DNA of 64,000 nucleotides, taken from Candidatus Zhuqueibacterota bacterium. GTDB taxonomy: Bacteria > Zhuqueibacterota > Zhuqueibacteria > Thermofontimicrobiales > Thermofontimicrobiaceae. The notes under the pieces are model-generated. The model was not told the origin of the DNA, made no database searches, and worked only from the letters and a program-made list of their open reading frames with translations. This document shows positions 1 to 64,000 of this stretch, piece by piece. Location: the NCBI GenBank assembly GCA_049322915.1, contig JBMOPW010000034.1, forward strand, positions 64,001 to 128,000. The letters run 5' to 3'. The translations under genes were made by a program, and so were the position numbers. Numbering within the stretch: position 1 is the first letter of the stretch; the number at the start of each line of letters is the position of its first letter.

Positions 1-244
1 CCTCCGTGTCCTGCAAAACCACGGAAGCGAACTGCGCCAGTTGATTTTCCTCTGAGCTGCCGACATGTTCTGACACTGAAACCTGCTCCCCGACTTGCAT
101 GGTGTTGAGCAATTCCAGGGGATTCCCGCCGAGAAGCCATACAATTAAAATGATGATCAATGTGCCTCCGCCGAGCGCTTTTTTGGAAGTCATGCCCCGA
201 CGGTCTTCGACATTGGTACTCTGTTTTCTTCCGATCCAACGCAT
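1..244 (-). CDS. YpfJ-like neutral zinc metallopeptidase, N-terminal part (runs off the window)
   Basis: Not in the ORF track. Manual translation gives MRWIGRKQSTNVEDRRG...GGGTLIIILIVWLLGGNP...FASVVLQDTE, the typical YpfJ N-terminus. GGAGG RBS upstream. Confidence 0.85.
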   Translation of the reverse strand, partial: MRWIGRKQSTNVEDRRGMTSKKALGGGTLIIILIVWLLGGNPLELLNTMQVGEQVSVSEHVGSSEENQLAQFASVVLQDTE

Positions 245-724
245 ATTTTCCTCCGATTTTAATACAGGGTGTGTGCACAAAATATAATGACATTTTTCTA
301 AAAATACAAACGATAATTTTGCCAACACCAAAGGCACTTGAGCGGATGGGATTGGTCTCCCATCCACTCAGTGTTCCGAATGTCATTATCGTGACAGCTC
401 CAGGAAATTTGAGATGTTAACTCGAAGCGAAGGCCGGTTTTGAGGTTGACTTTGAGTTGGTTGGTTCGAGACCGGCTTACACCGGCGCGGGTCATTCGAT
501 TTCTTCGATGATTTCGATACACGCCAACATGGTCGCTTCGGACGGTATGTATGTAAACTTTTGCAAAATAGAACCGCTTCTGATATGGGCTACCGATGGG
601 TTCGCTCGCATCGGCAGCAAGCCATTCCGCTGATTGGTTTCGTTGAAAACACCGCAACATACTTAAAATAAAACCTCCAGTCAAGAGAAAAATCAATATT
701 GTAAAATTGCAACAACCAACTTCA

Positions 725-740
725 TGGAATAGATATTGCA
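725..740 (+). promoter_or_regulatory. Putative sigma54 (-24/-12) promoter for the 961-13895 operon
   Basis: TGGAATAGATATTGCA has GG-N10-GC spacing. A near-identical copy lies at 14268-14283 on the minus strand. Confidence 0.6.
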
Positions 741-873
741 ATTTCTTTGCTTATTGTTGTTTAGAGTAACAACTCATTTGGTCAAAATCCCTTGGCAACA
801 ATGCAATACATGAGCAATCAGGCTTCTTGGTTTGAAAATACTCCTTCCTTAACATGGGGGAATGAGGAAGTAC

Positions 874-891
874 AGTGTCTCAATTTGAGAC
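874..891. promoter_or_regulatory. Palindromic site, putative enhancer-binding-protein site
   Basis: GTCTCA-ATT-TGAGAC. The 12-mer AGTGTCTCAATT recurs exactly at 14351-14362. Confidence 0.55.
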
Positions 892-960
892 CAATACGCT
901 TCATTCTTAACCATCTATCCAATCTGAAAAAATTCGTATAAATTTTTGAAAGGAGCATCG

Positions 961-2334
961 GTGAAAAAAATTCTAATTTCAGCCCTGCTTGGAATCGTTC
1001 TGGTTGGGTGCGCTTCCCAAAATCAGTTTCGTTCCGCAGATCAATTACTCGAACGGGGTGACTATACCAGCGCGCTCAAAGAGTATCTCGCTGTTGCCGA
1101 AGCGAGCGGCTCTCTGGTCACATCAAAAAATGTCCGCGCCCTGGAAGGAGCCATGATTGCCTATTTCAATATTGGCGAATACGCCAAATCCTTTTCGCTG
1201 AGCCGACAAATACTCACCTTTGATAAGTACAATAGCAGTGCTATTTTTTATGCCGGTATGAATTTGGAAAAGCTGAACAAGCTGACATTAGCGAAAAAGA
1301 TATTCCGTTACTACCTCGTCCTGTCCGATTATGATCCCTACAAAAGCCTCATCAAAGCCAAATTCAATGATCTCGTTCAAAAGGAAATGAAGATCCGAGC
1401 CAAATTAGCGATTCAGATGGAGAATAACATTAGTCTGGACCAGATCGATAGCAACACGCTGGCCGTTTTATATTTCATCAACATCATGGAAGATCCGGAG
1501 TGGGGGTCCATCGGAAAAGGATTGGCGGAGATGATGATTACCGACCTGGCCCAGGTGAAAAGCCTGAAAGTGATCGAGCGCATCGAGTTGCAAAAGCTGT
1601 TGGAAGAGTTGCAATTAGGCATGTCCGGCCTTGTCGATGAAAAAACGACGCCGCGAATGGGGAAGCTGCTCAAAGCTAAGATAGTGGTAAATGGTGCATT
1701 TACGGTCAATGCTGGTCAAAATTTAACCATAAATTCTGAGCCGGTGGACGTCACCGAAGCAAAAGTCTTCCAGGTCGGGGAGTTCAGCGGCATTCTGAAC
1801 GACATTTTCAGCATTGAAAAGAAAATTGTTTTTAACATTTTGGAAGAGCTGAATATTACACTCTCAGCCAGCGAGAAAAAGAAAATTGGAAAATTCGCCA
1901 CGAACAATCTGCAGGCATTTAAAGCCTACTGCAATGGTCTCGATGAATATGATTTTGGCAATTATGATACTGCAAATTCTTACTTTCAGCAAGCTGTTGA
2001 TATTGACCCAAATTTTTTACTCGCAGCGGACATGCTGAGCATTACCAGCGCCATGAACGTTATTGAGCGCGCCCATTTTGTGCAATTTCATTTCCGACCG
2101 AGGCAACGGGGAATTGGGCCGGGTGTTCACGCTCATTCCATGCGCGCTAGAAATTCGACGCAGTTTCGGCTGCAACAGCTTTCGCGTAATATGGCTCTCA
2201 TCTATCTGCCCGGGACAGAGTCACGGAACGGCTCTTCGGAAATAATTACCCGGGAAGATTTTTGGCGCGGCACGGACTGGCAGTTCCCGGCAGAGATTTT
2301 GCCGCCGCCGCCTGATCCACCGCCGGGCCGATAA
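961..2334 (+). CDS. Lipoprotein with TPR repeats and a CsgG/HfaB/FlgO-like domain
   Basis: GTG start after AGGAG. Lipobox LVG-C. Motif LAVLYF...GLAEMMITDL...VIERIELQKLLEEL...MGKLL. TPRs on both sides and a Pro-rich C-terminus. Confidence 0.8.
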   Translation: MKKILISALLGIVLVGCASQNQFRSADQLLERGDYTSALKEYLAVAEASGSLVTSKNVRALEGAMIAYFNIGEYAKSFSLSRQILTFDKYNSSAIFYAGMNLEKLNKLTLAKKIFRYYLVLSDYDPYKSLIKAKFNDLVQKEMKIRAKLAIQMENNISLDQIDSNTLAVLYFINIMEDPEWGSIGKGLAEMMITDLAQVKSLKVIERIELQKLLEELQLGMSGLVDEKTTPRMGKLLKAKIVVNGAFTVNAGQNLTINSEPVDVTEAKVFQVGEFSGILNDIFSIEKKIVFNILEELNITLSASEKKKIGKFATNNLQAFKAYCNGLDEYDFGNYDTANSYFQQAVDIDPNFLLAADMLSITSAMNVIERAHFVQFHFRPRQRGIGPGVHAHSMRARNSTQFRLQQLSRNMALIYLPGTESRNGSSEIITREDFWRGTDWQFPAEILPPPPDPPPGR

Positions 2335-2387
2335 GCCCTCCAATGAATTTAAACAGAACATTGAGCACTCAAATTGGAGTTCATCCT

Positions 2388-3527
2388 ATGCAAAGGACAC
2401 GAATCATTTTAATTTTATCAGCGCTCCTGGGATTGTTAAGCGCAGTAACCGCCCAGAATTATTCTCCAATCATCGATACCGTAAAAGTACAACAGCGAGA
2501 CAATAGCTTCCTGGTTGATATTTACTACGACGTCATCGATACTGAATATGATTCGCTTATTGTGTTCATCCACGTATCCGAGGATAGCGGCGCGACGTTC
2601 AACGTCCCGGTGAATGCGCTGAGCGGTGACTTCGGATATCAAATTTACCCGGGCACAGACCGGCATATCGTCTGGGATGCCGGCAAAGACTATCCCGAGA
2701 AATTTGGCAAGAAATTCAAAGTGAAATTGACAGCCAGTGACACGAAGCTGAACCACGGGGAGGCGATTCCCCCGGGTGGATTTTACATGGGTGACAGCGC
2801 CGGATTCGATGATCCGCGCCATCTGATTGCGCTGGATGATTTCGAGGTGAGTCGTTACGAAGTGACGAATGCAGAATATCGTCTGTTTTGCGAAATGACA
2901 GATCGCGAATTTCCACCGGAAGGAGGATTGTTCCAGCCACCGAAAGGCTATTTTCTTGAATATAAAAATTACCCTGTGGTTGCCGTGAGCTGGTACGACG
3001 CTGTGCTGTATTGCAATTGGTTGAGCGAGCTACAGGGGCTGGAGCAATGTTACAACACAGTCAATTGGGTTTTCGATGAAACGAAGAACGGTTATCATTT
3101 GCCCACGGAAGCCCAATGGGAAAAAGCAGCGCGCGGCGGACTGGAAAAGATGCTTTATCCCTGGGGCGATGACCATCCGCCTGAAACCCGGGCGAACTAT
3201 CAAAATTACGCCGGCGATTTGATCACACTCATGGCCAACTTCGACGGACAGGGAAGAGGCACTCTGATGGTGGATACCCTAACCACCAATGGTCTTGGAT
3301 TGTATCAAATGGCCGGAAATGTCTGGGAATGGTGCAACGATTGGTACAATGATGAATATTATTATGACTCCCCTGATGAAAATCCACTTGGTCCGACGTC
3401 CGGTTCTGACCGAGTGATACGAGGTGGCGCATGGAATACCTCGGATATTTATCTTCATTGTGCGGCGCGGGATATGAAAGCGCCGGATAGAAAGCGGTAT
3501 GATATCGGTTTTCGGGTTGCACGTTAA
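2388..3527 (+). CDS. Secreted FGE/SUMF1-type (CLec-fold) protein with an N-terminal Ig-like domain
   Basis: Signal peptide. Motifs EVTNAEY, PVVAVSW, LPTEAQWEKAARGG, MAGNVWEW, RGGAW, GFRVAR. Lacks the catalytic Cys pair of true FGE. Confidence 0.88.
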   Translation: MQRTRIILILSALLGLLSAVTAQNYSPIIDTVKVQQRDNSFLVDIYYDVIDTEYDSLIVFIHVSEDSGATFNVPVNALSGDFGYQIYPGTDRHIVWDAGKDYPEKFGKKFKVKLTASDTKLNHGEAIPPGGFYMGDSAGFDDPRHLIALDDFEVSRYEVTNAEYRLFCEMTDREFPPEGGLFQPPKGYFLEYKNYPVVAVSWYDAVLYCNWLSELQGLEQCYNTVNWVFDETKNGYHLPTEAQWEKAARGGLEKMLYPWGDDHPPETRANYQNYAGDLITLMANFDGQGRGTLMVDTLTTNGLGLYQMAGNVWEWCNDWYNDEYYYDSPDENPLGPTSGSDRVIRGGAWNTSDIYLHCAARDMKAPDRKRYDIGFRVAR

Positions 3528-3568
3528 TGACGCATCGAATCAACTGAACAAAACATCACGAGGATAAC

Positions 3569-6500
3569 ATGAAAGCATACACATGGCAACGCGTTCTCTC
3601 ACTGGTCATTGCCATACATTTTCTGGGACTGTCGTTTGCACATGCCGACATCACATCAAAGCACAGCAATATTTTTACGCTGGATACTCGCGTTCAAAAT
3701 CCCGATCCGGTGGATGGCTGGCAGATCGTGACAAACCAGGGCAACACCTACAATGAAGATATCATCATCGATGACGTCGGCAAGGTATGGTGCTTTTATT
3801 TGAGAAACATCGGCCCGAACCCGCCAGTGTACATGAAGATTTTCACTTCGACAGGGTATATTTACAAGCACGAAACGGTTGTGGGGCATGCATCGCCTTT
3901 TACCTACTTCGTGCAGAATTCAATACGCGCCGCGCTCAATTCCGAGACTGGCGATGTCTGGGTGGCATTGGAGGGTAATTCCGGCGGTTATTTTGTCCGT
4001 TACGACTCCACCGGTGAGGTGGTTCAGGATTCCACGTTGCTCGCCGAAGAGTCTCATCTGCCCAAGATTATTGAAGGGACCGATGGTCAAATGTGGTTTT
4101 CGTGGCACACTTTCGCTAATGGCGGAGCCGAAAGTTTTGGGAAAATCGCAGCCTATTCTAACAGTGGCGCTCTTGCAATTCGACCCATATTTGTGAGTCA
4201 GTTTAATAATGTCTTCAATACAGATATTGCCATGGACGACAGCAATCAGATCTGGGTGGTGCTCGATAGCAATGACAATGGCAATTTCGCCAGCCGGTAC
4301 TGTGTGTTCAATGAGGATTTAGATCTCATCATCGCCGGCAATGTGATCAGCAATAATCCAATTCCATTGAACCCGCAGCGCCAGATTCTGGCTGACCGCA
4401 TCAATGGAAGGGTCTGGATTCTGGCCAAAAATGATACCACGCAAAAACAGAAACTCAATATGTATGGATTGGATGGTTCTCTTTTGACCAGCATCAACAA
4501 TGTCGGCGAATGCGCCTTTCTGAGAAATGAAACCAACCATCTGGAAGTGATGCGATTCAACAGCTCGGATCCATTGAACAAGCTGTACCAGATCGCCATG
4601 TTCAACGCGCAGGACGGAAGTCTATTTCAGGATTGGACCACTGAATTTGACAGCACCTACAGTTTTGTGAGAAATGGCTTGTCCTACGAGGGTGCTCAGA
4701 ATGGACTCAAAATCTACGCTGTCCATGAGGAAGAAAATTTAACCCGAATAAAATTTTTAGAGGTGACAGCCGGCTTGCCGGAAATTACGATCAGCCCGTC
4801 TTCCGTCAACTTCGATACAACGAAAATTATAAACGGTTACATTAAACATAAAGATATCAAAGTTTCCAATATCGGCAATGCAACTTTGGCGATCACGGAT
4901 ATCAACAATGAACGATCCAATTTCTTCGTGAGCGACACGGTCTTGCAGCTTTCGCCCGGGCAATCAGATAATATCACGGTTTATTTTGACCCGGCGGATA
5001 CGAACGTCCTTTACGACACGCTCATCGTTCACAGCAACTCCGTTCAGAATAATCCATTCGAAGTGGCGCTCGCCGGCAGAGGCTATAATCCCGGCTTCCC
5101 TGATATTTTGGTCAATCCAACAACCCTCGATTTTGACTCACTGGTCGTCAGGAATTCACTGATCAGGTATCTATATGTGTACAATCAGGACGTGTATGAA
5201 CACCTTGTGATTTCCTCGGTGACGTCACAAAGTCCGCACTTTAGCCATAGCACCGATGGCTTCACACTTGGGCCGAAAAGAGGCGAGTATATTGCTGTCA
5301 CGTTTCGGCCAACGTATGCCGGCACTCATCTGGATACTCTTTACATCAGCAGCAATGACCCGGAAAATCCCAATCTGGCAGTTCCGCTTTTTGGAGTAGG
5401 CCTCAGTGGAGAAGAACCGCAGATCGTTGTGGATGTTGATTCACTGTACTTCGGCGAATTGGCGCTGGGACGTGATAAAGTTTTGTATGTTGGCATTGAG
5501 AATGAAGGACAGACCACTCTGACCGTCAGCGAAATCGCTTCCAGTGATTCTCAGTTTACTGCGGAGCCGGCAGAATTCTCCCTGTCGCCGTATTCAAAGC
5601 GATATATTGCAGTAAATTTCCACGCCTACCGTCTTGGCGAAGCGCTTGCAACGCTGACGATTCAAAGCGATGATCTGGAATTTCCAGAATATAACATCAA
5701 ACTTGTTGGGATCGGTAGGGAAGAGTACCCGCCGTCCATTTCGGTTTACAGCGATTCGATCGATTTCGGCATTGTTCCCGTGGGAAATCAGAGTTTAAAA
5801 TACTTCTGGGTCATCAATGAAGGCGAACAAACGCTGGATGTAGAAAGCCTTGTCTCCAGTGACAAACAGTTCATAACCGATCGATCGAGTTTTTCCCTGA
5901 CGCCGGGCGGCGTTCAAATGGTCGCTGTCACTTTTGTTCCGGATGAACCGGGACTGATAAATGCCGAACTGATCCTTTCGAGCAACGATCCTGAAAATAG
6001 CAGAAAATCTGTGACACTCGTTGGGCAGGGGAGAAATTTAACAGAGCCCAATCTGGTTGTCAATGCGCAACAACTCGATTTTGGCGCCGTTGGCATTTCG
6101 CATTCTACGACCAAATACTTCACGGTTTACAATAGCGGCGAACAGACGCTTTCTGTGACGAACATTTATATCAGTGGGGTTCAGGGTAATCCGTACAACG
6201 TTCATCCCGGTTCATTCAATCTTTCGCCGTACCAATATCAGACCATCTATGTCACTTTCACGCCCAACGTGCTCGGCCAACTGAATGGGACGTTGAATAT
6301 CGAAAGTAACGATCCTCCGACCCGAACCGTGAGTCTGGTGGGAACAGGCCGTTTATTGAACGACCCGAACCTGTATGTGGATAAATCGCTTGTCTCTTTC
6401 AGCGAGACCGCCATTACCCGAACGACTAACTCCTACCTCTGGTTCAGCAACACCGGAGAGCAGGAATTGATCGTGGAAACAATGACCCATTCGGACACGA

Positions 6501-9500
6501 GCTTTTCGGTCAATATCGATAATTTTTCTCTCAACCCGGGCCAGAGCCAGTACGTGGTCGTTTCATTCGCTCCGAAACAAGTGGGCGAATATCTGGACAC
6601 GCTGAAAGTTTACAGTAACGATCCTGAAGACCGCCTGAAAAATATTGTACTCCTGGGATCGGGCAGAAATTTGTATTCTCAGAACATTCAAATCTCCAAT
6701 GACAGCCTTGCTTTTGGAGCGGTCCCCATTAATCAGCGCATTACGTACGGCCTGGTCGTTTACAACACAGGGGAACAGGATTTGACCATCAGCAATATTG
6801 GAAACGCTCTTCCTGAATTTCTGGTCGACACGCGCCAGTTCACCGTTTCGTCCAATTCCTATCGCACCCTTTATATCACCTTTGAACCGGACTCGCTAAA
6901 AGATTATAATGATGAATTATCGATTTCAAGCAATGACCCGGAGACGCCCGTCTCAACAGTGAAACTCAGCGGCATTGGAAGGAATTTGCTGGATCAAAAT
7001 CTCGCCACCGCTCCGGATAGTCTGTTCTTCGGCAGTATTGGTGTTGGTTTGAATCACACGATGAGTATCCAGCTTAGAAATATCGGAGAAAAGAATCTGG
7101 TCATTGATAGCATCCGGGTCACTCATCCGATGTTCTCTCTCAGCGGCCAGTCTGCGTTGACATTGTCGCCGGGCGCATCCCAGTGGCTGAATATCACATT
7201 TACTCCAACTGCGGTGGATACGTTCGACGCGGAACTCCATTTGTACAGCGACGACGTCGACTCCTCGGATTTCATTGTCCCGCTTCTTGGCTATGGCCGG
7301 GAATTGACCGGGCCGAATCTCGTCGTTTCTCCTGATGAATTGAATTTTCAGGATGTCCCTGTTCGCGGTATTGAGGAAGTCTTTTTGAGCGTTTACAATT
7401 CTGGCGAACAACATTTGAATATCACCGATATTCAGTCCGGAGATGTTCAATTCGTGCCGGCTCCTACAGAACTCACGTTAAGTCCGGGCGCGTCCCAATT
7501 GGTCAAAGTGACGTTCTCTCCCATGGCGATCGATACATTCGAAACTGAACTGATCTTTTTTAGCAATGACGGCGATAGCAGCGAATTTGAAGTTCCGATG
7601 ACTGGCATCGGTCGCGATTTGAGGGAGCAGAATTACGTCAGCAACGTCAAGTCTGTGGAATTCGGGGAAGTCATGCTTGGACAACGCATCACACGAAGCA
7701 TCACGTTCTCCAATAGCGGCGATCTTCCGCTTGTTCTTTACAATTGCACGACGACCGACACCCATTTTGTCTGCGCAACCGATTCGTTCATCGTCATCGG
7801 CGGCAGTGAGTATGCACTGCAAATAACATTTACACCGAGTGACACGCATTTTGTCCAGGCAGATTTGATTTTCAATACCAACGACCCTGATGTCTATTCA
7901 ACCACCATTCCGCTGCGAGGCTCAGGACAAATGGACACGCAGCAGATCGCTGTTTCGCCGGGCGCACTTTCTTTTGGCGATGTGAGAATTCATACAACGC
8001 GCAGCAGGTCAATTCAGGTGAGTAACTTTGGAGAGAAGACGCTCAATGTTTTCAATATCATTCCGACCGACACGGTTTACTCAACCAGCATTGGCAGTTT
8101 CTCTCTCATTCCCAACGAGACCCGAACTGTGTTCGTTTATTTCACTCCGGACACGATCAGATCTTATCAAGCGCAACTATTGTTTGTGAGCGATGATCCG
8201 GTCACGGATACTTTGGCCGTTATCCTGTATGGCGTTGGCAGAGATTCGCTGAGCGCGGCAATTACAACAAGCACCGACAGTCTGGGATTTGGTGAAGTCG
8301 CGGTGGACTTCTCTCGCTCCATTCACATGACCCTGTACAACTCCGGCGAAAAGACATTGCAGATCAGCAATATCACCACCACAGATTCTGTCTTCTCAGT
8401 CGGTCTGACGAATTTCAATGTCAATCCAAACTCTCAGGCGCTTCTGTTGGTTACATTCACGCCCGAAAGTATCACGAGCTACGCGGATACACTGACCATT
8501 TTCAGCAACGATCCGAACAACGACACGCTGCTGATTGAGCTCACCGGCATTGGCAGAAAGCAAAATGATCAGCATATTGCAGTCTCAGATACCTCGCTCA
8601 ATTTTGGCGTGGTGCCGACCGACCGATCGAGTACGAAAACTTTCTGGGTGTATAATAACGGTGAAAAGACGCTCGACGTCACTCAAATTGCAGTCAGCGA
8701 TTCGCAATACACGGTGAACAAAGAATGGCTACTCATTGCGCCGGGTCAGTATGAATACCTGCAGGTGACCTTCTCGCCAGATTTAGAAGATACAATTAAG
8801 GCCGTGCTGACGCTGACAAGCAATGATCCGGACGAATCTGATAAAACGATTCAACTCTCAGGGATAGGAGAATTGTACACCGGGCCAAGAATTATTGCCC
8901 TGAACAATTCACTGAATTTCGGCAATATGTTGATTGGCGCCACCAAAAAAATGACGTTCCGGGTTAAAAATCTGTCCCTGACTGATACCCTGATCATCAA
9001 TAACCTGACGTCGAATAACAGCAATTTTACCGTTTCAAAAAGTGAAATAAAAGCTCCTCCGATGGATAGCACGTCCATTCAGGTGACATACAAACCGAAT
9101 TCCATTGGCTATCATTCGGCTGCCCTGACGTTGTATTCCAATGATCTGTACCAGGAGCAGTTTAATTTCTGGGTATATGGACAGGGCATTTCCGAAAATG
9201 TCGGCACCAATTATTTAGCAAATCTGGGATGGAAAGTGAATGGGTATTCTCCATTCGGTCAGTATTTCAGCCCCAATCCGTATACAGATGACGTCCTGAG
9301 CGGTAGTGACATCCTGAACGATCCTAATGGCCGAGCCGACCGTGCCTGGTTCGTGAAAGATGTCTTCATTTATGACAATCCGGATACTGCGATTTTGAAT
9401 ATTTGCTATGATGATCAAATTTTTCTCTATGTCAATGGCACGTATGTTTACAATGACACCTCGGCCACGCCGCTCCACTGGAACATCGCTGATTTGAATG

Positions 9501-12034
9501 TCAAACCCTATCTGAAATTGGGCCGAAATCGGATAGCTATTTCCGTGTGGAATGAGTATAAAATTGGTGACTTCTTTTACGGCGGCTTCGATTGTGAATT
9601 CGTCGTGGATGGTGAAGCGAAAATCAGGCGCGGCGACCAGAACTGGACGCACCCGGATGCAACCTGGTGGTATTTTGGGGAGAACGGTGATTTTGAAACC
9701 AAGCCGGTTGACACAATTAACAATCGTCTATGGTTTTATGGCGAATACGGCCTGTCCGAAATCGATTCTGTCACGGCCAACTGGTCGTTCGAGCCGATTG
9801 TAGGCGATACGCTGTATGATGACACCCCGTACGGACAGGTTGCCATTCTGCACAACATAGCATGGATACAGGGGATCTCCGGTTCGTCCATGCGATTCAG
9901 CGGGGCCTATGACTCGTATGTTGAATTGCGGACCAATCTGAATACAGTTCCGCAGTCCATTGAGCTGTGGTTCAATTGCTACGGGCTTCGTTCCGGGTAC
10001 CAGAACATCATTACCAACAAAGGGAGCGGCTCCTTTGGCCATGGCTTATTCATCAATGAAACCGGCCTACTGGGCGTGTATTATTACGATGGTGAATTTC
10101 TGACCGACTACCTGGTTCAATTGAATACCTGGTTGTTCGTTTCCACGCAGTACTCCAATGATCGAATCAGGGTTTATATCAATAACACGCTCGTCGGGGA
10201 GTATGACATCACTGAGGATGAGGCAGGAAATCCCACCGGAGGAAATTACTGCTATCTTGGAGGCAATCCCCTGGGGGCTGATACAACGGCATTCAACGGC
10301 GCTATCGATGAATTGGTGATTAAAAACTCGGCATTTGCGCCATCGCCGATGCAAGCGGTCGCGACAATTTCAGTTTCAGAGCCGGACTCCGTGGTCAAAT
10401 TGAAAGAGTTGCAATTATCGTTCAATGTGTTCCCCAGCCCGTTTAAGCTGATCAGCGGAACCCTGGAATATGCAAAGGGCGGAAGCCAGAATTACCATTC
10501 AGTGACAGTGCCTGCGTCCGATTCGCTCGTTTCACCGGTCATCGTCAGTATTCCCGCCGACTCGATGACCATTCGGGGATTGAAGTACAGAATCTACCTC
10601 ACGACGAATTATGGGTCGGTTTATTTCCCACAAACCGGCGAGGGCGAAGAATATTTCTCCTGGATCAATGTCAGGACCAGCGGCGAGAATTCAACAGTGA
10701 CAATTCCTGAAAAGATATATAAGATGGTTTCTGTCCCGTACGAAGCGGACAGCCAATCGGTGTTTTCTGTGCTTGCCGATGATTTGAAAGAATACAATCC
10801 ATATTTCTGGCGATTGTTCGAATGGGATCATGAAGATACCCAGTATGTTGAATTCGGCGATACGCTCTGGCAATCCGGCCGAGGATTTGAACGCGGAAAA
10901 TCCTACTGGTTAATCTCAACCCGCGCTCTCAGTTTCGATGCCGGCTCAGGACATTCACCATCTGAGACGCATTATCGAATACAGCTAACCCCGGGCTGGA
11001 ACATGATTTCCAATCCATTCCCGTATTCTGTGAGCTGGCTCTCTGTTCTGAAATCGTCAGAGGGCATCGCCGATCCGGTTTATTGGGCTGCCGATGACAC
11101 AATTCGCTGGATTTACAATGTGGAGGAATTGGCGCCGTGGGCTGGTTATTTTCTCTGGAACGGAGACGCCAGCACGCGAAGTATTCTGATTCCGCCTCTG
11201 GAGTCGAGTGAAGTGCCTTTGAAAAAGCCGCTTTCGCTGGCAGATCGATACGAGGAAAAATATGGACAAATCTCAGTTTTGATCGCTGCAGAAGCGCGGT
11301 GCGGAAGATTTGTCGATATAGACAACCTGTTCGGCATCGCTGAAAACGCGAACAACGAACTGGATAGCTACGATATGAAGGAGGCGCCGGCTATTGGCAA
11401 TTTCGTGTCCCTGTTCATCGATAATAAGTCGTGGTCAGAGCAGGGGGGAGCTTACACTGTGGATATCCGAAAGCAGGATGGCGCCGGACAATGCTGGCCA
11501 GTCACGCTTTTATATACACTGGAAAGTCCGCCCAATAACATGTCCCTCTCATTGAAACCAATAACGGCGTTGCCTGAAGATTGGTCGATGTATCTTTTTG
11601 ACCTGTCAAATGATTTAGCCGTGAATATCGGTGAAGAGAAAAGCCTTGCTTTCAAGCCGGTGGCCAAACAACCGACGAAGAAAAATTATAAATTGATTGT
11701 TGGTACCCGGGAGTTCATCGAAAGCAATTCGGACGGGATACCGCTGGTTCCGCTCAAGTTTGAATTGTTCCAGAATTATCCTAACCCGTTCAATGCAGCG
11801 ACGACCATCAGTTTTAATCTCCCGGAACGAATGAAAGCGACTGTGAAAATCTACAATGTGCTGGGGCAACTTGTAAAGACTGTTGTAGACGATGCGGAGA
11901 TGCGTGGCGGGCATCAAACGCTCATTTGGGACGGAAAGAACGAGCATGGTAATTTGGTCACAACAGGCCTGTACCTGGTTCGTTTGGAGACCAAAAAGGA
12001 CATCGCCATTAAGAAGCTACTCTTAATCAAGTAA
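3569..12034 (+). CDS. Giant secreted surface protein (2821 aa): N-terminal propeller-like region, 14 choice-of-anchor-D/ASH-type Ig-like repeats, LamG-like domain, T9SS type A/FlgD-like C-terminal domain
   Basis: Fourteen ~100-aa repeats (P-x-I...L-x-FG...N-x-G...L-x-I...F-x-P...SNDP...L-x-G-x-G) at about 4778-9190. LamG motifs IELWF and FNGAIDE. C-terminal QNYPNPFN...WDGKN...KKLLLIK. Confidence 0.88.
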   Translation: MKAYTWQRVLSLVIAIHFLGLSFAHADITSKHSNIFTLDTRVQNPDPVDGWQIVTNQGNTYNEDIIIDDVGKVWCFYLRNIGPNPPVYMKIFTSTGYIYKHETVVGHASPFTYFVQNSIRAALNSETGDVWVALEGNSGGYFVRYDSTGEVVQDSTLLAEESHLPKIIEGTDGQMWFSWHTFANGGAESFGKIAAYSNSGALAIRPIFVSQFNNVFNTDIAMDDSNQIWVVLDSNDNGNFASRYCVFNEDLDLIIAGNVISNNPIPLNPQRQILADRINGRVWILAKNDTTQKQKLNMYGLDGSLLTSINNVGECAFLRNETNHLEVMRFNSSDPLNKLYQIAMFNAQDGSLFQDWTTEFDSTYSFVRNGLSYEGAQNGLKIYAVHEEENLTRIKFLEVTAGLPEITISPSSVNFDTTKIINGYIKHKDIKVSNIGNATLAITDINNERSNFFVSDTVLQLSPGQSDNITVYFDPADTNVLYDTLIVHSNSVQNNPFEVALAGRGYNPGFPDILVNPTTLDFDSLVVRNSLIRYLYVYNQDVYEHLVISSVTSQSPHFSHSTDGFTLGPKRGEYIAVTFRPTYAGTHLDTLYISSNDPENPNLAVPLFGVGLSGEEPQIVVDVDSLYFGELALGRDKVLYVGIENEGQTTLTVSEIASSDSQFTAEPAEFSLSPYSKRYIAVNFHAYRLGEALATLTIQSDDLEFPEYNIKLVGIGREEYPPSISVYSDSIDFGIVPVGNQSLKYFWVINEGEQTLDVESLVSSDKQFITDRSSFSLTPGGVQMVAVTFVPDEPGLINAELILSSNDPENSRKSVTLVGQGRNLTEPNLVVNAQQLDFGAVGISHSTTKYFTVYNSGEQTLSVTNIYISGVQGNPYNVHPGSFNLSPYQYQTIYVTFTPNVLGQLNGTLNIESNDPPTRTVSLVGTGRLLNDPNLYVDKSLVSFSETAITRTTNSYLWFSNTGEQELIVETMTHSDTSFSVNIDNFSLNPGQSQYVVVSFAPKQVGEYLDTLKVYSNDPEDRLKNIVLLGSGRNLYSQNIQISNDSLAFGAVPINQRITYGLVVYNTGEQDLTISNIGNALPEFLVDTRQFTVSSNSYRTLYITFEPDSLKDYNDELSISSNDPETPVSTVKLSGIGRNLLDQNLATAPDSLFFGSIGVGLNHTMSIQLRNIGEKNLVIDSIRVTHPMFSLSGQSALTLSPGASQWLNITFTPTAVDTFDAELHLYSDDVDSSDFIVPLLGYGRELTGPNLVVSPDELNFQDVPVRGIEEVFLSVYNSGEQHLNITDIQSGDVQFVPAPTELTLSPGASQLVKVTFSPMAIDTFETELIFFSNDGDSSEFEVPMTGIGRDLREQNYVSNVKSVEFGEVMLGQRITRSITFSNSGDLPLVLYNCTTTDTHFVCATDSFIVIGGSEYALQITFTPSDTHFVQADLIFNTNDPDVYSTTIPLRGSGQMDTQQIAVSPGALSFGDVRIHTTRSRSIQVSNFGEKTLNVFNIIPTDTVYSTSIGSFSLIPNETRTVFVYFTPDTIRSYQAQLLFVSDDPVTDTLAVILYGVGRDSLSAAITTSTDSLGFGEVAVDFSRSIHMTLYNSGEKTLQISNITTTDSVFSVGLTNFNVNPNSQALLLVTFTPESITSYADTLTIFSNDPNNDTLLIELTGIGRKQNDQHIAVSDTSLNFGVVPTDRSSTKTFWVYNNGEKTLDVTQIAVSDSQYTVNKEWLLIAPGQYEYLQVTFSPDLEDTIKAVLTLTSNDPDESDKTIQLSGIGELYTGPRIIALNNSLNFGNMLIGATKKMTFRVKNLSLTDTLIINNLTSNNSNFTVSKSEIKAPPMDSTSIQVTYKPNSIGYHSAALTLYSNDLYQEQFNFWVYGQGISENVGTNYLANLGWKVNGYSPFGQYFSPNPYTDDVLSGSDILNDPNGRADRAWFVKDVFIYDNPDTAILNICYDDQIFLYVNGTYVYNDTSATPLHWNIADLNVKPYLKLGRNRIAISVWNEYKIGDFFYGGFDCEFVVDGEAKIRRGDQNWTHPDATWWYFGENGDFETKPVDTINNRLWFYGEYGLSEIDSVTANWSFEPIVGDTLYDDTPYGQVAILHNIAWIQGISGSSMRFSGAYDSYVELRTNLNTVPQSIELWFNCYGLRSGYQNIITNKGSGSFGHGLFINETGLLGVYYYDGEFLTDYLVQLNTWLFVSTQYSNDRIRVYINNTLVGEYDITEDEAGNPTGGNYCYLGGNPLGADTTAFNGAIDELVIKNSAFAPSPMQAVATISVSEPDSVVKLKELQLSFNVFPSPFKLISGTLEYAKGGSQNYHSVTVPASDSLVSPVIVSIPADSMTIRGLKYRIYLTTNYGSVYFPQTGEGEEYFSWINVRTSGENSTVTIPEKIYKMVSVPYEADSQSVFSVLADDLKEYNPYFWRLFEWDHEDTQYVEFGDTLWQSGRGFERGKSYWLISTRALSFDAGSGHSPSETHYRIQLTPGWNMISNPFPYSVSWLSVLKSSEGIADPVYWAADDTIRWIYNVEELAPWAGYFLWNGDASTRSILIPPLESSEVPLKKPLSLADRYEEKYGQISVLIAAEARCGRFVDIDNLFGIAENANNELDSYDMKEAPAIGNFVSLFIDNKSWSEQGGAYTVDIRKQDGAGQCWPVTLLYTLESPPNNMSLSLKPITALPEDWSMYLFDLSNDLAVNIGEEKSLAFKPVAKQPTKKNYKLIVGTREFIESNSDGIPLVPLKFELFQNYPNPFNAATTISFNLPERMKATVKIYNVLGQLVKTVVDDAEMRGGHQTLIWDGKNEHGNLVTTGLYLVRLETKKDIAIKKLLLIK

Positions 12035-12093
12035 AAGATACGCTCTGGAAATCGGAAGAAAGTCAATGTGCTATGAAAATTTGGAGAATACCC

Positions 12094-13185
12094 ATGTATA
12101 AAATCTATTTGAAAATTCTCGCGGTGATTGCAATATCAGGAACTTTGATCGCTGCGCCTGAGGGTGGAAGATTATCCACTGGATTTGTCTTTCAGAAATG
12201 GACGATTGAAAACGTCACGAATCCGGTTTCCGAAGGCTCCTTTCCGATTGAATTGATCTATCCTTTCATGGATAACCTTCAGGTTCAGGTGAGTCATTTG
12301 CCGGCTCTGTCACAATTTGGTGAATCAAATCTGGCAGGGCTTTCCGACACCTGGATCAGAACGTCGTATTCGCTGATGAACAATCAACTGGCGCTCAGTC
12401 TTGGGGTTGGCCTCCCTACAGGAAAAACAGAGTTGGACTCCACTGAAATCCTCATCACCCAACTCATCAGTCAAAATTCATTCAAGTTCCGACTGCCTGT
12501 TTTTGGTCAAGGCCTGACGCTCTCTGGCGGCGTGATGTATGCGCTGCCAGTGAATGATCTCTTCACAGTGGGTATTGGTGCAAATTATGTGTATCGAGGT
12601 CAATATAAATTCAGCAAACTTTCCCCCTTCGAATATGACCCGGGCGATCAGATTGGTGGAAATATCGGATTTGATTATTCAATCAATCCGTCTCTCACCG
12701 CAAGTCTTGATTGTGTTTATAGCTATTACCTCGCGGACAAGCTGGACAAGACCGAGGTTTTCACCTCTGGTCCCAATTTCACGATTAAATTATTCACCCA
12801 ATACAAACTCGACTTCGGCGATCTGTGGCTGAATGCTTTCTATCGCGCAAAATCCAGGAATGAAACGTGGGATGGCCAGGCGTTGGCGCCGGAAGCGAAA
12901 AATTCGAATGTCACTTTGCGTGAAGTTGAGTTGGGGTCCCGGATCCGGCTCAATGAAATCGTCTTCATCAACGTGCTCACTGAGTTGAGAACCTATGCAA
13001 AGAATGAGTACGATACAGGATCGATCACCATTTTTGGTGGCGGCATTGGATACGATTTATCAGTAACACGGAACTTTGCCCTCTCTATGGGAATTAAATT
13101 GTTCTTCGGAAATGGTGAATTTTTCAATACCACTCCGTCGTTAACTGGCAATGAGTTTTATTTTGGTACTCAATGGTACTTCTAA
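12094..13185 (+). CDS. Putative outer-membrane beta-barrel protein
   Basis: Signal peptide, alternating amphipathic strands, GLSDT and LPTG motifs, C-terminal aromatic signature (FGTQWYF). Confidence 0.7.
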   Translation: MYKIYLKILAVIAISGTLIAAPEGGRLSTGFVFQKWTIENVTNPVSEGSFPIELIYPFMDNLQVQVSHLPALSQFGESNLAGLSDTWIRTSYSLMNNQLALSLGVGLPTGKTELDSTEILITQLISQNSFKFRLPVFGQGLTLSGGVMYALPVNDLFTVGIGANYVYRGQYKFSKLSPFEYDPGDQIGGNIGFDYSINPSLTASLDCVYSYYLADKLDKTEVFTSGPNFTIKLFTQYKLDFGDLWLNAFYRAKSRNETWDGQALAPEAKNSNVTLREVELGSRIRLNEIVFINVLTELRTYAKNEYDTGSITIFGGGIGYDLSVTRNFALSMGIKLFFGNGEFFNTTPSLTGNEFYFGTQWYF

Positions 13186-13211
13186 TCTGATTAACTTACA
13201 TGGATCATGCG

Positions 13212-13895
13212 ATGAAAAAAATTTTCATTCTGTCGTTACCCTTGTTTCTCTTTATCTCTTTAATTTCGTTTTCTCATGCAACTGAAAAAACAATCGCTCT
13301 TCTTGATTTTTCAAATAATTCTCTTTTCGATAAAGAGAAATATTCCTCATTGTCACCTGGTTTGGCTGAAATTATGATCACCGAACTCAGCAAAATAAAA
13401 GCATTCAAATTGGTGGAGAGAAAAAAAATCAACGCACTGATTGAGGAGATGCAACTTTCGCAGAGTGGTTTGATTTCCGAGGAAAGCAATATTCAGGTCG
13501 GAAAATTACTGGGAGCACAATATCTCGTCTTTGGCAGTTACATGGTTAATTCAAAAGATAAGGTGCGAATCGATGTGCGTATTGTCGAGGTGGAAACAGG
13601 CTTGACAATTAAGGCCGAGGAAGTGACGGACAAACTCGATAAAATATTCGATATCATTAAAAAGCTCAATGATAAAATTATAAAAGACCTGGACATCAAA
13701 TTATCAAGCGCAGAACGGCAGACCTTAGACGAGGGAAGTGCTTCATTAGAAGTGATTGCCTATTTTTCCCAGGGAATAGCATTTGAAGAGAAAAAAGAAT
13801 TCGAAAAAGCAAAACAGATGTACATCAAGGCATTGAAAAGTGATCAAAGTTATGAGCCAGCAAAGACGCGCCTGAAAGAACTGATGCAGAAATAA
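13212..13895 (+). CDS. Secreted CsgG/HfaB/FlgO-like protein with a C-terminal TPR
   Basis: IALLDF...GLAEIMITEL...LVERKKINALIEEM...VGKLLGAQYLVFGS...RIVEVETG. Paralogous to the central domain of 961-2334. Confidence 0.82.
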   Translation: MKKIFILSLPLFLFISLISFSHATEKTIALLDFSNNSLFDKEKYSSLSPGLAEIMITELSKIKAFKLVERKKINALIEEMQLSQSGLISEESNIQVGKLLGAQYLVFGSYMVNSKDKVRIDVRIVEVETGLTIKAEEVTDKLDKIFDIIKKLNDKIIKDLDIKLSSAERQTLDEGSASLEVIAYFSQGIAFEEKKEFEKAKQMYIKALKSDQSYEPAKTRLKELMQK

Positions 13896-13914
13896 CATTG
13901 CCACTGAAAATAAA

Positions 13915-13973
13915 AAAAAGCATTTAACTATTAATTTCTTAATGGATAAAAAAACAATAGTTGAATGCTTTTT
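13915..13973. terminator. Putative bidirectional terminator between convergent genes
   Basis: Inverted repeat AAAAAGCATTTAACTATT / AATAGTTGAATGCTTTTT. Confidence 0.55.
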
Positions 13974-13997
13974 CTGTGCTAAAAAAATCGACTTGCA

Positions 13998-14216
13998 TTA
14001 ATTCGCAGCGGCAGCTAAATTGACCTGATAGGGCATCTGTTGCCGTGCGACCGTACCGACGGTGATGAAGCTGTACAAATCTCTTCCGCAGTTATTTTTG
14101 CATTTGAAATTTCTAAAGATTTCATCACAATTATCCTGAGATGTAATTCGAAATTTCTCAACATTACCGCATGATTCACAGGTAATGATGAGTTCTGTGA
14201 CATCGATTCTTTTCAT
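13998..14216 (-). CDS. Small Cys-rich (putative zinc-ribbon) protein, 72 aa
   Basis: CESC...CKNNC. Strong GAGGAG RBS and a sigma54-type promoter upstream. Confidence 0.7.
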   Translation of the reverse strand: MKRIDVTELIITCESCGNVEKFRITSQDNCDEIFRNFKCKNNCGRDLYSFITVGTVARQQMPYQVNLAAAAN

Positions 14217-14267
14217 TGAGCCTTCTCCTCGTATGGCGAATTTGTGTTTTGAATTAGTCTAAATATG

Positions 14268-14283
14268 GCAATATCCATACCAG
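14268..14283 (-). promoter_or_regulatory. Putative sigma54 promoter for the 72-aa gene
   Basis: Minus strand CTGGTATGGATATTGC (GG-N10-GC), about 50 bp upstream of the start codon. Confidence 0.65.
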
Positions 14284-14350
14284 GCGATAAAGTCAATATA
14301 TAGTATGATCATAATTATTCAAGTACAATATGTAGATTATTAATTGACAA

Positions 14351-14368
14351 AGTGTCTCAATTCGGACA
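14351..14368. promoter_or_regulatory. Putative upstream activating sequence
   Basis: TGTCTCAATTCGGACA, about 70-85 bp upstream of the -24 element. Matches the 874-891 palindrome. Confidence 0.55.
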
Positions 14369-14440
14369 AGCACTGGATAATTATAAAACAATCATTCAAT
14401 TGATACCTGGAAAATAACTAACTGAATGTTATCTTAGAAT

Positions 14441-14569
14441 ATGAAATTAATTATCATATCATTACTGGTCCTTGTCATTCTCATCCTGAAACGACAGATT
14501 AAAAAAAGTCCCAGCAAAATTAGAGAAAGACGAAGCCGAATCCTGGATAGAATGCGCCATCATGAATGA
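14441..14569 (+). CDS. Possible 42-aa small membrane protein
   Basis: MKLIIISLLVLVILILKRQIKKSPSKIRERRSRILDRMRHHE: a hydrophobic helix followed by a basic tail. No clear RBS. Confidence 0.35.
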   Translation: MKLIIISLLVLVILILKRQIKKSPSKIRERRSRILDRMRHHE

Positions 14570-14611
14570 TACGAATTCAATCAGAAAAATATAAATATGC
14601 TAAAAAAACTC

Positions 14612-14640
14612 TTGCATTATTTTTAATTTATTTGTATATT
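14612..14640 (+). promoter_or_regulatory. Sigma70-type promoter of the tRNA cluster
   Basis: TTGCAT-N17-TATATT just upstream of tRNA-Gly. Confidence 0.65.
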
Positions 14641-14657
14641 TGCAGGCGATAAAATAA

Positions 14658-14729
14658 GCGGGAGTAGTTCAGTGGTAGAACACCACCTTGCCAAGGTGGT
14701 TGTCGCGAGTTCAAGTCTCGTCTCCCGCT
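14658..14729 (+). tRNA. tRNA-Gly(GCC)
   Basis: Cloverleaf; anticodon arm CCACC-TTGCCAA-GGTGG; T-loop TTCAAGT. Confidence 0.96.
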
Positions 14730-14737
14730 CAATTTTA

Positions 14738-14810
14738 GGCGGCGTAGCCAAGTGGCTAAGGCGGAGGTCTGCAAAACCTCTATGCATCGGTTCGACTCCG
14801 ATCGCCGCCT
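14738..14810 (+). tRNA. tRNA-Cys(GCA)
   Basis: GGCGGCG/CGCCGCC acceptor stem; GAGGT-CTGCAAA-ACCTC; U discriminator. Confidence 0.96.
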
Positions 14811-14823
14811 CGTCTAAGTAAGA

Positions 14824-14909
14824 GCCGGGGTGGCGGAATTGGTAGACGCAAGGGACTTAAAATCCCTCGGATATTTATATCCGTGCCGGTTCGACTCCGG
14901 CCCTCGGCA
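14824..14909 (+). tRNA. tRNA-Leu(TAA)
   Basis: AGGGA-CTTAAAA-TCCCT; long variable arm; classic Gly-Cys-Leu order. Confidence 0.96.
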
Positions 14910-14992
14910 CATATCGAAAATAAGTGCTGTAAATAAATCTTAAAAGCGGAGTCATTTTATTTATGGCACGCTTTTTTATTATAAAAATACAC

Positions 14993-15066
14993 GGGCGATT
15001 AGCTCAGATGGTTAGAGTGCTTGCTTGACATGCAAGAGGTCACTGGTTCAATTCCAGTATCGCCCA
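14993..15066 (+). tRNA. tRNA-Val(GAC)
   Basis: CTTGC-TTGACAT-GCAAG; GGGCGAT/ATCGCCC acceptor stem. Confidence 0.96.
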
Positions 15067-15163
15067 CTAACATAATGAAAAAATTGAGATATGCCGAATT
15101 CTGCACACAATGGGGATTCGGCTTATAATATTTAGAGGCTGTTAATAAACTGTAAATTGTGAC

Positions 15164-17083
15164 ATGAATAAAATTACAATTACATTCCCTGACGGAGAAC
15201 AGAAAGCCTTTGACAAGGGTATCACCCCGGAGGCAATAGTCAAGGAAATAAGCCATTCATTGGCCAAGAAAACCGTTGCGGCAAAGTTAAATGACAGGTT
15301 GATTGATATTAACAGGCCTTTAGTCGAAAATGGAACGCTTGTTTTTATCACCAATGATACAAAAGAAGGGCGGGAAGTCTTCTGGCATAGCACCGCTCAC
15401 ATCATGGCCCACGCAATAAAGAGATTATATCCCGAAGCAAAATTTGGCTTTGGCCCGGCTCTTGAGGATCGTTTTTTTTATGATTTCGAAATCAATAAAT
15501 CCCTTAGCCTGGAAGACCTGGACGCAATTGAAAAAAAGATGATGGAAATCGTGGAAGAAGATGCTCCATTCATCCGCGAAGAAATTTCAAGGGAAGAAGC
15601 GGTGAAAATTTTCACCGAAAGAAAAGAGCCCTATAAAGTCGAGCATATTGCCGATCTTGACAGCAATACGAGCATCTACAAAGAAGGTGATTTTATCGAC
15701 CTGTGCTCCGGTCCGCATCTTCCGTCGACTGGGCTGGTGAGAAACTTCAAGCTACTGGCTATTTCTGGCGCCTATTGGAAGGGCAATGAAAAAAATCCAA
15801 TGCTTCAACGGATTTATGGAGTTTCCTATCCCAAGAAAACCGAGTTGGATGATTTCCTGTTCAAATTAGAAGAAGCTAAAAAGCGCGATCACCGCCGGTT
15901 GGGACGCGAGTTGGATCTGTTCAGCATAAACGATGATTGCGGAGCTGGTTTGATACTATGGCATCCTAAAGGTGCACTCATCAGAAAAATAATGGAAGAT
16001 TTCTGGCGGGATGAACATCTCGAAGCCGGTTACGAATTAGTCAACACTCCACATATTGCGCGACTCGACCTGTGGGCGAAAAGTGGTCACTTAGATTTCT
16101 TCACCGAAAATATGTACAGCCCAATTGAAATGGACAACATGAAATACCAGTTAAAGCCCATGAATTGTCCGTTTCATTTACTCATTTATAAGAGCCAGGG
16201 AAAAAGCTATCGCGATTTACCAATACGATGGGCTGAATTAGGCACCGTGTATCGCTACGAGCGTTCTGGCGTTTTGCATGGTTTGATGCGAGTTCGGGGA
16301 TTCACTCAGGATGATGCCCACATTTTTTGTCGACCGGACCAACTCCAGGATGAGATTATTAATTGTTTAGATTTCACAATGTTCATTCTAACGACTTTTG
16401 GCTTCAGTGAATTCGAAATTTATTTATCCACACGACCAGAACATTTCGTCGGGACAATTGAAAACTGGGACCAGGCAACGAATGCGTTGAAAAATGCTTT
16501 AGAAAAAAGAGAGTTAGATTATACAATCGATCCCGGTGAAGGCGTCTTTTATGGCCCGAAAATTGATATAAAAATCAAGGACAGCCTTGATCGCGCCTGG
16601 CAATGTACGACCATTCAAGTAGATTTCAATGAACCGGCGCGATTTGATATAACGTATCGCGGCCAGGATGGTCAGGAATATCGGCCCATTATGATTCACA
16701 GGGCACTTATGGGATCATTGGAGCGTTTTTTTGGAACGTTGATCGAGCATTATGCCGGTGCTTTTCCAATTTGGCTTTCTCCGGTTCAGGCTATTGTTCT
16801 ACCCATCACGGATGCTCATGCGGAATATGCAACTCATTTAGAAAAACTCCTAAAAGAGAAAAAAATTCGTTGCAAAGTTGATGATCGAAACGAGAAGGTC
16901 AATCTGAAAATACGTGAAGCCGAAATTCAAAAAATACCTTATATGCTGATTGTCGGGGATAAAGAAAAACAAACAGTTCAGGTGTCAGTTCGAAAAAGGA
17001 AAGAGGGAGATTTAGGTCAATTTCAGATAAATGACTTGATCAATAAAATCACCACAGAAATCGAAAATAAAGTTTGTCACTGA
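15164..17083 (+). CDS. thrS: Threonine--tRNA ligase
   Basis: TGS domain, HSTAH, DLCSGPH, RDHRRLG, KPMNCP, FYGPKID, MIHRA. Confidence 0.98.
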   Translation: MNKITITFPDGEQKAFDKGITPEAIVKEISHSLAKKTVAAKLNDRLIDINRPLVENGTLVFITNDTKEGREVFWHSTAHIMAHAIKRLYPEAKFGFGPALEDRFFYDFEINKSLSLEDLDAIEKKMMEIVEEDAPFIREEISREEAVKIFTERKEPYKVEHIADLDSNTSIYKEGDFIDLCSGPHLPSTGLVRNFKLLAISGAYWKGNEKNPMLQRIYGVSYPKKTELDDFLFKLEEAKKRDHRRLGRELDLFSINDDCGAGLILWHPKGALIRKIMEDFWRDEHLEAGYELVNTPHIARLDLWAKSGHLDFFTENMYSPIEMDNMKYQLKPMNCPFHLLIYKSQGKSYRDLPIRWAELGTVYRYERSGVLHGLMRVRGFTQDDAHIFCRPDQLQDEIINCLDFTMFILTTFGFSEFEIYLSTRPEHFVGTIENWDQATNALKNALEKRELDYTIDPGEGVFYGPKIDIKIKDSLDRAWQCTTIQVDFNEPARFDITYRGQDGQEYRPIMIHRALMGSLERFFGTLIEHYAGAFPIWLSPVQAIVLPITDAHAEYATHLEKLLKEKKIRCKVDDRNEKVNLKIREAEIQKIPYMLIVGDKEKQTVQVSVRKRKEGDLGQFQINDLINKITTEIENKVCH

Positions 17084-17115
17084 GTTGCGTTCAACAAAAT
17101 TAACGGAGGCTAATT

Positions 17116-17625
17116 ATTAAGAAAAAAGAAATTCGCATCAATGATCAAATTAAAGCCCCTAAAGTGAGGGTAATTGGTGCTGATGGAAAACAAATCGGAG
17201 TTCTGAGTATTGAAGAGGCCAACAAGGCAGCGATGGAAGCTGGAATGGACCTCATAGAGATAGTTCCAAATTCAAATCCCCCTGTTTGTAAGGTTATTGA
17301 TTATGGTAAGTTTAAATACGAACTGAGTAAAAAAGAAAAAATTGTAAAAAAACGTCAGCATGTTATCCAGCTAAAAGAAATTCGGTTAAGCCCTAAAACT
17401 GAAGGGCACGATATAGAATTTAAAATCAAGCACGCACGTAAGTTTATTGAACAAGGCAACAAAGTCAAATTAAACATTTTATTCAAAGGACGGCAGATAA
17501 CCCATCAGGAATTCGGGCGGCAACTCATGGAGAGAATCATCCAGGAGTTAGACGATATCGCCAAGATCGAGAGCCCGCCCCATATAGAGGGAAGAAATAT
17601 GGTTGCTGTCATTATTAAGAAATGA
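17116..17625 (+). CDS. infC: Translation initiation factor IF-3 (ATT start)
   Basis: GGAGG RBS at 17105-17109, then an in-frame ATT at 17116 giving (M)[11 protein letters not shown]...[13 protein letters not shown]. Confidence 0.96.
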
Positions 17626-17647
17626 AATAATTTACGAGGAATACGTA

Positions 17648-17842
17648 ATGCCAAAAATGAAAAGTAAACGCGGAGCTGTCAAGCGTTTTCGAACAACGGG
17701 TTCCGGAAAAATTAAAAGATTCCATGCTTTTTCAAGCCATATTCTGACTAAAAAATCGAGAAAACGAAAACGAAATCTTCGTAAGCCAGGATTGATATCC
17801 AATTCAGAGGTCAGAAGAGTGAAACAATTGATTTTAGCTTAA
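17648..17842 (+). CDS. rpmI: 50S ribosomal protein L35
   Basis: [14 protein letters not shown]...HILTKK; synteny. Confidence 0.97.
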
Positions 17843-17856
17843 GATTTGGAGGGGCA

Positions 17857-18204
17857 ATGCCTAGATCAAAATATAGTGTTCCATCGAGAAATAAACGAAA
17901 GAAAATTCTGAAAGCCGCTAAGGGATATTATGGCGCAAAACATCGTCTCTTGTTATCTGCCAGAGAAGCGGTAGAGCGGGGACTTCTCTATTCTTATCGT
18001 GACAGAAGAAAAAGACCGGGACAGTTCCGGACATTGTGGATTACGCGGATTAATGCCGCTGTCAGAAATTATGGAATGTCCTATTCATCCTTTATGCACG
18101 CTTTAAAAAAGAACAACATTTTACTAGACAGAAAAGTCCTTGCCGACATGGCTGTGAACGATTCCAAAGGATTTGACAGTCTGGTCCAGAAAGTTATTTC
18201 ATAA
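17857..18204 (+). CDS. rplT: 50S ribosomal protein L20
   Basis: [34 protein letters not shown]. Confidence 0.97.
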
Positions 18205-18409
18205 CTAAACGTGGATTGTCTTCTTGAGTATGACTGGCAATCTAAATACGAAATATGTACGTACAATTCTGAATAATTTTCTGAAAATGTTTCTCCAAAT
18301 AAGTACAATTAAAGCAAGTATAAACGCTTTCATTTCCTTGCGTTTAATCGTTGCAAGCCAAGCACCCGGATGTTCTCTAATTTGATTTAGAAAAACTAAG
18401 TAAGAGTAT

Positions 18410-18706
18410 ATGATGTTCGGAGATCCTTCACCGGCCGATTATCCTGAAATCGAGAAATTGGAAGAGAAAGTAACCAGGCTCATCACGGTTGTTCAAAAAT
18501 TATATTCAGAAAATAAAGAAATAAAAAAGCGAAATGAGGATCTACTTCAACAAAGTCAAGAGCAGCAAACTCTTATAAATATGTTGAAAGAGCAATGCTA
18601 TAAGTTACAACATATTGAAGATAATACAAAAATTTACCAGGAACGGGAAGAGAATATCAGGAATAAAATTCAGCAAATGCTCAAGAAGCTCGAGAATTTG
18701 CAGTAA
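18410..18706 (+). CDS. Coiled-coil protein, ZapB-like
   Basis: Heptad-rich 98-aa protein directly upstream of zapA. Confidence 0.65.
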   Translation: MMFGDPSPADYPEIEKLEEKVTRLITVVQKLYSENKEIKKRNEDLLQQSQEQQTLINMLKEQCYKLQHIEDNTKIYQEREENIRNKIQQMLKKLENLQ

Positions 18707-18784
18707 CTAAAAAATTGAACTGAATCAAAGTGCGTTTACAATTAACAAAAACGGTTGTATGTTTTAATAAAATATAGACGCTAA

Positions 18785-19093
18785 ATGAGCGATGAGTACA
18801 ACATACTCAAGGTCAATATTTACGGTACAGATTACCCGATTAAAGGAAATACGGATATAGAATATATTAAAAAAGTGGCGCAGTACGTAGATAAAAAAAT
18901 GAGAGAAGTCAACAAAAACATCTCCATCGATTCATCATTGAAAGTCTCCATTCTGGCCGCTTTGAATATAACCGACGAACTATTCCGAGAACGTGAAGAG
19001 AATGAGAAGAATTTATCAATTTTAAAAATCAAAGAACGATTAAAAAAATTGAACAATGACCTGGATGAATGTTTAAAATATTTTAAAGAATAA
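18785..19093 (+). CDS. zapA: Cell division protein ZapA
   Basis: VNIYGTDY...VAQYVDKKM...ILAALNITDEL. Confidence 0.92.
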   Translation: MSDEYNILKVNIYGTDYPIKGNTDIEYIKKVAQYVDKKMREVNKNISIDSSLKVSILAALNITDELFREREENEKNLSILKIKERLKKLNNDLDECLKYFKE

Positions 19094-19113
19094 AACGCAT
19101 CACTCTTTGGCTG

Positions 19114-19229
19114 AACCCTGATTTTTGTATATTTGTGACGCACATTTTAAATTGTAAACATAATCGTAGCAAAACTATTTTTTTTTACTACGCTGGACGA
19201 TGTGCTACAAATAACTAAAAACCAGGGTT
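19114..19229 (+). ncRNA. ssrS: Probable 6S RNA (compact, AT-rich)
   Basis: Rod-like fold: AACCCTG/CAGGGTT, TATTTGT/ACAAATA, GCACAT/ATGTGC, an internal bubble, then CGTAG/CTACG. Located between zapA and rny, a conserved ssrS position. Confidence 0.55.
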
Positions 19230-19269
19230 TTTTGTTGACAATCAACTCACCCAAAAAATTGGAGGGGAG

Positions 19270-20829
19270 ATGGCAATATATTGGATTTTCGCCATTGTAG
19301 TAGTCGGCGTTTTGGCTTTTATCGGAGGCTGGCTCGCCAGCAAAAAGATTGGACAAACAAAAGTTGCCAACGCCGAAAAACTGGCGGAAAAGATAATCGA
19401 AGATGCAGAAAAAGTCGCTAAGACATTAAAGAAAGAAAAGCTTTTAGAAGTAAAAGATGAGTGGATCAAGTTAAAACAAAATTTTGAGAATGAGACAAAG
19501 TCACGACGCACTGAACTGTTGAAGATGGAAAAGCAGCTTGCAAATCGTGAAATTAATATGGATCGTAAAGTTGATCTATTGACCAACAAAGAAAAACACC
19601 TCAACCAATTGGAGAAAAATTTAAAGGATAAAGATTTTAAAATAGGTCGACTTGAAGCAGAGTTAGAGAAGACAATTTTAGAACAGAATGAAAAATTGGA
19701 GAAGATATCCGGCATCTCCAATGAGGAAGCCAAGCGAATTTTAATGGAGAATTTGATTGATAAGGCAAAACAAGAGGCAGCTCAAAAAATAAAGGAAATA
19801 AAAGATCAGGCAAGGCAAAACGCAACGCGCGAAGCGAAAGAAATCATCATTCAAGCTATTCAACGAACAGCAGCAGACCACTCAGTTGAAACAACGGTAT
19901 CTGTAGTCAATTTGCCAAATGATGAAATGAAAGGCAGAATCATCGGCCGTGAGGGAAGGAATATTCGTGCATTTGAGACGGCTACAGGCATTGAAGTAAT
20001 CGTCGATGATACGCCTGAAGCGGTTATCCTCTCTGGCTTTGATCCGTTTCGTCGGGAAATTGCCCGCGTGTCATTAGAAAAATTGATTACCGATGGTAGA
20101 ATTCATCCGGCGCGTATCGAAGAAGTTGTCGATAAAAGCCGGAAGGAATTGGAAGAAAAGATCATCGAAATTGGTGAACAGGCTCTGCTTGAAACCGGCG
20201 TCGGAAATATGCATATTGAACTGATCAAGCTGTTGGGTAAGCTCAATTATCGAACAAGTTATGGTCAAAATGTACTGCAACATTCAAAAGAAGTTTCCTG
20301 GTTAGCCGGCCTGATGGCTGCTGATCTGGGACTCGATGCAAATTTAGCAAAACGAGCTGCGCTGCTCCACGATATTGGTAAAGCTATCGATAAAACAACT
20401 GAAGGGACGCATACAGAAATTGGTACGGAGATTGCTAAAAAATACAAAGAGCATCCCATTGTAATTAATTCAATTGCCAGTCACCATGAGGATGTGGAAC
20501 CTATTTCGCCCATCAGCGTACTTGTACAGGCTGCCGATGCAATCTCCGGATCACGACCCGGCGCGCGACGCGAGACCCTGGAAGGGTATATCAAACGGTT
20601 AGAAAAATTGGAGCAATTGGCCGAATCATTCAATGGTGTTGTGAAAACCTATGCTATACAAGCCGGTCGCGAAGTTCGAGTCATGGTGGAATATGAGCAA
20701 GTCGATGACGCCATGGCCGATCAATTGGCTTCTGATATTGCACAAAAAATCCAGGACGAAATGGAATATCCCGGTCAAATAAAAGTCACAGTCATTCGAG
20801 AATACAGATCGATAGGCTATGCGAAATAA
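19270..20829 (+). CDS. rny: Ribonuclease Y
   Basis: N-terminal TM, coiled coil, KH (MKGRIIGREGRNI), HD (LLHDIGK). Confidence 0.97.
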   Translation: MAIYWIFAIVVVGVLAFIGGWLASKKIGQTKVANAEKLAEKIIEDAEKVAKTLKKEKLLEVKDEWIKLKQNFENETKSRRTELLKMEKQLANREINMDRKVDLLTNKEKHLNQLEKNLKDKDFKIGRLEAELEKTILEQNEKLEKISGISNEEAKRILMENLIDKAKQEAAQKIKEIKDQARQNATREAKEIIIQAIQRTAADHSVETTVSVVNLPNDEMKGRIIGREGRNIRAFETATGIEVIVDDTPEAVILSGFDPFRREIARVSLEKLITDGRIHPARIEEVVDKSRKELEEKIIEIGEQALLETGVGNMHIELIKLLGKLNYRTSYGQNVLQHSKEVSWLAGLMAADLGLDANLAKRAALLHDIGKAIDKTTEGTHTEIGTEIAKKYKEHPIVINSIASHHEDVEPISPISVLVQAADAISGSRPGARRETLEGYIKRLEKLEQLAESFNGVVKTYAIQAGREVRVMVEYEQVDDAMADQLASDIAQKIQDEMEYPGQIKVTVIREYRSIGYAK

Positions 20830-20865
20830 AGTCTTCGTATTTGATATTTGTTCACCATTAATCCT

Positions 20866-21672
20866 ATGGATGATAATTTGAGTCATGCTAAAATAAACGT
20901 GCTTTTCATCGCAGATATCATCGGCAAGCCGGGACTTAAAATCGTTCAACAATCGGTCAATAATCTGATTGATAGGTATCGAATTGATTTTTGTATTGCT
21001 AATGGTGAAAACGGTGCCGCAGGGAAGGGATTAACTGAGGACATCGCGCAGGAATATTTTAAAAATGGCGTCCATGTGATTACGAGTGGCAATCATATTT
21101 TTGAAAAATTCGAAGCGCACAAATTGTTGAATACGAGTAACAGAGTGATTCGGCCACTCAATTATCCCAAAGGAGTGATCGGAAAAGGCTCTGTTATTTA
21201 TAAAATTTTTGATGATGTTCAGATTGCAGTGATAAATATTCAGGGACGGACTTTCATGTTTCCGATTGATTGTCCGTTCAACACGGTTAACGAAGAAATA
21301 AAAAAAGTCAGGATGGTCACTCCAATTATCATTGTTGATTTTCACGCAGAAGCCACTGCTGAAAAAATGGCAATGGGTTGGTATTTGGATGGAAAAGTGA
21401 GTGCGGTTATTGGAACGCATACTCATGTTCAAACTGCAGATGAAACGATTTTAGATCATGGCACTGCTTATATCACGGATGTCGGCATGACCGGTCCGTT
21501 TGATTCCGTTATTGGCATGAAAAAAGAGGTTGCGTTAAAACGTTTCATGCATCAAATTCCGGTGCGCTATCAACCAGCCGATTCGAAATTACGGTTCAAT
21601 GGTGTTATTATTCGTATTGATACAGAATCCGGTACGGCTGAAAAAATCGAACGATTGGTTTTTTCATTATAA
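20866..21672 (+). CDS. ymdB: YmdB-family metallophosphoesterase (start uncertain)
   Basis: NGENGAAG, TSGNH, DFHAEATAEK, GTHTHV, TDVGMTG; follows rny. Confidence 0.93.
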   Translation: MDDNLSHAKINVLFIADIIGKPGLKIVQQSVNNLIDRYRIDFCIANGENGAAGKGLTEDIAQEYFKNGVHVITSGNHIFEKFEAHKLLNTSNRVIRPLNYPKGVIGKGSVIYKIFDDVQIAVINIQGRTFMFPIDCPFNTVNEEIKKVRMVTPIIIVDFHAEATAEKMAMGWYLDGKVSAVIGTHTHVQTADETILDHGTAYITDVGMTGPFDSVIGMKKEVALKRFMHQIPVRYQPADSKLRFNGVIIRIDTESGTAEKIERLVFSL

Positions 21673-21691
21673 TTGGAAGAGGATGCCAGGA

Positions 21692-22579
21692 ATGTCCGCT
21701 CAAATTATCGATGGTAAGTTAATCGCTCAGGATATAAAAAATGAGTTGAGTGTTGAAGTTGAATTACTTGCCCAGAAAGGAGTTCAGCCTGGTCTTGCAA
21801 CGATTCTGGTTGGGGAAGATCCCGCTTCAGCGACATATGTAAGAATGAAAGAGAAAATGTGCGGTGATCTTGGAATGCTCACCAAAAGTTTTAAATTAGC
21901 GAAGGAAACTGGAGAAAAGGAGCTTCTTCAAATAATTCAAAAATTAGCTGATGATTCAACTGTTCATGGTATCTTAGTTCAACTCCCTCTGCCCAAACAC
22001 ATTGATGAACGAAAGATTATTCGTGCAATTCCGGTGAGTAAGGATGTTGATGGATTACATCCACTGAATTGGGGCAGGATGATGCTTGGAGAGGATACTT
22101 TTTTACCCTGTACACCAGCCGGCATTCAGGAATTATTACTCCGAAGTGGTAACAATCCGGAGCGGCACCATGTGGTTATCGTAGGCAGAAGCCAGATAGT
22201 TGGCTTGCCACTTGCAAATATATTGGTTCAAAAATCTCATGGCGCCAATGCCACTGTCACTATGTGCCACACAGGAACCAGGAGTTTGAAAGAAATTACA
22301 ACCACGGCAGACATCCTGATTGCTGCTATGGGGAAAGCTGAAGCGATTACGGCTGATATGGTCAGTGAAAAGTCAGTCGTGATTGATGTTGGTGTGAATA
22401 GGGTGGAAGCTCCAAATACTCAAAAGGGGTATATTCTGGTTGGGGATGTGAAATTCGAAGAGGTTGCCGCCAAGGTGAAGGCTATCTCGCCAGTGCCTGG
22501 TGGCGTTGGTCCAATGACAATAATTATGTTAATGAAGAATACAGTCAAATCTGCGAAAGCATTTAGCAATTCGTTATAA
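21692..22579 (+). CDS. folD: Methylenetetrahydrofolate dehydrogenase/cyclohydrolase
   Basis: YVRMK, VQLPLP, KDVDG, PCTPAG, PVPGGVGPMT. Confidence 0.97.
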   Translation: MSAQIIDGKLIAQDIKNELSVEVELLAQKGVQPGLATILVGEDPASATYVRMKEKMCGDLGMLTKSFKLAKETGEKELLQIIQKLADDSTVHGILVQLPLPKHIDERKIIRAIPVSKDVDGLHPLNWGRMMLGEDTFLPCTPAGIQELLLRSGNNPERHHVVIVGRSQIVGLPLANILVQKSHGANATVTMCHTGTRSLKEITTTADILIAAMGKAEAITADMVSEKSVVIDVGVNRVEAPNTQKGYILVGDVKFEEVAAKVKAISPVPGGVGPMTIIMLMKNTVKSAKAFSNSL

Positions 22580-22583
22580 ATGT

Positions 22584-22657
<74 letters not shown>

Positions 22658-22773
22658 CTAACTTTTAAATTTTAATATTGTAATAATGTTGAAAATGTTC
22701 CTTTTTCGTCCCACTTGGTGTCCCAAAGATATTTTAAAGACGAGTATTTCTGTTAAAAGGTACCATAAGTTCC

Positions 22774-24156
22774 ATGCAGGAAAAGAAGATTCAAAAAACT
22801 GTAAATGCAACCATTGATCTCAGCGATATTGATTTTGATGAAGTGTCGATAGCAAAAATTGCACATCCGTTGGATGCAGAAACGAAAAAGTTTCTTTTAA
22901 AAAAAATATTGGGACTGGCTGATAGTTTTCAGGGCGCAATCGATTTATTCATTCAAGATCAAAGAGTCCATTTCCAATGGAACATGAATCATATAAATAT
23001 TCAGGCCGAAAATTTACATCGACACGCGATTCAGTTCGCTCGTAAAGGTGAATTAAATACGGCTCTTCAAAAATGGGAAGAGGCGACAAAAATCAATCCT
23101 TCTGATCCAGATTATTTTTTCAACTTGGGTGTTGTTTATTTTGAATTTAAAAAATATATAGAATCCATTGATTCGCTCACCAGAACCCTCGCTATTTGCC
23201 CCATCTATCATAAAGCGCATCTCATTTTAGGTACCGCTTATCTTAAAATCAGAAAATTCGAGAACGCAAAAAAGCACATTGAAAAGAGCTTGAAATTTAA
23301 TAAAAATAATTTAATGGCTTTATTGAATCTTGGTGCAGTTTATAGCATTTTAAAAGATTATAGAAATGGAATCATGATGTTCGAGATGGCAATTGAGAAG
23401 TCACCGGGAGAAGCAAGCGCCTATATGGGATTGGCGAAAATTTATTCGACGTTGGAGGATTCAGAGAAATCAAATTATTACTTCAAGAAAGTTATTGAGT
23501 TTGATAAAAAAGGAAACCTGGCAAACTACGCTAAAAGATCGATTATCACTCCTCAGATAAATCGACCAGACGATGATTCTGTCGAGTTGAGTTCTGAAAA
23601 TCCGGAAGATTATTATTCAGAAGGGTATAGAAACTATATTATTGCCGATTTCGATAAATCTGAAAAGCTATACAAAAAATATCTTACGCTCAAACCAGAC
23701 GATGATTATGTCTGGTATGCATTGGGAGAAGTTCAGTTGAGATTTGGAAAAGCTGAGTTGGCTGCTGAGTCGTTCAGAAAGGCAATAAAATTTTCACCTT
23801 CGAAAGGACTTTACTTCAAAGAATTAGCCATTGTATTTGATAAAGCTGAAAAATATGATAAGGTGATTGCCGCAATTGAGAAAGCAAAAGAATTGGGAAA
23901 AACGGATAGCATCACACTTTGCTTACATGGGAAAGCTTTGTATAAGACTAATAGGATTAATGAAGCTATACCTGTTTTAGAAGAGGCACTTCAGAAAAAT
24001 AAAAACAATCTATTGGCGAAATACTATTTATCAAAATCTCTTTTGAAAAACGAAGACATGGATGATGCTGCATGGTATTTGGAAGAAATATTGAATGCTC
24101 CCATGAATTCTCCGTTGAAACAGAAATCTGAATCACTACTTAAAGGTTTCAAATAA
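22774..24156 (+). CDS. Tetratricopeptide repeat protein
   Basis: Multiple TPR units (YFFNLGVVY, HLILGTAY, WYALGEV). Confidence 0.85.
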   Translation: MQEKKIQKTVNATIDLSDIDFDEVSIAKIAHPLDAETKKFLLKKILGLADSFQGAIDLFIQDQRVHFQWNMNHINIQAENLHRHAIQFARKGELNTALQKWEEATKINPSDPDYFFNLGVVYFEFKKYIESIDSLTRTLAICPIYHKAHLILGTAYLKIRKFENAKKHIEKSLKFNKNNLMALLNLGAVYSILKDYRNGIMMFEMAIEKSPGEASAYMGLAKIYSTLEDSEKSNYYFKKVIEFDKKGNLANYAKRSIITPQINRPDDDSVELSSENPEDYYSEGYRNYIIADFDKSEKLYKKYLTLKPDDDYVWYALGEVQLRFGKAELAAESFRKAIKFSPSKGLYFKELAIVFDKAEKYDKVIAAIEKAKELGKTDSITLCLHGKALYKTNRINEAIPVLEEALQKNKNNLLAKYYLSKSLLKNEDMDDAAWYLEEILNAPMNSPLKQKSESLLKGFK

Positions 24157-24170
24157 TTTATTCTTGTTCG

Positions 24171-24198
24171 TTGACTTATAATATATATTATGTAAACA
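24171..24198 (+). other. dif-like XerCD recombination site (probable chromosome terminus)
   Basis: TTGACTTATAA-TATATA-TTATGTAAACA has the 11-6-11 layout. The core and right arm match the Bacillus-type dif (TATATA-TTATGTAAACT) at all but one base. It sits between convergent gene blocks. Confidence 0.8.
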
Positions 24199-24200
24199 AT

Positions 24201-25109
24201 CTACTCAATTTGAAGAGAAAAATCAAACACATGAGCCGAGTGTGTTATTTCACCAATGGAAATAAAATCCACGCCAGTATGATAGTAATCTAATAAATTG
24301 ACTGCATTGACTCCTCCAGATATTTCAACCTCACATTTTCTGTTTATTAGAATGACTGCCTGAGTTATCATTTCTAAAGGCATATTATCCAGCATAATTC
24401 GATCGACATTTACAGATAACGCCTCTTTTACGTCCTCCAAAGTTACCGTCTCAACTTCAATTTTCATATTAAGATGATGCTTCTTATTATAATTTTGGCA
24501 AGATTGAACCGCCTTTGTAATTCCACCAGCAGCAGCGATATGATTATCTTTGATGAGCATCATATCAAATAAACCAATGCGATGATTGAAGCCGCCACCT
24601 AATTTCACAGCATATTTGTCAAGATAGCGCCAGCCTGGACATGTTTTTCGCGTGTCTAATATTTTGATATTTGAACCCTCTAATTTTGAAACGTAGTGAT
24701 TCGTCATTGTGGATATTCCGCTTACTCGGGATAATAAATTTAGCGCAGTTCTTTCAGCAGTTAAAATACTCTCAGCATATCCATGAAGCGAAATCGCTGT
24801 ATCTCCTTTATTTATGTGGCTTCCTTCCTGGCTTTCAATTTTCACTTGAAGCGCTTCATCAACTACTTTAAAGGCCATATCAGCGACAAAGCCACCTGAA
24901 AAAATGCCATTTTGTTTTGCAATAATCCTGGCTGAACAATTCTCATTTTTGACATGCGTAGCTTTTGTAGTAACGTCCCCAAGTTTATCCAGATCCTCAC
25001 CTAAAGAGATATCAATCAGTCGATTGATTTCTTTGTAAAGATTCTCAATAAAATAGTCCTCAAATAATGATTTATCAATGAATTTTCTAAATTCGCTGAA
25101 GGTAATCAT
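24201..25109 (-). CDS. nadC: Quinolinate phosphoribosyltransferase
   Basis: AERTALN, DTRKT, NHRIGL, LIKDNH, IMLDN, EISGG. Confidence 0.96.
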   Translation of the reverse strand: MITFSEFRKFIDKSLFEDYFIENLYKEINRLIDISLGEDLDKLGDVTTKATHVKNENCSARIIAKQNGIFSGGFVADMAFKVVDEALQVKIESQEGSHINKGDTAISLHGYAESILTAERTALNLLSRVSGISTMTNHYVSKLEGSNIKILDTRKTCPGWRYLDKYAVKLGGGFNHRIGLFDMMLIKDNHIAAAGGITKAVQSCQNYNKKHHLNMKIEVETVTLEDVKEALSVNVDRIMLDNMPLEMITQAVILINRKCEVEISGGVNAVNLLDYYHTGVDFISIGEITHSAHVFDFSLQIE

Positions 25110-25118
25110 CTACTTCCC

Positions 25119-28100
25119 TTAATTTTTATTGACTAACAATCGATCAATTTCCTGTATTTTCTCAAGCGCTGGTTTTCCGAATACACTTTCAGCGCCCTGT
25201 TCCTGGACAATCTTTTCAAAAAGTTGTCTGCCATTTTCTGGTTGTGACAATTTCAAGTACGCTAATCCTGCTTTATACTGCGCTGTCACTCGATATTGAG
25301 GTAATAATTTTGTTGGTCTTGAAAGATAAACGATTTTTAGATATTCACTTATCGCTTTTAAATACTGTCCTTTTTCAAAATAGCATTCCCCTATCCAGAA
25401 TTGAATTCTTGGCTCATTCTCTAAATCAGCTTCAAGTTTTAAATTTTGAAATAGTTGAATGGCCTGATCGAACTCATTTATCTCGGAAAGAATGATTCCC
25501 ATTCTGACTTTTTTTTCAAAGACATCATCAGCCTCTGGATAGAGGTTGATGTAGCGGCGAATGAGAACAATCGCCTGGTCTCGCAGGCCCAAGTCTGTAT
25601 AACATTTGATGAGATTGTGCATCCCTAATTTTAAAGTGCTATCATCAATTTTTGGAAAATCAACAACCGTACGATACGCTAACATTGCATTCTCAACTTG
25701 ACGCGCCTGAAAGTAATAAAAATTCCCAAGTGTGATATAAACGTTAGGAAGAATGGGATCATTAGGATATTTGCTCATCATTTTTGTTAAAATTTCCAGC
25801 GCCTCATGGTCTTTATTCAATATGAAGTACAACTTACCTAATAAGTATTCCGCTTTTGCTCCATTCTCTAATGTTTTATATTTCGATCTCACGTTTTTAA
25901 AAATTTCCTCTGCCTGATCGAATATCTTGTTTGTTAAAAAGTAGTCCCCTTTTTCTAATTCTATATCCGATAATAAATTTTCTTCATCCTTGTAATTGCT
26001 CCGAAAAGTTTTAAAAAGCTGATCTCCAACCTGAATTTGTCCTAACCGATAATGACAAATTATAAGTTGTGCAGAAATTATTGCCTGTTTTTCTTTGCCA
26101 TTTGCATGTAACGATTGCTCTTTTTCATAATATCCAATCGCTTGTTCATATTTTCCTGCTTCAAAATACAAGTCCGCTATATTGTGAGCAGCAGCAGGCA
26201 TCAGATGACTCTGCGGAAAATTTTTTTCCAGTCGCAATAAATAATCGATCGCCTTATCTCTTTCCTGGGCTCTGAGTGTTGAATAAGTAGTGGCCAACGA
26301 GTACAGCACTTCATCGGCGAATTGGCCGTTTGGAAAGTGATGTAGATACTGTTGAAGATAATCCCGCGCTAGATCTTTCTTTTCGAGATTTATATAGCAT
26401 TCAGCAATTTCGACCATGGAATTCTGGAAGAGCGAATTGTTCTTCAGGGTATCATCTCCAATATTTTCTGGCTTTAGAAATTTTAAATAAATACTATTAA
26501 AATATTCTAATGCCTCTGAGTATTTTTTTTCAGTTTGGAGAAGCGCCCCTATTTTTAATCGGGCGCTATCCGCATAGCTGCTGTAAAAATGCCGACTTAA
26601 TATTTCTTCTAAAACACGCCTGGACTCAGCTAAGTCGCCTTTCTTTTCATGAATTTTTGCCAACTCAAAACGTACTTCACAAATTCTATGCGAACCCGGA
26701 TAAGTCGAGATAAATGATTCCAATTTTTTTTCAGCGGTTGAACTATTTCCCATTTGTAAAAACATCATAGCCTGACTAAATGCAGCATCGTCTTTCAATG
26801 AACTATTCGTTGAATTTATCAGAACACTTTCAAAGTAATTGTAGATTTCCATGCTATCAACCGATGATTTAAGTCCATCATGCAATAGCAAATTCCCCAA
26901 TTCGAAATTAATTTCTTCTCGGAAAGCGCTTTCTGGAAAATCCTGCAAGTACGAACGAAGCATTAACTTTTTATTTTGAGAATACAAGCTATCTTTGAAA
27001 TGCGCTGTTGTTTCAAAAATTTCAATTAAATGATATCGCGCTTTCACATTCCAGGAACTGGCGCTGTAACTTTCGGCCAAAAAATTAAATTTTGTCCTTG
27101 CACTGTCTAAATATTGCTCGTTATTTTCTATGTCTTTTAAACCAAATAGCTGATAAGAGCGAGCCCAGTAGTAATGCAATTCCTCCTGATTTAACTTTCG
27201 TGTTGAATCCAATGAATTGCATTCACTGAAAAGACGAATGCAAGTTTTATAGTCTTTGAATTGACTATAATTCATTACAGCTAATTGAAAGAGAAATTCC
27301 GGGTTTTTATTATTAGGAAGCGCAGCGAGCAAATCGCTGAATGCCTTTGTTGTTTCGCCATTGGTGGGAATGAAGTCCGAGATGTATTCGATTCGGCTGA
27401 TTGCCATATTCCATAAATCACTTGCCGGATACAATTGAAGAAACGTTCGGTAATCATTGAGCGCCTGAGAGTAATGCCCATTCTTCTCATGGCATCGTGC
27501 AATGGCATACCGTGCGTCATCGACAAAGACGCTCATCGGATAGAGATCAATGAAATCATAATAAATTCTAATGGCCCGCTCGATATCATTGAGCTTGGTT
27601 TCATAGAGATAGCCAATTTTAAATTCAAATTCATCGACACCGCGTTTACCTTTGTACATTTCAACATAGTTTTTCAGATACGATGCCGCCGATTGCGGCT
27701 GATTGATTTTCAGGAAATCATTGGAGATTCTCAAATAAGCCTGGGCGTGGAGCGAGTGCGACTCTGAGTCAACCTGAGCATAGTAATTATCAAAAACCTT
27801 TAAATAGGAATCGATCGCTTTGGAATAATCATTGAGATAATTATAATTTACGCCCATTTTGAAGTAGATCTTCAGTCGATTGAGCGTGTCGGATTTAGCG
27901 ACCATTTCATTATAAAGATTAATCGCTTCAGTATAATTCGTGAGCATTGTATAATTCTCTGCGCTGAGCATCATGCCCTTCAGGTCGTCTTTGAATTGAG
28001 ATATCTTATGCAGGTTCTCATTGGATTTACCATAGAGACCCTTTCGATGGAGTATTTCACCCATTTTTAAATAGGCGTGACTCAATGTATTTGAATATTT

Positions 28101-28865
28101 TGTGGTCTTCTCTGCACCATACTTCAAAATGAGCGAATCGAAAGTATTTTCTGCTTCCTGCAAATTGCCCTGAAGGAAATGCACGTTTCCTAATAAAAGA
28201 AGCGCCCTCGCATTGAACTCACCTTTCTCCGTTGTTCCGAGCAATTTATCAATTTGAATTTTAGCAAGGTCGTATTTTTCATCAGCAATATAGACTTCAA
28301 TCAATTGCGTTTGTGCCTCATGGTACAGGCTGCTTTTCGGATAGACTTCAAGAAACTCCAGAAGTATCTGAGTCGCTTTCTCGAATTTTTTGTCCTGCGA
28401 ATACATCTGGGCGGATGAGAGCAAGGACTGTTGTGCGAGGTTGCTTGCCGGATAAAATATTTGAACCTGCCGAAATGCCTTTCCCGCTTTGGCGTAGTCG
28501 CCAGTGAGCTTGAAACACTCTGCGATTTTGAATTGCGCCTGATCGAGATTCTGGGCATCAGGAAACTGGATCATCAGGTAAGAAAATTCTTTTTGCGCTT
28601 TTTGATAATCGCCGCTTTTAAAATAGCTCAAGCCAGCCATGAACAGCGCTTCGGATGCTTTTGGATGGTTGGGATTTTCAGCAGCAAATAGATGAAATTG
28701 CTCTGCGGAGAGATTATACATTTCATCATCATACAATTTCTTCGCATAAATATAAGAAACACCTTCATCGCCAGTTTGTGCAAAACTAAAATATGGGAGC
28801 ATGACCACAATGCAAAACAGGAATATTATTCCTGACGTGTCAATTATGTTTTTTGTACTCATCAA
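25119..28865 (-). CDS. Large secreted TPR protein (BamD/CpoB-like repeats)
   Basis: Signal peptide and many 'F/YP-x-S...A-x-F/Y' TPR units over 1248 aa. Confidence 0.82.
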   Translation of the reverse strand: MMSTKNIIDTSGIIFLFCIVVMLPYFSFAQTGDEGVSYIYAKKLYDDEMYNLSAEQFHLFAAENPNHPKASEALFMAGLSYFKSGDYQKAQKEFSYLMIQFPDAQNLDQAQFKIAECFKLTGDYAKAGKAFRQVQIFYPASNLAQQSLLSSAQMYSQDKKFEKATQILLEFLEVYPKSSLYHEAQTQLIEVYIADEKYDLAKIQIDKLLGTTEKGEFNARALLLLGNVHFLQGNLQEAENTFDSLILKYGAEKTTKYSNTLSHAYLKMGEILHRKGLYGKSNENLHKISQFKDDLKGMMLSAENYTMLTNYTEAINLYNEMVAKSDTLNRLKIYFKMGVNYNYLNDYSKAIDSYLKVFDNYYAQVDSESHSLHAQAYLRISNDFLKINQPQSAASYLKNYVEMYKGKRGVDEFEFKIGYLYETKLNDIERAIRIYYDFIDLYPMSVFVDDARYAIARCHEKNGHYSQALNDYRTFLQLYPASDLWNMAISRIEYISDFIPTNGETTKAFSDLLAALPNNKNPEFLFQLAVMNYSQFKDYKTCIRLFSECNSLDSTRKLNQEELHYYWARSYQLFGLKDIENNEQYLDSARTKFNFLAESYSASSWNVKARYHLIEIFETTAHFKDSLYSQNKKLMLRSYLQDFPESAFREEINFELGNLLLHDGLKSSVDSMEIYNYFESVLINSTNSSLKDDAAFSQAMMFLQMGNSSTAEKKLESFISTYPGSHRICEVRFELAKIHEKKGDLAESRRVLEEILSRHFYSSYADSARLKIGALLQTEKKYSEALEYFNSIYLKFLKPENIGDDTLKNNSLFQNSMVEIAECYINLEKKDLARDYLQQYLHHFPNGQFADEVLYSLATTYSTLRAQERDKAIDYLLRLEKNFPQSHLMPAAAHNIADLYFEAGKYEQAIGYYEKEQSLHANGKEKQAIISAQLIICHYRLGQIQVGDQLFKTFRSNYKDEENLLSDIELEKGDYFLTNKIFDQAEEIFKNVRSKYKTLENGAKAEYLLGKLYFILNKDHEALEILTKMMSKYPNDPILPNVYITLGNFYYFQARQVENAMLAYRTVVDFPKIDDSTLKLGMHNLIKCYTDLGLRDQAIVLIRRYINLYPEADDVFEKKVRMGIILSEINEFDQAIQLFQNLKLEADLENEPRIQFWIGECYFEKGQYLKAISEYLKIVYLSRPTKLLPQYRVTAQYKAGLAYLKLSQPENGRQLFEKIVQEQGAESVFGKPALEKIQEIDRLLVNKN

Positions 28866-31069
28866 AGGATCTCCAATTTACAAAACTTGAGCATCACTTT
28901 TTTCTCACCAACATCTTCAAAAATAATGTAGGCCTTTAGCTCGTTGCCTTCGCCTTCAATGGACTTAACCACACCTTTTCCAAAATGCGGGTGTCTTACT
29001 AAAATGCCGGGACGAACATCCCCCGAATGCCTGGTCTCATTAAGTTCCGAGGCAAATTTTATCACTTTCCTGGGTTTAAAGGTTCGACTTCTTGTCTGAG
29101 CAAAGTCCTGGTTGCTGACCGCTTCTCTCTCGATTAATTCTTTGTCAATTTCATGGAGAAATCTGGAAAGAGCGCCACTGGAATTCTCTCCATATCTATT
29201 TCTTGAAAAAGCCGCTGTTAGATACAACTTTTCTTTTGCGCGAGTAGCGCCAACGTAGAATAACCGCCGCTCTTCTTCGATATCATCGTCGTTGCTTAAC
29301 TGTCGCGATAGCGGAAAAAGGCCTTCTTCCATTCCGGAAATGAAAACAACTGGAAACTCCAGGCCTTTCGCGCTGTGCAAAGTGAGCAGTGAGACTGAAT
29401 TTTTCGCTGACTCCCAATTATCAACATCGCTGATAAGCGCGACATTTTCAAGGTAATGTTCGAGGTTCAGATGAGGATTGTTTTCAACAAAATCATTTAT
29501 TGCAGCAATGAGTTCGCGGATATTTTCAATTCTGCTTTTGGCTTCAATCGTTCCTTCATCACGCAGCGTGGCAATGATGCCCAATTCATCAACCATAGCT
29601 GCAATCAATTCCCCAACTTCAATGCTACTTTTCAGCTTGTCGTACTTCTTCATAAAGTCAACGAATTGTAGAATAGCCTGCTGAGTACGGCTGGTGATTC
29701 CATCAATCTCTTTGATACTCTCCAGACCGGTAAAAAACGAAATTCCATGAAGTGAACAATATCGATCTATTTTTTTTATCGTAGCATCGCCGATTCCCCG
29801 CGCCGGGTAGTTGATAATCCGTTTAATGCTAATGCTATCAGACGGGTTGACCAGAACCCTCAAATACGCCAGCACATCTTTTATTTCTTTTCGTTCGTAA
29901 AACCGAACCCCTCCAACGACGACATAGGAAATCCCTTTCAATTGAAAGGCTTCTTCCAGAGCACGGGATTGAGCATTCGTCCGGTATAAAATTGCAAAAT
30001 CACAGAAGTTGCGTTGATTCTGATGGATCTCATATTCAATGCGCCGAATTATTTCGTGCGCCTCTCCGGTCGCATCTCTGGCAATGAATAGGCCAACTTT
30101 TTCGCCTGTTCCATTTTTCGTCCAGAGCTGCTTTTCCATGCGATTCACATTGTGCTGGATGATTGAATGCGCAATTGCCAGTATGGTACTTGTCGACCTA
30201 TAGTTTTGTTCCATCCTGAAAATGGTGCAATCAGGGAAATCGCTTTCAAAATCCAGAATGTTCTTTACTTCAGCGCCTCTCCAGCGATAAATTGACTGAT
30301 CATCATCCCCAACCACCGAGATATTTCGATGCTCACGGCTGAGCAGTTTGATGAGTTCGTATTGCGCACGATTGGTATCCTGATATTCATCAACGAGAAT
30401 ATATTGGAAGTGCTTTTGGTAATATTGCAGGACTAACGGAAAATTCACAAACAATTCAATCGACCGAAGCAGCAGGTCTTCAAAATCCATAGCATTGTTT
30501 TGAAGCATCTGCCGGACATACTCTTTGTACACCGCCAGGATAAGACCATCCTCATAATCTTCAGGATTGCCCATTAAAGAGGGATTGTTCAAGTTAGCGT
30601 TTTTGTATTGTTTAATTCGCGATTTCACTTTTTGGGGCGAGATAGCCTTCATATCAGGAACTGAGGAATCCGCGATAATTGTTTTGATAAGCGTCAGTTG
30701 ATCCGCTTCATCGTAGATGACAAAATTTTGCTGGTAGCCAAGCTTCTCACATTCGCGACGAAGAATTCTGGCGAAGATGGAGTGAAAGGTGCCAATCCAC
30801 ATTTCCGCCAATTCATCTTTTAGAAGCGCTTCCACCCTCTCTTTCATCTCGCGGGCAGCTTTATTCGTGAAAGTCATGGCCAGGATGCGGTACGCCGGAA
30901 TCGCTTTACGTTTGATGAGATAGGCTATTTTGTGGGTCAATACCCGTGTCTTACCACTGCCAGCACCAGCAAGAATGAGATTGGGTCCGTCACTTTTTTC
31001 TACCGCCTGACGCTGGACAGAATTAAGATTTCGCAGCATGGAGAGATCAGTCTCTTTGTGACTCATCAA
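28862..31069 (-). CDS. pcrA: ATP-dependent DNA helicase UvrD/PcrA
   Basis: AGAGSGKT, TFTNKAA, VDEYQD, VGDDDQSIY, HSAKGLEF, EEERRLFYVG. Confidence 0.95.
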   Translation of the reverse strand: MMSHKETDLSMLRNLNSVQRQAVEKSDGPNLILAGAGSGKTRVLTHKIAYLIKRKAIPAYRILAMTFTNKAAREMKERVEALLKDELAEMWIGTFHSIFARILRRECEKLGYQQNFVIYDEADQLTLIKTIIADSSVPDMKAISPQKVKSRIKQYKNANLNNPSLMGNPEDYEDGLILAVYKEYVRQMLQNNAMDFEDLLLRSIELFVNFPLVLQYYQKHFQYILVDEYQDTNRAQYELIKLLSREHRNISVVGDDDQSIYRWRGAEVKNILDFESDFPDCTIFRMEQNYRSTSTILAIAHSIIQHNVNRMEKQLWTKNGTGEKVGLFIARDATGEAHEIIRRIEYEIHQNQRNFCDFAILYRTNAQSRALEEAFQLKGISYVVVGGVRFYERKEIKDVLAYLRVLVNPSDSISIKRIINYPARGIGDATIKKIDRYCSLHGISFFTGLESIKEIDGITSRTQQAILQFVDFMKKYDKLKSSIEVGELIAAMVDELGIIATLRDEGTIEAKSRIENIRELIAAINDFVENNPHLNLEHYLENVALISDVDNWESAKNSVSLLTLHSAKGLEFPVVFISGMEEGLFPLSRQLSNDDDIEEERRLFYVGATRAKEKLYLTAAFSRNRYGENSSGALSRFLHEIDKELIEREAVSNQDFAQTRSRTFKPRKVIKFASELNETRHSGDVRPGILVRHPHFGKGVVKSIEGEGNELKAYIIFEDVGEKKVMLKFCKLEIL

Positions 31070-32162
31070 GTTTTTTCTTTCGATTAATCAAAGTGCGATA
31101 GGCATCGAATTTACTTTTTGCATTGAGATGTTCGTTCAACGTTTTGCTGAAGATATGTGTCCCGTCTCCTTTGGCGACGAAAAATATATAATTGACCGCT
31201 GCCGGGTTTAGGGCAGCGAGAATTGATTTGATTCCTGGATTGTTGACCGGCCCGGGCGGCAGACCAATATAACGGTATGTGTTGTAAGGCGAGTCGATGA
31301 CGAGGTCTTTATTCAGCAACCGCCTCGGCCCATCGGGAATGATGTACTGAATCGTCGGATCGGCCTGTAACAAGATGCCGTTTTTCAAGCGGTTGTGGTA
31401 AACCGCCGATACAATCGCTCGCTCGGAATCCACCATTGCTTCGCCTTCGATGATCGAAGCCAACGTGACGATCTGGTGCAACGTCCACCCTTTTTCGGAG
31501 ATTAGATTTTCCAGCGAATCAGGAACATTTCTCCGGAATTCATGTACCAGCGTGGCGATGATTTCTTTTGCTGAAATGCCCCACGGGAAAAAGTAGGTAT
31601 TCGGGAATAGGTATCCCTCCAACGAATTGGCTTCAACTCCAAAATTTGTGATGATCTCTTGATTGGTGGTCAAACGGATGAACTGTGTCGAATCGATCTC
31701 CAGATTTCGAGCCAGAATCGATGCAATTTGAAATGAAGTTGATCCTTCAGGTATAACAATCCGGGAGTTCGATATTTTGCCCTGACTGATGATTTTCAAT
31801 ACGTTGTAAACAGAAAGCCTCGGCGAGATGGCATATCGACCGGCCTTCAAATGGGATGACTTTTGAAATAGCTTAGCGGCCAATACAAAATCATCCCCAT
31901 TACGAACGATTTTTAGCCTCTGGAGTTCGTTGGCAATCTGTCTCACCGAGGTCCCAGGCTTGATCTTCACTTCGATTTCATGAGTTGTTATGGCGCATTT
32001 CTGTGGTAAGAAAATTTTAATAGTGAGATAAAACAAGATGCTGAAAATAGCGAGTATGATTAAAATTGTAAACCCGGTTGTAATTTTCTTGTTCATTGTT
32101 TTCACTTCGATAAAGGTTAGCGGATGAGTATCAGTCTTTGAGCCATTTGGAAAGGTGATCAA
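31047..32162 (-). CDS. mltG: Endolytic transglycosylase MltG (alternative start 32096)
   Basis: LEGYLFPNTY, LASIIEGE, LQADPT, SPYNTY, GLPPGP. Confidence 0.95.
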   Translation of the reverse strand: MITFPNGSKTDTHPLTFIEVKTMNKKITTGFTILIILAIFSILFYLTIKIFLPQKCAITTHEIEVKIKPGTSVRQIANELQRLKIVRNGDDFVLAAKLFQKSSHLKAGRYAISPRLSVYNVLKIISQGKISNSRIVIPEGSTSFQIASILARNLEIDSTQFIRLTTNQEIITNFGVEANSLEGYLFPNTYFFPWGISAKEIIATLVHEFRRNVPDSLENLISEKGWTLHQIVTLASIIEGEAMVDSERAIVSAVYHNRLKNGILLQADPTIQYIIPDGPRRLLNKDLVIDSPYNTYRYIGLPPGPVNNPGIKSILAALNPAAVNYIFFVAKGDGTHIFSKTLNEHLNAKSKFDAYRTLINRKKKLDESQRD

Positions 32163-33877
32163 GTTCTGTTCGCAATACGTGCCCGTCGCCAGGTGATTAC
32201 TTTTTCAATGGGCCAAGTGTTTAAAACGGCTTCCCGATTCAGCCAGCCCCGGCGCGCCACAGCGACACCGTATTTCATGAAGTCCAGATTCGCGCATTCA
32301 TGACTGTCAGAGTTAATCGCAATTCGTATCCCTCTTTCTGAAGCGCGTTTAGCGTGTACATCGGATAAATCCAGACGATCGGGATGGGCATTGATTTCCA
32401 GGGCTGTGCCTGTTTTTTCAGCAGCATCAAAAACTGCATTCAGGTCAACTTCATATCCTTCCCGTCGGGAAATTATCCGTCCTGTGGGATGGCCAATGAC
32501 ATCGACAAAAGGATTTTCCATCGCTTTGATGATTCGTTCCGTTGGATTTGTCTTGAATCCCGAATGAATCGAAGCGACGATGAAATCAAGCCGTGGTAAA
32601 AATTCGTCGGCAATGTCCAGCGAGCCGTCGCCAAGAATATCCACCTCAATACCCTGCAACACCACAACATCATCATGCGCTTTATTTATGGCAGCAATCT
32701 CGGCCATTTGTTGCAGCAGCCTCTCCCGGTTCAAACCTCTGGCATACCCGGCCGAGACTGAATGGTCGCAGATTGCCAGATAATGATACCCCCGAAGGCG
32801 CGCTGCGTTCACTATTTCGGCGATTGAGCTCTTTCCATCGCTATAATTGGAATGTACGTGGAGGTCGCCTCGCACATCTTGAATTTCGAGGAGCGCCGGC
32901 AGGCTCTTGCTGGCCGCGCGCTCGATCTCTCCCCTATCTTCGCGCAATTCAGGAGGAATCCATTGCAAACCGAGCGCCTCGTAAATATCCAGTTCTTTGC
33001 TGCCGCCAATTATTTTATCGTCTTTGAAAATGCCGTATTCATTTATTTTCAAAAAATTCTTTTTTGCCAGACCTCTCAGCTTGACATTATGCGCCTGGGA
33101 TCCGGTGAAATACTGAAGCGCTGCGCCAAAGCTTTCAGAGGGAATAACGCGAAGATCGACCTGAACGCCATTTTCAAAATGGACGCTGGCCCTGGTTGTG
33201 CCGCCGGCATCCACTCGACCCACTCCGGGGAGATTGAGGAATGTTTCAATCAAGCGCTGAGACTGCGACGATACCGCTAAAATGTCGACATCGTGGACGG
33301 TCTCTTTCATTCTGCGAACTGACCCGGCGCAGGTAATGGCCTCGACCGCACACATTGCGGTGAGCTGCGAGATAATCCCCTCGACCATAGGCAAAGCAAC
33401 AGCAATGGAAATTCTCTCCTGACTTTTCAACAGGTACTCGATCCCCTTTTTGATGTTCTCCATCTTCTTTTCGCCCATTTTGGGCAAGCCGGCTAATTGG
33501 CCATTTTCGATCACGCGAACGAGATCATCTAAATTGTTGACGCCTAAACTCTTGTGCGCTGTTGCAATTGTTTTGGGACCCAGATTTTGAATTTTTAACA
33601 GCGCAATGAGTTCAGAAGGCACTTCCTGTTTCAGCGACTCAAACTTGCTCATTTTTCCGGTTGCAAGGTATTCACTGATTTTCCTGACAAAAGCATCGCC
33701 GATGCCGGGCAGTTCGTGCAGCTTCTGATTCTCCCAGAGAATTGTAATATCTTCCTGAAGGTCCTGAATCACCCGCGCTGCTCTTCGATATGCATTCACC
33801 TTGAATCCAAGCTCCCCTTGCAATTCAAGTATATCGGCCATCTGTTCGAAAATTTCTGCCAGGGCGGAATTTTTCAT
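32159..33877 (-). CDS. polX: DNA polymerase X with PHP domain
   Basis: GSVRR, HDVDIL, VDLR, YFTGS, PPELRE; PHP motifs DLHVHS, DHS, GHPTGR, NSDSH. Confidence 0.95.
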   Translation of the reverse strand: MKNSALAEIFEQMADILELQGELGFKVNAYRRAARVIQDLQEDITILWENQKLHELPGIGDAFVRKISEYLATGKMSKFESLKQEVPSELIALLKIQNLGPKTIATAHKSLGVNNLDDLVRVIENGQLAGLPKMGEKKMENIKKGIEYLLKSQERISIAVALPMVEGIISQLTAMCAVEAITCAGSVRRMKETVHDVDILAVSSQSQRLIETFLNLPGVGRVDAGGTTRASVHFENGVQVDLRVIPSESFGAALQYFTGSQAHNVKLRGLAKKNFLKINEYGIFKDDKIIGGSKELDIYEALGLQWIPPELREDRGEIERAASKSLPALLEIQDVRGDLHVHSNYSDGKSSIAEIVNAARLRGYHYLAICDHSVSAGYARGLNRERLLQQMAEIAAINKAHDDVVVLQGIEVDILGDGSLDIADEFLPRLDFIVASIHSGFKTNPTERIIKAMENPFVDVIGHPTGRIISRREGYEVDLNAVFDAAEKTGTALEINAHPDRLDLSDVHAKRASERGIRIAINSDSHECANLDFMKYGVAVARRGWLNREAVLNTWPIEKVITWRRARIANRT

Positions 33878-34002
33878 GGATTATCTCATTGAAAGAAAAA
33901 AGCGAAAATGCATCCCGTACAATCATGCGAGAGTAAAAGTGATTCGCAAAAATCAGAGTGAATTCTGCGCTCAATATATCAATTACTGAAGTGAATGTCA
34001 AT

Positions 34003-34036
34003 AAAAAAAGAGGACATCTTTTCGGGATGGCCTCTT
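34003..34036 (-). terminator. Rho-independent terminator of leuS
   Basis: Minus strand AAGAGGCCATC-loop-GATGTCCTCTT followed by a T-run. Confidence 0.75.
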
Positions 34037-34062
34037 GAAAAATCGTTTTGCCAATCAAAGCC

Positions 34063-36513
34063 CTATTTCACAACAAGGTTGACCAGCTTGTTTTTAACGA
34101 CGATCTTTTTTAGGATCGCCTTGCCTTCGATATATTTGACCGCTTTCTCATCCAGAATTGCCATGTTCAAGACGGTCTCATCAGCGCTATCTTTTTCAAC
34201 TTCGATGGTCGAGCGGACTTTACCATTAATCTGGATGACAATGGGAACCGTTGTTTTTTCGGTTTTCCTGTCATCGTACTCAGGCCAGGCTGTATTGAAA
34301 ATACTATGCGCTCCGCCTATTCTCTCCCAAAGCTCTTCGGAGAAATGTGGAGCAAACGGCGCCAACAGGCGGATCACTGTCTCCCGCGAGTCGAAAACCC
34401 GAATCGCGTTTTGCTCTGCCGCAGGAACATTCTGGACGTACAGATACATGGTATTCAGCAGTTCCATAATCCGGCTGATGGCCGTGTTGAAATGAAAACG
34501 CTCCAGATCGATCGTCACCATTTTGATTGTGTAATGGCGCACCCGTTCCAGTTCATCGCTCTGCACTGTTTCATGCCCGGCCGGCGGATTTTCCTCAATC
34601 ATTTCGATGAGGCGATAGGTGCGATTCAGAAACCGCTCAATGCCGGTGATGCCCTCATCGCTCCAATCGCCGCCATCGCTGTAACTGCCCATGAACATCA
34701 TGTACATGCGAAACGTGTCAGAGCCATATTTTTCGATGAATGTATCCGGGTTCACGACATTGCCGCGGGATTTGGACATTTTATTTCCATCCTTGGTAAT
34801 GACACCCTGGTGAATCAGTCGTGTGAACGGTTCATCGAAATCAATCAGCTTCAAATCATACAAAACTTTGGTGAAAAATCGGGCGTACAGCAAGTGCATC
34901 ACTGAATGTTCCGCGCCGCCGACATATTGATCGACCGGCAGCCACTTTTTCACCACCTCGCTGTCAAAGGCGACGTCATCGACATCCGGGTTGGGATAGC
35001 GGAGAAAATACCAGGAGGAACAGACAAAGGTATCCATGGTATCCACTTCCCGCTCGGCTTTGCCCCCGCATCGCGGACAGGTGGTCTTCACAAAATCTGG
35101 ATTGGTGAGCAGCGGCGATTCGCCGGCGCCGGTGAACTCAACTTTCTCGGGCAAGCGGACCGGGAGGTCGTTGTCAGGCACAGGGACTTCTCCGCAGGTG
35201 GGGCAATAAATAATCGGAATTGGCGCGCCCCAGTATCGCTGCCGGGAGATGAGCCAATCTCTCAATTTATAATTGACTTTGCGCTCGGCAATTTTGTCTT
35301 TCGCAAGGTGCTCGATGATTTTATCCATGCCAATGTCGGATGGCATGCCAGAAAATTCGCCGCTATTAATCATGACGCCGGCGTCCACATAAGCCTCTTT
35401 CAATTCTGCCGAAGGCGTGCCGTCCGGGCTGATCACTTCGATGATGGGAAGACCATATTTTTTAGCAAATGCGAAATCGCGGGTATCGTGACCAGGCACG
35501 GCCATGACACAGCCGGTGCCGTAGCTATGCAGCACATAATCCGCAATCCAAATTGGCACTTCCCTTCCATCGACAGGATTGATGGCGTACGCGCCAATGA
35601 AAACGCCTGTCTTCTCCCGTTCCGTCGAGGTCCGGTCAATTTCACTGGCTTTGCGCGTCTCATCAACATACGCGGCCACTTGCGCGCGACATGCCGCTGT
35701 AGTCAATTGCTCCACCAGAGGATGTTCCGGCGCCAGCACCATGTAGGTCACACCAAAAAGCGTATCCGGCCGTGTCGTGAAAACCTCGATGATCTGTGAT
35801 GAACCTTTCACGCTGAAGCGGATCTGAGCGCCTTCGCTGCGACCAATCCAATTCTTTTGCATGGTGATGGTCTTTTCCGGCCAATCAATGCGACCATGCC
35901 CTTCCAGCAGCCGTTCCGCATAATCAGTAATTTTGAAAAACCATTGTTTAAGATCCTTCTTCGTCACTTCTGTGCTGCACCGCTCGCAATGGCCGTCCAC
36001 TACCTGCTCATTCGCAAGCACGGTTTTACACGAAGGACACCAGTTCACAGGCGCCTTTTTCCGATAGGCTAGGCCATTTTTGTACAGTTGGAGAAACAGC
36101 CACTGGGTCCATTTATAGTAACGAGGGTCACTGGTGTTGATTTCTTTGCTCCAATCGTACATTGCGCCAATGGCCTTCAATTGCTTTCTGATTTTATTGA
36201 TATTATCAGCAGTGCTCACCGCCGGATGAATGCCAACCTTGATTGCATAATTTTCTGCCGGCAGTCCAAATGCATCGTAGCCCATGGGTTCGAGCACATT
36301 GTAGCCCTGCATTCGTTTAAAGCGCGCCCAGGTATCTGTCGGACCGTAATTATACCAGTGACCAATGTGCAGTCTATCTCCGGATGGATAGATGAACATG
36401 ACGAGACAGTACAGTTTCCTGGCAATATCATTCATATCGGTTCTATAAATCTGCGACCTCTCCCAACGGTCCTGCCATTTTTTTTCAATCTCAGCGAACG
36501 GATAGTAGCTCAT
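34063..36513 (-). CDS. leuS: Leucine--tRNA ligase
   Basis: HIGH and KMSKS; GLPAEN, TTRPDT, SRQRYWG. Confidence 0.97.
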   Translation of the reverse strand: MSYYPFAEIEKKWQDRWERSQIYRTDMNDIARKLYCLVMFIYPSGDRLHIGHWYNYGPTDTWARFKRMQGYNVLEPMGYDAFGLPAENYAIKVGIHPAVSTADNINKIRKQLKAIGAMYDWSKEINTSDPRYYKWTQWLFLQLYKNGLAYRKKAPVNWCPSCKTVLANEQVVDGHCERCSTEVTKKDLKQWFFKITDYAERLLEGHGRIDWPEKTITMQKNWIGRSEGAQIRFSVKGSSQIIEVFTTRPDTLFGVTYMVLAPEHPLVEQLTTAACRAQVAAYVDETRKASEIDRTSTEREKTGVFIGAYAINPVDGREVPIWIADYVLHSYGTGCVMAVPGHDTRDFAFAKKYGLPIIEVISPDGTPSAELKEAYVDAGVMINSGEFSGMPSDIGMDKIIEHLAKDKIAERKVNYKLRDWLISRQRYWGAPIPIIYCPTCGEVPVPDNDLPVRLPEKVEFTGAGESPLLTNPDFVKTTCPRCGGKAEREVDTMDTFVCSSWYFLRYPNPDVDDVAFDSEVVKKWLPVDQYVGGAEHSVMHLLYARFFTKVLYDLKLIDFDEPFTRLIHQGVITKDGNKMSKSRGNVVNPDTFIEKYGSDTFRMYMMFMGSYSDGGDWSDEGITGIERFLNRTYRLIEMIEENPPAGHETVQSDELERVRHYTIKMVTIDLERFHFNTAISRIMELLNTMYLYVQNVPAAEQNAIRVFDSRETVIRLLAPFAPHFSEELWERIGGAHSIFNTAWPEYDDRKTEKTTVPIVIQINGKVRSTIEVEKDSADETVLNMAILDEKAVKYIEGKAILKKIVVKNKLVNLVVK

Positions 36514-36763
36514 GCTTTCTCCTTAAATAAGAATAAGTTATGGTAAAGAAAAACTCATATTTCCAAGGATTTTGACACTGAAGTGTCAACCACCGGACTA
36601 CCTTTGCTCCACTAAAAAAGATAGTCCGCCGGTTAGAGCGAGGCGCAAGCCGCCTTTGGGCTTTATACGCAGAAGGTGGCATGAAAAGAAAATTTGTGAA
36701 GCAGTTTTTGAATGCGAAATGGTCACTGTTGATCTCTGTTTGTAACTTCAATTTAGTTCAACA

Positions 36764-36792
36764 AATATAAGGAAAAAAAATATCCCTGTCAA
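36764..36792 (-). promoter_or_regulatory. Sigma70-type promoter of leuS
   Basis: Minus strand TTGACA-N17-TATATT. Confidence 0.7.
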
Positions 36793-36969
36793 GAAAATAT
36801 TTCGTTGGAAAATTGGGGCAACGCCGCTGTATTCGTTCCGGATTCGGCATTGGCGTTGATGATACAATGCATTAATAATTGAGCCTTTATCTTTGTACTA
36901 TGCAACAATGAGTCATCCGAACGCACCATGTTCGGGCTAAAAAAATATATTTTATTTCTTTAACTTCTC

Positions 36970-36998
36970 TTGCAATTTCAGACTTTTCTATATATATT
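36970..36998 (+). promoter_or_regulatory. Sigma70-type promoter upstream of the hybrid kinase
   Basis: TTGCAA-N17-TATATT. Confidence 0.55.
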
Positions 36999-37051
36999 TC
37001 AATCGCTTGAATTATATACTTTCATTTCAATAAGGTTCAATAACCTGATCC

Positions 37052-37086
37052 AGGCACATTGTGTTGATTTATAATGTGCCTTTTTT
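37052..37086 (+). terminator. Terminator-like hairpin in the kinase leader
   Basis: AGGCACATTGT-loop-ATAATGTGCCT followed by TTTTT. Confidence 0.65.
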
Positions 37087-37212
37087 CCGGATGAAAAAGA
37101 CCGGCGCACCGGCCATTTCTCCAACATTCGATACCTGGCTGCACCCCGTAACTTCGGTCGCGGCCAATGTTCTGATCACCAAATGGATAGATAGCCGAAA
37201 TTAAATTTTAGG

Positions 37213-39621
37213 TTGAATATGTCTCCGTCCTCCTCTGAATTCTGGTGGCTGTTCGTTCTGGGCAATATTGCCCTGTTGGCTCTCGTATTCGGTTTCATCA
37301 CAATTATATTTCATAACCAGCGCAAGTTTCAGAAAGATCAGCAGGAAAAGCTGGAACAATTAAAACAGAGTGAAGAGAAGTACAGCAATCTTTTCAATCA
37401 TGTCACGGATATTGTTTTTATCCATTCGCTCGATGGACATATTGTGCAGATCAACAATGCAGTGCGTGACTTGCTCGGGTACGACCCGCGCCAGCTCATC
37501 GGCCTGTCGCTGAATGAAATCATTGCCCCGCAATTTCCATTCGATCTGAAAGGCTATATCAGTGAAATCACTGAGACCGGCTTTTCGCACGGGCACATTC
37601 ATTTTAAATCGACAATGGGCAGCGTTCTCATTTTCGAATTCAGAAACACGGTTGTTTTCCGCGATGGTTCCCCAATTGCAATCCGCGGCATTGCCAGGAA
37701 TGTGACCGAGCATATTAAGGCTGAATTGAAATTAAAAACAAGCGAAGAACGCTATCGAAATCTGTTTCAACATTCCATCGCCAGCATTGTGCTGCTGGAC
37801 AGGGATTTGAATTTCATTGACGCAAATAAGGCTGCCATCGAGCTTCTGGGCTATCAGCGACAGGAGTTATTGGCGTTGAATTTTCAGCATATCATCCTGA
37901 ACCGGGAGAGCTTTACCTCGCTCTTTGGAAATTTGAAACAATCCGGCAACCTGGTCAATTTGGAACTGCTGCTGAAGAAACGCAATGGATCGAGGATTTG
38001 GGCGCTGAGCAATGCCACGTGGATTGAGGATAGCCCGAGCCAGCAGATCGGCATTCTCTTCACTATCTTCGATATTACATCCCGTCGACAGGCTGAGCAA
38101 TTGCTGGCAGAAGAAAAAGAGCGTCTGGCTGTTACGCTGCGGAGCATTGGCGACGCCATTGTGACGACCAATACGCTGGGCGAAATTTTGCTGTTCAATC
38201 ACGCCGCTGAAAAATTATGCCAGATCAGCAGTCTTGAAATCAACGGTAAATTCTTTGAAGAAGTCTTTCAAATCGTGGATGAACAAACCAATGAACGGTG
38301 CGCCTCTCCGGTGGAGGAAGTGCTCAAAGCGGGACAGATTGTCCAACACTTGAAGAATCGTATTTTAATCACAAAGGACAACAGTCAGAAATACATTTCC
38401 TACAGCAGCGCTCCGATCAAGGATAAAGAGGACCAGACTCTCGGCGTTGTTCTGGCGATTCGGGACGTGACTGAGAAAATCAAGCTGGAAGAAGAAGTGT
38501 TAAAAATGCGCAAACTGGAATCGGTGGGAATTTTAGCCGGTGGGCTCGCGCACGATTTCAACAACATTCTGACGGCGATTGTCGGAAATCTGTTCCTGGC
38601 CAAAATGTCGCTGTGCAATGAGAATACGGAAACCATCTCATTGCTGGACGACGTGGAAAAGGCGACTCTCCAGGCTAAAAAACTGACGCAGCAATTGCTA
38701 ACGTTCTCGCGGGGCGGAGCGCCCATCAAGAAGACTGAAGCAATCCACGATCTCATTCGCGATTCGATAAATTTCACGTTACGGGGTTCCAATGTCCGCT
38801 GTGAGTATTTCATCAGTGATGATCTCTGGCCTGTTTTTGGGGACACAGGTCAGATCAATCAGGTGCTGAACAATTTAGTGATGAATTCGGATCAGGCCAT
38901 GCCCGAAGGCGGCATCCTGGAAGTGCATGCGATAAATGCTGTACTCGCTGAAAAATCAGCGCTGCCGCTTAAGCCCGGGCGGTACATCAAAATTACAATC
39001 AAGGATACCGGGATTGGAATTCCAGCGGAATACCTTCCGAAAATATTTGATCCTTATTTTTCCACAAAAAAAGCCGGCAATGGCCTCGGCCTGGCCACGG
39101 TGTATTCCATCATTTCCAAACATGATGGTTATATCACAGTTGAATCAAAAATCGGAAAAGGGACATCAGTGATTTTCTATCTCCCGGCGTCAATGCAAAA
39201 AATTGCTCCTCTGAATAGCCCTCAAATAACGCTGCAGCAAGGCAAGGGTAGAATTTTACTGATGGATGACGAACTGGGCATTCGGGAAGCCACCGGCAAA
39301 ATTCTGAAAAAATTTGGTTATGATGTTGATTTTGCCTGTGAAGGCAGCGAAGCGCTGGAGAAATACCAGCGCGCCATCGAAACACGCCACCCTTTTGATT
39401 TGGTGATTCTGGATTTGACCATCCCCGGCGGAATGGGCGGATTGGAAACAATCAAAGAATTGCTGAAGCGGGATCAGGGTGCAAAGGCGATTGTGTCCAG
39501 CGGCTATTCATCCGACCCGGTAATGGCCAATTTCAAACAATATGGCTTTTGTGAATTTATTGCCAAGCCTTATAATCTCAATGAGCTGCGCACCAAACTC
39601 TACAAAGTGATGAACAATTAA
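37213..39621 (+). CDS. Membrane-anchored hybrid histidine kinase (3 PAS, HisKA, HATPase, REC)
   Basis: One TM; AHDFNNILT H-box; DTGIGI, FSTK, GLGL; receiver LMDDE...DLTIPGG...KPY. Confidence 0.93.
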   Translation: MNMSPSSSEFWWLFVLGNIALLALVFGFITIIFHNQRKFQKDQQEKLEQLKQSEEKYSNLFNHVTDIVFIHSLDGHIVQINNAVRDLLGYDPRQLIGLSLNEIIAPQFPFDLKGYISEITETGFSHGHIHFKSTMGSVLIFEFRNTVVFRDGSPIAIRGIARNVTEHIKAELKLKTSEERYRNLFQHSIASIVLLDRDLNFIDANKAAIELLGYQRQELLALNFQHIILNRESFTSLFGNLKQSGNLVNLELLLKKRNGSRIWALSNATWIEDSPSQQIGILFTIFDITSRRQAEQLLAEEKERLAVTLRSIGDAIVTTNTLGEILLFNHAAEKLCQISSLEINGKFFEEVFQIVDEQTNERCASPVEEVLKAGQIVQHLKNRILITKDNSQKYISYSSAPIKDKEDQTLGVVLAIRDVTEKIKLEEEVLKMRKLESVGILAGGLAHDFNNILTAIVGNLFLAKMSLCNENTETISLLDDVEKATLQAKKLTQQLLTFSRGGAPIKKTEAIHDLIRDSINFTLRGSNVRCEYFISDDLWPVFGDTGQINQVLNNLVMNSDQAMPEGGILEVHAINAVLAEKSALPLKPGRYIKITIKDTGIGIPAEYLPKIFDPYFSTKKAGNGLGLATVYSIISKHDGYITVESKIGKGTSVIFYLPASMQKIAPLNSPQITLQQGKGRILLMDDELGIREATGKILKKFGYDVDFACEGSEALEKYQRAIETRHPFDLVILDLTIPGGMGGLETIKELLKRDQGAKAIVSSGYSSDPVMANFKQYGFCEFIAKPYNLNELRTKLYKVMNN

Positions 39622-39719
39622 TACTTCTTGATTTTTCAAATATTTTTTTTTATCTTACTCCCCAAAAATCAATGCCTCTTGTTTAGCCTTTTTTTTTCGA
39701 AGAATTGGATGGTAGAAAG

Positions 39720-41096
39720 ATGACTGAAGAAACACATGTAAGCGATGATGAGATCGTGCCTCATCAGGCTAAGGCTGGAGAAGTCACGTCCCGATTCCCC
39801 GGTTTTTACAAGCTTGAACTCTCGACCCGCCTCGATATGTTAGATCAATGGTATCCCCTGACGACAAAAGAAAAATGGAAATTAAAACGTGAGACGCTCA
39901 CACCCGAACTCGCTGATGTGATGGTCGAAAATGCCATTGGTGTTTTTGGATTACCTCTGGGCGTTGCCGTGAATATAAAATTGAATAACAAAGACTACGT
40001 CATGCCAATGGCAGTGGAGGAATCATCGGTCATTGCCGCTGCGAGCAACTCCGCCCGGCTCATTCGCGATCATGGTAAATTGACGGCTGAGGCAACGGAC
40101 CCAATCATGTTCAGCCAGATTCAGGTTGTGAATGTCAGGAACCCGAAGCGGGCCATCGCGAAAGTGCTTGAAAAGAAAGCAATGCTTTTAAAAGTGGCCA
40201 ACCAACAGGATCCTGAGTTGGTCCGTCTCGGCGGCGGCGCAAAAGACATCGACGCACGCGTGATTGATTCGCTCAGCGGTCCCATGGTGATCATGCATAT
40301 TTACGTCAATTGCGTCGATGCCATGGGCGCCAACGCTGTCAATACAATGGCCGAAGCCCTGGGGCCGATCATCGCCGACCTGGTGAATGGCGAAGTCATT
40401 TGTCAGATTGTCTCCAACCTGTCCGATCATCGTCGGGTGAAAGTGCGCATGGAACTGGAAACAAGCTGTCTGGCGCGCTCCGGATTCTCCGGTGAAGAGG
40501 CTGCGGATCGAATTATAAAAGCCTATCATTTCGCGGAGGCTGATCCGTATCGGGCGGCCACGCATAACAAAGGCGTCATGAATGGCATCGACGGCATTGT
40601 CATTGCGACAGGCAATGACTGGCGAGCATGCGAAGCCGGCGTTCATGCGTACGCTGCGCGGTCGGGCAGTTACAAGCCGGTCAGCCAATATTTCATGGAT
40701 GAATCCGGCAAATTAATCGGCGAGATGGAAATACCCATGTCCGTCGGCATTGTCGGCGGCGTCACCTCCATTCATCCCGGTGTAAAAATCCTGCTGAAAT
40801 TAATGAAAGTCAATACCGCGAAAGAGCTTTCCGAAGTCATCGCGGCGGCTGGCTTGATTCAAAATTTTTCCGCCATCTGGACGCTGGCGACGGAAGGCAT
40901 CCAGAAAGGCCACATGACCCTGCATGCGAGAAATGTGGCTGTGTTTGCCGGCGCCATCGGTGAAATGGCCATAAAGGTTGCCAATCAAATGGCGCACGAA
41001 GGTCGCGTCCGCTACGACCGCGCCAAACAGATATTAAAACACCTGCTCGTCCGGGAAATTGAGGAGAACGGCAGCAAACAGTCGGACGATGAATAA
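39720..41096 (+). CDS. mvaA: HMG-CoA reductase, class II
   Basis: ENAIG, EESSVIAA, DAMGAN, THNKG, GIQKGHMTLHA. Confidence 0.95.
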   Translation: MTEETHVSDDEIVPHQAKAGEVTSRFPGFYKLELSTRLDMLDQWYPLTTKEKWKLKRETLTPELADVMVENAIGVFGLPLGVAVNIKLNNKDYVMPMAVEESSVIAAASNSARLIRDHGKLTAEATDPIMFSQIQVVNVRNPKRAIAKVLEKKAMLLKVANQQDPELVRLGGGAKDIDARVIDSLSGPMVIMHIYVNCVDAMGANAVNTMAEALGPIIADLVNGEVICQIVSNLSDHRRVKVRMELETSCLARSGFSGEEAADRIIKAYHFAEADPYRAATHNKGVMNGIDGIVIATGNDWRACEAGVHAYAARSGSYKPVSQYFMDESGKLIGEMEIPMSVGIVGGVTSIHPGVKILLKLMKVNTAKELSEVIAAAGLIQNFSAIWTLATEGIQKGHMTLHARNVAVFAGAIGEMAIKVANQMAHEGRVRYDRAKQILKHLLVREIEENGSKQSDDE

Positions 41097-42039
41097 TATG
41101 ATCTCCACATGCGCGACTGCTGCGGCAAAACTCATTCTATTCGGGGAACACGCTGTCGTTTATGACCAGCCGGCCATTGCCATCCCGCTTCTCGATGTGC
41201 GGGCTTCCGCCGCTATTTCCATCGATTTATCTTCGGCCACACCCGTCATCGAGGCAAAGGATTTGCGCATGACTCTGCCGATTACAGAGGCCAGACAGCC
41301 TTCGTTGCAGCACATCGTCAATGCGATTGAATTGTTCGAAGCGAGAGCCATGCCGCTGCCGGCTACCGGCTGGCGTCTGACAGTGTGGTCGAAAATTCCC
41401 TTCTCGCGGGGATTGGGCAGTAGCGCCGCCATTAGCATTGCGATTCTCCGCGCGTTATCCGCTTCGCAGAAAATCCACTTCTCGTCCGAGCAGTTCATTG
41501 AGCTGTCTTTTGAACTGGAAAAATTTCATCATGGCACTCCGAGTGGCCTGGACAATACGGTGATTGCAGTGGAACGTCCCATCATTTTTCGAAAAGGCCA
41601 GCCGCCGCAAAACATCGAGCCAAAGAGCTTCACGTTCGTCGTTGGAGATACGGGCGTCGGTAAAAAGACATCGGACGTCGTGAGTTTTGTGGCAGCTAAT
41701 TATCACAGCAACCCGGGTCATGCTGGAAAAATCTTCAGTGAAATTGGCGCGATCGCCCTTGCCGGACGTGAATGCCTGGAACAGGGCAAGTTGAAAAAAC
41801 TCGGCGAACTCATGACGAAAAATCAGGACTTGCTCAGCGAACTGGAGGTGTCGTCTCCTGAATTGGATACGCTGATTGGCGCTGCAAAAAATGCCGGCGC
41901 ACTTGGCGCGAAACTATGTGGTGCAGGCAAAGGCGGATGTATGGTCGCGTTGACGGAAGATACAAAATCGGCAGAGACCGTTTCCCGGGCGCTCCTCCAG
42001 GCCGGCGCCCTGAAAACTTTCATCACTCGTTTGAAATAA
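41089..42039 (+). CDS. mvk: Mevalonate kinase
   Basis: KLILFGEHAVVY, PFSRGLGSSAA, HGTPSGLD, GAKLCGAGKGG. Confidence 0.93.
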   Translation: MNNMISTCATAAAKLILFGEHAVVYDQPAIAIPLLDVRASAAISIDLSSATPVIEAKDLRMTLPITEARQPSLQHIVNAIELFEARAMPLPATGWRLTVWSKIPFSRGLGSSAAISIAILRALSASQKIHFSSEQFIELSFELEKFHHGTPSGLDNTVIAVERPIIFRKGQPPQNIEPKSFTFVVGDTGVGKKTSDVVSFVAANYHSNPGHAGKIFSEIGAIALAGRECLEQGKLKKLGELMTKNQDLLSELEVSSPELDTLIGAAKNAGALGAKLCGAGKGGCMVALTEDTKSAETVSRALLQAGALKTFITRLK

Positions 42040-42051
42040 GGGGATATCGCC

Positions 42052-42657
42052 GTGAACAATTGTTTGGTGGCCATCACCGGCGCTTCCGGCGCCATCATCG
42101 GCATTCGTCTGATTGAAGAATTGCTGAAGAACCGCATCGATGTCATTGCCATCATTTCCAAAAACGGAAGAAACGTCCTTCATGCTGAACTAGGCGCTGA
42201 TTTCCCGCTTCCAGCCAATGTCCACTACTTTTCGGAAGGCGATGAAAATTCGCCATTCAACAGCAGTTCATTTGTCCTGGACGCAATGGTTGTCGCACCC
42301 TGCTCCATGAAAACTTTGGCTGGAATTGCGAACGGCTTTTCTTTCAACTTGATTGTGCGCGCTGCCGAGATTCAATTGAGGACAAATCGACCGCTCATTT
42401 TGTCCCCGCGAGAGACACCGCTTTCCGCACCCAATCTCAAAAATATGCTGGATGTGAAAAACGCCGGCGCATTGATTTGTCCGCCCATGGCTGCTTACTA
42501 TCATCGACCCGCATCTGTGGATGACATGACCAATTTTTTTGTGGGTAAAATTCTGGACTTGCTGGGAATTCCCAATACACTGTACCAGCGATGGCAGAAC
42601 AAACAGCCAGGTTCTATCATTCGCACCGATGACCCGCCGAAAAACCAGGAGCAATAA
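42052..42657 (+). CDS. ubiX: Flavin prenyltransferase UbiX
   Basis: ITGASG, PCSMKTL, PRETPL, YYHRP. Confidence 0.93.
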   Translation: MNNCLVAITGASGAIIGIRLIEELLKNRIDVIAIISKNGRNVLHAELGADFPLPANVHYFSEGDENSPFNSSSFVLDAMVVAPCSMKTLAGIANGFSFNLIVRAAEIQLRTNRPLILSPRETPLSAPNLKNMLDVKNAGALICPPMAAYYHRPASVDDMTNFFVGKILDLLGIPNTLYQRWQNKQPGSIIRTDDPPKNQEQ

Positions 42658-43934
42658 TGGACTTTCGAACCTGCATTGACAACGAACGAATTCAGAACAA
42701 TGTGATCGTCTGTGAGGACGCGCTCTCTCCGCATCTGGAGTTGACCAAAAAGATCATTGAACTTGAACCATCGCCGGCGCTGCTCAGCGGAGTTGGCGCT
42801 ATTCCAGTGGCTGCGAATCTGTTTTGCTCCCGAAATTCGATGGCGCGGCATTTGGATTTACCGCAGGATACATTTCTTCCGTCGTTAGCCCGGAAATTGA
42901 AAAGCGATCCAATTCATATACATAACTCCGGCTCGATCTTCGGCGAGCGCGAGTGGCCGGCGATTGATTTGAATGACCTCCCCATTCTGTTTCACTATCC
43001 GGGAGACGGTGGAAAATATATCACGTCCGCGGTCTGGATTGTCAATGATGCACAATCAGGAAGGAATTTGTCCTATCATCGCATGATGGTGATTGATGGG
43101 CGGCGCGGCGCTGTGCGCGTTGTAGAAAATCGTGGGATGCATCAGGCGATTCACCATGCCGGCGGACGCGCTTCTGTTGCCATCTGTCTGGGAGCACCGC
43201 CAGCCGTTCTGCTTGCGGCGGCCCTCTCCCCTGCTGCTTCAGTCGATGAAATGGAATTGGCTGGAAAATTGGATGCCATCACGCTGGCAGATTGCAAAAC
43301 AATCGACGTGCAGGTACCGGCCAACTGCGAAATAGTCATCGAAGGAATTTTCACCGGCGAGAGCGGCAATGAGGGGCCGTTTGTCGACATCACAGGGACC
43401 TGGGATTATATTCGAAACCAGCCCTTGCTGGAGGTGACGCGCATTGCTTCCCGCCAAAATCCAATCTATCATGCTCTCGTTCCTGGAAGAAGCGAGCATA
43501 AAACGCTCATGGGCATGCCCAAAGAACTGGATATTTTCAACAAAGTGAATGAAGTCTGTGCGTGTCTTGATGTGAACATGACGGCTGGCGGCTGCTCGTG
43601 GCTCCATGCTGTAGTGAAAATCCGGAAAGAACATGGCGATGACGGGCTCAATAGTCTAAGAGCGGCTTTTGAAGCCCATCCATCTTTGAAGTACTGCGTC
43701 GTTGTCGACGAAGACATCGACATTCACGCCACGGAACAGGTGGAATGGGCTGTTGCCACTCGGTTTCAGGCGGATAAAGATTTACTGGTGATGAGCGATA
43801 TGCCGTCAAGCTCGCTCGATCCGTCGGCGTATCATATTCCAGGAAAGAAAAGCCGGGGCGCAAAACTGGGACTGGACGCGACAATTAAAAAGAGCGGGGC
43901 CGAGCGCGCGATGTTCGAGCGGGTGAGGCTATAA
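42657..43934 (+). CDS. UbiD-family prFMN decarboxylase, probable anhydromevalonate phosphate decarboxylase
   Basis: NLSYHR, EGPFVDITGT, AFEAHPSLK, VDEDID, SSLDPS. Short 425-aa form in an operon with mvaA, mvk and ubiX. Confidence 0.85.
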   Translation: MDFRTCIDNERIQNNVIVCEDALSPHLELTKKIIELEPSPALLSGVGAIPVAANLFCSRNSMARHLDLPQDTFLPSLARKLKSDPIHIHNSGSIFGEREWPAIDLNDLPILFHYPGDGGKYITSAVWIVNDAQSGRNLSYHRMMVIDGRRGAVRVVENRGMHQAIHHAGGRASVAICLGAPPAVLLAAALSPAASVDEMELAGKLDAITLADCKTIDVQVPANCEIVIEGIFTGESGNEGPFVDITGTWDYIRNQPLLEVTRIASRQNPIYHALVPGRSEHKTLMGMPKELDIFNKVNEVCACLDVNMTAGGCSWLHAVVKIRKEHGDDGLNSLRAAFEAHPSLKYCVVVDEDIDIHATEQVEWAVATRFQADKDLLVMSDMPSSSLDPSAYHIPGKKSRGAKLGLDATIKKSGAERAMFERVRL

Positions 43935-44009
43935 TGCTGTCCCGGCCATGCGAACGGATTGCGATGAAGAACGCGCTCCTTTCACAGCCAGTTGATTCAG
44001 GGGCAATTA

Positions 44010-44813
44010 TTATAAAGATTTAATCAGGAAATAAAATGACAGTCCAAAGCATCCCTGAAGCACTCCCAGGGAAATGAGAGTATAGGCGTCGTAATCCTGT
44101 GATTGCCGGTAATAGTGGTTCATGTCGGCGAGGGAGCCGGCTTTCAGATATTTATCATACCAATCTTCGGCTTCACTCTTCAGATAAACTGTGGCCAATC
44201 CGGATACAATGGATGCGCCCCACAGGCCATAGGCCACCTTCCGATATCTCATCTTTTTCGCGTTCAATTTTTCAAATGACGTCGCCGGCTCCAGTGAAAT
44301 TTTCTCAGCTCGCATCAGAGGAATGTTGATGAAATTTTCTTTGATTTGCGCGCTGAAAATATGGTAAGATCGGTAGCCTGGCTTCTCGATTAAAATATCG
44401 ATGTTGGTTCCCGGCTCCAGGGATATGGTCAATGGGGTTTTGCCCAGGGGCACGTTATTCACGGTAACTTCTGCGTCGAAGGGCGTCGTGCGAATGGTCA
44501 GCCGGCGACTGAATTGCGGTGAAATTATCAGCGTGTCGTTCGGCGTAATCGTAATTTCGCGCTGCCAGTCTCGATTTCCCCAGACGTGGCGATTCGGGTG
44601 CAGTGCGGTCACCGCGTAGGTTCCAGGGGCAAGCGCCAACGCAGCAAGGCCAGAAAAACCAGCGAAATTGCCATTGATCAGAATCTCAATCCCCGGAGTT
44701 TCCGTTTCAATTTTCAGGTATCCCCTGCCCTGGTCGTTCTGGCATAAAAGCAGAGCGCTATTCCCCAGAAGAAAAACGAATGCAATCCACAGTGACTTTC
44801 TGAACACGCTCAC
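44010..44813 (-). CDS. Secreted PEGA-domain protein
   Basis: Signal peptide; PFDAEVTVNNVPLGKTPL...KPGY; C-terminal hydrophobic helices. Confidence 0.8.
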   Translation of the reverse strand: MSVFRKSLWIAFVFLLGNSALLLCQNDQGRGYLKIETETPGIEILINGNFAGFSGLAALALAPGTYAVTALHPNRHVWGNRDWQREITITPNDTLIISPQFSRRLTIRTTPFDAEVTVNNVPLGKTPLTISLEPGTNIDILIEKPGYRSYHIFSAQIKENFINIPLMRAEKISLEPATSFEKLNAKKMRYRKVAYGLWGASIVSGLATVYLKSEAEDWYDKYLKAGSLADMNHYYRQSQDYDAYTLISLGVLQGCFGLSFYFLIKSL

Positions 44814-45949
44814 TCCTCTCCTGCCGTTTTGAACGCATACACATCATTGTTCTCCGAGGCGGCAATCAGATAGTCACCCCAAACGACTGGCATCGTGCGA
44901 ATTCTTCCCCTGGTTTGATATTTCCAGAGTTCTTTCCCTGTCTGTAAATCCACCAGATAGAGATGCCTGTCCAGCGACCCGAAAACAACTTTATCATTGC
45001 AAATCAGCGGGCTGGTGCTTATCACGCTTTGCGCCTCGAATTTCCAGTTGAGCGCGCCGGTTGCAGGGTTCAGACAATACACATGGGAATCCGTGGAGCT
45101 GAAGAGGAGAACAGTGTCGTTAACGGCAGCCGATTGAAGAATTTGTCCCTCAGCAGAAAACGTCCATTTGAGCGCGCCGTCCGCTGCATTGAGAGCATAC
45201 AGCGTTCGATCGCTGGAGCCGATATACACGGTATCATTGAAAATCGCCGGCGTGGCCACGACGCTTGAACCGGTGGCATAGGTCCATAGAATTGCGCCGT
45301 CAATTTTTTTCACGGCGTAAACAACGCCGTCATCCGCGCCGAACACGATGATGTTGCCCGAAACTGCCGGTGAAGACCGGATTTGCTCTTTAATCTTGGT
45401 TTGCCAGATACGCACACCGCTGCGCAGTTCATACAGGTCGATGTGGTTGTAGAGCGCGGTGACGATGATGCTCGCGCCAAATACCAGCGGCTCGGACGAA
45501 ATGTCGCCCGCGTCCACGCCCCATTTCATTTTCGACTTTCGCAGATCGTAACTGAAAAGCGTTTTGTCGCCATACCGCCGGGCGATGATAACATTGGTAT
45601 CGGCCACAGTGAATGTGGAAGCCACATCCATTTTGATATTGCCAATTTTCTCTCCGGTGCGGATGTCCAGCGAAACGATTCGCCCATCTTTTGTCCCAAA
45701 AAAGACAGCGCCATCCACGACCGAAAGATAGCTCTCAATCGCTGAACTGGCTTTGAAATGCCAGATCAGTTCCAATGGCAGTGTGAGTGCGCCCGGGTAG
45801 ACATTGTTTCTCGCCGGATTTCCGCCAAACATGGGCCAATTCAGTGCTGCATCCGTGGATTGCATCGGCTGGATATATTTTATTTTGGCGCAGGAAACCA
45901 GCGCCAGCAATGCGATGAAGACGGTTTTAAATGTGACAGAAATTTTCAT
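44810..45949 (-). CDS. PQQ-like beta-propeller (BamB-like) lipoprotein
   Basis: Lipobox LVS-C; WPMFGG; repeated 'YALNAADGALKW'-type blades. Confidence 0.85.
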   Translation of the reverse strand: MKISVTFKTVFIALLALVSCAKIKYIQPMQSTDAALNWPMFGGNPARNNVYPGALTLPLELIWHFKASSAIESYLSVVDGAVFFGTKDGRIVSLDIRTGEKIGNIKMDVASTFTVADTNVIIARRYGDKTLFSYDLRKSKMKWGVDAGDISSEPLVFGASIIVTALYNHIDLYELRSGVRIWQTKIKEQIRSSPAVSGNIIVFGADDGVVYAVKKIDGAILWTYATGSSVVATPAIFNDTVYIGSSDRTLYALNAADGALKWTFSAEGQILQSAAVNDTVLLFSSTDSHVYCLNPATGALNWKFEAQSVISTSPLICNDKVVFGSLDRHLYLVDLQTGKELWKYQTRGRIRTMPVVWGDYLIAASENNDVYAFKTAGEE

Positions 45950-45999
45950 TCTGAGACCAGATTCCTTGTGTACGTGAGACTGCTGAGTTAACAAACGTT

Positions 46000-48915
46000 T
46001 TAGAAATCCCAGCCAAAGAAGAACTGCTGGAACATACCGGATTGCATAGTGAATTTGTCCGAGTTGAACAGATCATGGGTATCGTGCAGCATAAACTTTT
46101 TGCCGAAATCAAAACGGAGGACGAGTATACCGCCGATGCGAAAGCGAATGCCGAATCCCATACTCCCCAAAACCGAGTTCAATTCGTCATCCCAGGCATT
46201 GCCGAGATCCACAAAGCTGGCGCCGCGGATAGCGCTGAATCCCATACCGCCAAACGGAAAATTGATGATGAATCGGTCGATGAAAGGGAAGCGGAGTTCA
46301 TTGCTGACCAGAAAGATTTTCTTGCCCCAGATTGACCATCGTTTATAGCCGCGCAGATCCCAGCTTCCACCCATGTAAAAATGAAGGGGTTCCTTGCCGT
46401 GGTTGTACTGAGTCATCGCGCGAACAGCAAAGGTCGTCCGTCGGGTGAGACGGAAATATTTACGCGTGTCCACAATGATCGTATAGAAATTCACATTGGA
46501 ATGGCGCACGTCCATGGTATTGCCCAGCGTCAAATTGATCCGTTCGCCATCCATGGGGCCGGACGGTCCCCAGAGGGAATTGTCCTTCACGTAGCTGATG
46601 AAATTGGAGACGAGCAATGCCTTGCGGCTGGTTTCAAATCCATAGCGCTCTTTGTATGACTGGCGCACGTTCAGGCTCCCTTCAATGCGCTCGAAGACGG
46701 AGATCGGATAACTGACAGAGCCAAACCCGCCGTAGAGCCGCTCGTAATAAAAGCCATCGTACCAGTTGAAATAGCGCCCGGCAAAATGATACAGCCCCAC
46801 GGCATAATTTGTTCGATGCGATAAATCGACGCGGGACAGTGCCACATTGAAGCTTTCCAGGAATTCCTGCTTGGTCTGGGCATTATTATAAACGAGAAAG
46901 TGGTACTGGTAATTTCCCAGCATGTCGCTCATGGCAAGTTGTGCGCCGCCGGATGTGCCGTAAATTGGGTCCTGCATCACCTGGCTCTGGGCCACATCCA
47001 GATTGAATTTAGGCCGATACTGATTGGTGGAAACGATTGAACCGGAATGCAATTTGACCGGATTCCAGAATGAAGTTGGAGTGCAAATCGAATCGCGCTG
47101 TACCACGCGCGACGAATCGAATCGCTGGACGACCTCATCCAGCACCTGAATCTGGTATGAAAATTTTTCAAATGCAGTGAAAATGATTTTGTTATCGTCC
47201 GTCCATTCCGGGTCATGGGCGCCGGTGGTGAAATTGGTGATCTTTCTGGCGCTGTGTTCGCTTTGAACCAGCGAGAACGGCGGAAAACCTGGCGTCAACG
47301 CCGCCAGTATTTTTGTCGTGGCCAGATACGGTTTCCGCTGCTCCATCAAATTCTCGATCAGCCAGATATTGTACGCCCCATCGCGGTCGGACGTGTACGC
47401 TAAAAAGCGATTGTCAAAGGAGATGGCCGGTGTGAAATCGTTATGTGCGCCAAAAGTGATGAAGCTGATATCGCCGGTGAGCAGATCGTAGCTGAAAATA
47501 TTGTAATAGCTCTCACCCTGAATCTGAGTCCGATCGGAACTGAAGTAGACATTTTGACCATCGCGATCCCAGACTGGATCTCGATCATCATAGAAATCGT
47601 TCGTCAGCCGATCCAGTTGACCGGTCTGGATGTCGACGATATAAATATCGCTCTTGCCCGAAAAGCTAATACCGCTAAATGCGAGTTTTGTGTTATCCGT
47701 CGACCAGCTCGGGGAGAACAGTGTAATTATTTTTTCGAACTTAAACCGATTGATGATGCTGTTTGATTTCAAATCGTAAATGTAAATCACATCGCTATTG
47801 CCGCTCTTGGAGATGAAAGCCATGTGGTCATGTTCGTTGACATCGATTTTGCTCTGGAGAATATGAAACGATTCGAACTCGTCCGTCCTTTCTCCTTTGA
47901 TGATTACATCCACGCTCTGCTCTTTGTGAATTTTTACATCTGGAACCGGCATGGAATAAATATTTGAATAGCCGGATCGGTTCGAGACGAATGAAATAAG
48001 CGGTTTCCCATCGCGACGAAAGTACGCCGGTTTGGTGTTGATGCCCTGAAACGTTATCTGCCGAGCGACCATTTCCGGAAAATCATTCTCTGCCATTTGG
48101 GGATAATGCATTTTCTTCAGCGAGTACGTCCATTCTCGATCGAATTCTTTGTAATCCACCCCAATCGTCAGCTTCATGACATTGGTGAAGTTTTCATCCT
48201 TCCAGGAGTTTTCAATCAATTGCAGGATCTTTTCTTCACCGTAAGTATCGGCTATAAATTTCAAAATGGCCTGTCCCTCTTTGTACATGAGAAAAGTGCC
48301 GTAAATAGCGAACATCTCGTTCAGCGGCACCAGGTAGCCATTCAACGTTGCATCTTTGAGGAACATGTCCGCTTCATTATTCCAGCCAATGGACCAGTAT
48401 TCTGCCAAACCCTCGATGTACCACAAAGGAAGGCCAGGGTAATGGACTTTCTTATGGTCTTTCAATACCTGATAATGTTTGCTGTGGGTGAACACGTGAA
48501 TGAGCTCGTGACGGATCACCCTTTTAAAATCATGAATGGAACCGTTGCAGGGGACAACAACCCTGCCTTTGATGAACTCAAAAAATCCTCCAACTCCCTC
48601 TGGCAAAATATAGGGCGTCGTGTTCGTCTGCTGAAAATGTGAATGGTTTGAGTAAAATATTAGAGGAATACGCCGATTAATATTATGATTGAATTTATCC
48701 TCTAAAAATGTATAGGATTCCTCGGCCGCAGCAGCGCCGATTTCGGCCAACTCTTCCATTTCCGGATAAAAGTAAATATCGAAATGCTCGGTCTTTAAAA
48801 TGTACCAGGTAAAATTATTGTATTGTACTTTGTTTCTGCCGAAATAATACTGGCCGCTCGCAGGCATGACAAACGTGAAGAATATCAAAATGATGAACGC
48901 TGATTTTCGAAGCAT
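46000..48915 (-). CDS. Omp85-family protein with an N-terminal zincin (MA-like) domain and a TolB/PD40 propeller
   Basis: HELIH...WYIEGLAE; PD40 repeats (PSWS, DPVW); barrel LRGY, ELRFP, terminal FGWDF. Confidence 0.85.
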   Translation of the reverse strand: MLRKSAFIILIFFTFVMPASGQYYFGRNKVQYNNFTWYILKTEHFDIYFYPEMEELAEIGAAAAEESYTFLEDKFNHNINRRIPLIFYSNHSHFQQTNTTPYILPEGVGGFFEFIKGRVVVPCNGSIHDFKRVIRHELIHVFTHSKHYQVLKDHKKVHYPGLPLWYIEGLAEYWSIGWNNEADMFLKDATLNGYLVPLNEMFAIYGTFLMYKEGQAILKFIADTYGEEKILQLIENSWKDENFTNVMKLTIGVDYKEFDREWTYSLKKMHYPQMAENDFPEMVARQITFQGINTKPAYFRRDGKPLISFVSNRSGYSNIYSMPVPDVKIHKEQSVDVIIKGERTDEFESFHILQSKIDVNEHDHMAFISKSGNSDVIYIYDLKSNSIINRFKFEKIITLFSPSWSTDNTKLAFSGISFSGKSDIYIVDIQTGQLDRLTNDFYDDRDPVWDRDGQNVYFSSDRTQIQGESYYNIFSYDLLTGDISFITFGAHNDFTPAISFDNRFLAYTSDRDGAYNIWLIENLMEQRKPYLATTKILAALTPGFPPFSLVQSEHSARKITNFTTGAHDPEWTDDNKIIFTAFEKFSYQIQVLDEVVQRFDSSRVVQRDSICTPTSFWNPVKLHSGSIVSTNQYRPKFNLDVAQSQVMQDPIYGTSGGAQLAMSDMLGNYQYHFLVYNNAQTKQEFLESFNVALSRVDLSHRTNYAVGLYHFAGRYFNWYDGFYYERLYGGFGSVSYPISVFERIEGSLNVRQSYKERYGFETSRKALLVSNFISYVKDNSLWGPSGPMDGERINLTLGNTMDVRHSNVNFYTIIVDTRKYFRLTRRTTFAVRAMTQYNHGKEPLHFYMGGSWDLRGYKRWSIWGKKIFLVSNELRFPFIDRFIINFPFGGMGFSAIRGASFVDLGNAWDDELNSVLGSMGFGIRFRIGGILVLRFDFGKKFMLHDTHDLFNSDKFTMQSGMFQQFFFGWDF

Positions 48916-49130
48916 AATAACCTCGCTCCATTGTGACCGATCAATAATATCGAAAAGAGATACGTGAATAGAGGGCTGGTGGATCGCGGCATCTGATGCA
49001 CCCCGCTCGTATTATCAGCCATTGACAATTTTTTTTCTATTATATAAACCTAATTTGATTTATAATAGTTCAATTTAATAGTTAAATTCATTTGCTTGCA
49101 ACATATTTTTTTTATATTATTGCAATAACA

Positions 49131-50447
49131 ATGCCCGAAGCCATTATGCAGGTCAAGCTTATAAAAATATTAAAACTTCTCGTGCTGCCATTGCTGTACG
49201 CTGTGATTTTCTTAATTGAATTTCTCATCGTGAAAAGCAGTCTGGCAGTTAGCGCCGTTGTTCCCATGATCCTCATCGCCATCCTGCTTTATTTTGGATT
49301 TCACTTCTTTTCAGAGCGAATGCCTGTGATTCCGCCAACCATCGATCGGTCGCTTGAGCAAAATCTGAGCGAAAATTTTAGGCTGGTGAATCGAAAGTTG
49401 AGAAAACAAATTTACGATTTGCATAATCTCTTTGAGATCTCTGTAAATTTAACGTCCATCCTGGAGCCAAAGCAATTGGTGAGTTCCTTGCTGCCGTCTC
49501 TTGTCGGACAATTACAAACCGCCGGCGCTTTGGTTTTTTTACCAAATGTGAATGAGGAAACGGTCATACACCCAGTCAGTTACAAGGGATATTCTGCAAA
49601 GCAAGTTGAAGGATTCTCTCTGAATTTGAAGGATCCAATTTTCAACACTTTTTTAAACAAGAAAGTCGCGATCGATTTGAAAAAATTGGATAAACAGCAC
49701 CTCGACGACCGTTTCATTTTTTTAATCGAACATGGCGTTCAATTGATAGCGCCGTTAGTCCATAAATCAAAAATTAAAGGTATCATCGCTCTGGCCGGCA
49801 AGATCAACCAAGATGATTTTTCTCAAGCCGAAACCGAAATGTTCACCCTTTTTTCGAATTTAATCTCTGTCGCGTTTTCCAATGCCATCCTCTACCAGGA
49901 ACTTGAAAAAATTTCAATCACTGATGAGATGACCGGGCTGAACAATTACCGTTTCTTCCGCAAACAATTCGAGGATGAACTTTCGCGCGCGAGACGATTC
50001 AATCATCTACTGTCGTTTATCATTTTTGATGTTGACTATTTCAAGAATTACAACGACACGCTGGGGCATCCGGCTGGCGATGAGATCCTGCGACGCGTTT
50101 CTGAATTGCTGAAAATGACCATCCGGCAGTCCGATATTGCAGCGCGTTACGGCGGCGAAGAATTTTGCATTATTCTGCCGGAGGAAGACGTGGACGGCGC
50201 GATGTGTTTCGCCGAGCGGTTTCGGAAGAAGATCGAGCATTATCCCTTCCCAAGCGAAGAGGTGCAGCCGGGCGGAAATATCACCATCAGCATTGGCATC
50301 TCCTGTTTTCCCTCACATGCCAATACTGTTCAAGAACTGATCAACAAGGCGGACGTCGCGTTGTACCACGCGAAGCGAAACGGACGTAATAAGACATGCT
50401 TGTATGCCGAAGACATGAGTGATGAAGAAAGCTCGATGCAGCAATGA
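49131..50447 (+). CDS. Membrane-bound GAF-GGDEF diguanylate cyclase (start uncertain)
   Basis: Two TMs; DEMTGL, YNDTLGH, RQSD I-site, RYGGEEF. Confidence 0.92.
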   Translation: MPEAIMQVKLIKILKLLVLPLLYAVIFLIEFLIVKSSLAVSAVVPMILIAILLYFGFHFFSERMPVIPPTIDRSLEQNLSENFRLVNRKLRKQIYDLHNLFEISVNLTSILEPKQLVSSLLPSLVGQLQTAGALVFLPNVNEETVIHPVSYKGYSAKQVEGFSLNLKDPIFNTFLNKKVAIDLKKLDKQHLDDRFIFLIEHGVQLIAPLVHKSKIKGIIALAGKINQDDFSQAETEMFTLFSNLISVAFSNAILYQELEKISITDEMTGLNNYRFFRKQFEDELSRARRFNHLLSFIIFDVDYFKNYNDTLGHPAGDEILRRVSELLKMTIRQSDIAARYGGEEFCIILPEEDVDGAMCFAERFRKKIEHYPFPSEEVQPGGNITISIGISCFPSHANTVQELINKADVALYHAKRNGRNKTCLYAEDMSDEESSMQQ

Positions 50448-50680
50448 AATCCTCAGTTTATTTTTCAAGCGATAAAGCAACATAGTTACTATTCAGGCAT
50501 ATATTCTTGCCTCAAAGACGCCGAGTCACGAAGTTACACGAAGATGTCAATTTTATTTTCCTTCCCGGGTCGACTCTAAAAAAGCTTAAAAGGCCTTGAT
50601 ACATTGGTTATGATATCGTTTCCATGTCATAAATGACGTGGCATTTCAATTGAAAAAATTAAAAGTTAGATAACGTGAAC

Positions 50681-50738
50681 AGCCCCGACGCTTAAGTCGG
50701 GGAACACAAATTTACCTTTAATTTTTGGGCGTTAGCCC
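50681..50738. repeat. REP-like palindromes inside copy A
   Basis: CCCCGAC-GCTTAA-GTCGGGG and GGGCGTTAGCCC, bracketed by TAACGTG direct repeats at 50671 and 50745. Confidence 0.5.
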
Positions 50739-50823
50739 ATTTTTTAACGTGGACTCATTCTTATACTGTGAAACTCTATTTAATTTTTCAACAGAAATTC
50801 CGCTTTTCAGCACCGATAATTTA

Positions 50824-50986
50824 GCCTGCATTATTCATAGTATATTTAAAGGAGGCTGGCCAACCAGAATGGTGCTCTTTTTAGAATAAAAGTATAAAAA
50901 CTGAGTTTCAAAATAGCTTAGCCTTTAGCTAATTGAAAATCTGAATGTTGACTCAAATTCTGAGCAAGTTCATGAATAATTCAGGT
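50824..50986 (+). mobile_element. 163-bp MITE, copy A
   Basis: TIRs CCTGCATTATTCAT / ATGAATAATTCAGG, TA on both sides. Nine mismatches in 163 bp against the reverse complement of 57375-57537 (manual count). Confidence 0.8.
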
Positions 50987-51600
50987 TAGATGAATCTTTT
51001 TCTTCGCGCCTTCGAGGCTTTGAGGCTGAATAGTTGCGCGACATAACTCCTTCTGTGTCCATTCCAGCAGTCCATCTGCAATACAGATTCAAGGATAATT
51101 GTCACAACTCCATTTTTTCTGATGTTCAAAGATGCAATGGGAACCAATTTTTTGAACTCAGTTCACCTGTCAATGAATTTTCAGATAACTTACCTGGAGA
51201 GATTCCCACTATATTTTTCGTGGTCGCCGAAGCCCATCGATGTTCTTTGGTAAACACGGCTAAGAATTAATTTCTTTTTGAATTAATACTTGACTGGAAA
51301 AGTAATTATGTTTATATTTACGGGTCTAAAAATTTCAGCTTGAGAGGAAAAACACGTGGTTCCCCCGGCTTTTGCCAAATGCAAAACCTGTACTGACGTG
51401 CCTGTTTTCGATTTCCCTGGAACGAATGTGGGGGGTGTGAATATTCTGGCAGATTTCGACGTGTACATCCGAACAGTTTTTGATCGATTGTCTGCCAAAA
51501 TATTATGGAGTTTTCCTACCTGTTTCGAACCACAGAATAAAACGAGTAATCAATTCACTTTCAAAAACCAATTGGCCGATGTTTTGGATCCGGAGATGGT

Positions 51601-53955
51601 ATGCTCATGAAAATTCAAGTGTCAATTTTTATGTCGTTTCTCATTCTCTCCAACGTGTGTTATTCACAGATTATTGATATCCGCGAATTGCATCAAAATA
51701 ATTCCCAGGGACAGCCGCTTCTGCTGAATCAGGTGGTCACGATCTCTGGAGAAGTGACGGTTTCCAATCAGTTTGGACTGGTTGCATCTGTTCAGGATAG
51801 CAGCGCCGGCGTTATGGTTTACGATGCGGCGTTTGTCAGTGCTGTCGGGATCGGCGACTCGGTCACAATCTCCGGAAAAGTCACGCAATACCAGGGGCTG
51901 ACGGAGCTACAAAATATCACCATCCAATCGCATCGGATGAATTCACCGACAATTGAACCACAACGCGTCGCCTGCCGCGACATCGCCACCGAAGGAGCCG
52001 GCGGAATCGAGAATTTTGAAGGCGAGCTTCTCCGAATAGACGACGTCACTGTGAACACAACCGCGTGGGGTTCCAACGCGAATTACACCCTGAGTGACGC
52101 CACTGGTTCCTGCGCCATCCGCATCGATGACCAATGCAGCCTTGCCAATACCATGGCGCCGTCCGGTACGTTCGACGTGATTGGCGTACTTTCCCAGTAC
52201 GATACGAGTTCTCCTTACACCAGCGGCTATCAGCTCATGCCCCGTTTTTCATCAGATATTTTATGGCATTCCGGTGTGAAAATCACAAGCGCCGTTTCGG
52301 TCAAAAATATCACGCCCCATTCGCTCACGCTGTGCTGGGAAACCGATTCGCCAGCCAATTCCGCCGTCATCTTTGGACTGTCGGAAAATTATGAGATCGA
52401 TACAGTCACTGTGAGTGAGTCGGTCGTTGTTCACGAGGTTGAAATAACCGGACTGACGCCGGCAACCGTGTATCGCGTCAAAGTTGGCTCCTCCATTGGT
52501 TCGGATTTTAATTTCTCTTCGAATACAAATGTCATCACAGCTTCCGATCCAGCTTCCACCGGGAAAATCAATGTTTATTTCAACCAGTCCGTGGAACATG
52601 CGTATGCGGATTCAATGCAGGCGGCCGGGAACGTCAACCTGCTTTCGAAATTGATCCAGCGGATCAATGCTGCAAAATACTCCATTGATTTCTGTTTTTA
52701 CAACGTCACACAGGAAGAAGCAGCCCAGGTTTTGATCGGTGCACATCAACGGGGAGTTAAAGTGCGCGTCATTACTGAAGATGATAATGCCGATGAAGCC
52801 CCAATTCAATATTTGAAGGCGGCCGGCATTCCGGTCATCGACGACAAATTTGGCAACAATTCCGGGTCTGATTACATGCACAATAAGTTCATGGTCATTG
52901 ATCATCGCGACGCCTCATCCGCTTCGGACGATTGGGTCTGGACTGGTTCGTACAATGTTTCCTATTCAGCCACCTATGATAATGCTGAAAACGTGGTGGA
53001 AATTCAGGATCAGGCGCTGGCCGAATGCTACACCATTGAATTCAACGAAATGTGGGGCAGCAGCTCGGATACGCCGAACGAAGCGAATTCTGTTTTTGGT
53101 GATAATAAGACAGACAATACACCTCATTACTTCTCTATCAACGGAGTGGAAATGACGCAGGTGATGAGTCCGTCCGATGGCGGAAGCAATTATTTTGTCA
53201 ATCACATTCAACAAGCGCAAAGCTCGCTCTATTTCTGCATTTACAGTTTCACCCAGACTCAAATTGCCGATGCCATGCGCGAAAAATGGTATCAGGTACC
53301 CGGTTTCAAAGTGAAAGGGGTGTTCGATGCGCGCGGGTCCCAGTACGATAATTACTCGGGCGCCGGGAGTTATCCCTGGAATCCACCAGCTGATGTCCAT
53401 ATCGGAAACGAGGCAGGCATTGTGCACCACAAATATCTATTGATCGATGCCAATGGCGGACCGGGTCAGCCGGCGCTCATTACCGGATCCTACAATTGGA
53501 GCCTTGCCGCAGAAAATGAAAATGATGAAAATTTCCTCATTTTCACAGATGAGACAATCGCCAACCTTTACTTGCAGGAGTTCGCGGCCCGATACCACCG
53601 CGCTGGCGGGGCCGAGCTTCTCACATTTAGTTCGGTGAAGGATCAAGCAGAAACCACACTTCCCGAAACAATTTCTTTGGCTCAAAATTATCCCAATCCA
53701 TTCAATAGCCTCACCCGCATTCATTTCACCATTCCGTCATCGTTCAATGCCCGGGAAACAGCGCTCAAAATTTTTAATATCAATGGCCAGTTGGTAGCGA
53801 CTTTGCTTCATCAGAAAATGTCCGCCGGCCCTCATCAGGTCGATTGGGATGGACTGGACGGATGGGGCAAAAAGGTCGCTTCCGGCGTATATTTGTATCA
53901 ATTATCATTCGGCGATAACTATGTTTCGAGCAAAAAATTAATTGTGTTAGAATAA
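51601..53955 (+). CDS. Secreted phospholipase D/nuclease-family protein with OB-fold, FN3-like and T9SS/FlgD C-terminal domains
   Basis: Two HKD motifs (MHNKFMVID, VHHKYLLID), each followed by TGSYN. C-terminal QNYPNPFN...WDG. Confidence 0.88.
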   Translation: MLMKIQVSIFMSFLILSNVCYSQIIDIRELHQNNSQGQPLLLNQVVTISGEVTVSNQFGLVASVQDSSAGVMVYDAAFVSAVGIGDSVTISGKVTQYQGLTELQNITIQSHRMNSPTIEPQRVACRDIATEGAGGIENFEGELLRIDDVTVNTTAWGSNANYTLSDATGSCAIRIDDQCSLANTMAPSGTFDVIGVLSQYDTSSPYTSGYQLMPRFSSDILWHSGVKITSAVSVKNITPHSLTLCWETDSPANSAVIFGLSENYEIDTVTVSESVVVHEVEITGLTPATVYRVKVGSSIGSDFNFSSNTNVITASDPASTGKINVYFNQSVEHAYADSMQAAGNVNLLSKLIQRINAAKYSIDFCFYNVTQEEAAQVLIGAHQRGVKVRVITEDDNADEAPIQYLKAAGIPVIDDKFGNNSGSDYMHNKFMVIDHRDASSASDDWVWTGSYNVSYSATYDNAENVVEIQDQALAECYTIEFNEMWGSSSDTPNEANSVFGDNKTDNTPHYFSINGVEMTQVMSPSDGGSNYFVNHIQQAQSSLYFCIYSFTQTQIADAMREKWYQVPGFKVKGVFDARGSQYDNYSGAGSYPWNPPADVHIGNEAGIVHHKYLLIDANGGPGQPALITGSYNWSLAAENENDENFLIFTDETIANLYLQEFAARYHRAGGAELLTFSSVKDQAETTLPETISLAQNYPNPFNSLTRIHFTIPSSFNARETALKIFNINGQLVATLLHQKMSAGPHQVDWDGLDGWGKKVASGVYLYQLSFGDNYVSSKKLIVLE

Positions 53956-53996
53956 TTAACTATTTACCAGGTGCAGCAAGCAAGGAGAACAACGAT

Positions 53997-55043
53997 ATGC
54001 CTACAGGCACGATGAAAGCTGTGATGAAAACGATACCAGGCATTGGCGCAGAGTTAAAAAAAATGGCTATTCCCAGACCGGGAGTTGGCGAAGTGCTGGT
54101 TCGTGTGAAAGTAACGTCAATTTGCGGTTCCGATGTCCATATTTACAACTGGAATTCCTGGGCGCAGCAACATGTCAAGCCGCCTCAGATCATTGGGCAC
54201 GAATTGGCCGGCGAAGTTGTTGAATTGGGCCAGGGCGTATCATCACTAAAAATCGGTGATTTCATCTCCGCTGAGACTCACATCCCCTGTGGCTTTTGTA
54301 AGCAGTGCCGCACCGGCAACCAACACATTTGCAAACATTTGAAAATCCTGGGCGTGGATACCAATGGCGCTTTTGCGGAGTACATCGTCATTCCCGAAGT
54401 GGTCGCATGGAAAAACGATCCGGCCATTCCGCATCACTTCGCCTCGGTGCAGGAACCGCTCGGCAACGCCATTGACACAGTCCTCAGCGAGGACGTGGCT
54501 GGAAAATCGGTAGCCATCATCGGCGCAGGACCCATTGGCATGCTGGCCGTCGGAGTGGCCCGGGTCTCCGGGGCAACAGATATTTTCGTCACGGACATCA
54601 ACGACTATCGCCTGTCCATTGCAAAAAAAATGGGCGCGACAGCCACGTTCAATCCAAACAGCACGGACATTGTCAAAGAAATCCGCGACGCCACCAGCGG
54701 CGATGGCGTGGACGTTGTCCTGGAAATGTCGGGCAATGCAACGGCGCTGAATCAGGGGTGTCAGTTGCTGACGCCAGGCGGCCGCATTTCTCTATTAGGC
54801 GTTTTCAACGCGCCGGTGACACTTGAGTTGAACAATTTAATCATCTTCAAGGGCATTCGCGTGTATGGAATCACCGGTCGCAACATGTTTTCCACCTGGT
54901 TCAAAGGGGCCAATTTCCTCAAATCACGGACGCTGGACCTGAGCCCGGTGATCACCCATCAATTGACGCTCGATGATTTTCAACAAGGATTTGATCTGAT
55001 GAAATCGGGCATGTGCGGTAAAATTGTCATGTCGGTCGCATGA
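53997..55043 (+). CDS. tdh: L-threonine 3-dehydrogenase
   Basis: ICGSDVHIY, GHE, ETHIPCGFCKQC, EPLGNA, GAGPIG, EMSG, GITGR. Confidence 0.93.
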   Translation: MPTGTMKAVMKTIPGIGAELKKMAIPRPGVGEVLVRVKVTSICGSDVHIYNWNSWAQQHVKPPQIIGHELAGEVVELGQGVSSLKIGDFISAETHIPCGFCKQCRTGNQHICKHLKILGVDTNGAFAEYIVIPEVVAWKNDPAIPHHFASVQEPLGNAIDTVLSEDVAGKSVAIIGAGPIGMLAVGVARVSGATDIFVTDINDYRLSIAKKMGATATFNPNSTDIVKEIRDATSGDGVDVVLEMSGNATALNQGCQLLTPGGRISLLGVFNAPVTLELNNLIIFKGIRVYGITGRNMFSTWFKGANFLKSRTLDLSPVITHQLTLDDFQQGFDLMKSGMCGKIVMSVA

Positions 55044-55130
55044 ACGTGAATTTTCCTATGCCGGCATGGACAAGTTCAATTCATCAGGACGAAGGTTCCT
55101 GTCGATCCGGATCTTCGAAAGGATGCACAC

Positions 55131-55508
55131 TTGATTTTTGGCATTGGCATTGACATCATCGAAGTCGCTCGCGTGGAGAAACAAATAGCCGGCGATGATT
55201 CCGGTTTTTTGAAGCGAATTTTCTCTGAAAAAGAGATTGGCTACTGCGAACTCAAGAGAAATAGAGCGCAGCACTATGCCGCGCGATTTGCTGCAAAGGA
55301 GGCGTTTTTCAAGGCGATTGGAATCGGCTGGAGAAATGGCCTGGCCTGGAGCGAAATTGAAATTCTTGATGATGATCTCGGAAAGCCGAATATTTTTTTG
55401 CACGGGAAAGCAAAACAATTTATTGATGAAAATCATATTAAACAGTTACATGTATCGCTTTCGCATTTAAAAGAAACTGCTGTGGCGGTTGTCATTCTGG
55501 AAATTTAG
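55131..55508 (+). CDS. acpS: Holo-ACP synthase (TTG start)
   Basis: GIGIDIIE, ARFAAKEA, GKP, VSLSH. Confidence 0.93.
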   Translation: MIFGIGIDIIEVARVEKQIAGDDSGFLKRIFSEKEIGYCELKRNRAQHYAARFAAKEAFFKAIGIGWRNGLAWSEIEILDDDLGKPNIFLHGKAKQFIDENHIKQLHVSLSHLKETAVAVVILEI

Positions 55509-55518
55509 AGGAGGATGT

Positions 55519-57225
55519 ATGTCCAATATCATCTCGTACGAGAAACGAATTCAGGATTTTAGCTGGTCGATTTCAGAGAAGGAACTGGGACATGAAAAAG
55601 GAAATGTCATCAATATTGGCTGGTACTGTTCCGACCGAATTTGTCAGATGGGAAAGGCCGAAAAGACTGCGTTGATCTGGGAAGGATTCGGCGGCAAAGA
55701 AAGGCAGTACACGTTCAATGAGATTCGCCTGGCCAGTAACGCTATTGGCTCCTTTCTAAGGCAAATTGGCATCAAAGACGGGGACAGAGTCTGCCTGTTT
55801 TTGGATAAAGTGCCGGAGTTGTATATCGGATTTCTGGGCATTTTGAAAATCGGGGCTATTGCACAGCCACTTTTCTCCGCCTTTGGTGACGAGTCCCTGT
55901 TTGTCCGACTGGAAAATGCGGAGACGAACGCCATTATCACGCAGCGGAAGCATGTTGCAAAAGTCCGGAAAATTCGTGAGTCGCTTCCGTCGTTGAAGCA
56001 TATCATCATTGTGGATCATGACGATAAAAAGCCGCTGCAGGAACGCGAGATTGCATTTTCACTGGATGACGCTGATCCGGTCGAACATCTGGAAATTCAT
56101 CCAACCAGGGCAGAATCGCCGTCAGTCATTCATTACACGTCCGGAACGACCGGGCAGCCGAAAGGCGTTCAGCACGTCCATTATTCCCTCATCTCCCAAT
56201 ACCTCACCACCAAATGGGTACTGGATTTGCTGGACGATGATATTTATTGGTGCACCGCAGATCCGGGCTGGGTCACTGGTACGTCCTATGGAATCATCGG
56301 GCCCTGGAGTATGGGGATCACGCAGTGCGTGCTGGACGTTGGCTTTGGCGCCGAACATTGGTACCGATTCATTGAGAAGAATAAAGTCACTGTCTGGTAC
56401 TCCGCTCCCACAGCAATCCGCTCGCTGATGAAAGCCGGCGATGAAATAGTCAATAAATTCGATATGTCCACCCTGCGCCATCTGGCAAGCGTTGGCGAGC
56501 CGCTCAATGCGGAGGCTGTGGTCTGGTCGGAAAAAGTATTTGGCCTGCCCTTTCACGATACTTTCTGGCAGACGGAGACCGGCTCAATAATGATCAGCAA
56601 TTATCCGGGCATGAAGATCAAGCCGGGATCCATGGGTAAGCCTTTCCCTGGAATCAACGGCACTGTCATCAGCGCCGAGACCTATCAGCCATTTGATGGC
56701 CCGGGGAAAATTGGACTCATTGCCTTCCAACCGGGCTGGCCGGCCATGATGCGGACTTATTGGAAGAATGAAAAGACGTACAAGAGCAAGTTTGTGAACG
56801 GCTGGTATCTTTCCGGCGATCGCGCGAGCATTGACAAAGACGGTTACTTCTGGTTCGTCGGCCGGGACGATGATGTCATCAATACCGGCGGCCATCTCGT
56901 CAGTCCGTTCGAAGTCGAATCTGCGCTGCTCGAATTTCCGGCAGTGGCAGAATCAGCCGTGGTGAGCAAACCGGATCCCATCAACATGGAGGTCGTCAAA
57001 GCCTTCGTGGCGTTGAAACCGGGCTACTCTCCCAATTCTGATATCGAGCTGGAGATAATGAACTTCATCCGCAAAAAACTTTCTCCGTTGGCCATGCCCC
57101 AGGAGATCGAATTTGTCGAATCCCTGCCCAAAACGCGCAGCGGAAAAATTATGCGGCGATTGCTTCATGCGAAAGAATGGGGCGAGGAAATTGGCGACAC
57201 ATCCACGCTGGAAAATGATGCATAA
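55519..57225 (+). CDS. Acetate--CoA ligase-like adenylate-forming enzyme (possibly an ACP ligase)
   Basis: YTSGTTGQPKG, ADPGWVTG, FWQTETG, GRDDD, PKTRSGK; GGAGG RBS. Confidence 0.9.
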   Translation: MSNIISYEKRIQDFSWSISEKELGHEKGNVINIGWYCSDRICQMGKAEKTALIWEGFGGKERQYTFNEIRLASNAIGSFLRQIGIKDGDRVCLFLDKVPELYIGFLGILKIGAIAQPLFSAFGDESLFVRLENAETNAIITQRKHVAKVRKIRESLPSLKHIIIVDHDDKKPLQEREIAFSLDDADPVEHLEIHPTRAESPSVIHYTSGTTGQPKGVQHVHYSLISQYLTTKWVLDLLDDDIYWCTADPGWVTGTSYGIIGPWSMGITQCVLDVGFGAEHWYRFIEKNKVTVWYSAPTAIRSLMKAGDEIVNKFDMSTLRHLASVGEPLNAEAVVWSEKVFGLPFHDTFWQTETGSIMISNYPGMKIKPGSMGKPFPGINGTVISAETYQPFDGPGKIGLIAFQPGWPAMMRTYWKNEKTYKSKFVNGWYLSGDRASIDKDGYFWFVGRDDDVINTGGHLVSPFEVESALLEFPAVAESAVVSKPDPINMEVVKAFVALKPGYSPNSDIELEIMNFIRKKLSPLAMPQEIEFVESLPKTRSGKIMRRLLHAKEWGEEIGDTSTLENDA

Positions 57226-57323
57226 TTTGGGGCAATTGTCAGCCTGATTTAACTGTTTGAATATCTTTTCGCTTAAATCGAGTGAATAGTTGTCAGCTTT
57301 CAACCATCAGCTAAAAAAAAATC

Positions 57324-57672
57324 GTAACTGTTCAGTCACAAAGTCTCAAAGGCGCGAGGAAAAAAATACATCTACCCTGAATTATTCATGAACTTGCTCA
57401 GAATTTGAGTCAACATTCATATTTTCAATTAGCTAAAGGCTAAGCTATTTTGAAACTCAGTTTTTATATGTTTATTCTAAAAAGAGCACCATTCAGGTTA
57501 GCCAGCCTCCTCTAAAAATATTATGAATAATGCAGGCTAACTTATCGATTCAGTAAAGCTGAACGTGGATTAAAAATATGAATTGCCCAAGATAAGAACG
57601 AATAAAATGACATGTTCGAGTAACTTTGTAGCGTGGTGACTTCGCGGCGAGACTACATGCCTGGATAGCGAC
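57324..57672. mobile_element. Composite MITE/REP-like element, copy B (inverted relative to A)
   Basis: Ends GTAACTGTTCAG / CTGGATAGCGAC. Arms match copy A at 42/51 and 48/65 positions (manual count). Confidence 0.7.
57375..57537 (-). mobile_element. 163-bp MITE, copy B
   Basis: Reverse complement of 50824-50986, TA on both sides. Confidence 0.8.
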
Positions 57673-57764
57673 GAAAATTCTCTTTAACCCGGAACCGGGA
57701 GCCTTTAAACATGGAACCTTAGTGGTTACAAAATTTCATAAAAATTTAATTAATCAAAAGGAGA

Positions 57765-58016
57765 TTGAAGATGGATGACATGCAAAAAATCATTTTGGAA
57801 TACGTGCGGAACGAGTACCTTGAAGATGAAGACGAAGAACTTGACGTCGATACCCCGCTCATTTCCGGCGGCATTGTGGATTCGTTTTCTATGGTTTCAT
57901 TGAAACGATTTTTGGAGAATAAATATAAAATTTCCATTCCCGATGACAAGGCCACACCCGAAGCGTTCGACACGGTCGATAACATCTGCCAACTGGTGCG
58001 GCATTATCTGAAATAG
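57765..58016 (+). CDS. Stand-alone acyl carrier protein (DltC-like type; start 57765 or 57771)
   Basis: Acidic 83-aa protein with the phosphopantetheine site GIVDSFSMV. Confidence 0.9.
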   Translation: MKMDDMQKIILEYVRNEYLEDEDEELDVDTPLISGGIVDSFSMVSLKRFLENKYKISIPDDKATPEAFDTVDNICQLVRHYLK

Positions 58017-58216
58017 CGCCGGCATAAATCAGGATGGCTATTCCGCCAGCGACTGACCAAATGCAAGCTGGATAACCTTTTTCTCAGCGTCACAGATCGA
58101 TCCGACTGCGGCCCACGAATGCGTTGACGATCTGGTCATGGCCAATTGAAGTGTCACTGGAACGAGGCTCATGATTCACATTCACTTAACATTCCTACAG
58201 AAAACAGGAGAGCAAC

Positions 58217-59464
58217 ATGGCATATAGCGATAAAGTCAGACATATTTATCAGGACGAAATTAAGAATATACAAGATTTAGGCTTATTCAAAGTTGAACGA
58301 TTTATTCATGATCCACAAGCTGCCGATATTTCTGTGGAGTTCCCGACTGGCGCGTCGTTGAAAAAAGTGATTAACATGTGCGCCAATAATTATCTTGGCC
58401 TCTCCAGCCACCCGGACGTCGTGAAAGCGGCTCACGAAGGATTGGATCACCGCGGCTATGGAATGTCTTCTGTCCGTTTCATCTGCGGAACACAGGATAT
58501 TCACGATCAATTGGAAAAAATGATGACCCAATTTCTGGGAACCGAAGACACCATTCTCTTCCCTTCGTGCATGGACGCCAACGCCGGCGTATTTGAAGCC
58601 GTACTCGGAGAGAACGATGTGATGATTTCCGATCGATTGGTTCATGCGTCCATCATCGATGGCATTCGATTGTGCAAGGCACAGACCGATACGTTCAAAC
58701 ACTCCAACATGGAACATCTGGAAGAGAAATTACAATTGCATTCGGACAAACGTTTGAAAGTCATTATTACGGATGGCGTTTTTTCCATGGACGGCGATAC
58801 CGCCCGGCTGGATGAGATAGTCGCGTTGGCCGAAAAATACGATGCGTTGGTCTTTGTGGATGACTCCCACTCTTCCGGCTTCATCGGCAAAACCGGTCGC
58901 GGCACCCATGAAAAATACGGCGTCATGGGAAAAATCGATATCATCACTACGACTTTTGGTAAGGCATTAGGCGGCGCTTCCGGCGGCTGTGTTTCCGGAC
59001 GCAAGGAAATTGTTCAGCTATGCCGTCAGAAGGCTCGCCCCTATCTGTTCTCCAACACGATGGCGCCGGTGATTGTTTCCGGAGTCCTTCGCGTGCTGGA
59101 AATCCTGTCTAAAAGCACCGAGCGTCGGGACAAATTGGAGCGTAACACAGAATACTGGCGCAAAGGATTGTCAGACGCCGGATTCATTTTGAAAGAAGGC
59201 GATACGCCCATCGTTCCGGTCATGTTGTTCAACGCGAAGCTGTCCCAGGATATTTCCAAAGACCTGTACGCCGAGGGCATTTACGCTGTTGGATTTTTCT
59301 TCCCGGTGGTTCCGAAAGGCCAGGCTCGAATCAGAACTCAAATTTCCGCCGGCCATGAAATCCATCACCTCGATAAAGCACTGGACGCATTCACCAAAGT
59401 TGGGAAAAAATATAATATCCTGGGCAAGACAAAGCAGGAAATCATTGATATGTATGGGATATAA
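58217..59464 (+). CDS. kbl: Glycine C-acetyltransferase (Kbl)-like alpha-oxoamine synthase
   Basis: CANNYLGL, SVRFICGT, HASIIDG, DGVFSMDG, FGKALGG, RPYLFSN, ARIRTQIS. Confidence 0.9.
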   Translation: MAYSDKVRHIYQDEIKNIQDLGLFKVERFIHDPQAADISVEFPTGASLKKVINMCANNYLGLSSHPDVVKAAHEGLDHRGYGMSSVRFICGTQDIHDQLEKMMTQFLGTEDTILFPSCMDANAGVFEAVLGENDVMISDRLVHASIIDGIRLCKAQTDTFKHSNMEHLEEKLQLHSDKRLKVIITDGVFSMDGDTARLDEIVALAEKYDALVFVDDSHSSGFIGKTGRGTHEKYGVMGKIDIITTTFGKALGGASGGCVSGRKEIVQLCRQKARPYLFSNTMAPVIVSGVLRVLEILSKSTERRDKLERNTEYWRKGLSDAGFILKEGDTPIVPVMLFNAKLSQDISKDLYAEGIYAVGFFFPVVPKGQARIRTQISAGHEIHHLDKALDAFTKVGKKYNILGKTKQEIIDMYGI

Positions 59465-59478
59465 CCTATTGAAATCTG

Positions 59479-59535
59479 AATCCATCGGATCCCGGCATGC
59501 TGCAAAGTCAACGCATCGCCTGGATCCGATGGATT
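59479..59535. repeat. Strong intergenic hairpin between kbl and prs
   Basis: Perfect 14-bp stem AATCCATCGGATCC / GGATCCGATGGATT with further internal pairing; no T-tail. Confidence 0.7.
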
Positions 59536-59619
59536 GGCTCGCGCAGTTCATCATTATCACAACAGTAGTGACATGCTGCAATGGTGTCGAAAGAATTGTA
59601 AACATGAAAGGAGGTCACA

Positions 59620-60567
59620 ATGCTCGGTGAAATGAAAGTCTTCTCAGGAAGTTCGAATCCTGAATTGGCCGTCAATATTTGCAAATATCTCAACATTCCC
59701 CTGAGCCAGTCCAGCACATTCAGATTTTCCGAAGGGAATGTCTATGTGAAAATTCAGGAAAGCGTCCGTCAGGCGCACGTATTTTTTATTCAGTCCGGAG
59801 CCCATCCGATTAATGACCTGATCATGGAAACTCTTTTTTTTATTGATGCGTTTAAACGTTCAAGCGCTGCATCGGTGACGGTGATTCTGCCCTATTTTCC
59901 ATATACCAAAGGGGATAAAAAAGACGAGCCGCGAGTTTCCATTCGGGCCAAAGTCGTTTCGGAAATCATCGAAGCCACTGGCGCGAATCGCGTGTTGACC
60001 ATGGATTTGCAGCCTCCTCAAATTCAGGGATTTTTTAACATTCCAGTCGATAATCTCTACGCGCTGCCGGTTTTTTGTGAGTACCTCAATACAATTCGAC
60101 TCAAGGATACCATCATTGTTGCGCCCGATTTTGGCGCGGCGCGAATGGCCAACCGATTTGCGCTTCAACTCAACTGCCCTGTCGCTGTCGCCAGCAAGCG
60201 ACGGCTCGGCCACACGGAAGAGGTGGAGCTCACGCAGATCTTTGGCGATGTGGAAAATAAAGACGTCATCATCGTGGACGACATGGTGATCAGCGGCGGC
60301 ACTTTGCTTGAAATTAGCAAATCTCTAAAAAATCAGGGCGCGGCAAACATCTATGCTTGTATCAGCCATGCGCTTCTCAGCGATAAATTTTTAACCAGTC
60401 TGGAGACCAGTGAAATTGACCAATTAATTGTGACTGATTCTATTCCATTTTCTCAAAAAGGAAATAAAAAAGTCATACAGATTTCCGTGGCCAGGTTATT
60501 CAGCGAAGCAATTTCAAGTATTTATTATGGGGATTCCATCAGCACGTTATTCAAGGATGTTGAGTAA
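59620..60567 (+). CDS. prs: Ribose-phosphate pyrophosphokinase (divergent)
   Basis: FSEG, QIQGFF, VAPDFGA, VDDMVISGGT, TDSIP. Confidence 0.9.
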   Translation: MLGEMKVFSGSSNPELAVNICKYLNIPLSQSSTFRFSEGNVYVKIQESVRQAHVFFIQSGAHPINDLIMETLFFIDAFKRSSAASVTVILPYFPYTKGDKKDEPRVSIRAKVVSEIIEATGANRVLTMDLQPPQIQGFFNIPVDNLYALPVFCEYLNTIRLKDTIIVAPDFGAARMANRFALQLNCPVAVASKRRLGHTEEVELTQIFGDVENKDVIIVDDMVISGGTLLEISKSLKNQGAANIYACISHALLSDKFLTSLETSEIDQLIVTDSIPFSQKGNKKVIQISVARLFSEAISSIYYGDSISTLFKDVE

Positions 60568-60587
60568 TTTTCTTCGGGTATTTTCTC

Positions 60588-62453
60588 ATGGAGGGTGGTA
60601 TGCTACCACGGCGCAACACGTTTAAAAAATTTCCTTCCATCGCATTGTCTTTGTATTTGACGCTGACCTGCATTTTTGTTCTGGGCTGGAAAGACGCATC
60701 CGCGCAGAGCGCGATTTCATACTACATCGAAATCGATGAGGAGCATTGGAATTCCTTCTTTGTTGCGCTGACAATTCAAAATAATGTGGCTGACCAGTTT
60801 CTATGCCAGATTCCCCGGTGGAGTCCTGTCTCTCCCACGGCATGCGAATATCACACAAATATTTTTGATTTTGAAGCCAAAGGCGACATGGGGCAATCGC
60901 TGGAAGTGACAAAGTTAAATTCACATTCCTGGCTCGTCGAGTGCCAGAAGAGCACGGTCGTCATAATTTCCTATAAAATCAAGGCCTCGTCAAATAACCT
61001 CTCCGGCATCAAATTGGACAGAAGTTTTGCGAGCGTCAATTGCGCCGCAACCTTCATGTCTATTCGCGAGTTGATGATGCAGCCGGTTCAGCTTGTTGTC
61101 CGCGTGCCACATGGCTGGAAACTGGCGACGGGTCTGCCGACCACTGAATCGTTCGAATATTTCGCTCAGGACTACAATCAACTGGCCAACAATATTTTGT
61201 ACATGGCGCCCTTTTTCAACACGGATTTTTCTTACAAAAACAGGAACTTTTTCCTGATCGTTGATGGGCCGCGCAATTTCAAAGTCAACAAATTGCTGAC
61301 GATCATCCAGCGATTGATCAAAGAGAGCTATCAAATATTCGGTGAATTGCCGTTTGACCAATACATGTTCATTTTCAAAAACCGCGAAAATCAATTTACG
61401 ATCACCTCGCAGTCATTCAGCAATTGCTCCGTCATCTATGTGCCGAGCCGCGTCTCAAAAGATGATCTCATTCAACTCAGCCAGGAAATTTCCAGCAGCC
61501 TGTATAAAACATGGAACGGGTCGAAGTTCGCCCCGCAAAGCTATCTTCAGAAAAATTACCAATTGATCCCGCGCTCCACAAATTTATGGGTCATTCTTGG
61601 TCTGAACGATTATCTCGGGCTTCTTTCCCTCATTCGGGCTGGGATCATTGAAAAAGAATATTTCATCCAATATCAGATTCGCCAGATCAATGACATACTC
61701 CGACAGAGAAATTTTCACGACAATTCAATCACTGACCTGAGCTACAATATCAGCGATTACGATTACTCCGAAGTCGCGGAGATTTTAAAGCTGAAAGGCC
61801 ATGTGCTGGGTTTTCTTCTCGATGTCTATATCCGTTCCAATACGGAGAACACTCGGTCTCTGGTCGATGTGTTGCAATTTCTCAACTCGTGGTTTGGACA
61901 GCAAAGTGAAGGGTACAGCGATACTCAGATTCTGCAAGCCATCAACTCCGTCACAGCGCTTAACCTGACCTCATTCTTTGATAAATACATCAACGGCACG
62001 CTGCCTTTCCCTTCGAAGGAAATTTTTGCCAAAGCCGGTATCTTCATCGAATCGGTTCAGGACACTCTGCCGGACTTCGGCCCCATTTCCATTTCTGAAA
62101 ATGACAATCGCGTCCTTGAAGTGCCGGAAGCCAGTCCCCTGGCGTTCGCCGGGCTGAAAGTAGGAGACAAGCTTCTGTCCATCAACGATTTGAAATTGCA
62201 GCATCCAATTCAATTTGATCGATTCGTCGATTCGCTGCACGTGGGACAGGAAACGGATTTGAACGTCCAGCGTCAGGGATTAATGCTGATGTTGAGCGCC
62301 AAGGTTGCCGGTAAAATTTGCCAGGTGTATAAACTCATCGATGCTATTCCCAAAAATGAGTTGCAGATTCAAATTCAGAACAGTATGTTTTTCACGGAAA
62401 CGGCTGAAAAAAAAGTTAATGCCACGGACACATTACCAAAACAAAAAGAATAA
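60588..62453 (+). CDS. M61 peptidase-like protein with PDZ domain, metal-binding motif lost (start uncertain)
   Basis: IPRWSP, WKLATGL, TWNG...NLWV, LLDVYIR, SPLAFAGLKVGD. No HExxH. Confidence 0.78.
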   Translation: MEGGMLPRRNTFKKFPSIALSLYLTLTCIFVLGWKDASAQSAISYYIEIDEEHWNSFFVALTIQNNVADQFLCQIPRWSPVSPTACEYHTNIFDFEAKGDMGQSLEVTKLNSHSWLVECQKSTVVIISYKIKASSNNLSGIKLDRSFASVNCAATFMSIRELMMQPVQLVVRVPHGWKLATGLPTTESFEYFAQDYNQLANNILYMAPFFNTDFSYKNRNFFLIVDGPRNFKVNKLLTIIQRLIKESYQIFGELPFDQYMFIFKNRENQFTITSQSFSNCSVIYVPSRVSKDDLIQLSQEISSSLYKTWNGSKFAPQSYLQKNYQLIPRSTNLWVILGLNDYLGLLSLIRAGIIEKEYFIQYQIRQINDILRQRNFHDNSITDLSYNISDYDYSEVAEILKLKGHVLGFLLDVYIRSNTENTRSLVDVLQFLNSWFGQQSEGYSDTQILQAINSVTALNLTSFFDKYINGTLPFPSKEIFAKAGIFIESVQDTLPDFGPISISENDNRVLEVPEASPLAFAGLKVGDKLLSINDLKLQHPIQFDRFVDSLHVGQETDLNVQRQGLMLMLSAKVAGKICQVYKLIDAIPKNELQIQIQNSMFFTETAEKKVNATDTLPKQKE

Positions 62454-62465
62454 TCCAGACCTTTT

Positions 62466-63749
62466 ATGAACGCACCCACCCGGCAGAAAAAATCTCTCAT
62501 CGGTCGCACCATGTACATTCCGCGCATGAGCTTCAGCGGCGCAAAATTGACGGCTGCGGCATTTCAATCAGTGGGCATATTCGCACAGCCTTCTCCCCCA
62601 TCTGATTCCAAAACCCTGGAATTGGGCGGCAAATATCTCAATGGCGACGAATGCCTCCCGGAGCGGGTCACTCTCGGAAATTTCCTGAAGGTGATCGAAT
62701 CCCCGTCGTTTAATCCTGAAAAAACCGCTTTTTTGTTGCCGACTGCCGGCGGTCCCTGTCGGTATGGGCAATATCAATCGCTGCTCAAAAAAATACTCAA
62801 GGATCGTGGATTCGATGAGGCCATGGTTGTTTCGCCTACCAGCAACGATGGCTACAATGGATTTGAATCAGCGCAGGGATTGATGCGCACCACGTGGCAT
62901 GCGATTTTGTGCGGCGATATTTTGAGAAAAATGCATCTTAAAATTCGTCCTTATGAATTGGAAAAAGGCCGCGCGAATGAGATATTCCACAAGAGTCTGG
63001 AGAATTTGAGCCGAATCATTGCCAATCCCAAACTCAGCGCCAGGGAACGGTTGGTGAAACTTCGTCAATCGCTGGTGGATGCCAGGGATCGCTATCACCG
63101 CATTTCGCTGAAATTTACTAAGGACAAACCCCTGATCGGCATCGTCGGCGAGATTTATTGCCGACTGAACGAATTCAGCAACGAATATCTGATCAATAAA
63201 ATTGAAGAATTCGGTGGGGAGGTCTGGATGGCTGACATCAGTGAATGGGTTTGGTACACCAACGATGAACAACGCCTGCGAATTATTCGCGCCGGCAAAA
63301 GGTTCTCGACCCAGATGATCGCCGCCAGAATCAAGTTCGCCGTTCAGCATCGGGATGAGCAATTCTTATTAGGCCCATTCAAACGGGATTTTGAAGGGTA
63401 CGAAGAACCGCACAGCGTGAAAAAAGTTTTGAACAACAGCCAGCCTTACCTTCCTCAGAAAGGTGCATTGGGGGAAATGGTGTTGAATGTCGGCAAATCC
63501 ATTTACCTGCATGAAAAAGGCGCGGACGGCGTTATCGACATCAGTCCCTTCACGTGCATGAACGGCGTTGTGTGCCAGGTTGTCTATCCGCAGGTGAGCA
63601 AGCACCACGATGACATTCCGATCCGGCTATTTTATTTTGACGGAACGCAACTCGACCTGGATCGGGATGTCGGCATCTTTTTAGAATTAGCCCGAAGTTA
63701 CATGAAAAAAAAGTATCAAAAGCGAGTTTATCCATATTACTTTAATTAA
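62466..63749 (+). CDS. Protein related to the C-terminal region of acyl-CoA dehydratase activase fusions
   Basis: ECLP, GPCRYGQY, IGIVGEIY, PFTCM; no ATPase domain. Confidence 0.75.
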   Translation: MNAPTRQKKSLIGRTMYIPRMSFSGAKLTAAAFQSVGIFAQPSPPSDSKTLELGGKYLNGDECLPERVTLGNFLKVIESPSFNPEKTAFLLPTAGGPCRYGQYQSLLKKILKDRGFDEAMVVSPTSNDGYNGFESAQGLMRTTWHAILCGDILRKMHLKIRPYELEKGRANEIFHKSLENLSRIIANPKLSARERLVKLRQSLVDARDRYHRISLKFTKDKPLIGIVGEIYCRLNEFSNEYLINKIEEFGGEVWMADISEWVWYTNDEQRLRIIRAGKRFSTQMIAARIKFAVQHRDEQFLLGPFKRDFEGYEEPHSVKKVLNNSQPYLPQKGALGEMVLNVGKSIYLHEKGADGVIDISPFTCMNGVVCQVVYPQVSKHHDDIPIRLFYFDGTQLDLDRDVGIFLELARSYMKKKYQKRVYPYYFN

Positions 63750-63761
63750 CTTGAGGGAGCT

Positions 63762-64000
63762 ATGAGACGATCTGCCATTTTAATTCTGTGTCTTGTTTTG
63801 TCAACCGCATTATTTTCTCAGGATAAAGCCCAATACCTGACCGAAGAAAAGGATGGGAATACCCGACAGGTATTTACCCTGGATTTTTCGAAACTCAAGA
63901 AACCGAATGAGTATGGTGATTTCAAGACCTTGTTCCACATGCCTCCAATTACTCAGGACAATACAGGCACATGCTGGTGTTTTGCCACAGTTTCCTTTTT
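63762..64000 (+). CDS. Secreted papain-family (C1) cysteine peptidase, partial
   Basis: Not in the ORF track. MRRSAILILCLVLSTALFSQ...QDNTGTCWCFATVSF carries the Q-x3-G-x-CW motif. GGAG RBS. Confidence 0.85.
   Translation, partial: MRRSAILILCLVLSTALFSQDKAQYLTEEKDGNTRQVFTLDFSKLKKPNEYGDFKTLFHMPPITQDNTGTCWCFATVSF

Follow-up and report, generated by a model that had tools for sequence, protein, structure and literature searches.

The window, which is the whole 64,000-nucleotide stretch of DNA analyzed here, carries a cluster of five genes on the forward (+) strand. The cluster opens with a gene for a 462-aa lipoprotein-type protein with TPR and CsgG-like matches and a Pro-rich tail (946..2334; Pfam CsgG, E 2.3e-11; weak TPR), followed by the gene for an FGE-fold protein (2388-3527), in which an Ig-like domain precedes an FGE/C-type-lectin-fold domain, and by the gene for a giant T9SS protein of 2821 aa (3569-12034), recognized from its translation and domain matches. 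Downstream lie the gene for a 370-aa protein that ends in ...GTQWYF and has no Pfam match (12073..13185), which, going by its position only, would be part of the same system, and the last gene of the cluster, for a second CsgG/LpoB/FlgO-like and TPR protein (13200..13895; Pfam CsgG E 4.3e-16, LpoB, FlgO, and TPR_1), after which come thrS and infC. No chaperone or usher family was found with Pfam among the five cluster genes and their neighbors.

The FGE-fold gene has a second in-frame ATG further upstream, at 2343, and the translation of 2343-3527 opens with a signal peptide, followed by QNYSPIIDTVKVQQR...FKVKLTASD. Translation probably begins at the ATG at 2388, because the database form (P0004) and the orthologues are about 379 aa in length. 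With this start, the signal peptide occupies 2388..2453 (AlphaFold2 helix at residues 2-21) and the Ig-like N-domain 2454-2741 (Q23-D118 of P0004; 96 residues), as delimited by AlphaFold2 and the family profile. The reading of this DNA made from the letters alone (hereafter the sequence-only reading) had placed an Ig-like N-domain ending in FKVKLTASD at 2466-2741, running almost directly into the FGE domain, and both the domain and its abrupt junction are borne out. The remainder of the gene (2742..3527) encodes a short linker, a non-catalytic FGE-sulfatase/C-type-lectin-fold “head”, and the stop codon; the FGE-sulfatase domain (Pfam PF03781, residues 142-394 of the long form, E 2.9e-55) begins seven residues past FKVKLTASD. 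In the alignment to human FGE (1y1e), ...GGSYMCHRSYCYRYRCAAR lies opposite ...GGAWNTSDIYLH---CAAR, which places T and L at the two positions that we take to be the catalytic, copper-binding cysteine pair of the human enzyme. Judged from this alignment, the protein is of FGE-sulfatase fold without the catalytic cysteine pair. No T9SS sorting domain was found in it by a domain-family scan.

AlphaFold2 predicts the Ig-like N-domain with strands at residues 28-36, 42-50, 57-64, 78-80, 83-86, 89-97, and 111-117 (pLDDT ~90; whole protein pTM 0.88), and after strand 111-117 there is no further strand before the hairpin of the FGE domain. The domain is thus predicted confidently without a last strand; on this model it may need no partner for stability, or the FGE domain may shield its open edge. 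Foldseek searches with the whole model returned FGE structures (E 1e-23), TvpA (2y3c), and PorK; these searches were dominated by the FGE domain and are uninformative on the Ig-like N-domain. No Pfam family covers this N-domain (weak matches to Big_9, 0.053, and, for tandem forms, Mo-co_dimer, fell below the cut-off), PDB sequence searches with its profile (A3) and with a tandem protein (P0193) returned no relative, and a search of the ESM Atlas gave unnamed clusters only, with scores of 0.80 or below.

The translation of 3569-12034 begins MKAYTWQRVLSLVIAIHFLGLSFAHA / DITSKHSNIFTLDTR VQNPDPVDGWQ. A signal peptide, MKAYTWQRVLSLVIAIHFLGLSFAHA (3569..3646; a layout common to 30 homologues), is followed at the mature N-terminus by a strand-like segment, DITSKHSNIFTLDTR (3647..3691), that is the proposed missing last strand of the Ig-like domain and hence the candidate donor, and then by a Pro-rich linker, VQNPDP (3692..3709), across which the pLDDT rises from 54 to 90. 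These are exactly the 15 residues, with the Pro-rich linker after them, that the sequence-only reading had quoted. A conserved VDGWQ then opens the propeller part of the giant, a predicted seven-bladed β-propeller (3710..4762; about residues 48-398; AlphaFold2, Foldseek), which is succeeded by a stalk of at least 14 choice-of-anchor D/HYDIN-type Ig-like repeats (4763..9910; NF012200, 14 stretches, E 1.1e-148; PF22544, 14 stretches), a Laminin_G_3/concanavalin A-like domain (9911..10336; PF13385, residues 2115-2256, E 2.4e-11), and a T9SS type A C-terminal sorting domain with the stop codon (11777..12034; TIGR04183, E 2.8e-09; PF18962). The sorting domain resides in the giant and none was detected in the FGE-fold protein, in agreement with the earlier description of a tip lacking its own sorting domain, and a homologue of the SprA translocon is encoded in the genome.

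The AlphaFold2 model of the giant covers residues 27-410 and was built with an 18-sequence alignment. The propeller is predicted with 28 strands (pLDDT ~90, pTM 0.87), and its Foldseek matches are seven-bladed PLL/PHL lectins and CylK (TM about 0.63-0.65). Mature residues 1-14 have a pLDDT below 50 and no secondary structure, and packing of the peptide into the giant’s own first domain, the outcome named beforehand as speaking against donation in trans, did not occur within residues 27-410. In the window's giant the strand is 6-15 residues past the predicted signal-peptide cleavage site. The strand motif is present in 30/30 aligned giant homologues, and F10, D13, T14, and R15 (mature numbering) are invariant among 18 giants with a mean column identity of 45%; at the level of sequence, this conservation is more than chance. 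Within the genome itself there is a single clear copy of the Ig-like domain (E 1.4e-40; the next match, at 9.7e-05, has no significant single stretch), and F-x-[LVMI]-D-T-[RK] has 10 matches in 40,178 six-frame ORFs, only one of which lies just behind a signal peptide. The sole acceptor copy and the sole signal-peptide-linked donor motif of this genome are encoded by adjacent genes.

Related loci of the phylum occur in a split and a fused form. The giant is present in 19 of the 167 genomes searched, all of one order; a separate search of genome contigs with a single giant N-terminus as query found no relative. At 13 loci (families f1 and f2), a TPR/CsgG-like gene is followed by the Ig-FGE gene and then by a giant that opens with a signal peptide and the strand, as in the window. 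In the third family (f3, 5/5 genomes), the Ig-like domain is instead fused in cis to the giant, with no FGE gene in between; a homologue of the 946..2334 protein with a PPxPPG-type end lies upstream in both split and fused loci. The Ig-domain profile matches the fused giants with E values of 1e-16 to 1e-24 over positions 3-96, and the domain stops 8-10 residues ahead of a segment S-[DE]-[PL]-F-x-V-D-T-R. Four of these five genomes have no other copy of the Ig-like domain. By sequence comparison, the N-terminal strand of the split giants corresponds as an orthologue to the segment located just after the cis Ig-like domain in the fused orthologues.

A profile search of 1.84 billion proteins gave 2339 matches, and the end positions of the domain were examined in the best 150. 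Tandem copies were found in 96 of these best 150, mostly ending at profile positions 108-111 with the strand included, each unit closing with an F-x-[LV]-D-T strand. The motif F-x-[VLIM]-D-[TNS] trails the last unit of the arrays in 62/102 cases and never precedes the first (0/79), which identifies the strand as the C-terminal one of the domain. N-terminal single copies stop short: among the 54 single-copy matches in the best 150, 37 end at positions 94-97 and follow immediately upon a signal peptide. The copy in the window is of this kind, and it matches the family profile only as far as the strand before the last. The giant’s strand and the cis strands have only the core F-x-[LV]-D-T in common, and a 14-residue weight matrix built from the cis strands scored the giant’s strand at 2.4, 48th of 3162 signal-peptide-like ORFs; this matrix also failed genome-wide to pick it out.

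Acceptor and donor genes are also found as neighbors in other phyla. A 9-sequence alignment of the strand-less domain retrieved 377 relatives from GTDB genomes, and 80 loci, mainly of Verrucomicrobiota, Planctomycetota, Kiritimatiellia, and Lentisphaerae, were taken for analysis. MAGs of Prosthecobacter, Luteolibacter, Haloferula, and Coraliomargarita are among the sources of the retrieved loci. All 80 contain a copy of the domain (13 reach profile position 99 or beyond, 4 end early, and the rest end at 93-98), and the FGE-sulfatase domain was confirmed in 5/5 acceptors scanned. Defining a donor-type gene as a downstream gene on the same strand with a signal-peptide-like start and one to four strand motifs in its first 130 aa, we found one at 29/80 loci (27/60 when only loci whose downstream sequence spans 1 kb or more are counted), vs 4/767 upstream or opposite-strand control ORFs; for the immediately downstream gene only, the figures were 17/61 vs 17/987 other ORFs (Fisher p ~1e-13), and all these locus counts overstate independence because the compared genomes are mutually related. 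The co-occurrence of strand proteins with this Ig-FGE family, suggested by the sequence-only reading as a check, is found as an enrichment; by the strict motif, no donor gene was found at 33 of those 60 loci. At one locus, the acceptor has a strand-like segment in cis, yet a donor-type gene is present 2.6 kb downstream. The partner proteins are otherwise unrelated (TSP3 repeats, dockerin, PKD, and hydrolase folds) and lack the propeller and the choice-of-anchor D repeats, and some carry the strand in two to four tandem copies.

Acceptor relatives in other phyla adjoin bAvd and RVT_1 (reverse-transcriptase) genes. For the FGE-fold gene of the window, a role as the variable protein of a diversity-generating retroelement (DGR) was rejected, because the genome has no template repeat: the matches of 3200-3540 in a blastn search of the genome did not go beyond the paralogue level (49 nt at 90% at most). 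Neither Avd nor a reverse transcriptase was seen among the cluster genes and the close neighbors scanned (3-2334, 12073-20829). Among the papers searched, none mentioned both diversity-generating retroelements and a donor strand, and “strand complementation” was absent among the matches listed for a search on retroelements and variable proteins. A covalent isopeptide lock of the SpyTag/SpyCatcher type was likewise considered and rejected, because no Lys is invariant or nearly so in the N-domain columns of a 62-sequence alignment. The donor Asp is invariant.

We regard it as fairly probable that a single Ig-like domain is divided over these two genes, with its last strand donated in trans. The FGE-fold protein would supply all strands of an Ig-like (E-set type) domain up to the second-to-last, and the final strand, S-N-I-F-T-L-D-T-R, would become exposed at the free N-terminus of the giant once its signal peptide is cleaved. 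Both proteins would enter the periplasm by the Sec route, and there the giant’s strand would slot in beside the acceptor’s last strand and complete the sandwich, giving a 1:1, non-polymerizing donor-strand joint. With the domain divided between neighboring genes, the lectin-like protein would probably dock at the giant’s tip by taking up its first strand. We infer that the FGE-fold protein, a C-type-lectin-like head that binds but has neither enzymatic activity nor a sorting signal, would be co-exported with the folded giant through the T9SS and would sit by the propeller, at the end of the Ig-repeat stalk opposite to the sorting domain. Supply of the final strand in trans had been proposed by the sequence-only reading, and four independent, indirect lines, short of proof, now speak for it: the fused orthologues, the ends of the tandem units, a strand that stays disordered when the giant’s N-terminus is modeled by itself, and the neighboring pairs in other phyla. 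The further suggestion of exchangeable tips finds no footing in this genome, where acceptor and donor each occur once.

The same arrangement could have arisen as a relic of gene rearrangement, if an ancestral giant that opened with a complete Ig-like domain gained or lost an FGE cassette, leaving a stable acceptor and a strand that binds otherwise (for instance to the CsgG-like lipoproteins or a T9SS component) or is a flexible leader. Such a history would accommodate the confident AlphaFold2 fold of the acceptor without the strand, the frequency of strand-less N-terminal copies on many proteins (37/54 single-copy matches in the best 150), the 33/60 loci with enough downstream sequence that lack a donor gene under the strict motif, and the weak weight-matrix likeness of the giant’s strand to cis strands. 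However, within a stretch predicted as disordered by AlphaFold2, the strand has the sole run of invariant residues, and neither its invariance across 18-30 giants at 33-62% identity nor its multiplication to two to four tandem copies in unrelated partners of other phyla is expected of a relic. We consider this account unlikely.

Completion in cis is less probable still. The strand would in that case fold back on the giant’s first choice-of-anchor D repeat or on a part past residue 410, where the AlphaFold2 model ended; the termini of a propeller are normally adjacent, and since its two ends meet, the first Ig repeat should indeed be near the N-terminus. Against such a fold-back, the fused orthologues have the strand straight after the Ig-like domain, at hairpin distance, partners in other phyla bear the strand but neither propeller nor choice-of-anchor D repeats, and up to four tandem strands cannot all serve in cis. 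That the motif and the domain end are unrelated, and the neighborhood simply an operon of surface proteins, is a coincidence to which we give very little credence: the motif is short, and its relaxed form gives 21 signal-peptide-associated matches in the 6.25-Mb genome, but the fused forms put both pieces in one domain and the motif is enriched beside acceptor genes (29/80 loci vs 4/767 control ORFs). Donation of the strand in trans remains the reading that we favor.

Taken across phyla, the chances appear about even that these gene pairs represent a widespread, chaperone-free split-Ig “plug and socket”, with sockets on heads and one to four plugs on scaffolds. Secreted C-type-lectin/FGE-fold heads, some of them DGR-diversified in the PVC group, would bear the socket, and the plugs would lie at the mature N-terminus of the scaffold, in this genome a T9SS giant and in other phyla a protein with TSP3, dockerin, PKD, or hydrolase parts. 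With one to four tandem plugs, the number of heads shown on a scaffold could vary from one to several, which would suggest multivalent display. If this is true, the partner could see to the export and placement of a head that has no sorting signal, and the “N-terminal extensions of unknown function” on DGR targets would be accounted for. Should the joint exist, hitch-hiking on folded cargo would explain how a lectin-like protein that lacks a sorting domain reaches the cell surface of a T9SS organism, an uncurated Ig-like domain of more than 2000 protein clusters would gain a function, and many FGE-fold proteins, DGR-diversified ones included, would be tied to specific scaffold partners, so that the site and the holder of DGR variable proteins become directly testable. 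It would also add a cellular, non-polymerizing case to donor-strand complementation, known mainly from pili, and might be put to use as a natural, genetically encodable peptide tag with its catcher.

In chaperone-usher pili (Fim, Pap, Caf1, Saf), the N-terminal extension of the next protein gives the absent C-terminal strand of an Ig-like domain. The proposed joint shares with them an acceptor Ig-like domain without its C-terminal strand and a donor on the N-terminal extension of the partner, and in this respect the analogy drawn by the sequence-only reading to chaperone-usher and type V pili holds only for the joint itself; it does not extend to polymerization, which nothing here shows, or to the PapD-like chaperone and usher, neither of which was found among the genes next to the pair. 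Each chaperone-usher subunit bears both a groove and a donor strand, whereas here the FGE-fold protein would be acceptor only and the giant donor only, and because neither of the two proteins that bear them is a pilin, the product would be one joint instead of a polymer. The window’s acceptor is also unrelated by sequence to the chaperone-usher domains (no Pfam or PDB match). For the head, TvpA and PorK/GldK (PDB 2y3c, 9mzu) likewise have an FGE-sulfatase fold without formylglycine-generating chemistry, in a binding or structural role.

The type V pili of Bacteroides are reported to have DGR-diversified tip adhesins whose C-type-lectin-fold head is held on a stalk via β-strand insertion, and their pilins are lipoproteins matured by a protease (bioRxiv 10.1101/2024.11.15.621889). 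They share with the proposed joint a lectin-fold head on a stalk, and acceptor relatives in other phyla adjoin Avd/RT genes; they differ in the acceptor family and in lipoprotein and protease maturation, which the system described here does not show, and the window’s own gene lacks a template repeat in the genome. In the BppU-BppA pair of the phage Tuc2009 baseplate, a terminal extension of one protein completes a β-sheet in a domain of the other and holds a carbohydrate-binding module on a larger structure (PMC4742702). In the phage the donated element is a hairpin at the C-terminus; the proposed pair, which is cellular and secreted, would use one strand at the N-terminus instead. The archaeal thread filament achieves donor-strand complementation without the bacterial chaperone-usher machinery (PMC9715654), as would the pair in the window; threads are homopolymers of one pilin-like subunit, whereas the connection proposed here, between an FGE-fold head and a T9SS scaffold, would be a one-off joint of two different proteins.

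Translation of both ORFs bore out the coordinates and residues that the sequence-only reading had assigned to the two putative partners, which belong to a cluster of five genes. The first three, co-directional at its start, encode a TPR and CsgG-like protein (P0003, 946-2334; Pfam), the FGE-fold protein (ORF 2343-3527), and the giant protein (3569-12034; 2821 aa). In the giant, a signal peptide and an N-terminal region without a family match precede at least 14 choice-of-anchor D Ig-like repeats; a Laminin_G_3 domain follows, and the C-terminus is a T9SS type A sorting domain. Next is a 370-aa protein (12073-13185) that starts with a signal-like sequence, matches nothing in Pfam and ends in ...GTQWYF, which we take to resemble an outer-membrane beta-barrel signature. 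The last gene of the cluster, ahead of thrS and infC, encodes a second CsgG/LpoB/FlgO-like TPR protein (13200-13895); the cluster is thus flanked by two proteins of this kind. The FGE-fold protein has two in-frame ATGs, at 2343 and 2388, of which the former adds 15 residues ahead of the signal peptide; given a length of 377-381 aa for the database form and for about 50 orthologues, 2388 is most likely the real start and the 2343 form is probably not used. Source names of the orthologues suggest candidate division KSB1 or Calditrichota-like bacteria.

Behind its signal peptide, the FGE-fold protein carries a 96-residue Ig-like domain (2454-2741; the acceptor) with the C-terminus FKVKLTASD, and the FGE-sulfatase domain begins seven residues further on, so that the two domains almost abut, as had been described. 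The predicted mature N-terminus of the giant is DITSKHSNIFTLDTR (3647-3691), followed by VQNPDPVDGWQ. The strand motif is kept in 30/30 aligned giant homologues, and F10, D13, T14 and R15 (mature numbering) do not vary across 18 giants with a mean column identity of 45%. In the window's own genome, a single clear copy of the acceptor domain neighbors the one motif directly behind a signal peptide (among 10 strict-motif matches in 40,178 six-frame ORFs); the earlier suggestion of exchangeable tips is therefore not supported in this genome.

The C-terminal domain of the FGE-fold protein adopts the FGE fold (Foldseek E 1e-23 to FGE structures), with further matches to TvpA and PorK. In an alignment to human FGE, T and L occupy the positions of the two cysteines that we take to be the active-site pair, on which basis the head is predicted to be non-enzymatic. 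No T9SS sorting domain was matched in this protein, consistent with a tip that lacks one of its own. A role for the window's FGE-fold gene as target of a diversity-generating retroelement (DGR) was rejected, because the genome has nothing resembling a template repeat for its 3' end.

The giant's N-terminal region was found in 19 of 167 genomes of the phylum, all from one order: in 11/13 genomes of family f1 (own genome not counted), 2/2 of f2 and 5/5 of the sister family f3. In f1 and f2, an Ig-FGE gene lies directly upstream of a giant that begins with signal peptide and strand in all 13 loci with sufficient upstream DNA (L003 and L010 have no upstream sequence and are outside this count). 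The Ig-FGE gene of one locus (L005, G128) is broken into two ORFs (100 and 232 aa) in different frames, owing either to a frameshift or to a faulty assembly. None of the five f3 genomes has the FGE gene; in each of them the giant itself opens with this Ig-like domain (profile E 1e-16 to 1e-24, positions 3-96), followed by 8-10 residues, S-[DE]-[PL]-F-x-V-D-T-R, and the same propeller. Judged from these fused giants, the boundary between the two window genes cuts inside what is one continuous domain in f3. No further copy of the acceptor domain was detected in four of the five f3 genomes; the fifth, G135, has one extra, strand-less copy, in a protein without an FGE domain. This copy (locus L103, G135:C151, minus strand, 88-1830) is N-terminal in a 580-aa protein without FGE-like sequence; an adjoining 236-aa ORF has, as read by eye, a T9SS-tail-like C-terminus, and the locus ends before the downstream neighbor of the 580-aa protein. 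Split and fused loci alike have a homolog of the 946-2334 protein upstream.

A profile of the fused-form domain (A3), searched against 1.84 billion representative proteins, matched 2339 proteins at E <=1e-3, 777 at 1e-10 and 48 at 1e-30. Among the best 150 matches, 96 contain tandem copies (up to 29 matched stretches), which end most commonly at profile positions 109 (116 matches), 110 (80), 108 (30) and 111 (18), the strand included. In the same 150, the motif F-x-[VLIM]-D-[TNS] follows the last array unit in 62/102 arrays and internal units in 121/201 cases, and precedes the first unit in 0/79. By these end positions and motif placements, the canonical form of the domain has the strand as its C-terminal one. 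The 54 single-copy matches among the best 150 end at 94-97 (37), 98-102 (5), 104-112 (6) or 123 (6, fused giants); strand-less copies come straight after a signal peptide, with FGE-fold, Laminin-G-like or other domains on their C-terminal side. The acceptor domain has no Pfam family and, by sequence search, no relative of solved structure; tandem forms weakly match Mo-co_dimer (Pfam), which we take to be an Ig-like (E-set) domain. The giant's strand was not recognized by a weight matrix of tandem-unit cis strands (score 2.4, rank 48 among 3162 signal-peptide-like ORFs) and has only the core F-x-[LV]-D-T in common with those strands.

GTDB species genomes were scanned with strand-less domains of other lineages, yielding 377 confirmed relatives; the 80 loci that were retrieved belong to Verrucomicrobiota, Planctomycetota, Kiritimatiellia, Lentisphaerae, Poribacteria, Syntrophales and others. 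All 80 contain a domain copy: apart from 13 matches that reach profile position 99 or further and four that are truncated early, the matches end at 93-98. The five acceptors scanned with Pfam all have an FGE-sulfatase domain. Donor-type genes were defined as downstream, on the same strand, with a signal-peptide-like start and F-x-[VLIM]-[DN]-[TNSL] within the first 130 residues. In this co-occurrence test, which the sequence-only reading had proposed, a donor-type gene is present in 29/80 loci versus 4/767 upstream or opposite-strand ORFs, counts that are not independent events given the relatedness of the genomes. Of the 60 loci that extend 1 kb or more downstream, 27 have a donor-type gene and 33 have none by the motif definition. 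The immediately downstream gene alone is donor-type in 17/61 cases versus 17/987 other ORFs, and 12 of the latter 17 are same-strand genes of the same kind further downstream. A few additional partners have variant motifs outside the pattern.

Partners carry one motif copy (16), two (5), three (5) or four (3), as in ...GDSPTFPLDTRD...SAEFVIDTRS...DSSTFVLDTRG...DSDTFTLDTRG. Three or four tandem copies, ~18-22 residues apart, occur in the partners at L043, L046, L050, L059, L067, L076, L081 and L093, which suggests that several heads could dock on one scaffold. Eight partners scanned by Pfam gave TSP3 repeats, dockerin, PKD, hydrolase folds or nothing, with no family common to the set. The L066 and L075 acceptors have a strand-like segment in cis, yet at L066 a donor-type gene still lies 2.6 kb downstream. 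At five rumen or gut loci of Kiritimatiellia type (L021, L023, L024, L026, L031), acceptor ORFs of ~511-606 aa precede an unrelated conserved gene, with no donor gene within 4 kb; the donor, if one exists, would be elsewhere. Nine of the 80 loci (L058, L062, L067, L068, L071, L073, L076, L086, L093) show Avd and/or reverse-transcriptase signatures on the downstream side of the acceptor, between acceptor and donor where a donor was found, and bAvd and RVT_1 were confirmed by Pfam in L071; thus, at least some acceptors of other phyla appear to be DGR variable proteins of the TvpA type.

We consider it probable, on this anatomy and comparative pattern, that the strand is donated in trans and that the pair is co-exported. 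Both proteins would be exported by Sec, the free N-terminal strand of the giant would fill in the acceptor domain to give a 1:1 joint, and the folded pair would exit via the T9SS, a SprA homolog being present in the genome. The giant's sorting domain would steer export, placing the lectin-like head next to the propeller, far from the sorting domain along the Ig-repeat stalk. The trans-strand proposal of the sequence-only reading is thereby partly supported, strongly by the comparative pattern, less its exchangeable tips.

AlphaFold2 modeled the FGE-fold protein by itself with high confidence (62-sequence alignment; pLDDT 92.4, pTM 0.88), with N-domain strands at 28-36, 42-50, 57-64, 78-80, 83-86, 89-97 and 111-117, and no strand between the last of these and the first FGE-domain hairpin. 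In the model of the giant's mature residues 1-384 (residues 27-410; 18-sequence alignment; pLDDT 88, pTM 0.87), 28 strands form a fold matched by Foldseek to seven-bladed propellers, e.g., PLL/PHL lectins and CylK; the stretch with the invariant motif, mature residues 1-14, stays below pLDDT 50 and forms no secondary structure. Packing of the peptide into the giant's own first domain, an outcome that the sequence-only reading had named as refuting, is therefore not seen in this model, which ends at residue 410, before the first Ig repeat. The giant's N-terminus might instead be a conserved leader for another partner, with the acceptor stable alone; we regard this alternative as unlikely. Completion of the giant's own first Ig repeat in cis appears less likely still. 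Coincidence, to be set beside the fused f3 giants and the enrichment of donor-type genes next to acceptors, is very improbable.

Among known systems, trans donation resembles that of chaperone-usher pili, in which an N-terminal extension supplies a missing C-terminal strand, and the proposed joint is alike in this respect. The window pair nevertheless falls outside the chaperone-usher system, because Pfam shows no chaperone or usher family in the cluster or its scanned neighbors, there is no polymerization, and the domain family is unrelated. The literature searched gave no paper joining a DGR with a donor strand, and strand complementation was absent from the retroelement and variable-protein literature among the matches listed. 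Other close cases are the type V pili of Bacteroides with DGR-diversified C-type-lectin tips (preprint, bioRxiv 10.1101/2024.11.15.621889), the BppU hairpin of Tuc2009 that completes a sheet of BppA (PMC4742702), and archaeal threads (PMC9715654).

Follow-up and report, generated by a model that had tools for sequence, protein, structure and literature searches.

The analysed window, a stretch of 64,000 nucleotides from an uncultured bacterium of the phylum KSB1/Zhuqueibacterota, possesses a compact four-gene operon at positions 39720-43934. According to ORF calls and profile searches, it encodes a class II HMG-CoA reductase (HMGR), mevalonate kinase (MVK), UbiX and UbiD, all on the + strand. 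As the original prediction had stated, the four co-directional ORFs overlap or nearly abut, and all of them scored above the cut-offs of their families. The features are:

39549..39576, + strand, promoter-like site TTGTGA-16-TATAAT (10 of 12 consensus positions matched; a consensus match only)
39720..41096, + strand, class II HMG-CoA reductase, predicted to convert HMG-CoA to mevalonate (PF00368, 335 bits; TIGR00532, 407 bits, cut-off 260)
41098..42039, + strand, mevalonate kinase, predicted to convert mevalonate to mevalonate 5-phosphate (TIGR00549, 242 bits, cut-off 163)
42052..42657, + strand, UbiX-family flavin prenyltransferase (PF02441, 145 bits; TIGR00421, 196 bits, cut-off 109)
42657..43934, + strand, UbiD-family decarboxylase (TIGR00148, 324 bits, cut-off 245; all three Pfam UbiD domains)

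The longest ORF of HMGR (39705-41096) opens with TTG at 39705, and its likely start is the ATG at 39720; the longest ORF of MVK (41059-42039) opens with TTG at 41059, and its likely start is the ATG at 41098, two bases past the HMGR stop. The UbiD ORF overlaps the UbiX stop by one base. The promoter-like site precedes the HMGR start by about 140 nt and falls within the 3' end of the preceding histidine-kinase ORF; the region scanned there gave 13 promoter-like sites, compared with a mean of 4.5 in shuffles. BamB- and Omp85-like genes neighbour the operon, the host being a diderm bacterium.

The window UbiD matches PF20695 (N-terminal), PF01977 (Rift-related) and PF20696 (C-terminal) above their cut-offs, and these three domains, covering its full length, place it in the UbiD family, of which it is the only match in the whole genome. 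The motifs EGPFVDITGT and AHPSLK, to which the original prediction had drawn attention, occupy residues 239-248 and 340-345 of the translated protein. UbiX, encoded immediately upstream, is probably the maker of the prFMN cofactor for this UbiD. The window MVK is the sole GHMP kinase genome-wide above the MVK cut-off (TIGR00549, 163). Phosphomevalonate kinase (PMK) and mevalonate diphosphate decarboxylase (MVD) had been declared missing from the window; a Pfam scan covering its 35 ORFs that reach 120 aa without overlapping one another found GHMP-kinase domains solely in MVK and no MVD domain.

Remaining pathway genes in the genome

A profile search of the genome contigs led to the identification of further genes of the pathway, including an operon on contig C2 in which the two AcnX subunits and isopentenyl phosphate kinase (IPK) are adjacent:

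Contig C2, AcnX large subunit, 410 aa (PF04412, 474 bits)
Contig C2, AcnX small subunit, 142 aa (PF01989, 115 bits)
Contig C2, directly after the AcnX small subunit, isopentenyl phosphate kinase (NF040647, 184 bits, cut-off 120)
G000:C34:537704-540450, archaeal-type HMG-CoA synthase (HMGS), thiolase and DUF35 protein, three adjacent genes
Contig C20, isopentenyl diphosphate isomerase (IDI) type 1 (135 bits, cut-off 106)

The AcnX large subunit scored 347 bits against the Thermococcus phosphomevalonate dehydratase structure 7cnr versus 206 bits against hydroxyproline dehydratase, and reached 287 of the 700 bits required by the hydroxyproline dehydratase model. These scores, rather than a subfamily tree of types IIa-f, place it with the two-subunit AcnX enzymes of type IIb, the phosphomevalonate dehydratase type. 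An alignment to the Thermococcus enzyme shows conserved cysteines in three motifs, TCTPY, GCPHASL and D(T/S)C; for the Aeropyrum enzyme, the excerpt of PMC10040528 gives Cys122, Cys297 and Cys356 as ligands of the [4Fe-4S] cluster. The original prediction had allowed for an unknown dehydratase or a variant pathway should AcnX be missing, an idea that falls away because both subunits are present. The closest solved structures to the IPK are themselves IPKs (3k4o and 3ll9).

HMGS (archaeal model TIGR00748, 548 bits, cut-off 353) lies on contig C34, 434 kb downstream from the operon of the window, and is followed by thiolase (NF004720, 545 bits, cut-off 420) and a DUF35 protein of 129 aa with a zinc ribbon and an OB fold (PF01796 and PF12172). 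AcnX and IPK are on C2 and the window operon is on C34, so that the lower-pathway genes sit on separate contigs. IDI type 2 was not found in the genome. Neither was PMK found genome-wide, scores and neighbours identifying the other five of the six GHMP kinases as IspE and sugar kinases; the animal-type PMK family PF04275 also gave no match in the genome, which is uninformative since the control was equally silent. The combination named beforehand as contrary to the prediction, an aromatic- or menaquinone-type UbiD beside canonical PMK and MVD, did not appear: PMK is lacking, and the lone MVD-family match falls under its cut-off. With the AcnX pair, IPK, the HMGS/thiolase/DUF35 trio and IDI type 1 located, the gene set of the trans-anhydromevalonate-phosphate pathway is, judged by sequence, complete in this genome.

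The UbiD clade, the proposed pathway and its alternatives

Among 80 fetched loci with an alignment to the UbiD clade, 62, from archaea and four bacterial phyla, carry AcnX, IPK or MVK at most 6 kb from UbiD; the genes near UbiD were AcnX large subunit (53 loci), AcnX small subunit (51), MVK (34), IPK (28), UbiX (11) and HMGR (4). Two Elusimicrobiota loci unite HMGR-MVK-UbiX-UbiD-AcnXL-AcnXS-IPK in one seven-gene operon; the window operon matches the first half of this string, and the HMGR heading it is 59-62% identical to the window HMGR. The order MVK-UbiD-AcnXL-AcnXS-IPK is found in 17-24 of 25 Bathyarchaeia loci, UbiX-UbiD-AcnXL-AcnXS-IPK in the fetched Chloroflexota loci, while DUF35-thiolase-HMGS additionally adjoins the pathway genes in a Planctomycetia locus. 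The window UbiD is 45-53% identical to UbiDs adjoining AcnX, IPK or MVK in Bathyarchaeia, Anaerolineae, Elusimicrobiota and Planctomycetia. Within the host's order, HMGR-MVK-UbiX-UbiD is retained in six other genomes and AcnXL-AcnXS-IPK in all ten other carriers.

The UbiD phylogeny suggested with the original prediction clustered the window UbiD with KSB1, Elusimicrobiota and Planctomycetota sequences (support 100/100), inside the AcnX-linked clade. Bacterial cases had been expected mainly in Chloroflexota; Chloroflexota loci do carry the module, but Elusimicrobiota and Planctomycetota have members in the clade too. The window UbiD falls in a fully supported group separate from the Chloroflexota UbiD clade; even so, a single bacterial origin was not rejected (p-AU 0.156). 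The branch by which E. coli UbiD attaches is 7.45 changes per site long. Because the trees were built without the biochemically characterised anhydromevalonate phosphate decarboxylases (AMPDs) of Aeropyrum, Methanosarcina and Ca. Promineifilum, orthology of the window UbiD to these enzymes rests on synteny. The closest ESM Atlas clusters are automatically named anhydromevalonate phosphate decarboxylase (score 0.98), which is a lead only.

Taken with the missing parts found elsewhere in the genome and the synteny of the clade UbiDs with AcnX, IPK and MVK, the window very probably holds the genes for the first half of a mevalonate pathway of the archaeal (trans-anhydromevalonate 5-phosphate) type, which bears out the original reading of a UbiD/UbiX-dependent operon of this type in a bacterium. 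Its enzymatic steps are all read from genomic evidence: what was seen directly is which genes are present, the families they belong to, their order and their conservation. The thiolase/HMGS/DUF35 trio would convert acetyl-CoA to HMG-CoA; the window HMGR would reduce this to mevalonate, and MVK would phosphorylate it to mevalonate 5-phosphate. The two-subunit AcnX would then remove water to yield trans-anhydromevalonate 5-phosphate, which UbiD, using prFMN from the adjacent UbiX, is predicted to decarboxylate to isopentenyl phosphate. Finally, IPK would produce IPP, and IDI type 1 would isomerise it to DMAPP. This archaea-typical route to isoprenoid precursors is energy-saving.

Alternatively, mevalonate 5-phosphate might reach isopentenyl phosphate through an MVD-family decarboxylase, after the pattern of the haloarchaeal/Chloroflexota-type pathway with its MVK, phosphomevalonate decarboxylase and IPK, leaving AcnX and UbiD redundant or with another substrate. 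A divergent MVD-family protein of 397 aa, the sole match to this family in the genome, is indeed encoded on contig C36, where a carotenoid cluster holds both it and a second HMGR. Its top model is phosphomevalonate decarboxylase (NF040704), and in an alignment with S. aureus MVD its GLGTSAS, GSGSRS and STDTGP motifs coincide with the regions of the catalytic Ser, Arg and Asp; IPK would be usable by both routes. However, the protein scored far under all curated cut-offs (192 bits vs 475 for NF040704, 164 vs 560, and 121.6 vs 171.35 for diphosphomevalonate decarboxylase). MVD-family proteins at 26-32% identity also occur in other carriers of the order, yet the search for orthologs yielded one solely in G124, a sister genome, its other 10 hits being 28-32% identical. 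The MVD route also leaves unexplained the position of UbiX-UbiD between MVK and AcnX in the seven-gene operons and the order-wide conservation of MVK-UbiX-UbiD. We consider this explanation improbable. One route does not preclude the other, and the C36 protein could provide a second path from mevalonate 5-phosphate to isopentenyl phosphate.

UbiX-UbiD might also decarboxylate aromatic or heteroaromatic acids in the manner of HmfF, VdcC or UbiD, its place beside mevalonate genes then being incidental. The top solved-structure relative of the window UbiD is the furandicarboxylate decarboxylase HmfF (6h6v, 205 bits), which ranks first because no AMPD structure entry turned up; many close homologs bear the JGI label '2,5-furandicarboxylate decarboxylase 1', and NCBIfam offers the generic UbiD family name only. 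The specific models argue against such a function, with scores of 162 bits for VdcC (cut-off 650), 150 for menaquinone decarboxylase (496), 124 for UbiD (788) and 62-69 for phenylphosphate carboxylase subunits (cut-offs >468). So do the linkage of the clade to AcnX, IPK or MVK, the status of this protein as the genome's sole UbiD, and the Pfam scan of the window ORFs, which found no furan or aromatic catabolic genes among the neighbours; this explanation appears highly improbable. Equally doubtful is a catabolic operon oxidising mevalonate as carbon source, suggested by the name 'hydroxymethylglutaryl-CoA reductase, degradative' of the top NCBIfam model for the window HMGR, since 'degradative' is a general label of class II enzymes, MVK directly after HMGR commits mevalonate toward biosynthesis, and HMGS/thiolase/DUF35, IPK and IDI are all encoded in the genome.

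MEP genes, distribution and comparison with known systems

Besides the archaeal-type mevalonate pathway, the host carries MEP genes above their cut-offs: dxs (828 bits), dxr (505), ispD (242), ispE (244), ispG (436) and ispH (221). The search covered these six of the seven MEP genes, and all six were recovered, as were AcnX, IPK and HMG-CoA synthase, in the genome search proposed beforehand. By its gene content the host has both routes, the mevalonate one being an addition and not a replacement, and with six of seven MEP genes present it would not be required for basic isoprenoid supply. The original prediction that this lineage makes its isoprenoids by the archaeal route holds insofar as the gene set is complete, but the MEP genes speak against sole reliance on it.

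Among 167 genomes of the phylum, the module is limited to one order (UbiD in nine, AcnX in 11 genomes). In the host's genus (G000, G124) both routes look entire, whereas ispH is absent from nine of the 11 carriers. Other carriers in the host's family have dxr and ispD and lack ispH; G130, G131 and G132 also retain ispG, and neither ispG nor ispH was found in G126. In the sister family f3, the four MEP genes tested (dxr, ispD, ispG, ispH) are absent in all five genomes. Several relatives of the host appear to have given up the bacterial route in favour of the archaeal-type pathway. The host has ispH, which is absent from the three Chloroflexota carriers checked.

These patterns lean modestly toward a pathway replacement caught part-way, in which one order of KSB1/Zhuqueibacterota would have acquired the archaeal-type module and then shed the ancestral MEP pathway stepwise; the nearest relatives of the acquired module may lie in Elusimicrobiota and Planctomycetota. 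If so, the host genome would represent a living intermediate and a natural test bed for running both routes in one cell. As prFMN itself requires a prenyl phosphate, it would also be a test bed for prFMN supply once the MEP pathway is lost.

The pathway type is already known, and we found no report of an archaeal-type mevalonate pathway in the phylum Zhuqueibacterota, which would be a new member. The archaeal (trans-anhydromevalonate phosphate) pathway was reportedly presented by Hayakawa et al. (2018), and an archaeal mevalonate pathway in Candidatus Promineifilum breve reportedly by Kanno et al. (2024, Appl Environ Microbiol). As far as the excerpts of PMC10040528, PMC8184944, PMC11052028 and PMC12547664 describe it, the archaeal pathway of Aeropyrum pernix and Methanosarcina mazei shares with the host MVK, a two-subunit AcnX, UbiD with a UbiX partner, and IPK, and the host's upper half (HMGS, thiolase, DUF35) is likewise archaeal in type. 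The Bathyarchaeia string shows the same gene order, which in the host is cut in two. Unlike the archaeal system, the host is a diderm bacterium with a class II HMGR and IDI type 1, retains the MEP route, and spreads its pathway genes over three loci.

According to the passages citing it in PMC13001223 and PMC12547664, the Chloroflexota bacterium Ca. Promineifilum breve also has the AcnX/UbiD-type lower pathway; it differs in that the host belongs to another phylum and its UbiD falls outside the Chloroflexota clade. The haloarchaeal/Chloroflexota-type pathway, as outlined in part of PMC11052028, ends like that of the host in isopentenyl phosphate and IPK. The host MVD-family protein points to the same decarboxylase by its top model but far below cut-off, and the conserved operon partners of the host MVK are, unlike there, UbiX and UbiD. 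Both MEP and mevalonate pathways occur in 2.42% of 4,249 species, including Streptomyces, Listeria and Mycobacterium marinum, in the excerpt of PMC13001223. The host resembles these bacteria in having a complete-looking MEP beside a complete-looking mevalonate route, but their lower pathway, in that excerpt, is the classical PMK/MVD one, whereas that of the host is archaeal. By analogy, its second HMGR in the carotenoid cluster resembles extra-pathway use for secondary isoprenoids.

Gene content of the window operon and of the genome

The region 39705-43934 is filled by four co-directional open reading frames, whose family scores match the tight mvaA-mvk-ubiX-ubiD operon of the original prediction. 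Together with the gene upstream, they are as follows.

37213-39621, + strand, hybrid histidine kinase (three PAS domains, one receiver domain)
Likely start ATG 39720, + strand, class II HMG-CoA reductase (HMGR; PF00368 335 bits; TIGR00532 407 bits, cut-off 260)
Likely start ATG 41098, + strand, mevalonate kinase (MVK; TIGR00549 242 bits, cut-off 163)
Next, + strand, UbiX flavin prenyltransferase (TIGR00421 196 bits, cut-off 109)
Last, + strand, full-length UbiD-family decarboxylase (three Pfam domains; TIGR00148 324 bits, cut-off 245)

The MVK ATG comes two bases past the HMGR stop and the UbiX start 12 bases past the MVK stop, and the UbiX stop overlaps UbiD by one base. A promoter-like site (TTGTGA-16-TATAAT) was found at 39549-39576; this best site falls within the 3' end of the histidine kinase frame, which ends 83-98 bases 5' of the HMGR start. 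No terminator was predicted 3' of UbiD on the + strand; the genes that follow downstream, on the opposite strand, are PEGA, BamB-like, and Omp85/TolB-like. Around the operon the window consists of core chromosome, with thrS, infC, rny, folD, nadC, a UvrD-family helicase gene, leuS, and prs. Recent transfer, judged by base composition, was rejected, as the pathway loci have a GC of 0.52-0.55 (genome mean 0.488; 76th to 96th percentile among 4-kb windows of the genome) and are no outliers. The window also holds a 2821-aa frame (3569-12034, + strand) built from Ig-like repeats of the ASH/HYDIN/Cep192 type and DUF1573; an FGE-sulfatase-domain gene lies before it and a CsgG-like gene (13200-13895) after it.

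The remaining genes of the archaeal-type route were found elsewhere in the assembly (6.25 Mb, 45 contigs, rated 96% complete), on contigs C2, C20, and C34, the last also carrying the window (C34:64001-128000).

C2, large subunit of AcnX (AcnXL), 410 aa (PF04412 474 bits)
C2, adjoining AcnXL and IPK, small subunit of AcnX (AcnXS), 142 aa (PF01989 115 bits)
C2, adjoining the AcnX genes, isopentenyl phosphate kinase (IPK), 263 aa (NF040647 184 bits, cut-off 120)
C34, 434 kb from the window operon, archaeal-type HMG-CoA synthase (HMGS; TIGR00748 548 bits, cut-off 353) with a thiolase and a DUF35 protein
C20, isopentenyl diphosphate isomerase (IDI) type 1 (profile match)

The original prediction had allowed for an unknown dehydratase if AcnX were missing; with both subunits present beside IPK, that branch falls away. 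AcnXL scored 347 bits against the Thermococcus phosphomevalonate dehydratase structure 7cnr and 206 bits against the bacterial hydroxyproline dehydratase, and its alignment to 7cnr keeps the cysteines of three motifs. According to one study, phosphomevalonate dehydratases comprise type IIb AcnX enzymes only, and their [4Fe-4S] cluster is held by three cysteines (PMC10040528). The closest solved structures of the IPK are IPKs. IDI type 2 had no real match in the genome (20 bits, cut-off 281), and a whole-genome search retrieved the window's UbiD as the only UbiD-family gene. Near the AcnX operon, an arylamine N-acetyltransferase-like gene (PF00797; L003:10314-12315 of the C2 locus) lies directly upstream of AcnXL on the same strand, with selD beyond, and 3.5 kb away two genes (L003:13701-15562) match MAD3 (449 bits, cut-off 420) and MAD4 (195 bits, cut-off 160) of the methylation-associated defence system.

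As predicted, neither phosphomevalonate kinase (PMK) nor diphosphomevalonate decarboxylase (MVD) is encoded in the window: among the 35 frames of at least 120 aa that were scanned, only MVK carries a GHMP or MVD domain. Six GHMP-kinase genes were found in the whole genome, namely MVK, IspE, and four sugar kinases (by score or neighbours), and none is a PMK. Two of them, on contigs C45 and C30, weakly resemble MVK and were assigned to sugar kinases by their neighbours (arabinofuranosidase and sugar dehydrogenase at one, GalU at the other). Animal-type PMK (PF04275) gave no match, which is uninformative since the control was silent as well. The MVD model had one match, at 121.6 bits under a cut-off of 171.35. 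The canonical PMK and MVD pair, which the original prediction had set against its reading, is therefore not what the genome holds, although a divergent MVD-family protein is present. This 397-aa protein is encoded on contig C36, in a carotenoid cluster outside the window.

G000:C36:159706-176200 (loci L018 and L028 of the window's own genome, G000), one strand, carotenoid cluster

In order, the cluster encodes a lycopene cyclase domain protein, CrtD, CrtI, and CrtB and, further on, an oxidase resembling CrtI, a carotenoid oxygenase of the RPE65 type, the genome's second class II HMGR (385 bits), a TonB-dependent receptor, a protein similar to CruF, and the MVD-like protein. The best model of the latter is phosphomevalonate decarboxylase (192 bits, cut-off 475), and it keeps stretches that align with the Staphylococcus aureus MVD motifs (Ser, Arg, and Asp), so mevalonate 5-phosphate could also be converted to isopentenyl phosphate by a second route. 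An ortholog of this protein was found in the sister genome G124 only (72% identity).

Identity and phylogeny of the window UbiD

Both motifs quoted in the original prediction occur in the window UbiD, which scored far under the cut-offs of the models specific to decarboxylases of the aromatic-acid, menaquinone, and ubiquinone types. Its best solved structure is HmfF (205 bits), with no anhydromevalonate phosphate decarboxylase (AMPD) entry among the solved-structure matches; the nearest ESM Atlas clusters are auto-named AMPD, which is a lead and not a test. The closest relatives are 56-72% identical, several being labelled candidate division KSB1 (three of these are identical to the UbiDs of G133, G136, and G137 from the window's order, in support of an assignment to KSB1/Zhuqueibacterota), followed by Elusimicrobia (48-53%), Planctomycetota (51%), a Thermoplasmata archaeon (48%), and Anaerolineae (45%). 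In one database protein, P0008 (616 aa), UbiX and UbiD are naturally fused (PF02441 and the three UbiD domains); it shares 63% identity with the window UbiD along the full length of the latter.

For synteny, species-representative genomes were scanned with an alignment of 12 UbiD-clade members, and the frames of the best 80 of 585 confirmed relatives were searched with the pathway proteins of the genome. Among these best 80, another pathway gene lies within 6 kb of UbiD in 62 (AcnXL in 53, AcnXS in 51, MVK in 34, IPK in 28, UbiX in 11, and HMGR in 4); about half of the 18 loci with no pathway neighbour are cut by contig ends. The gene order is MVK-UbiD-AcnXL-AcnXS-IPK in Bathyarchaeia and UbiX-UbiD-AcnXL-AcnXS-IPK in Anaerolineae, and in one Planctomycetia locus DUF35-thiolase-HMGS is divergent from HMGR-MVK-UbiD-AcnXL-AcnXS-IPK. 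Two Elusimicrobiota loci read HMGR-MVK-UbiX-UbiD-AcnXL-AcnXS-IPK, so the window operon corresponds to the first half of that string and the C2 operon to the second. A 4.8-kb contig titled Candidatus Acidoferrum sp. (L071) is probably mis-binned, as it has the Bathyarchaeia order and nests within the Bathyarchaeia clade; the label of L046 (uncultured Cytophagia bacterium) looks wrong, its UbiD being identical to that of G132 from the window's KSB1 order.

Two trees were built. The quick tree comprised 106 rows: the window was joined by 74 of the 80 loci, 8 KSB1 relatives, 22 database proteins, and Escherichia coli UbiD, and six loci without a UbiD frame covering at least 90% of the query were dropped; its root is not trusted, since the E. 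coli outgroup sits on a branch of 7.45. The careful tree had 60 hand-picked rows and left out E. coli UbiD, the long-branched L084, L071, L108, and many near-duplicates. Five database proteins (P0002, P0056, P0098, P0111, and P0113) were grouped by similarity or by place in the first tree. Both trees group the window UbiD with KSB1, Elusimicrobiota, and Planctomycetota (support 100/100), with the latter two as a group of their own inside that clade (100/100), and both separate the Chloroflexota clade (99/92), which stands beside a Halobacteriota sequence (93/83). Bacterial cases, which the original prediction placed mainly in Chloroflexota, also include Elusimicrobiota and Planctomycetota. Archaeal rows stand between these clades in the careful tree. 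Independent transfer into Chloroflexota and the KSB1 clade is nevertheless not claimed, as the AU test does not reject a tree with all bacterial rows in one clade (log-likelihood difference 2.2, p-AU 0.156). We claim from the sequence trees that the window UbiD belongs to a distinct second bacterial clade, and claim neither a separate transfer from archaea nor a number of transfers or a donor. The KSB1 UbiDs follow the family split, with family f1 as one group (100/92), as would fit inheritance since an ancestor shared by f1 and f3.

Distribution in the phylum and apparent loss of the MEP route

All six MEP genes searched for were found in the genome, each over its cut-off.

dxs, 828 bits
dxr, 505 bits
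ispD, 242 bits
ispE, 244 bits
ispG, 436 bits
ispH, 221 bits

The genome is a dual-pathway genome, with six MEP genes beside the complete archaeal-type mevalonate gene set. The original prediction that this lineage makes isoprenoids by the archaeal route is therefore half of the picture.

The phylum panel consisted of 167 species genomes, which are metagenome bins with relatives that are not independent; counts are given without statistics. Window-type UbiD is present in nine and an AcnXL ortholog in 11 (56-100% identity), with AcnX of another kind (35-36% identical) in five further genomes. All carriers of the UbiD/AcnX module belong to one order of 21 genomes; they come from its families f1 and f3, with no carrier in f2. 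The string HMGR-MVK-UbiX-UbiD is whole in G124, G126, G130, G133, G135, and G136, contig ends interrupt it in G125, G131, and G134, and UbiD lies elsewhere in G132; AcnXL-AcnXS-IPK is a separate operon in 11/11 carriers. HMGR-family genes are far wider (62/167), and the HMGR frames of 701-763 aa in the phylum proved to be HMGR-MVK fusions in three scanned cases. In view of these genes and fusions, other mevalonate variants exist in the phylum; the AcnX/UbiD lower half alone is confined to this order. The fusion proteins (745-753 aa) occur in relatives without UbiD and AcnX genes.

L131:163-2400 (G120), HMGR-MVK fusion
L135:163-2403 (G121), HMGR-MVK fusion
L140:1414-3675 (G129), HMGR-MVK fusion

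In G120 and G129 the contig of the fusion also carries an MVD-family gene nearby, and frames of 701-763 aa in G003, G004, G006, and G007 suggest the same fusion. HMGR homologs of about 350 aa, starting near profile position 40, are common in f10/f11 genomes with ispH and without the module; four of them (families f10 and f11) have an in-frame stop inside the HMGR match.

The gene ispH was found in 149/167 genomes (including the unpublished G158 and G162), that is, in 140/146 outside the window's order and 9/21 within it. Seven of the 10 non-carriers of the order possess it, against only two of the 11 carriers, namely G000 and its congener G124. In family f3, none of dxr, ispD, ispG, and ispH was found in any of the five genomes (74-96% complete), which is hard to put down to gaps. 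In the window's own family, dxr, ispD, and ispG are present and ispH was not found in five genomes (82-95% complete): the carriers G130, G131, and G132 (90-95%), G125 (91%; HMGR-MVK-UbiX at a contig end), and G129 (82%; fusion form). In these five the MEP route may stop short at HMBPP, or their IspH may be too divergent for the model to detect. Neither ispG nor ispH was found in G126 (85% complete). Among six carriers checked outside the phylum, ispH was found in the Planctomycetia genome and not in the two Elusimicrobiota and three Chloroflexota genomes (of unstated completeness). The window's genus seems to represent a state in which both routes still coexist.

A GGGP synthase homolog, also sought on the original prediction, is present (230 bits, cut-off 162). 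Judged by this gene, a link of the mevalonate module to archaeal-type ether lipids was rejected, because it adjoins alaS, away from the pathway genes, and homologs occur in 18/21 genomes of the order, MEP-only ones included. As it is found whatever the isoprenoid route, our findings have no bearing on the bacterial-archaeal lipid divide.

Comparison with known archaeal-type pathways

The archaeal-type mevalonate operon is real and the main interpretation of the original prediction is right, all functions being predicted from gene content, order, and phylogeny. Coexistence with the MEP route and its graded loss in relatives go beyond that prediction. The words mevalonate, isoprenoid, carotenoid, terpen*, and lipid do not occur in the main text of the Zhuqueibacterota description; orthogroups for MVK, HMGCS, idi, ubiD, and ispH appear in its Table S9 as gains/losses under generic KEGG names, uncommented. 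In papers that contain both KSB1 and mevalonate, neither the title nor the abstract opening mentions this pathway. In the literature searched, no report of the pathway was found for KSB1, Elusimicrobiota, or Planctomycetota, although more homologs from bacteria may be given in the primary papers on the pathway in Aeropyrum and Ca. Promineifilum (Hayakawa 2018 and Kanno 2024); anhydromevalonate and Planctomycet* occurred together in one paper, in a figure legend only, and mevalonate, Elusimicrobia, and UbiD were not found together.

In the literature consulted, the pathway is described as conserved in most archaea ("unique to archaea" in one abstract), and AcnX and AMPD are treated as archaeal markers (PMC11052028). 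A review states that some Chloroflexota encode an archaeal-type pathway, citing Kanno 2024 and Dellas 2013, and that both isoprenoid routes occur in 2.42% of 4,249 bacterial species (PMC13001223). Our analysis adds a second bacterial clade, with members from KSB1, Elusimicrobiota, and Planctomycetota, to the range of the pathway; the compact seven-gene operons that occur in this clade might in principle be passed between genomes in one piece. One order holds a graded series, from MEP only, through both routes (G000) and MEP minus its last enzyme, to no MEP genes found, which makes the long-standing question of how one essential pathway displaces another testable. Finally, the archaeal pathway needs two thirds of the ATP of other mevalonate routes, according to the abstract of PMC12547664, and the predicted bacterial versions, from moderate-GC organisms in which it would already operate alongside the MEP route, may be of use in engineering.

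Follow-up and report, generated by a model that had tools for sequence, protein, structure and literature searches.

Gene content of the locus

Five plus-strand open reading frames with family scores above the respective cut-offs bear out the tdh-acpS-ligase-ACP-kbl string that the first-pass annotation had read in the window, i.e., the whole 64,000-nucleotide stretch of DNA under analysis. They encode a Zn-dependent L-threonine 3-dehydrogenase (Tdh; 348 aa, positions 53997-55043, TIGR00692), a holo-ACP synthase (AcpS; 125 aa, 55131-55508, TIGR00516), an AcsA-type AMP-forming acetate ligase (568 aa when read from its ATG, 55519-57225, NF003313), a stand-alone carrier protein (ACP; 81 aa, 57771-58016, with 57765 as another possible start, PF00550), and a paralog of glycine C-acetyltransferase, referred to as Kbl-A (415 aa, 58217-59464, TIGR01822). 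An alternative TTG start of the ligase at 55489 would overlap acpS.

The string is not tightly packed here. The ligase-ACP spacer comprises 545 bases, as opposed to ∼90 to 150 bases in relatives, and its bulk is a MITE-like interspersed repeat without assigned strand (57322-57730). A blastn search of the spacer against the genome revealed more than 100 copies on most contigs, partial or full and 78 to 97% identical; the same 545-base query had no match in the loci of relatives. An Rfam search of window positions 50000 to 64000 returned nothing at an E value of ≤1, and a promoter and terminator scan yielded counts not above those in shuffled sequences.

ACP and Kbl-A form an invariant pair

Kbl-A is encoded directly downstream of the ACP in all 77 loci whose sequence extends 1.5 kb or more beyond it, an arrangement that recurs far beyond chance. 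ACP orthologs were found in 11 of 61 relatives, which are exactly the 11 whose Kbl is at least 67% identical. Similarly, among 51 genomes sampled from the order of G061 (labelled Bacteroidales), the ACP occurs in 7, each with Kbl-A immediately downstream. The genome contig database contains at least 579 ACP-related loci, and the labels of the cassette loci cover about ten phyla and include Aminicenantes, Cloacimonadales, and Zixibacteria. Identity across phyla is very high (66 to 86% for the ligase and 71 to 92% for Kbl), possibly because a single block has spread laterally, which would inflate the apparent number of independent observations.

The ligase usually lies upstream of this invariant pair, next to it in 65 of 76 loci; in 3 more it is displaced or frameshifted, and 8 of the 76 have none. 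Searches of four genomes of genus g18 (89 to 97% complete) retrieved no Acs-like match at an E value of ≤1e-60, and these genomes keep a tdh-acpS-ACP-KblA-KblB string; loading by the ligase therefore cannot be the whole story. Conservation of the cluster, which the first-pass annotation had singled out for a survey, holds widely for the ligase-ACP-Kbl triad but not for the five genes as five. A threonine dehydrogenase (TDH) of either type is present in only 19 of 88 loci.

Kbl-A departs from canonical Kbl where the ACP is present

Kbl-A scores above the cut-offs of both TIGR01822 (572.5 versus 493) and NF005394 (573.4 versus 460), albeit canonical Kbl paralogs outscore it on the Kbl models (609 to 655). 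Models of serine palmitoyltransferase (SPT) assigned it only 228 to 320 against cut-offs of 500 to 670, and it forms a single clade inside Kbl in a FastTree phylogeny of 63 rows out of the 123 Kbl rows collected. A second, canonical Kbl (SCFDANGG, LNHAS) is encoded elsewhere in this genome, on contig C26, and carriers of the cassette generally keep both.

The unusual CMDAN and LVHAS motifs pointed out in the first-pass annotation are present in the translation (SCMDANAG and RLVHAS), in place of the typical CFDANGG and LNHAS (F112, G116, and N135 in E. coli numbering). Residue 135 is Val in all 82 ACP-linked Kbl copies, residue 112 is Met in 78 of them and Leu in 4, and A116 occurs in 97% of 78 Kbl-A sequences plus all four g18 copies. 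In contrast, N135 and F112 are found in 36/36 other Kbl paralogs, as well as in E. coli Kbl; the solved Kbl of Cupriavidus (C. necator) likewise reads FDANGG and LNHAS. Two ACP-less genes that resemble Kbl-A in backbone or position, one in G107 and the other in the syntenic tdh-acpS-kbl string of G007, both have CFDANGG and LNHAS. Kbl-A is a distinct paralog in which the CMDAN/LVHAS changes track the presence of the ACP. It is also longer, by an insertion of 4 residues and by ∼17 residues at the C terminus.

The changed positions (112, 116, and 135) are in the DAN loop and next to the catalytic His136. All PLP-binding and catalytic residues are nonetheless retained, with N50, H136, S185, D210, H213, T241, K244, S274, and R368 (E. 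coli numbering) invariant in 82/82 copies. One report assigns Val to position 79 of every KBL enzyme, whereas the remaining α-oxoamine synthases have Ser, Leu, or Thr there (PMC11906848); this KBL-specific Val79, V86 in the window protein, is invariant in 32/32 sequences. Judged by these residues, the chemistry of Kbl-A is probably still Kbl-like.

The carrier protein and the acetate ligase

The ACP scores 22.1 on PF00550 (cut-off, 20.8), and its best NCBIfam match is under that model's own cut-off. Its putative phosphopantetheine site is Ser38, within GGIVDSFSM, which is invariant in 30 sequences together with 28 other columns, including the preceding D37. In the AlphaFold model (pLDDT, 88.1) a helix begins at residue 38; score, alignment, and model agree on the four-helix PF00550 fold, in which helix II starts with the Ser of the DS motif. 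Among solved folds, PigG and PltL come closest (TM scores of 0.83 to 0.86), ahead of DltC and the carrier of glycine:[carrier protein] ligase (0.75 to 0.81). Calling this ACP DltC-like, as was done initially, is therefore loose, as also indicated by its score on the DltC model NF003464 (24.9 versus a cut-off of 68). We also discarded an identity as ACP_for_OlsHI (62 versus a cut-off of 130), on which the accessible portion of the OlsH paper provided nothing useful regarding an ACP. The modelled fold would fit direct loading, its nearest neighbours (PigG, PltL, and DltC) being stand-alone carriers whose deposited structures are complexes with adenylating enzymes that are likewise free-standing. 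Other stand-alone PP-binding frames of carrier size exist in the genome, e.g., on contig C36.

The ligase scores 760.6 on the acetate--CoA ligase model NF003313 (cut-off, 729). Its best solved relative, matched over the whole length with 559.8 bits, is 9g79, an entry deposited as acetyl-coenzyme A synthetase that we take to be Bacillus subtilis AcsA. The small-substrate Trp in FWQTETG, already noticed in the first reading, is indeed present and aligns to W414 of E. coli Acs. The acetate pocket (E. coli numbering) is conserved among cassette ligases, i.e., W414 in 69/72 and V310, T311, and V386 in 72/72. The catalytic K609 (72/72), R584 (72/72), R194 (71/72; presumably a CoA-contact residue), and the PKTRSGKIMRR motif are also retained. 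ActP-like symporters occur in 4 cassette loci and Pat-like acetyltransferases in 13. Pocket, adjacency, and these neighbours together point to acetate as the probable substrate.

Acs of Salmonella enterica has three conserved Arg residues (R191, R526, and R584) that are linked to the binding of CoA and to catalysis, with R584 contacting CoA (PMC10455477). All 72 cassette ligases have Leu in place of R526, and the R191 position does not align to Arg. Neither feature served as a mark of lost CoA use. Among the 92 of 150 library representatives that were aligned (those of 480 to 720 aa), Leu at position 526 also occurs in many unrelated proteins, including a 683-residue long-type Acs, and the R191 loop differs across the short AcsA type generally, 9g79 included.

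Threonine dehydrogenases, AcpS, and the host background

Tdh scores 480.5 on TIGR00692 (cut-off, 458.35) and is the only close tdh product of this genome, other matches being ≤33% identical. The Zn-type gene adjoins the cassette only in KSB1-type relatives; it lies upstream of acpS in the window and in several relatives of the same class. In six Zixibacteria- or Ignavibacteria-labelled loci its position is taken by an unrelated SDR-type TDH (2yy7, E = 5e-103), which is found nearby in five further loci. Moreover, in a sample of five carriers of other phyla, each genome encodes a TDH. tdh is a lineage-specific attachment to the cassette, and the recurrent attachment of two unrelated TDH types suggests that the Kbl-A intermediate is tied to threonine.

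AcpS (109.7 on TIGR00516; cut-off, 59.8) is encoded upstream of the ligase or the ACP in 55 of 70 loci with enough flanking sequence. A reading of this phosphopantetheinyl transferase (PPTase) as specific to the pathway does not hold. It is the only AcpS-type enzyme of the genome in a TIGR00516 search and is therefore not dedicated to the cassette; PF01648 adds a single Sfp-type PPTase in an NRPS/PKS contig (C10). Furthermore, relative G007 still has acpS between tdh and kbl, with neither ACP nor ligase.

Whether carriers lack thrB and thrC had also been raised at the outset. Searches of this genome found no hom, no thrB, and no clear thrC. However, thrB and a high-scoring thrC are also missing from most related non-carriers within the family, and three of five carriers of other phyla have a canonical thrC (247 to 282 bits). 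We thus rejected the cassette as a general replacement of the homoserine route. The genome also encodes Pta and two AckA in addition to the canonical Kbl.

Comparison with known systems

The literature searched contained no description of this cassette. In E. coli, kbl and tdh (Kbl structures 1fc4 and 7bxp) are direct neighbours, and no gene for an ACP, a ligase, or a PPTase separates them. The likeness lies in a single gene string for two enzymes that score above equivalog cut-offs and keep their catalytic residues, whereas Kbl-A differs from E. coli Kbl by V135, M112, A116, the insertion, and the C-terminal extension, and it coexists with a canonical Kbl. The ligase resembles AcsA-type Acs (9g79, NF003313) in score, acetate pocket, K609, PKTRSGKIMRR, and the Pat-like neighbours. 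Yet the cassette clade always stands beside a private ACP and Kbl-A, and it has L526 throughout, a residue not unique to the clade. Direct acetylation of a carrier has a precedent in citrate lyase ligase (CitC), which acetylates the ACP of citrate lyase (acetate + ATP → acetyl-S-carrier + AMP + PPi), although CitC belongs to an unrelated enzyme family, acts on a different prosthetic group, and has an activating rather than a metabolic role.

The closest parallel is a module of Rhodobacteria (Caulobacter crescentus CC_1165, CC_1163, and CC_1162) in which, as described, AasR loads AcpR and SPT prefers acyl-AcpR (PMC9386255). AasR acylates its own ACP only, not CoA, an arrangement interpreted there as steering an acid into one pathway (PMC9386255). 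By that description, both systems encode together an ANL ligase, a small ACP, and an α-oxoamine synthase, and the steering rationale would also apply to the present cassette. The reactions differ. The known module converts long-chain fatty acids and serine to 3-oxo-sphinganine, whereas here the ligase is of AcsA type with the acetate-pocket Trp, score, tree, and Val79 all identify the synthase as a Kbl, and threonine dehydrogenases are attached.

A putative carrier-protein-dependent variant of the Tdh-Kbl pathway

We favour, with a probability of roughly 0.55, a carrier-protein-dependent variant of the Tdh-Kbl pathway whose core is the private 81-residue ACP and Kbl-A. The sequences establish the gene families, their conservation and co-occurrence, and the residue signature; from these we infer acetyl as the cargo of the ACP, its loading by the ligase, and the use of acetyl-ACP by Kbl-A. 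Specifically, housekeeping AcpS would convert the apo-carrier to holo-ACP. The ligase would form acetyl-AMP from acetate and ATP and use it to acetylate the phosphopantetheine thiol of the ACP, instead of or besides CoA. Kbl-A would then interconvert acetyl-S-ACP plus glycine with 2-amino-3-oxobutanoate plus holo-ACP, and Tdh would interconvert 2-amino-3-oxobutanoate with threonine. As to direction, we lean slightly toward acetate and glycine to threonine, driven by the conversion of ATP to AMP and PPi; a private acetyl-ACP pool could stay fully acetylated and insulated from the Pta-AckA route of the genome. Threonine breakdown yielding acetyl-ACP is equally allowed, and it accounts more simply for the variants that lack the ligase. 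A narrower proposal, which we regard as rather improbable, is that in this KSB1-type organism, with no hom, thrB, or clear thrC found, the cassette is the cell's threonine route (acetate + glycine + ATP + NADH → threonine), in which the ligase-charged carrier pool would push the unfavourable Kbl condensation and avoid a Pta-AckA futile cycle.

The alternative that survives best, while still unlikely, is that these are ordinary CoA enzymes. The ligase would be the cell's Acs and Kbl-A a second acetyl-CoA-dependent Kbl, with the ACP having another role or co-travelling in a laterally spread block that includes the housekeeping acpS. Both enzymes indeed exceed curated equivalog cut-offs, and the ligase is the sole Acs-like gene product of this genome (others are ≤29% identical), so that it may simply be the cell's Acs. 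It keeps R194, R584, and K609, the R526L change is not diagnostic, and Pat-like and ActP-like genes accompany it as they do true acs (E. coli acs-yjcH-actP); acpS, in turn, persists at the ACP-less locus of G007. What ordinary CoA metabolism leaves unexplained is that the ACP never occurs without Kbl-A (77/77, 11/11, and 7/7 in the three surveys), that V135 and M112 appear solely where the ACP is present, and that carriers keep a second, canonical Kbl.

More doubtful is a carrier-dependent α-oxoamine synthase that makes another amino-ketone, e.g., from propionate or another short acid, for use in signalling (such as aminoacetone or a precursor of pyrazines) or in specialised metabolism, threonine not being its purpose. 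The substitutions at positions 112, 116, and 135 next to His136 and in the DAN loop would suit such a shift, and a distant third α-oxoamine synthase (31 to 33% identical) follows Kbl-A in 4 loci. The AasR/AcpR/SPT precedent leads to a lipid base (PMC9386255), and Tdh and Kbl of C. necator give pyrazines via aminoacetone (PMC9814548). This reading is at odds with the acetate pocket of the ligase (W414, V310, T311, and V386), with the conservation in Kbl-A of Val79 and the glycine-carboxylate residues N50, H213, and R368, and with the attachment of two unrelated TDH types. The locus neighbourhoods examined also showed no recurrent tailoring or export genes beside the cassette.

Least probable as a separate reading is threonine catabolism, partly counted within the favoured reading as it differs from it in direction only, in which Tdh and Kbl-A would cleave threonine to glycine and acetyl-S-ACP and the ligase, if present, would run in reverse (AMP + PPi → acetate + ATP) or, in its absence, another enzyme would use or discharge acetyl-ACP: the ligase-less tdh-acpS-ACP-KblA-KblB loci, labels of anaerobic fermenters such as Aminicenantes, Cloacimonadales, and Zixibacteria, and the known reversal of Acs for ATP synthesis in Syntrophus aciditrophicus speak for it, but the genome already has Pta and two AckA to gain ATP from acetyl-CoA, plus a canonical Kbl, so that a second, costlier route needs a reason, the ActP-like genes by the ligase fit acetate uptake, and the cassette loci contain no evident acetyl-ACP consumer.

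Implications

NCBIfam scores imply that annotation pipelines would name these products acetate--CoA ligase, acyl carrier protein, and glycine C-acetyltransferase, and metabolic reconstructions of many uncultured anaerobes would accordingly show ordinary CoA metabolism. If the favoured carrier-dependent reading, with acetyl on a private carrier, is true, Kbl-A would be the second α-oxoamine synthase fed by a dedicated ligase-carrier pair, after AasR/AcpR/SPT, and, within central amino acid metabolism, the first such case that involves a two-carbon unit. Should the threonine-route reading also be true, threonine would be made by a new biosynthetic pathway, and Kbl-A would be the first α-oxoamine synthase shown to work with acetyl-ACP. 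The strict link of V135 and M112 to the ACP offers a two-residue handle on the choice between CoA and ACP. Such a pathway would bear on how acetate, glycine, and threonine are handled in KSB1, Zixibacteria, and Aminicenantes and, hence, on models of their carbon flow.

Organization of the tdh-kbl locus

The first-pass annotation had placed a phosphopantetheinyl transferase (PPTase), an Acs-like ligase, and a DltC-like carrier between tdh and kbl. Genes and motifs were both recovered. All five ORFs lie on the plus strand and score above their model cut-offs: tdh (53997-55043; Tdh model, 480.5 bits, cut-off 458.35), acpS (55131-55508; AcpS model, 109.7 bits, cut-off 59.8), the ligase (55519-57225; acetate--CoA ligase NF003313, 760.6 bits, cut-off 729; TTG at 55489 is an alternative start overlapping acpS), an 81-residue acyl carrier protein (ACP; 57771-58016; PP-binding model, 22.1 bits, cut-off 20.8), and kbl (58217-59464; glycine C-acetyltransferase model, 572.5 bits, cut-off 493). 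The translations contain FWQTETG, SCMDANAG, and RLVHAS; the Kbl motifs read FDANGG and LNHAS in both E. coli Kbl and the solved Kbl of C. necator. The ligase-ACP spacer measures 545 bases in this genome and ~90 to 150 bases in relatives. Most of it consists of an interspersed MITE-like repeat (57322-57730, listed without strand; ~170 to 400 bases, with >100 copies across most contigs of the genome), which is absent from the relatives' cassette loci and may uncouple transcription of ligase and ACP here. A gene at 51601-53955, whose product is a secreted protein combining a PLD domain with a T9SS C-terminal sorting domain, keeps its synteny with the cassette in two families of the class, which shows that the gene order around here is in large part inherited.

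A Kbl paralog follows the ACP

A search of one-genome-per-species contigs with the ACP-ortholog alignment returned at least 600 pattern matches, of which at least 579 were confirmed. Labels among the matches listed include KSB1, Zixibacteria, Delongbacteria, Bacteroidales, Ignavibacteria, Aminicenantes/Saccharicenans, Elusimicrobia, Cloacimonadales, Krumholzibacteriia, and Bipolaricaulota. In the 88 loci compared (the best 80 of the at least 579 confirmed, seven from relatives, and the window, with three duplicates removed), a Kbl paralog lies immediately 3' of the ACP in all 77 whose downstream flank reaches 1.5 kb, the ligase immediately 5' in 65 of the 76 whose upstream flank reaches 2 kb, and acpS upstream in 55/70; a threonine dehydrogenase (TDH) occurs within 19/88 and a second, canonical-type Kbl within 36/88. 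Conservation of the five genes as a unit, as first envisaged, thus holds for a core only. The 11 loci lacking an adjacent ligase comprise one with a frameshifted ligase, two with the ligase farther upstream, and eight with none. Even between phyla, the cassette proteins are unusually similar to those of the window (ligase, 66 to 86% identity; Kbl, 71 to 92%; ACP, 67 to 85%). This pattern suggests strong constraint, lateral spread of the block, or both, so the loci do not count as independent observations.

By its sequence, the Kbl next to the ACP (Kbl-A) is a separate paralog tied to this carrier. It forms one clade nested inside Kbl (SH-like support, 88; FastTree on 63 rows, i.e., 22 of 82 Kbl-A rows picked for diversity plus all other rows), and genomes with Kbl-A usually hold a canonical Kbl too, which in the window's genome is on another contig (C26) and carries SCFDANGG and LNHAS. 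Kbl model scores are 609 to 655 for canonical copies versus 550 to 590 for Kbl-A. Catalytic and PLP residues are all invariant across the 82 Kbl-A sequences, as is the Val described as specific to KBL enzymes in PMC11906848. Kbl-A departs from Kbl at position 135 (E. coli numbering; N to V in 82/82), position 112 (F to M in 78 and to L in 4), position 116 (A replaces G), and a few further positions, and carries four inserted residues and an extension of ~17 residues at the C terminus.

An ACP ortholog occurs in 11 of 61 relatives, and a Kbl of 67% identity or more is found in these same 11 and in no other relative. In a 51-genome sample, Kbl-A lies immediately 3' of the ACP in all seven ACP genomes, and a Kbl at least 78% identical occurs in only one (G107) of the 44 without ACP. 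Two genomes serve as natural controls that sharpen the tie between the residue changes and the ACP. The syntenic string of the relative G007 is tdh-acpS-kbl, without ligase or ACP, and its Kbl has the C-terminal extension yet reads CFDANGG and LNHAS. The same two motifs are found in G107 (sampled from the order of a Bacteroidales-labelled genome), in a gene 75 to 78% identical to Kbl-A with no ACP upstream and no ACP match in the genome at E <= 1e-20.

Other paralogs accompany Kbl-A. In seven loci (L055, L057, L060, L063, L064, L066, and L067; five labelled Delongbacteria) it is followed by a sister paralog with the same insertion and extension but with N135 and F112 kept, possibly its ancestral state. 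Four loci labelled Zixibacteria or Ignavibacteria (L053:9747-11000, L061:10029-11264, L062, and L065) have a third, distant alpha-oxoamine synthase after Kbl-A, 31 to 33% identical to it and under every curated cut-off.

Possible loading of the carrier

The ligase is AcsA-like as judged from its sequence. Its closest solved entry is 9g79, deposited as acetyl-coenzyme A synthetase (559.8 bits), which we take to be B. subtilis AcsA. It keeps the acetate pocket, K609, R194, and R584 (Acs numbering), in line with the small-substrate Trp motif noted at first, and is the sole Acs-like gene of the genome. Acetate activation is consistent with the Pat-like acetyltransferases of 13 loci and the ActP-like symporters of four. 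PMC10455477 counts R526 among three strongly conserved Arg residues that matter for CoA binding and catalysis; it is Leu in 72/72 cassette ligases. This change is not diagnostic, since Leu occurs in many of the 92 library representatives aligned, including a long-type Acs.

The ACP structure model (pLDDT, 88.1) is closest to PigG, PltL, the carrier of a glycine:[carrier protein] ligase, and DltC, all of them stand-alone carriers whose structures were deposited as complexes with free-standing adenylating enzymes. The predicted fold lends mild support to loading by such an enzyme, mild because all carrier proteins look alike. Two observations weigh against the simplest scheme. In four genomes of one genus (89 to 97% complete) the string is tdh-acpS-ACP-KblA-KblB, with no Acs-like match anywhere at E <= 1e-60, so the ACP there must be loaded or unloaded in another way. 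The acpS gene encodes the only AcpS-type PPTase of the window's genome and is thus a housekeeping enzyme, not one dedicated to the cassette; one Sfp-type PPTase lies in an NRPS/PKS contig. Elsewhere in this genome (contig C45, ~9966-12670), a 270-residue ORF separates a 524-residue AMP-binding ligase (29% identity to the cassette ligase) from a small ACP-like frame (31% identity to the cassette ACP), a pair that resembles a second private ligase-carrier system.

A probable link to threonine

Apart from one further locus, only relatives of the window's class have a Zn-type tdh attached to the cassette. Directly upstream of acpS, six loci labelled Zixibacteria or Ignavibacteria instead have an SDR-family protein that matches solved L-threonine 3-dehydrogenases (E = 5e-103 to 7.5e-128), and an SDR-type TDH is nearby in five more. 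That one position is occupied by either of two unrelated enzymes sharing an activity argues for 2-amino-3-oxobutanoate as the intermediate, which implies acetyl as the acyl unit and glycine as the amino acid. This displacement supports a probable link between cassette and threonine; all five carriers sampled from other phyla encode a TDH somewhere in the genome. The SDR-TDH-acpS-ligase-ACP-KblA string of one locus labelled Ignavibacteriales (L061) is closely preceded by a sigma-54 activator (1381-3624) and an EutM/EutK-like microcompartment shell protein (4058-4621).

A general substitution of the cassette for the homoserine route is ruled out, as thrC (247 to 282 bits) is present in three of the five other-phylum carriers. 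The survey first suggested, of whether carriers lack thrB and thrC, gave a mixed result. The window's genome (96.3% complete) yields no homoserine dehydrogenase match (14/14 control genomes do), its best thrB hit reaches 41.5 bits (cut-off, 168), and its ThrC-like gene falls below every threonine synthase cut-off (141 versus 167; 208 versus 303). Among the 61 relatives, thrB above cut-off occurs in 0/11 carriers versus 36/50 non-carriers, and high-scoring thrC (at least 210 bits, a line set by this analysis) in 0/11 versus 41/50; a ThrC-family match by the curated cut-off is found in 6/11 carriers (173 to 182 bits). The seven non-carriers of the window's own family mostly lack these genes too (thrB in 5/7, high-scoring thrC in 6/7), so the pattern is largely one of lineage. 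The ThrC-like gene of the window's genome, a 429-residue PLP enzyme (C34:561408-562697, i.e., L132:1408-2697, outside the window), adjoins a xanthine dehydrogenase-like gene. Many relatives have a second copy that belongs to this low-scoring class (173 to 197 bits).

An undescribed carrier-linked module

Among described systems, AasR/AcpR/serine palmitoyltransferase (PMC9386255) comes closest; it shares the architecture and logic of the cassette but differs in using long-chain acids and serine. In the full-text literature searched, with subscription journals largely outside it, neither an ACP-linked Kbl nor an acetate-ACP ligase like this one is described. The new results are that V135 and M112 strictly follow the ACP, both natural controls included; that one TDH type is displaced by another; that some genomes have no ligase; that R526L is not diagnostic; and that the thrB/thrC survey is mixed. 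The module is real, conserved, and undescribed in the literature searched. We put the probability that ACP and Kbl-A work together at about 0.8. The specific mechanism, in which the ligase would put acetyl on the ACP, Kbl-A would interconvert acetyl-ACP plus glycine and 2-amino-3-oxobutanoate, and Tdh would connect the latter with threonine, we favor by a little over even odds.
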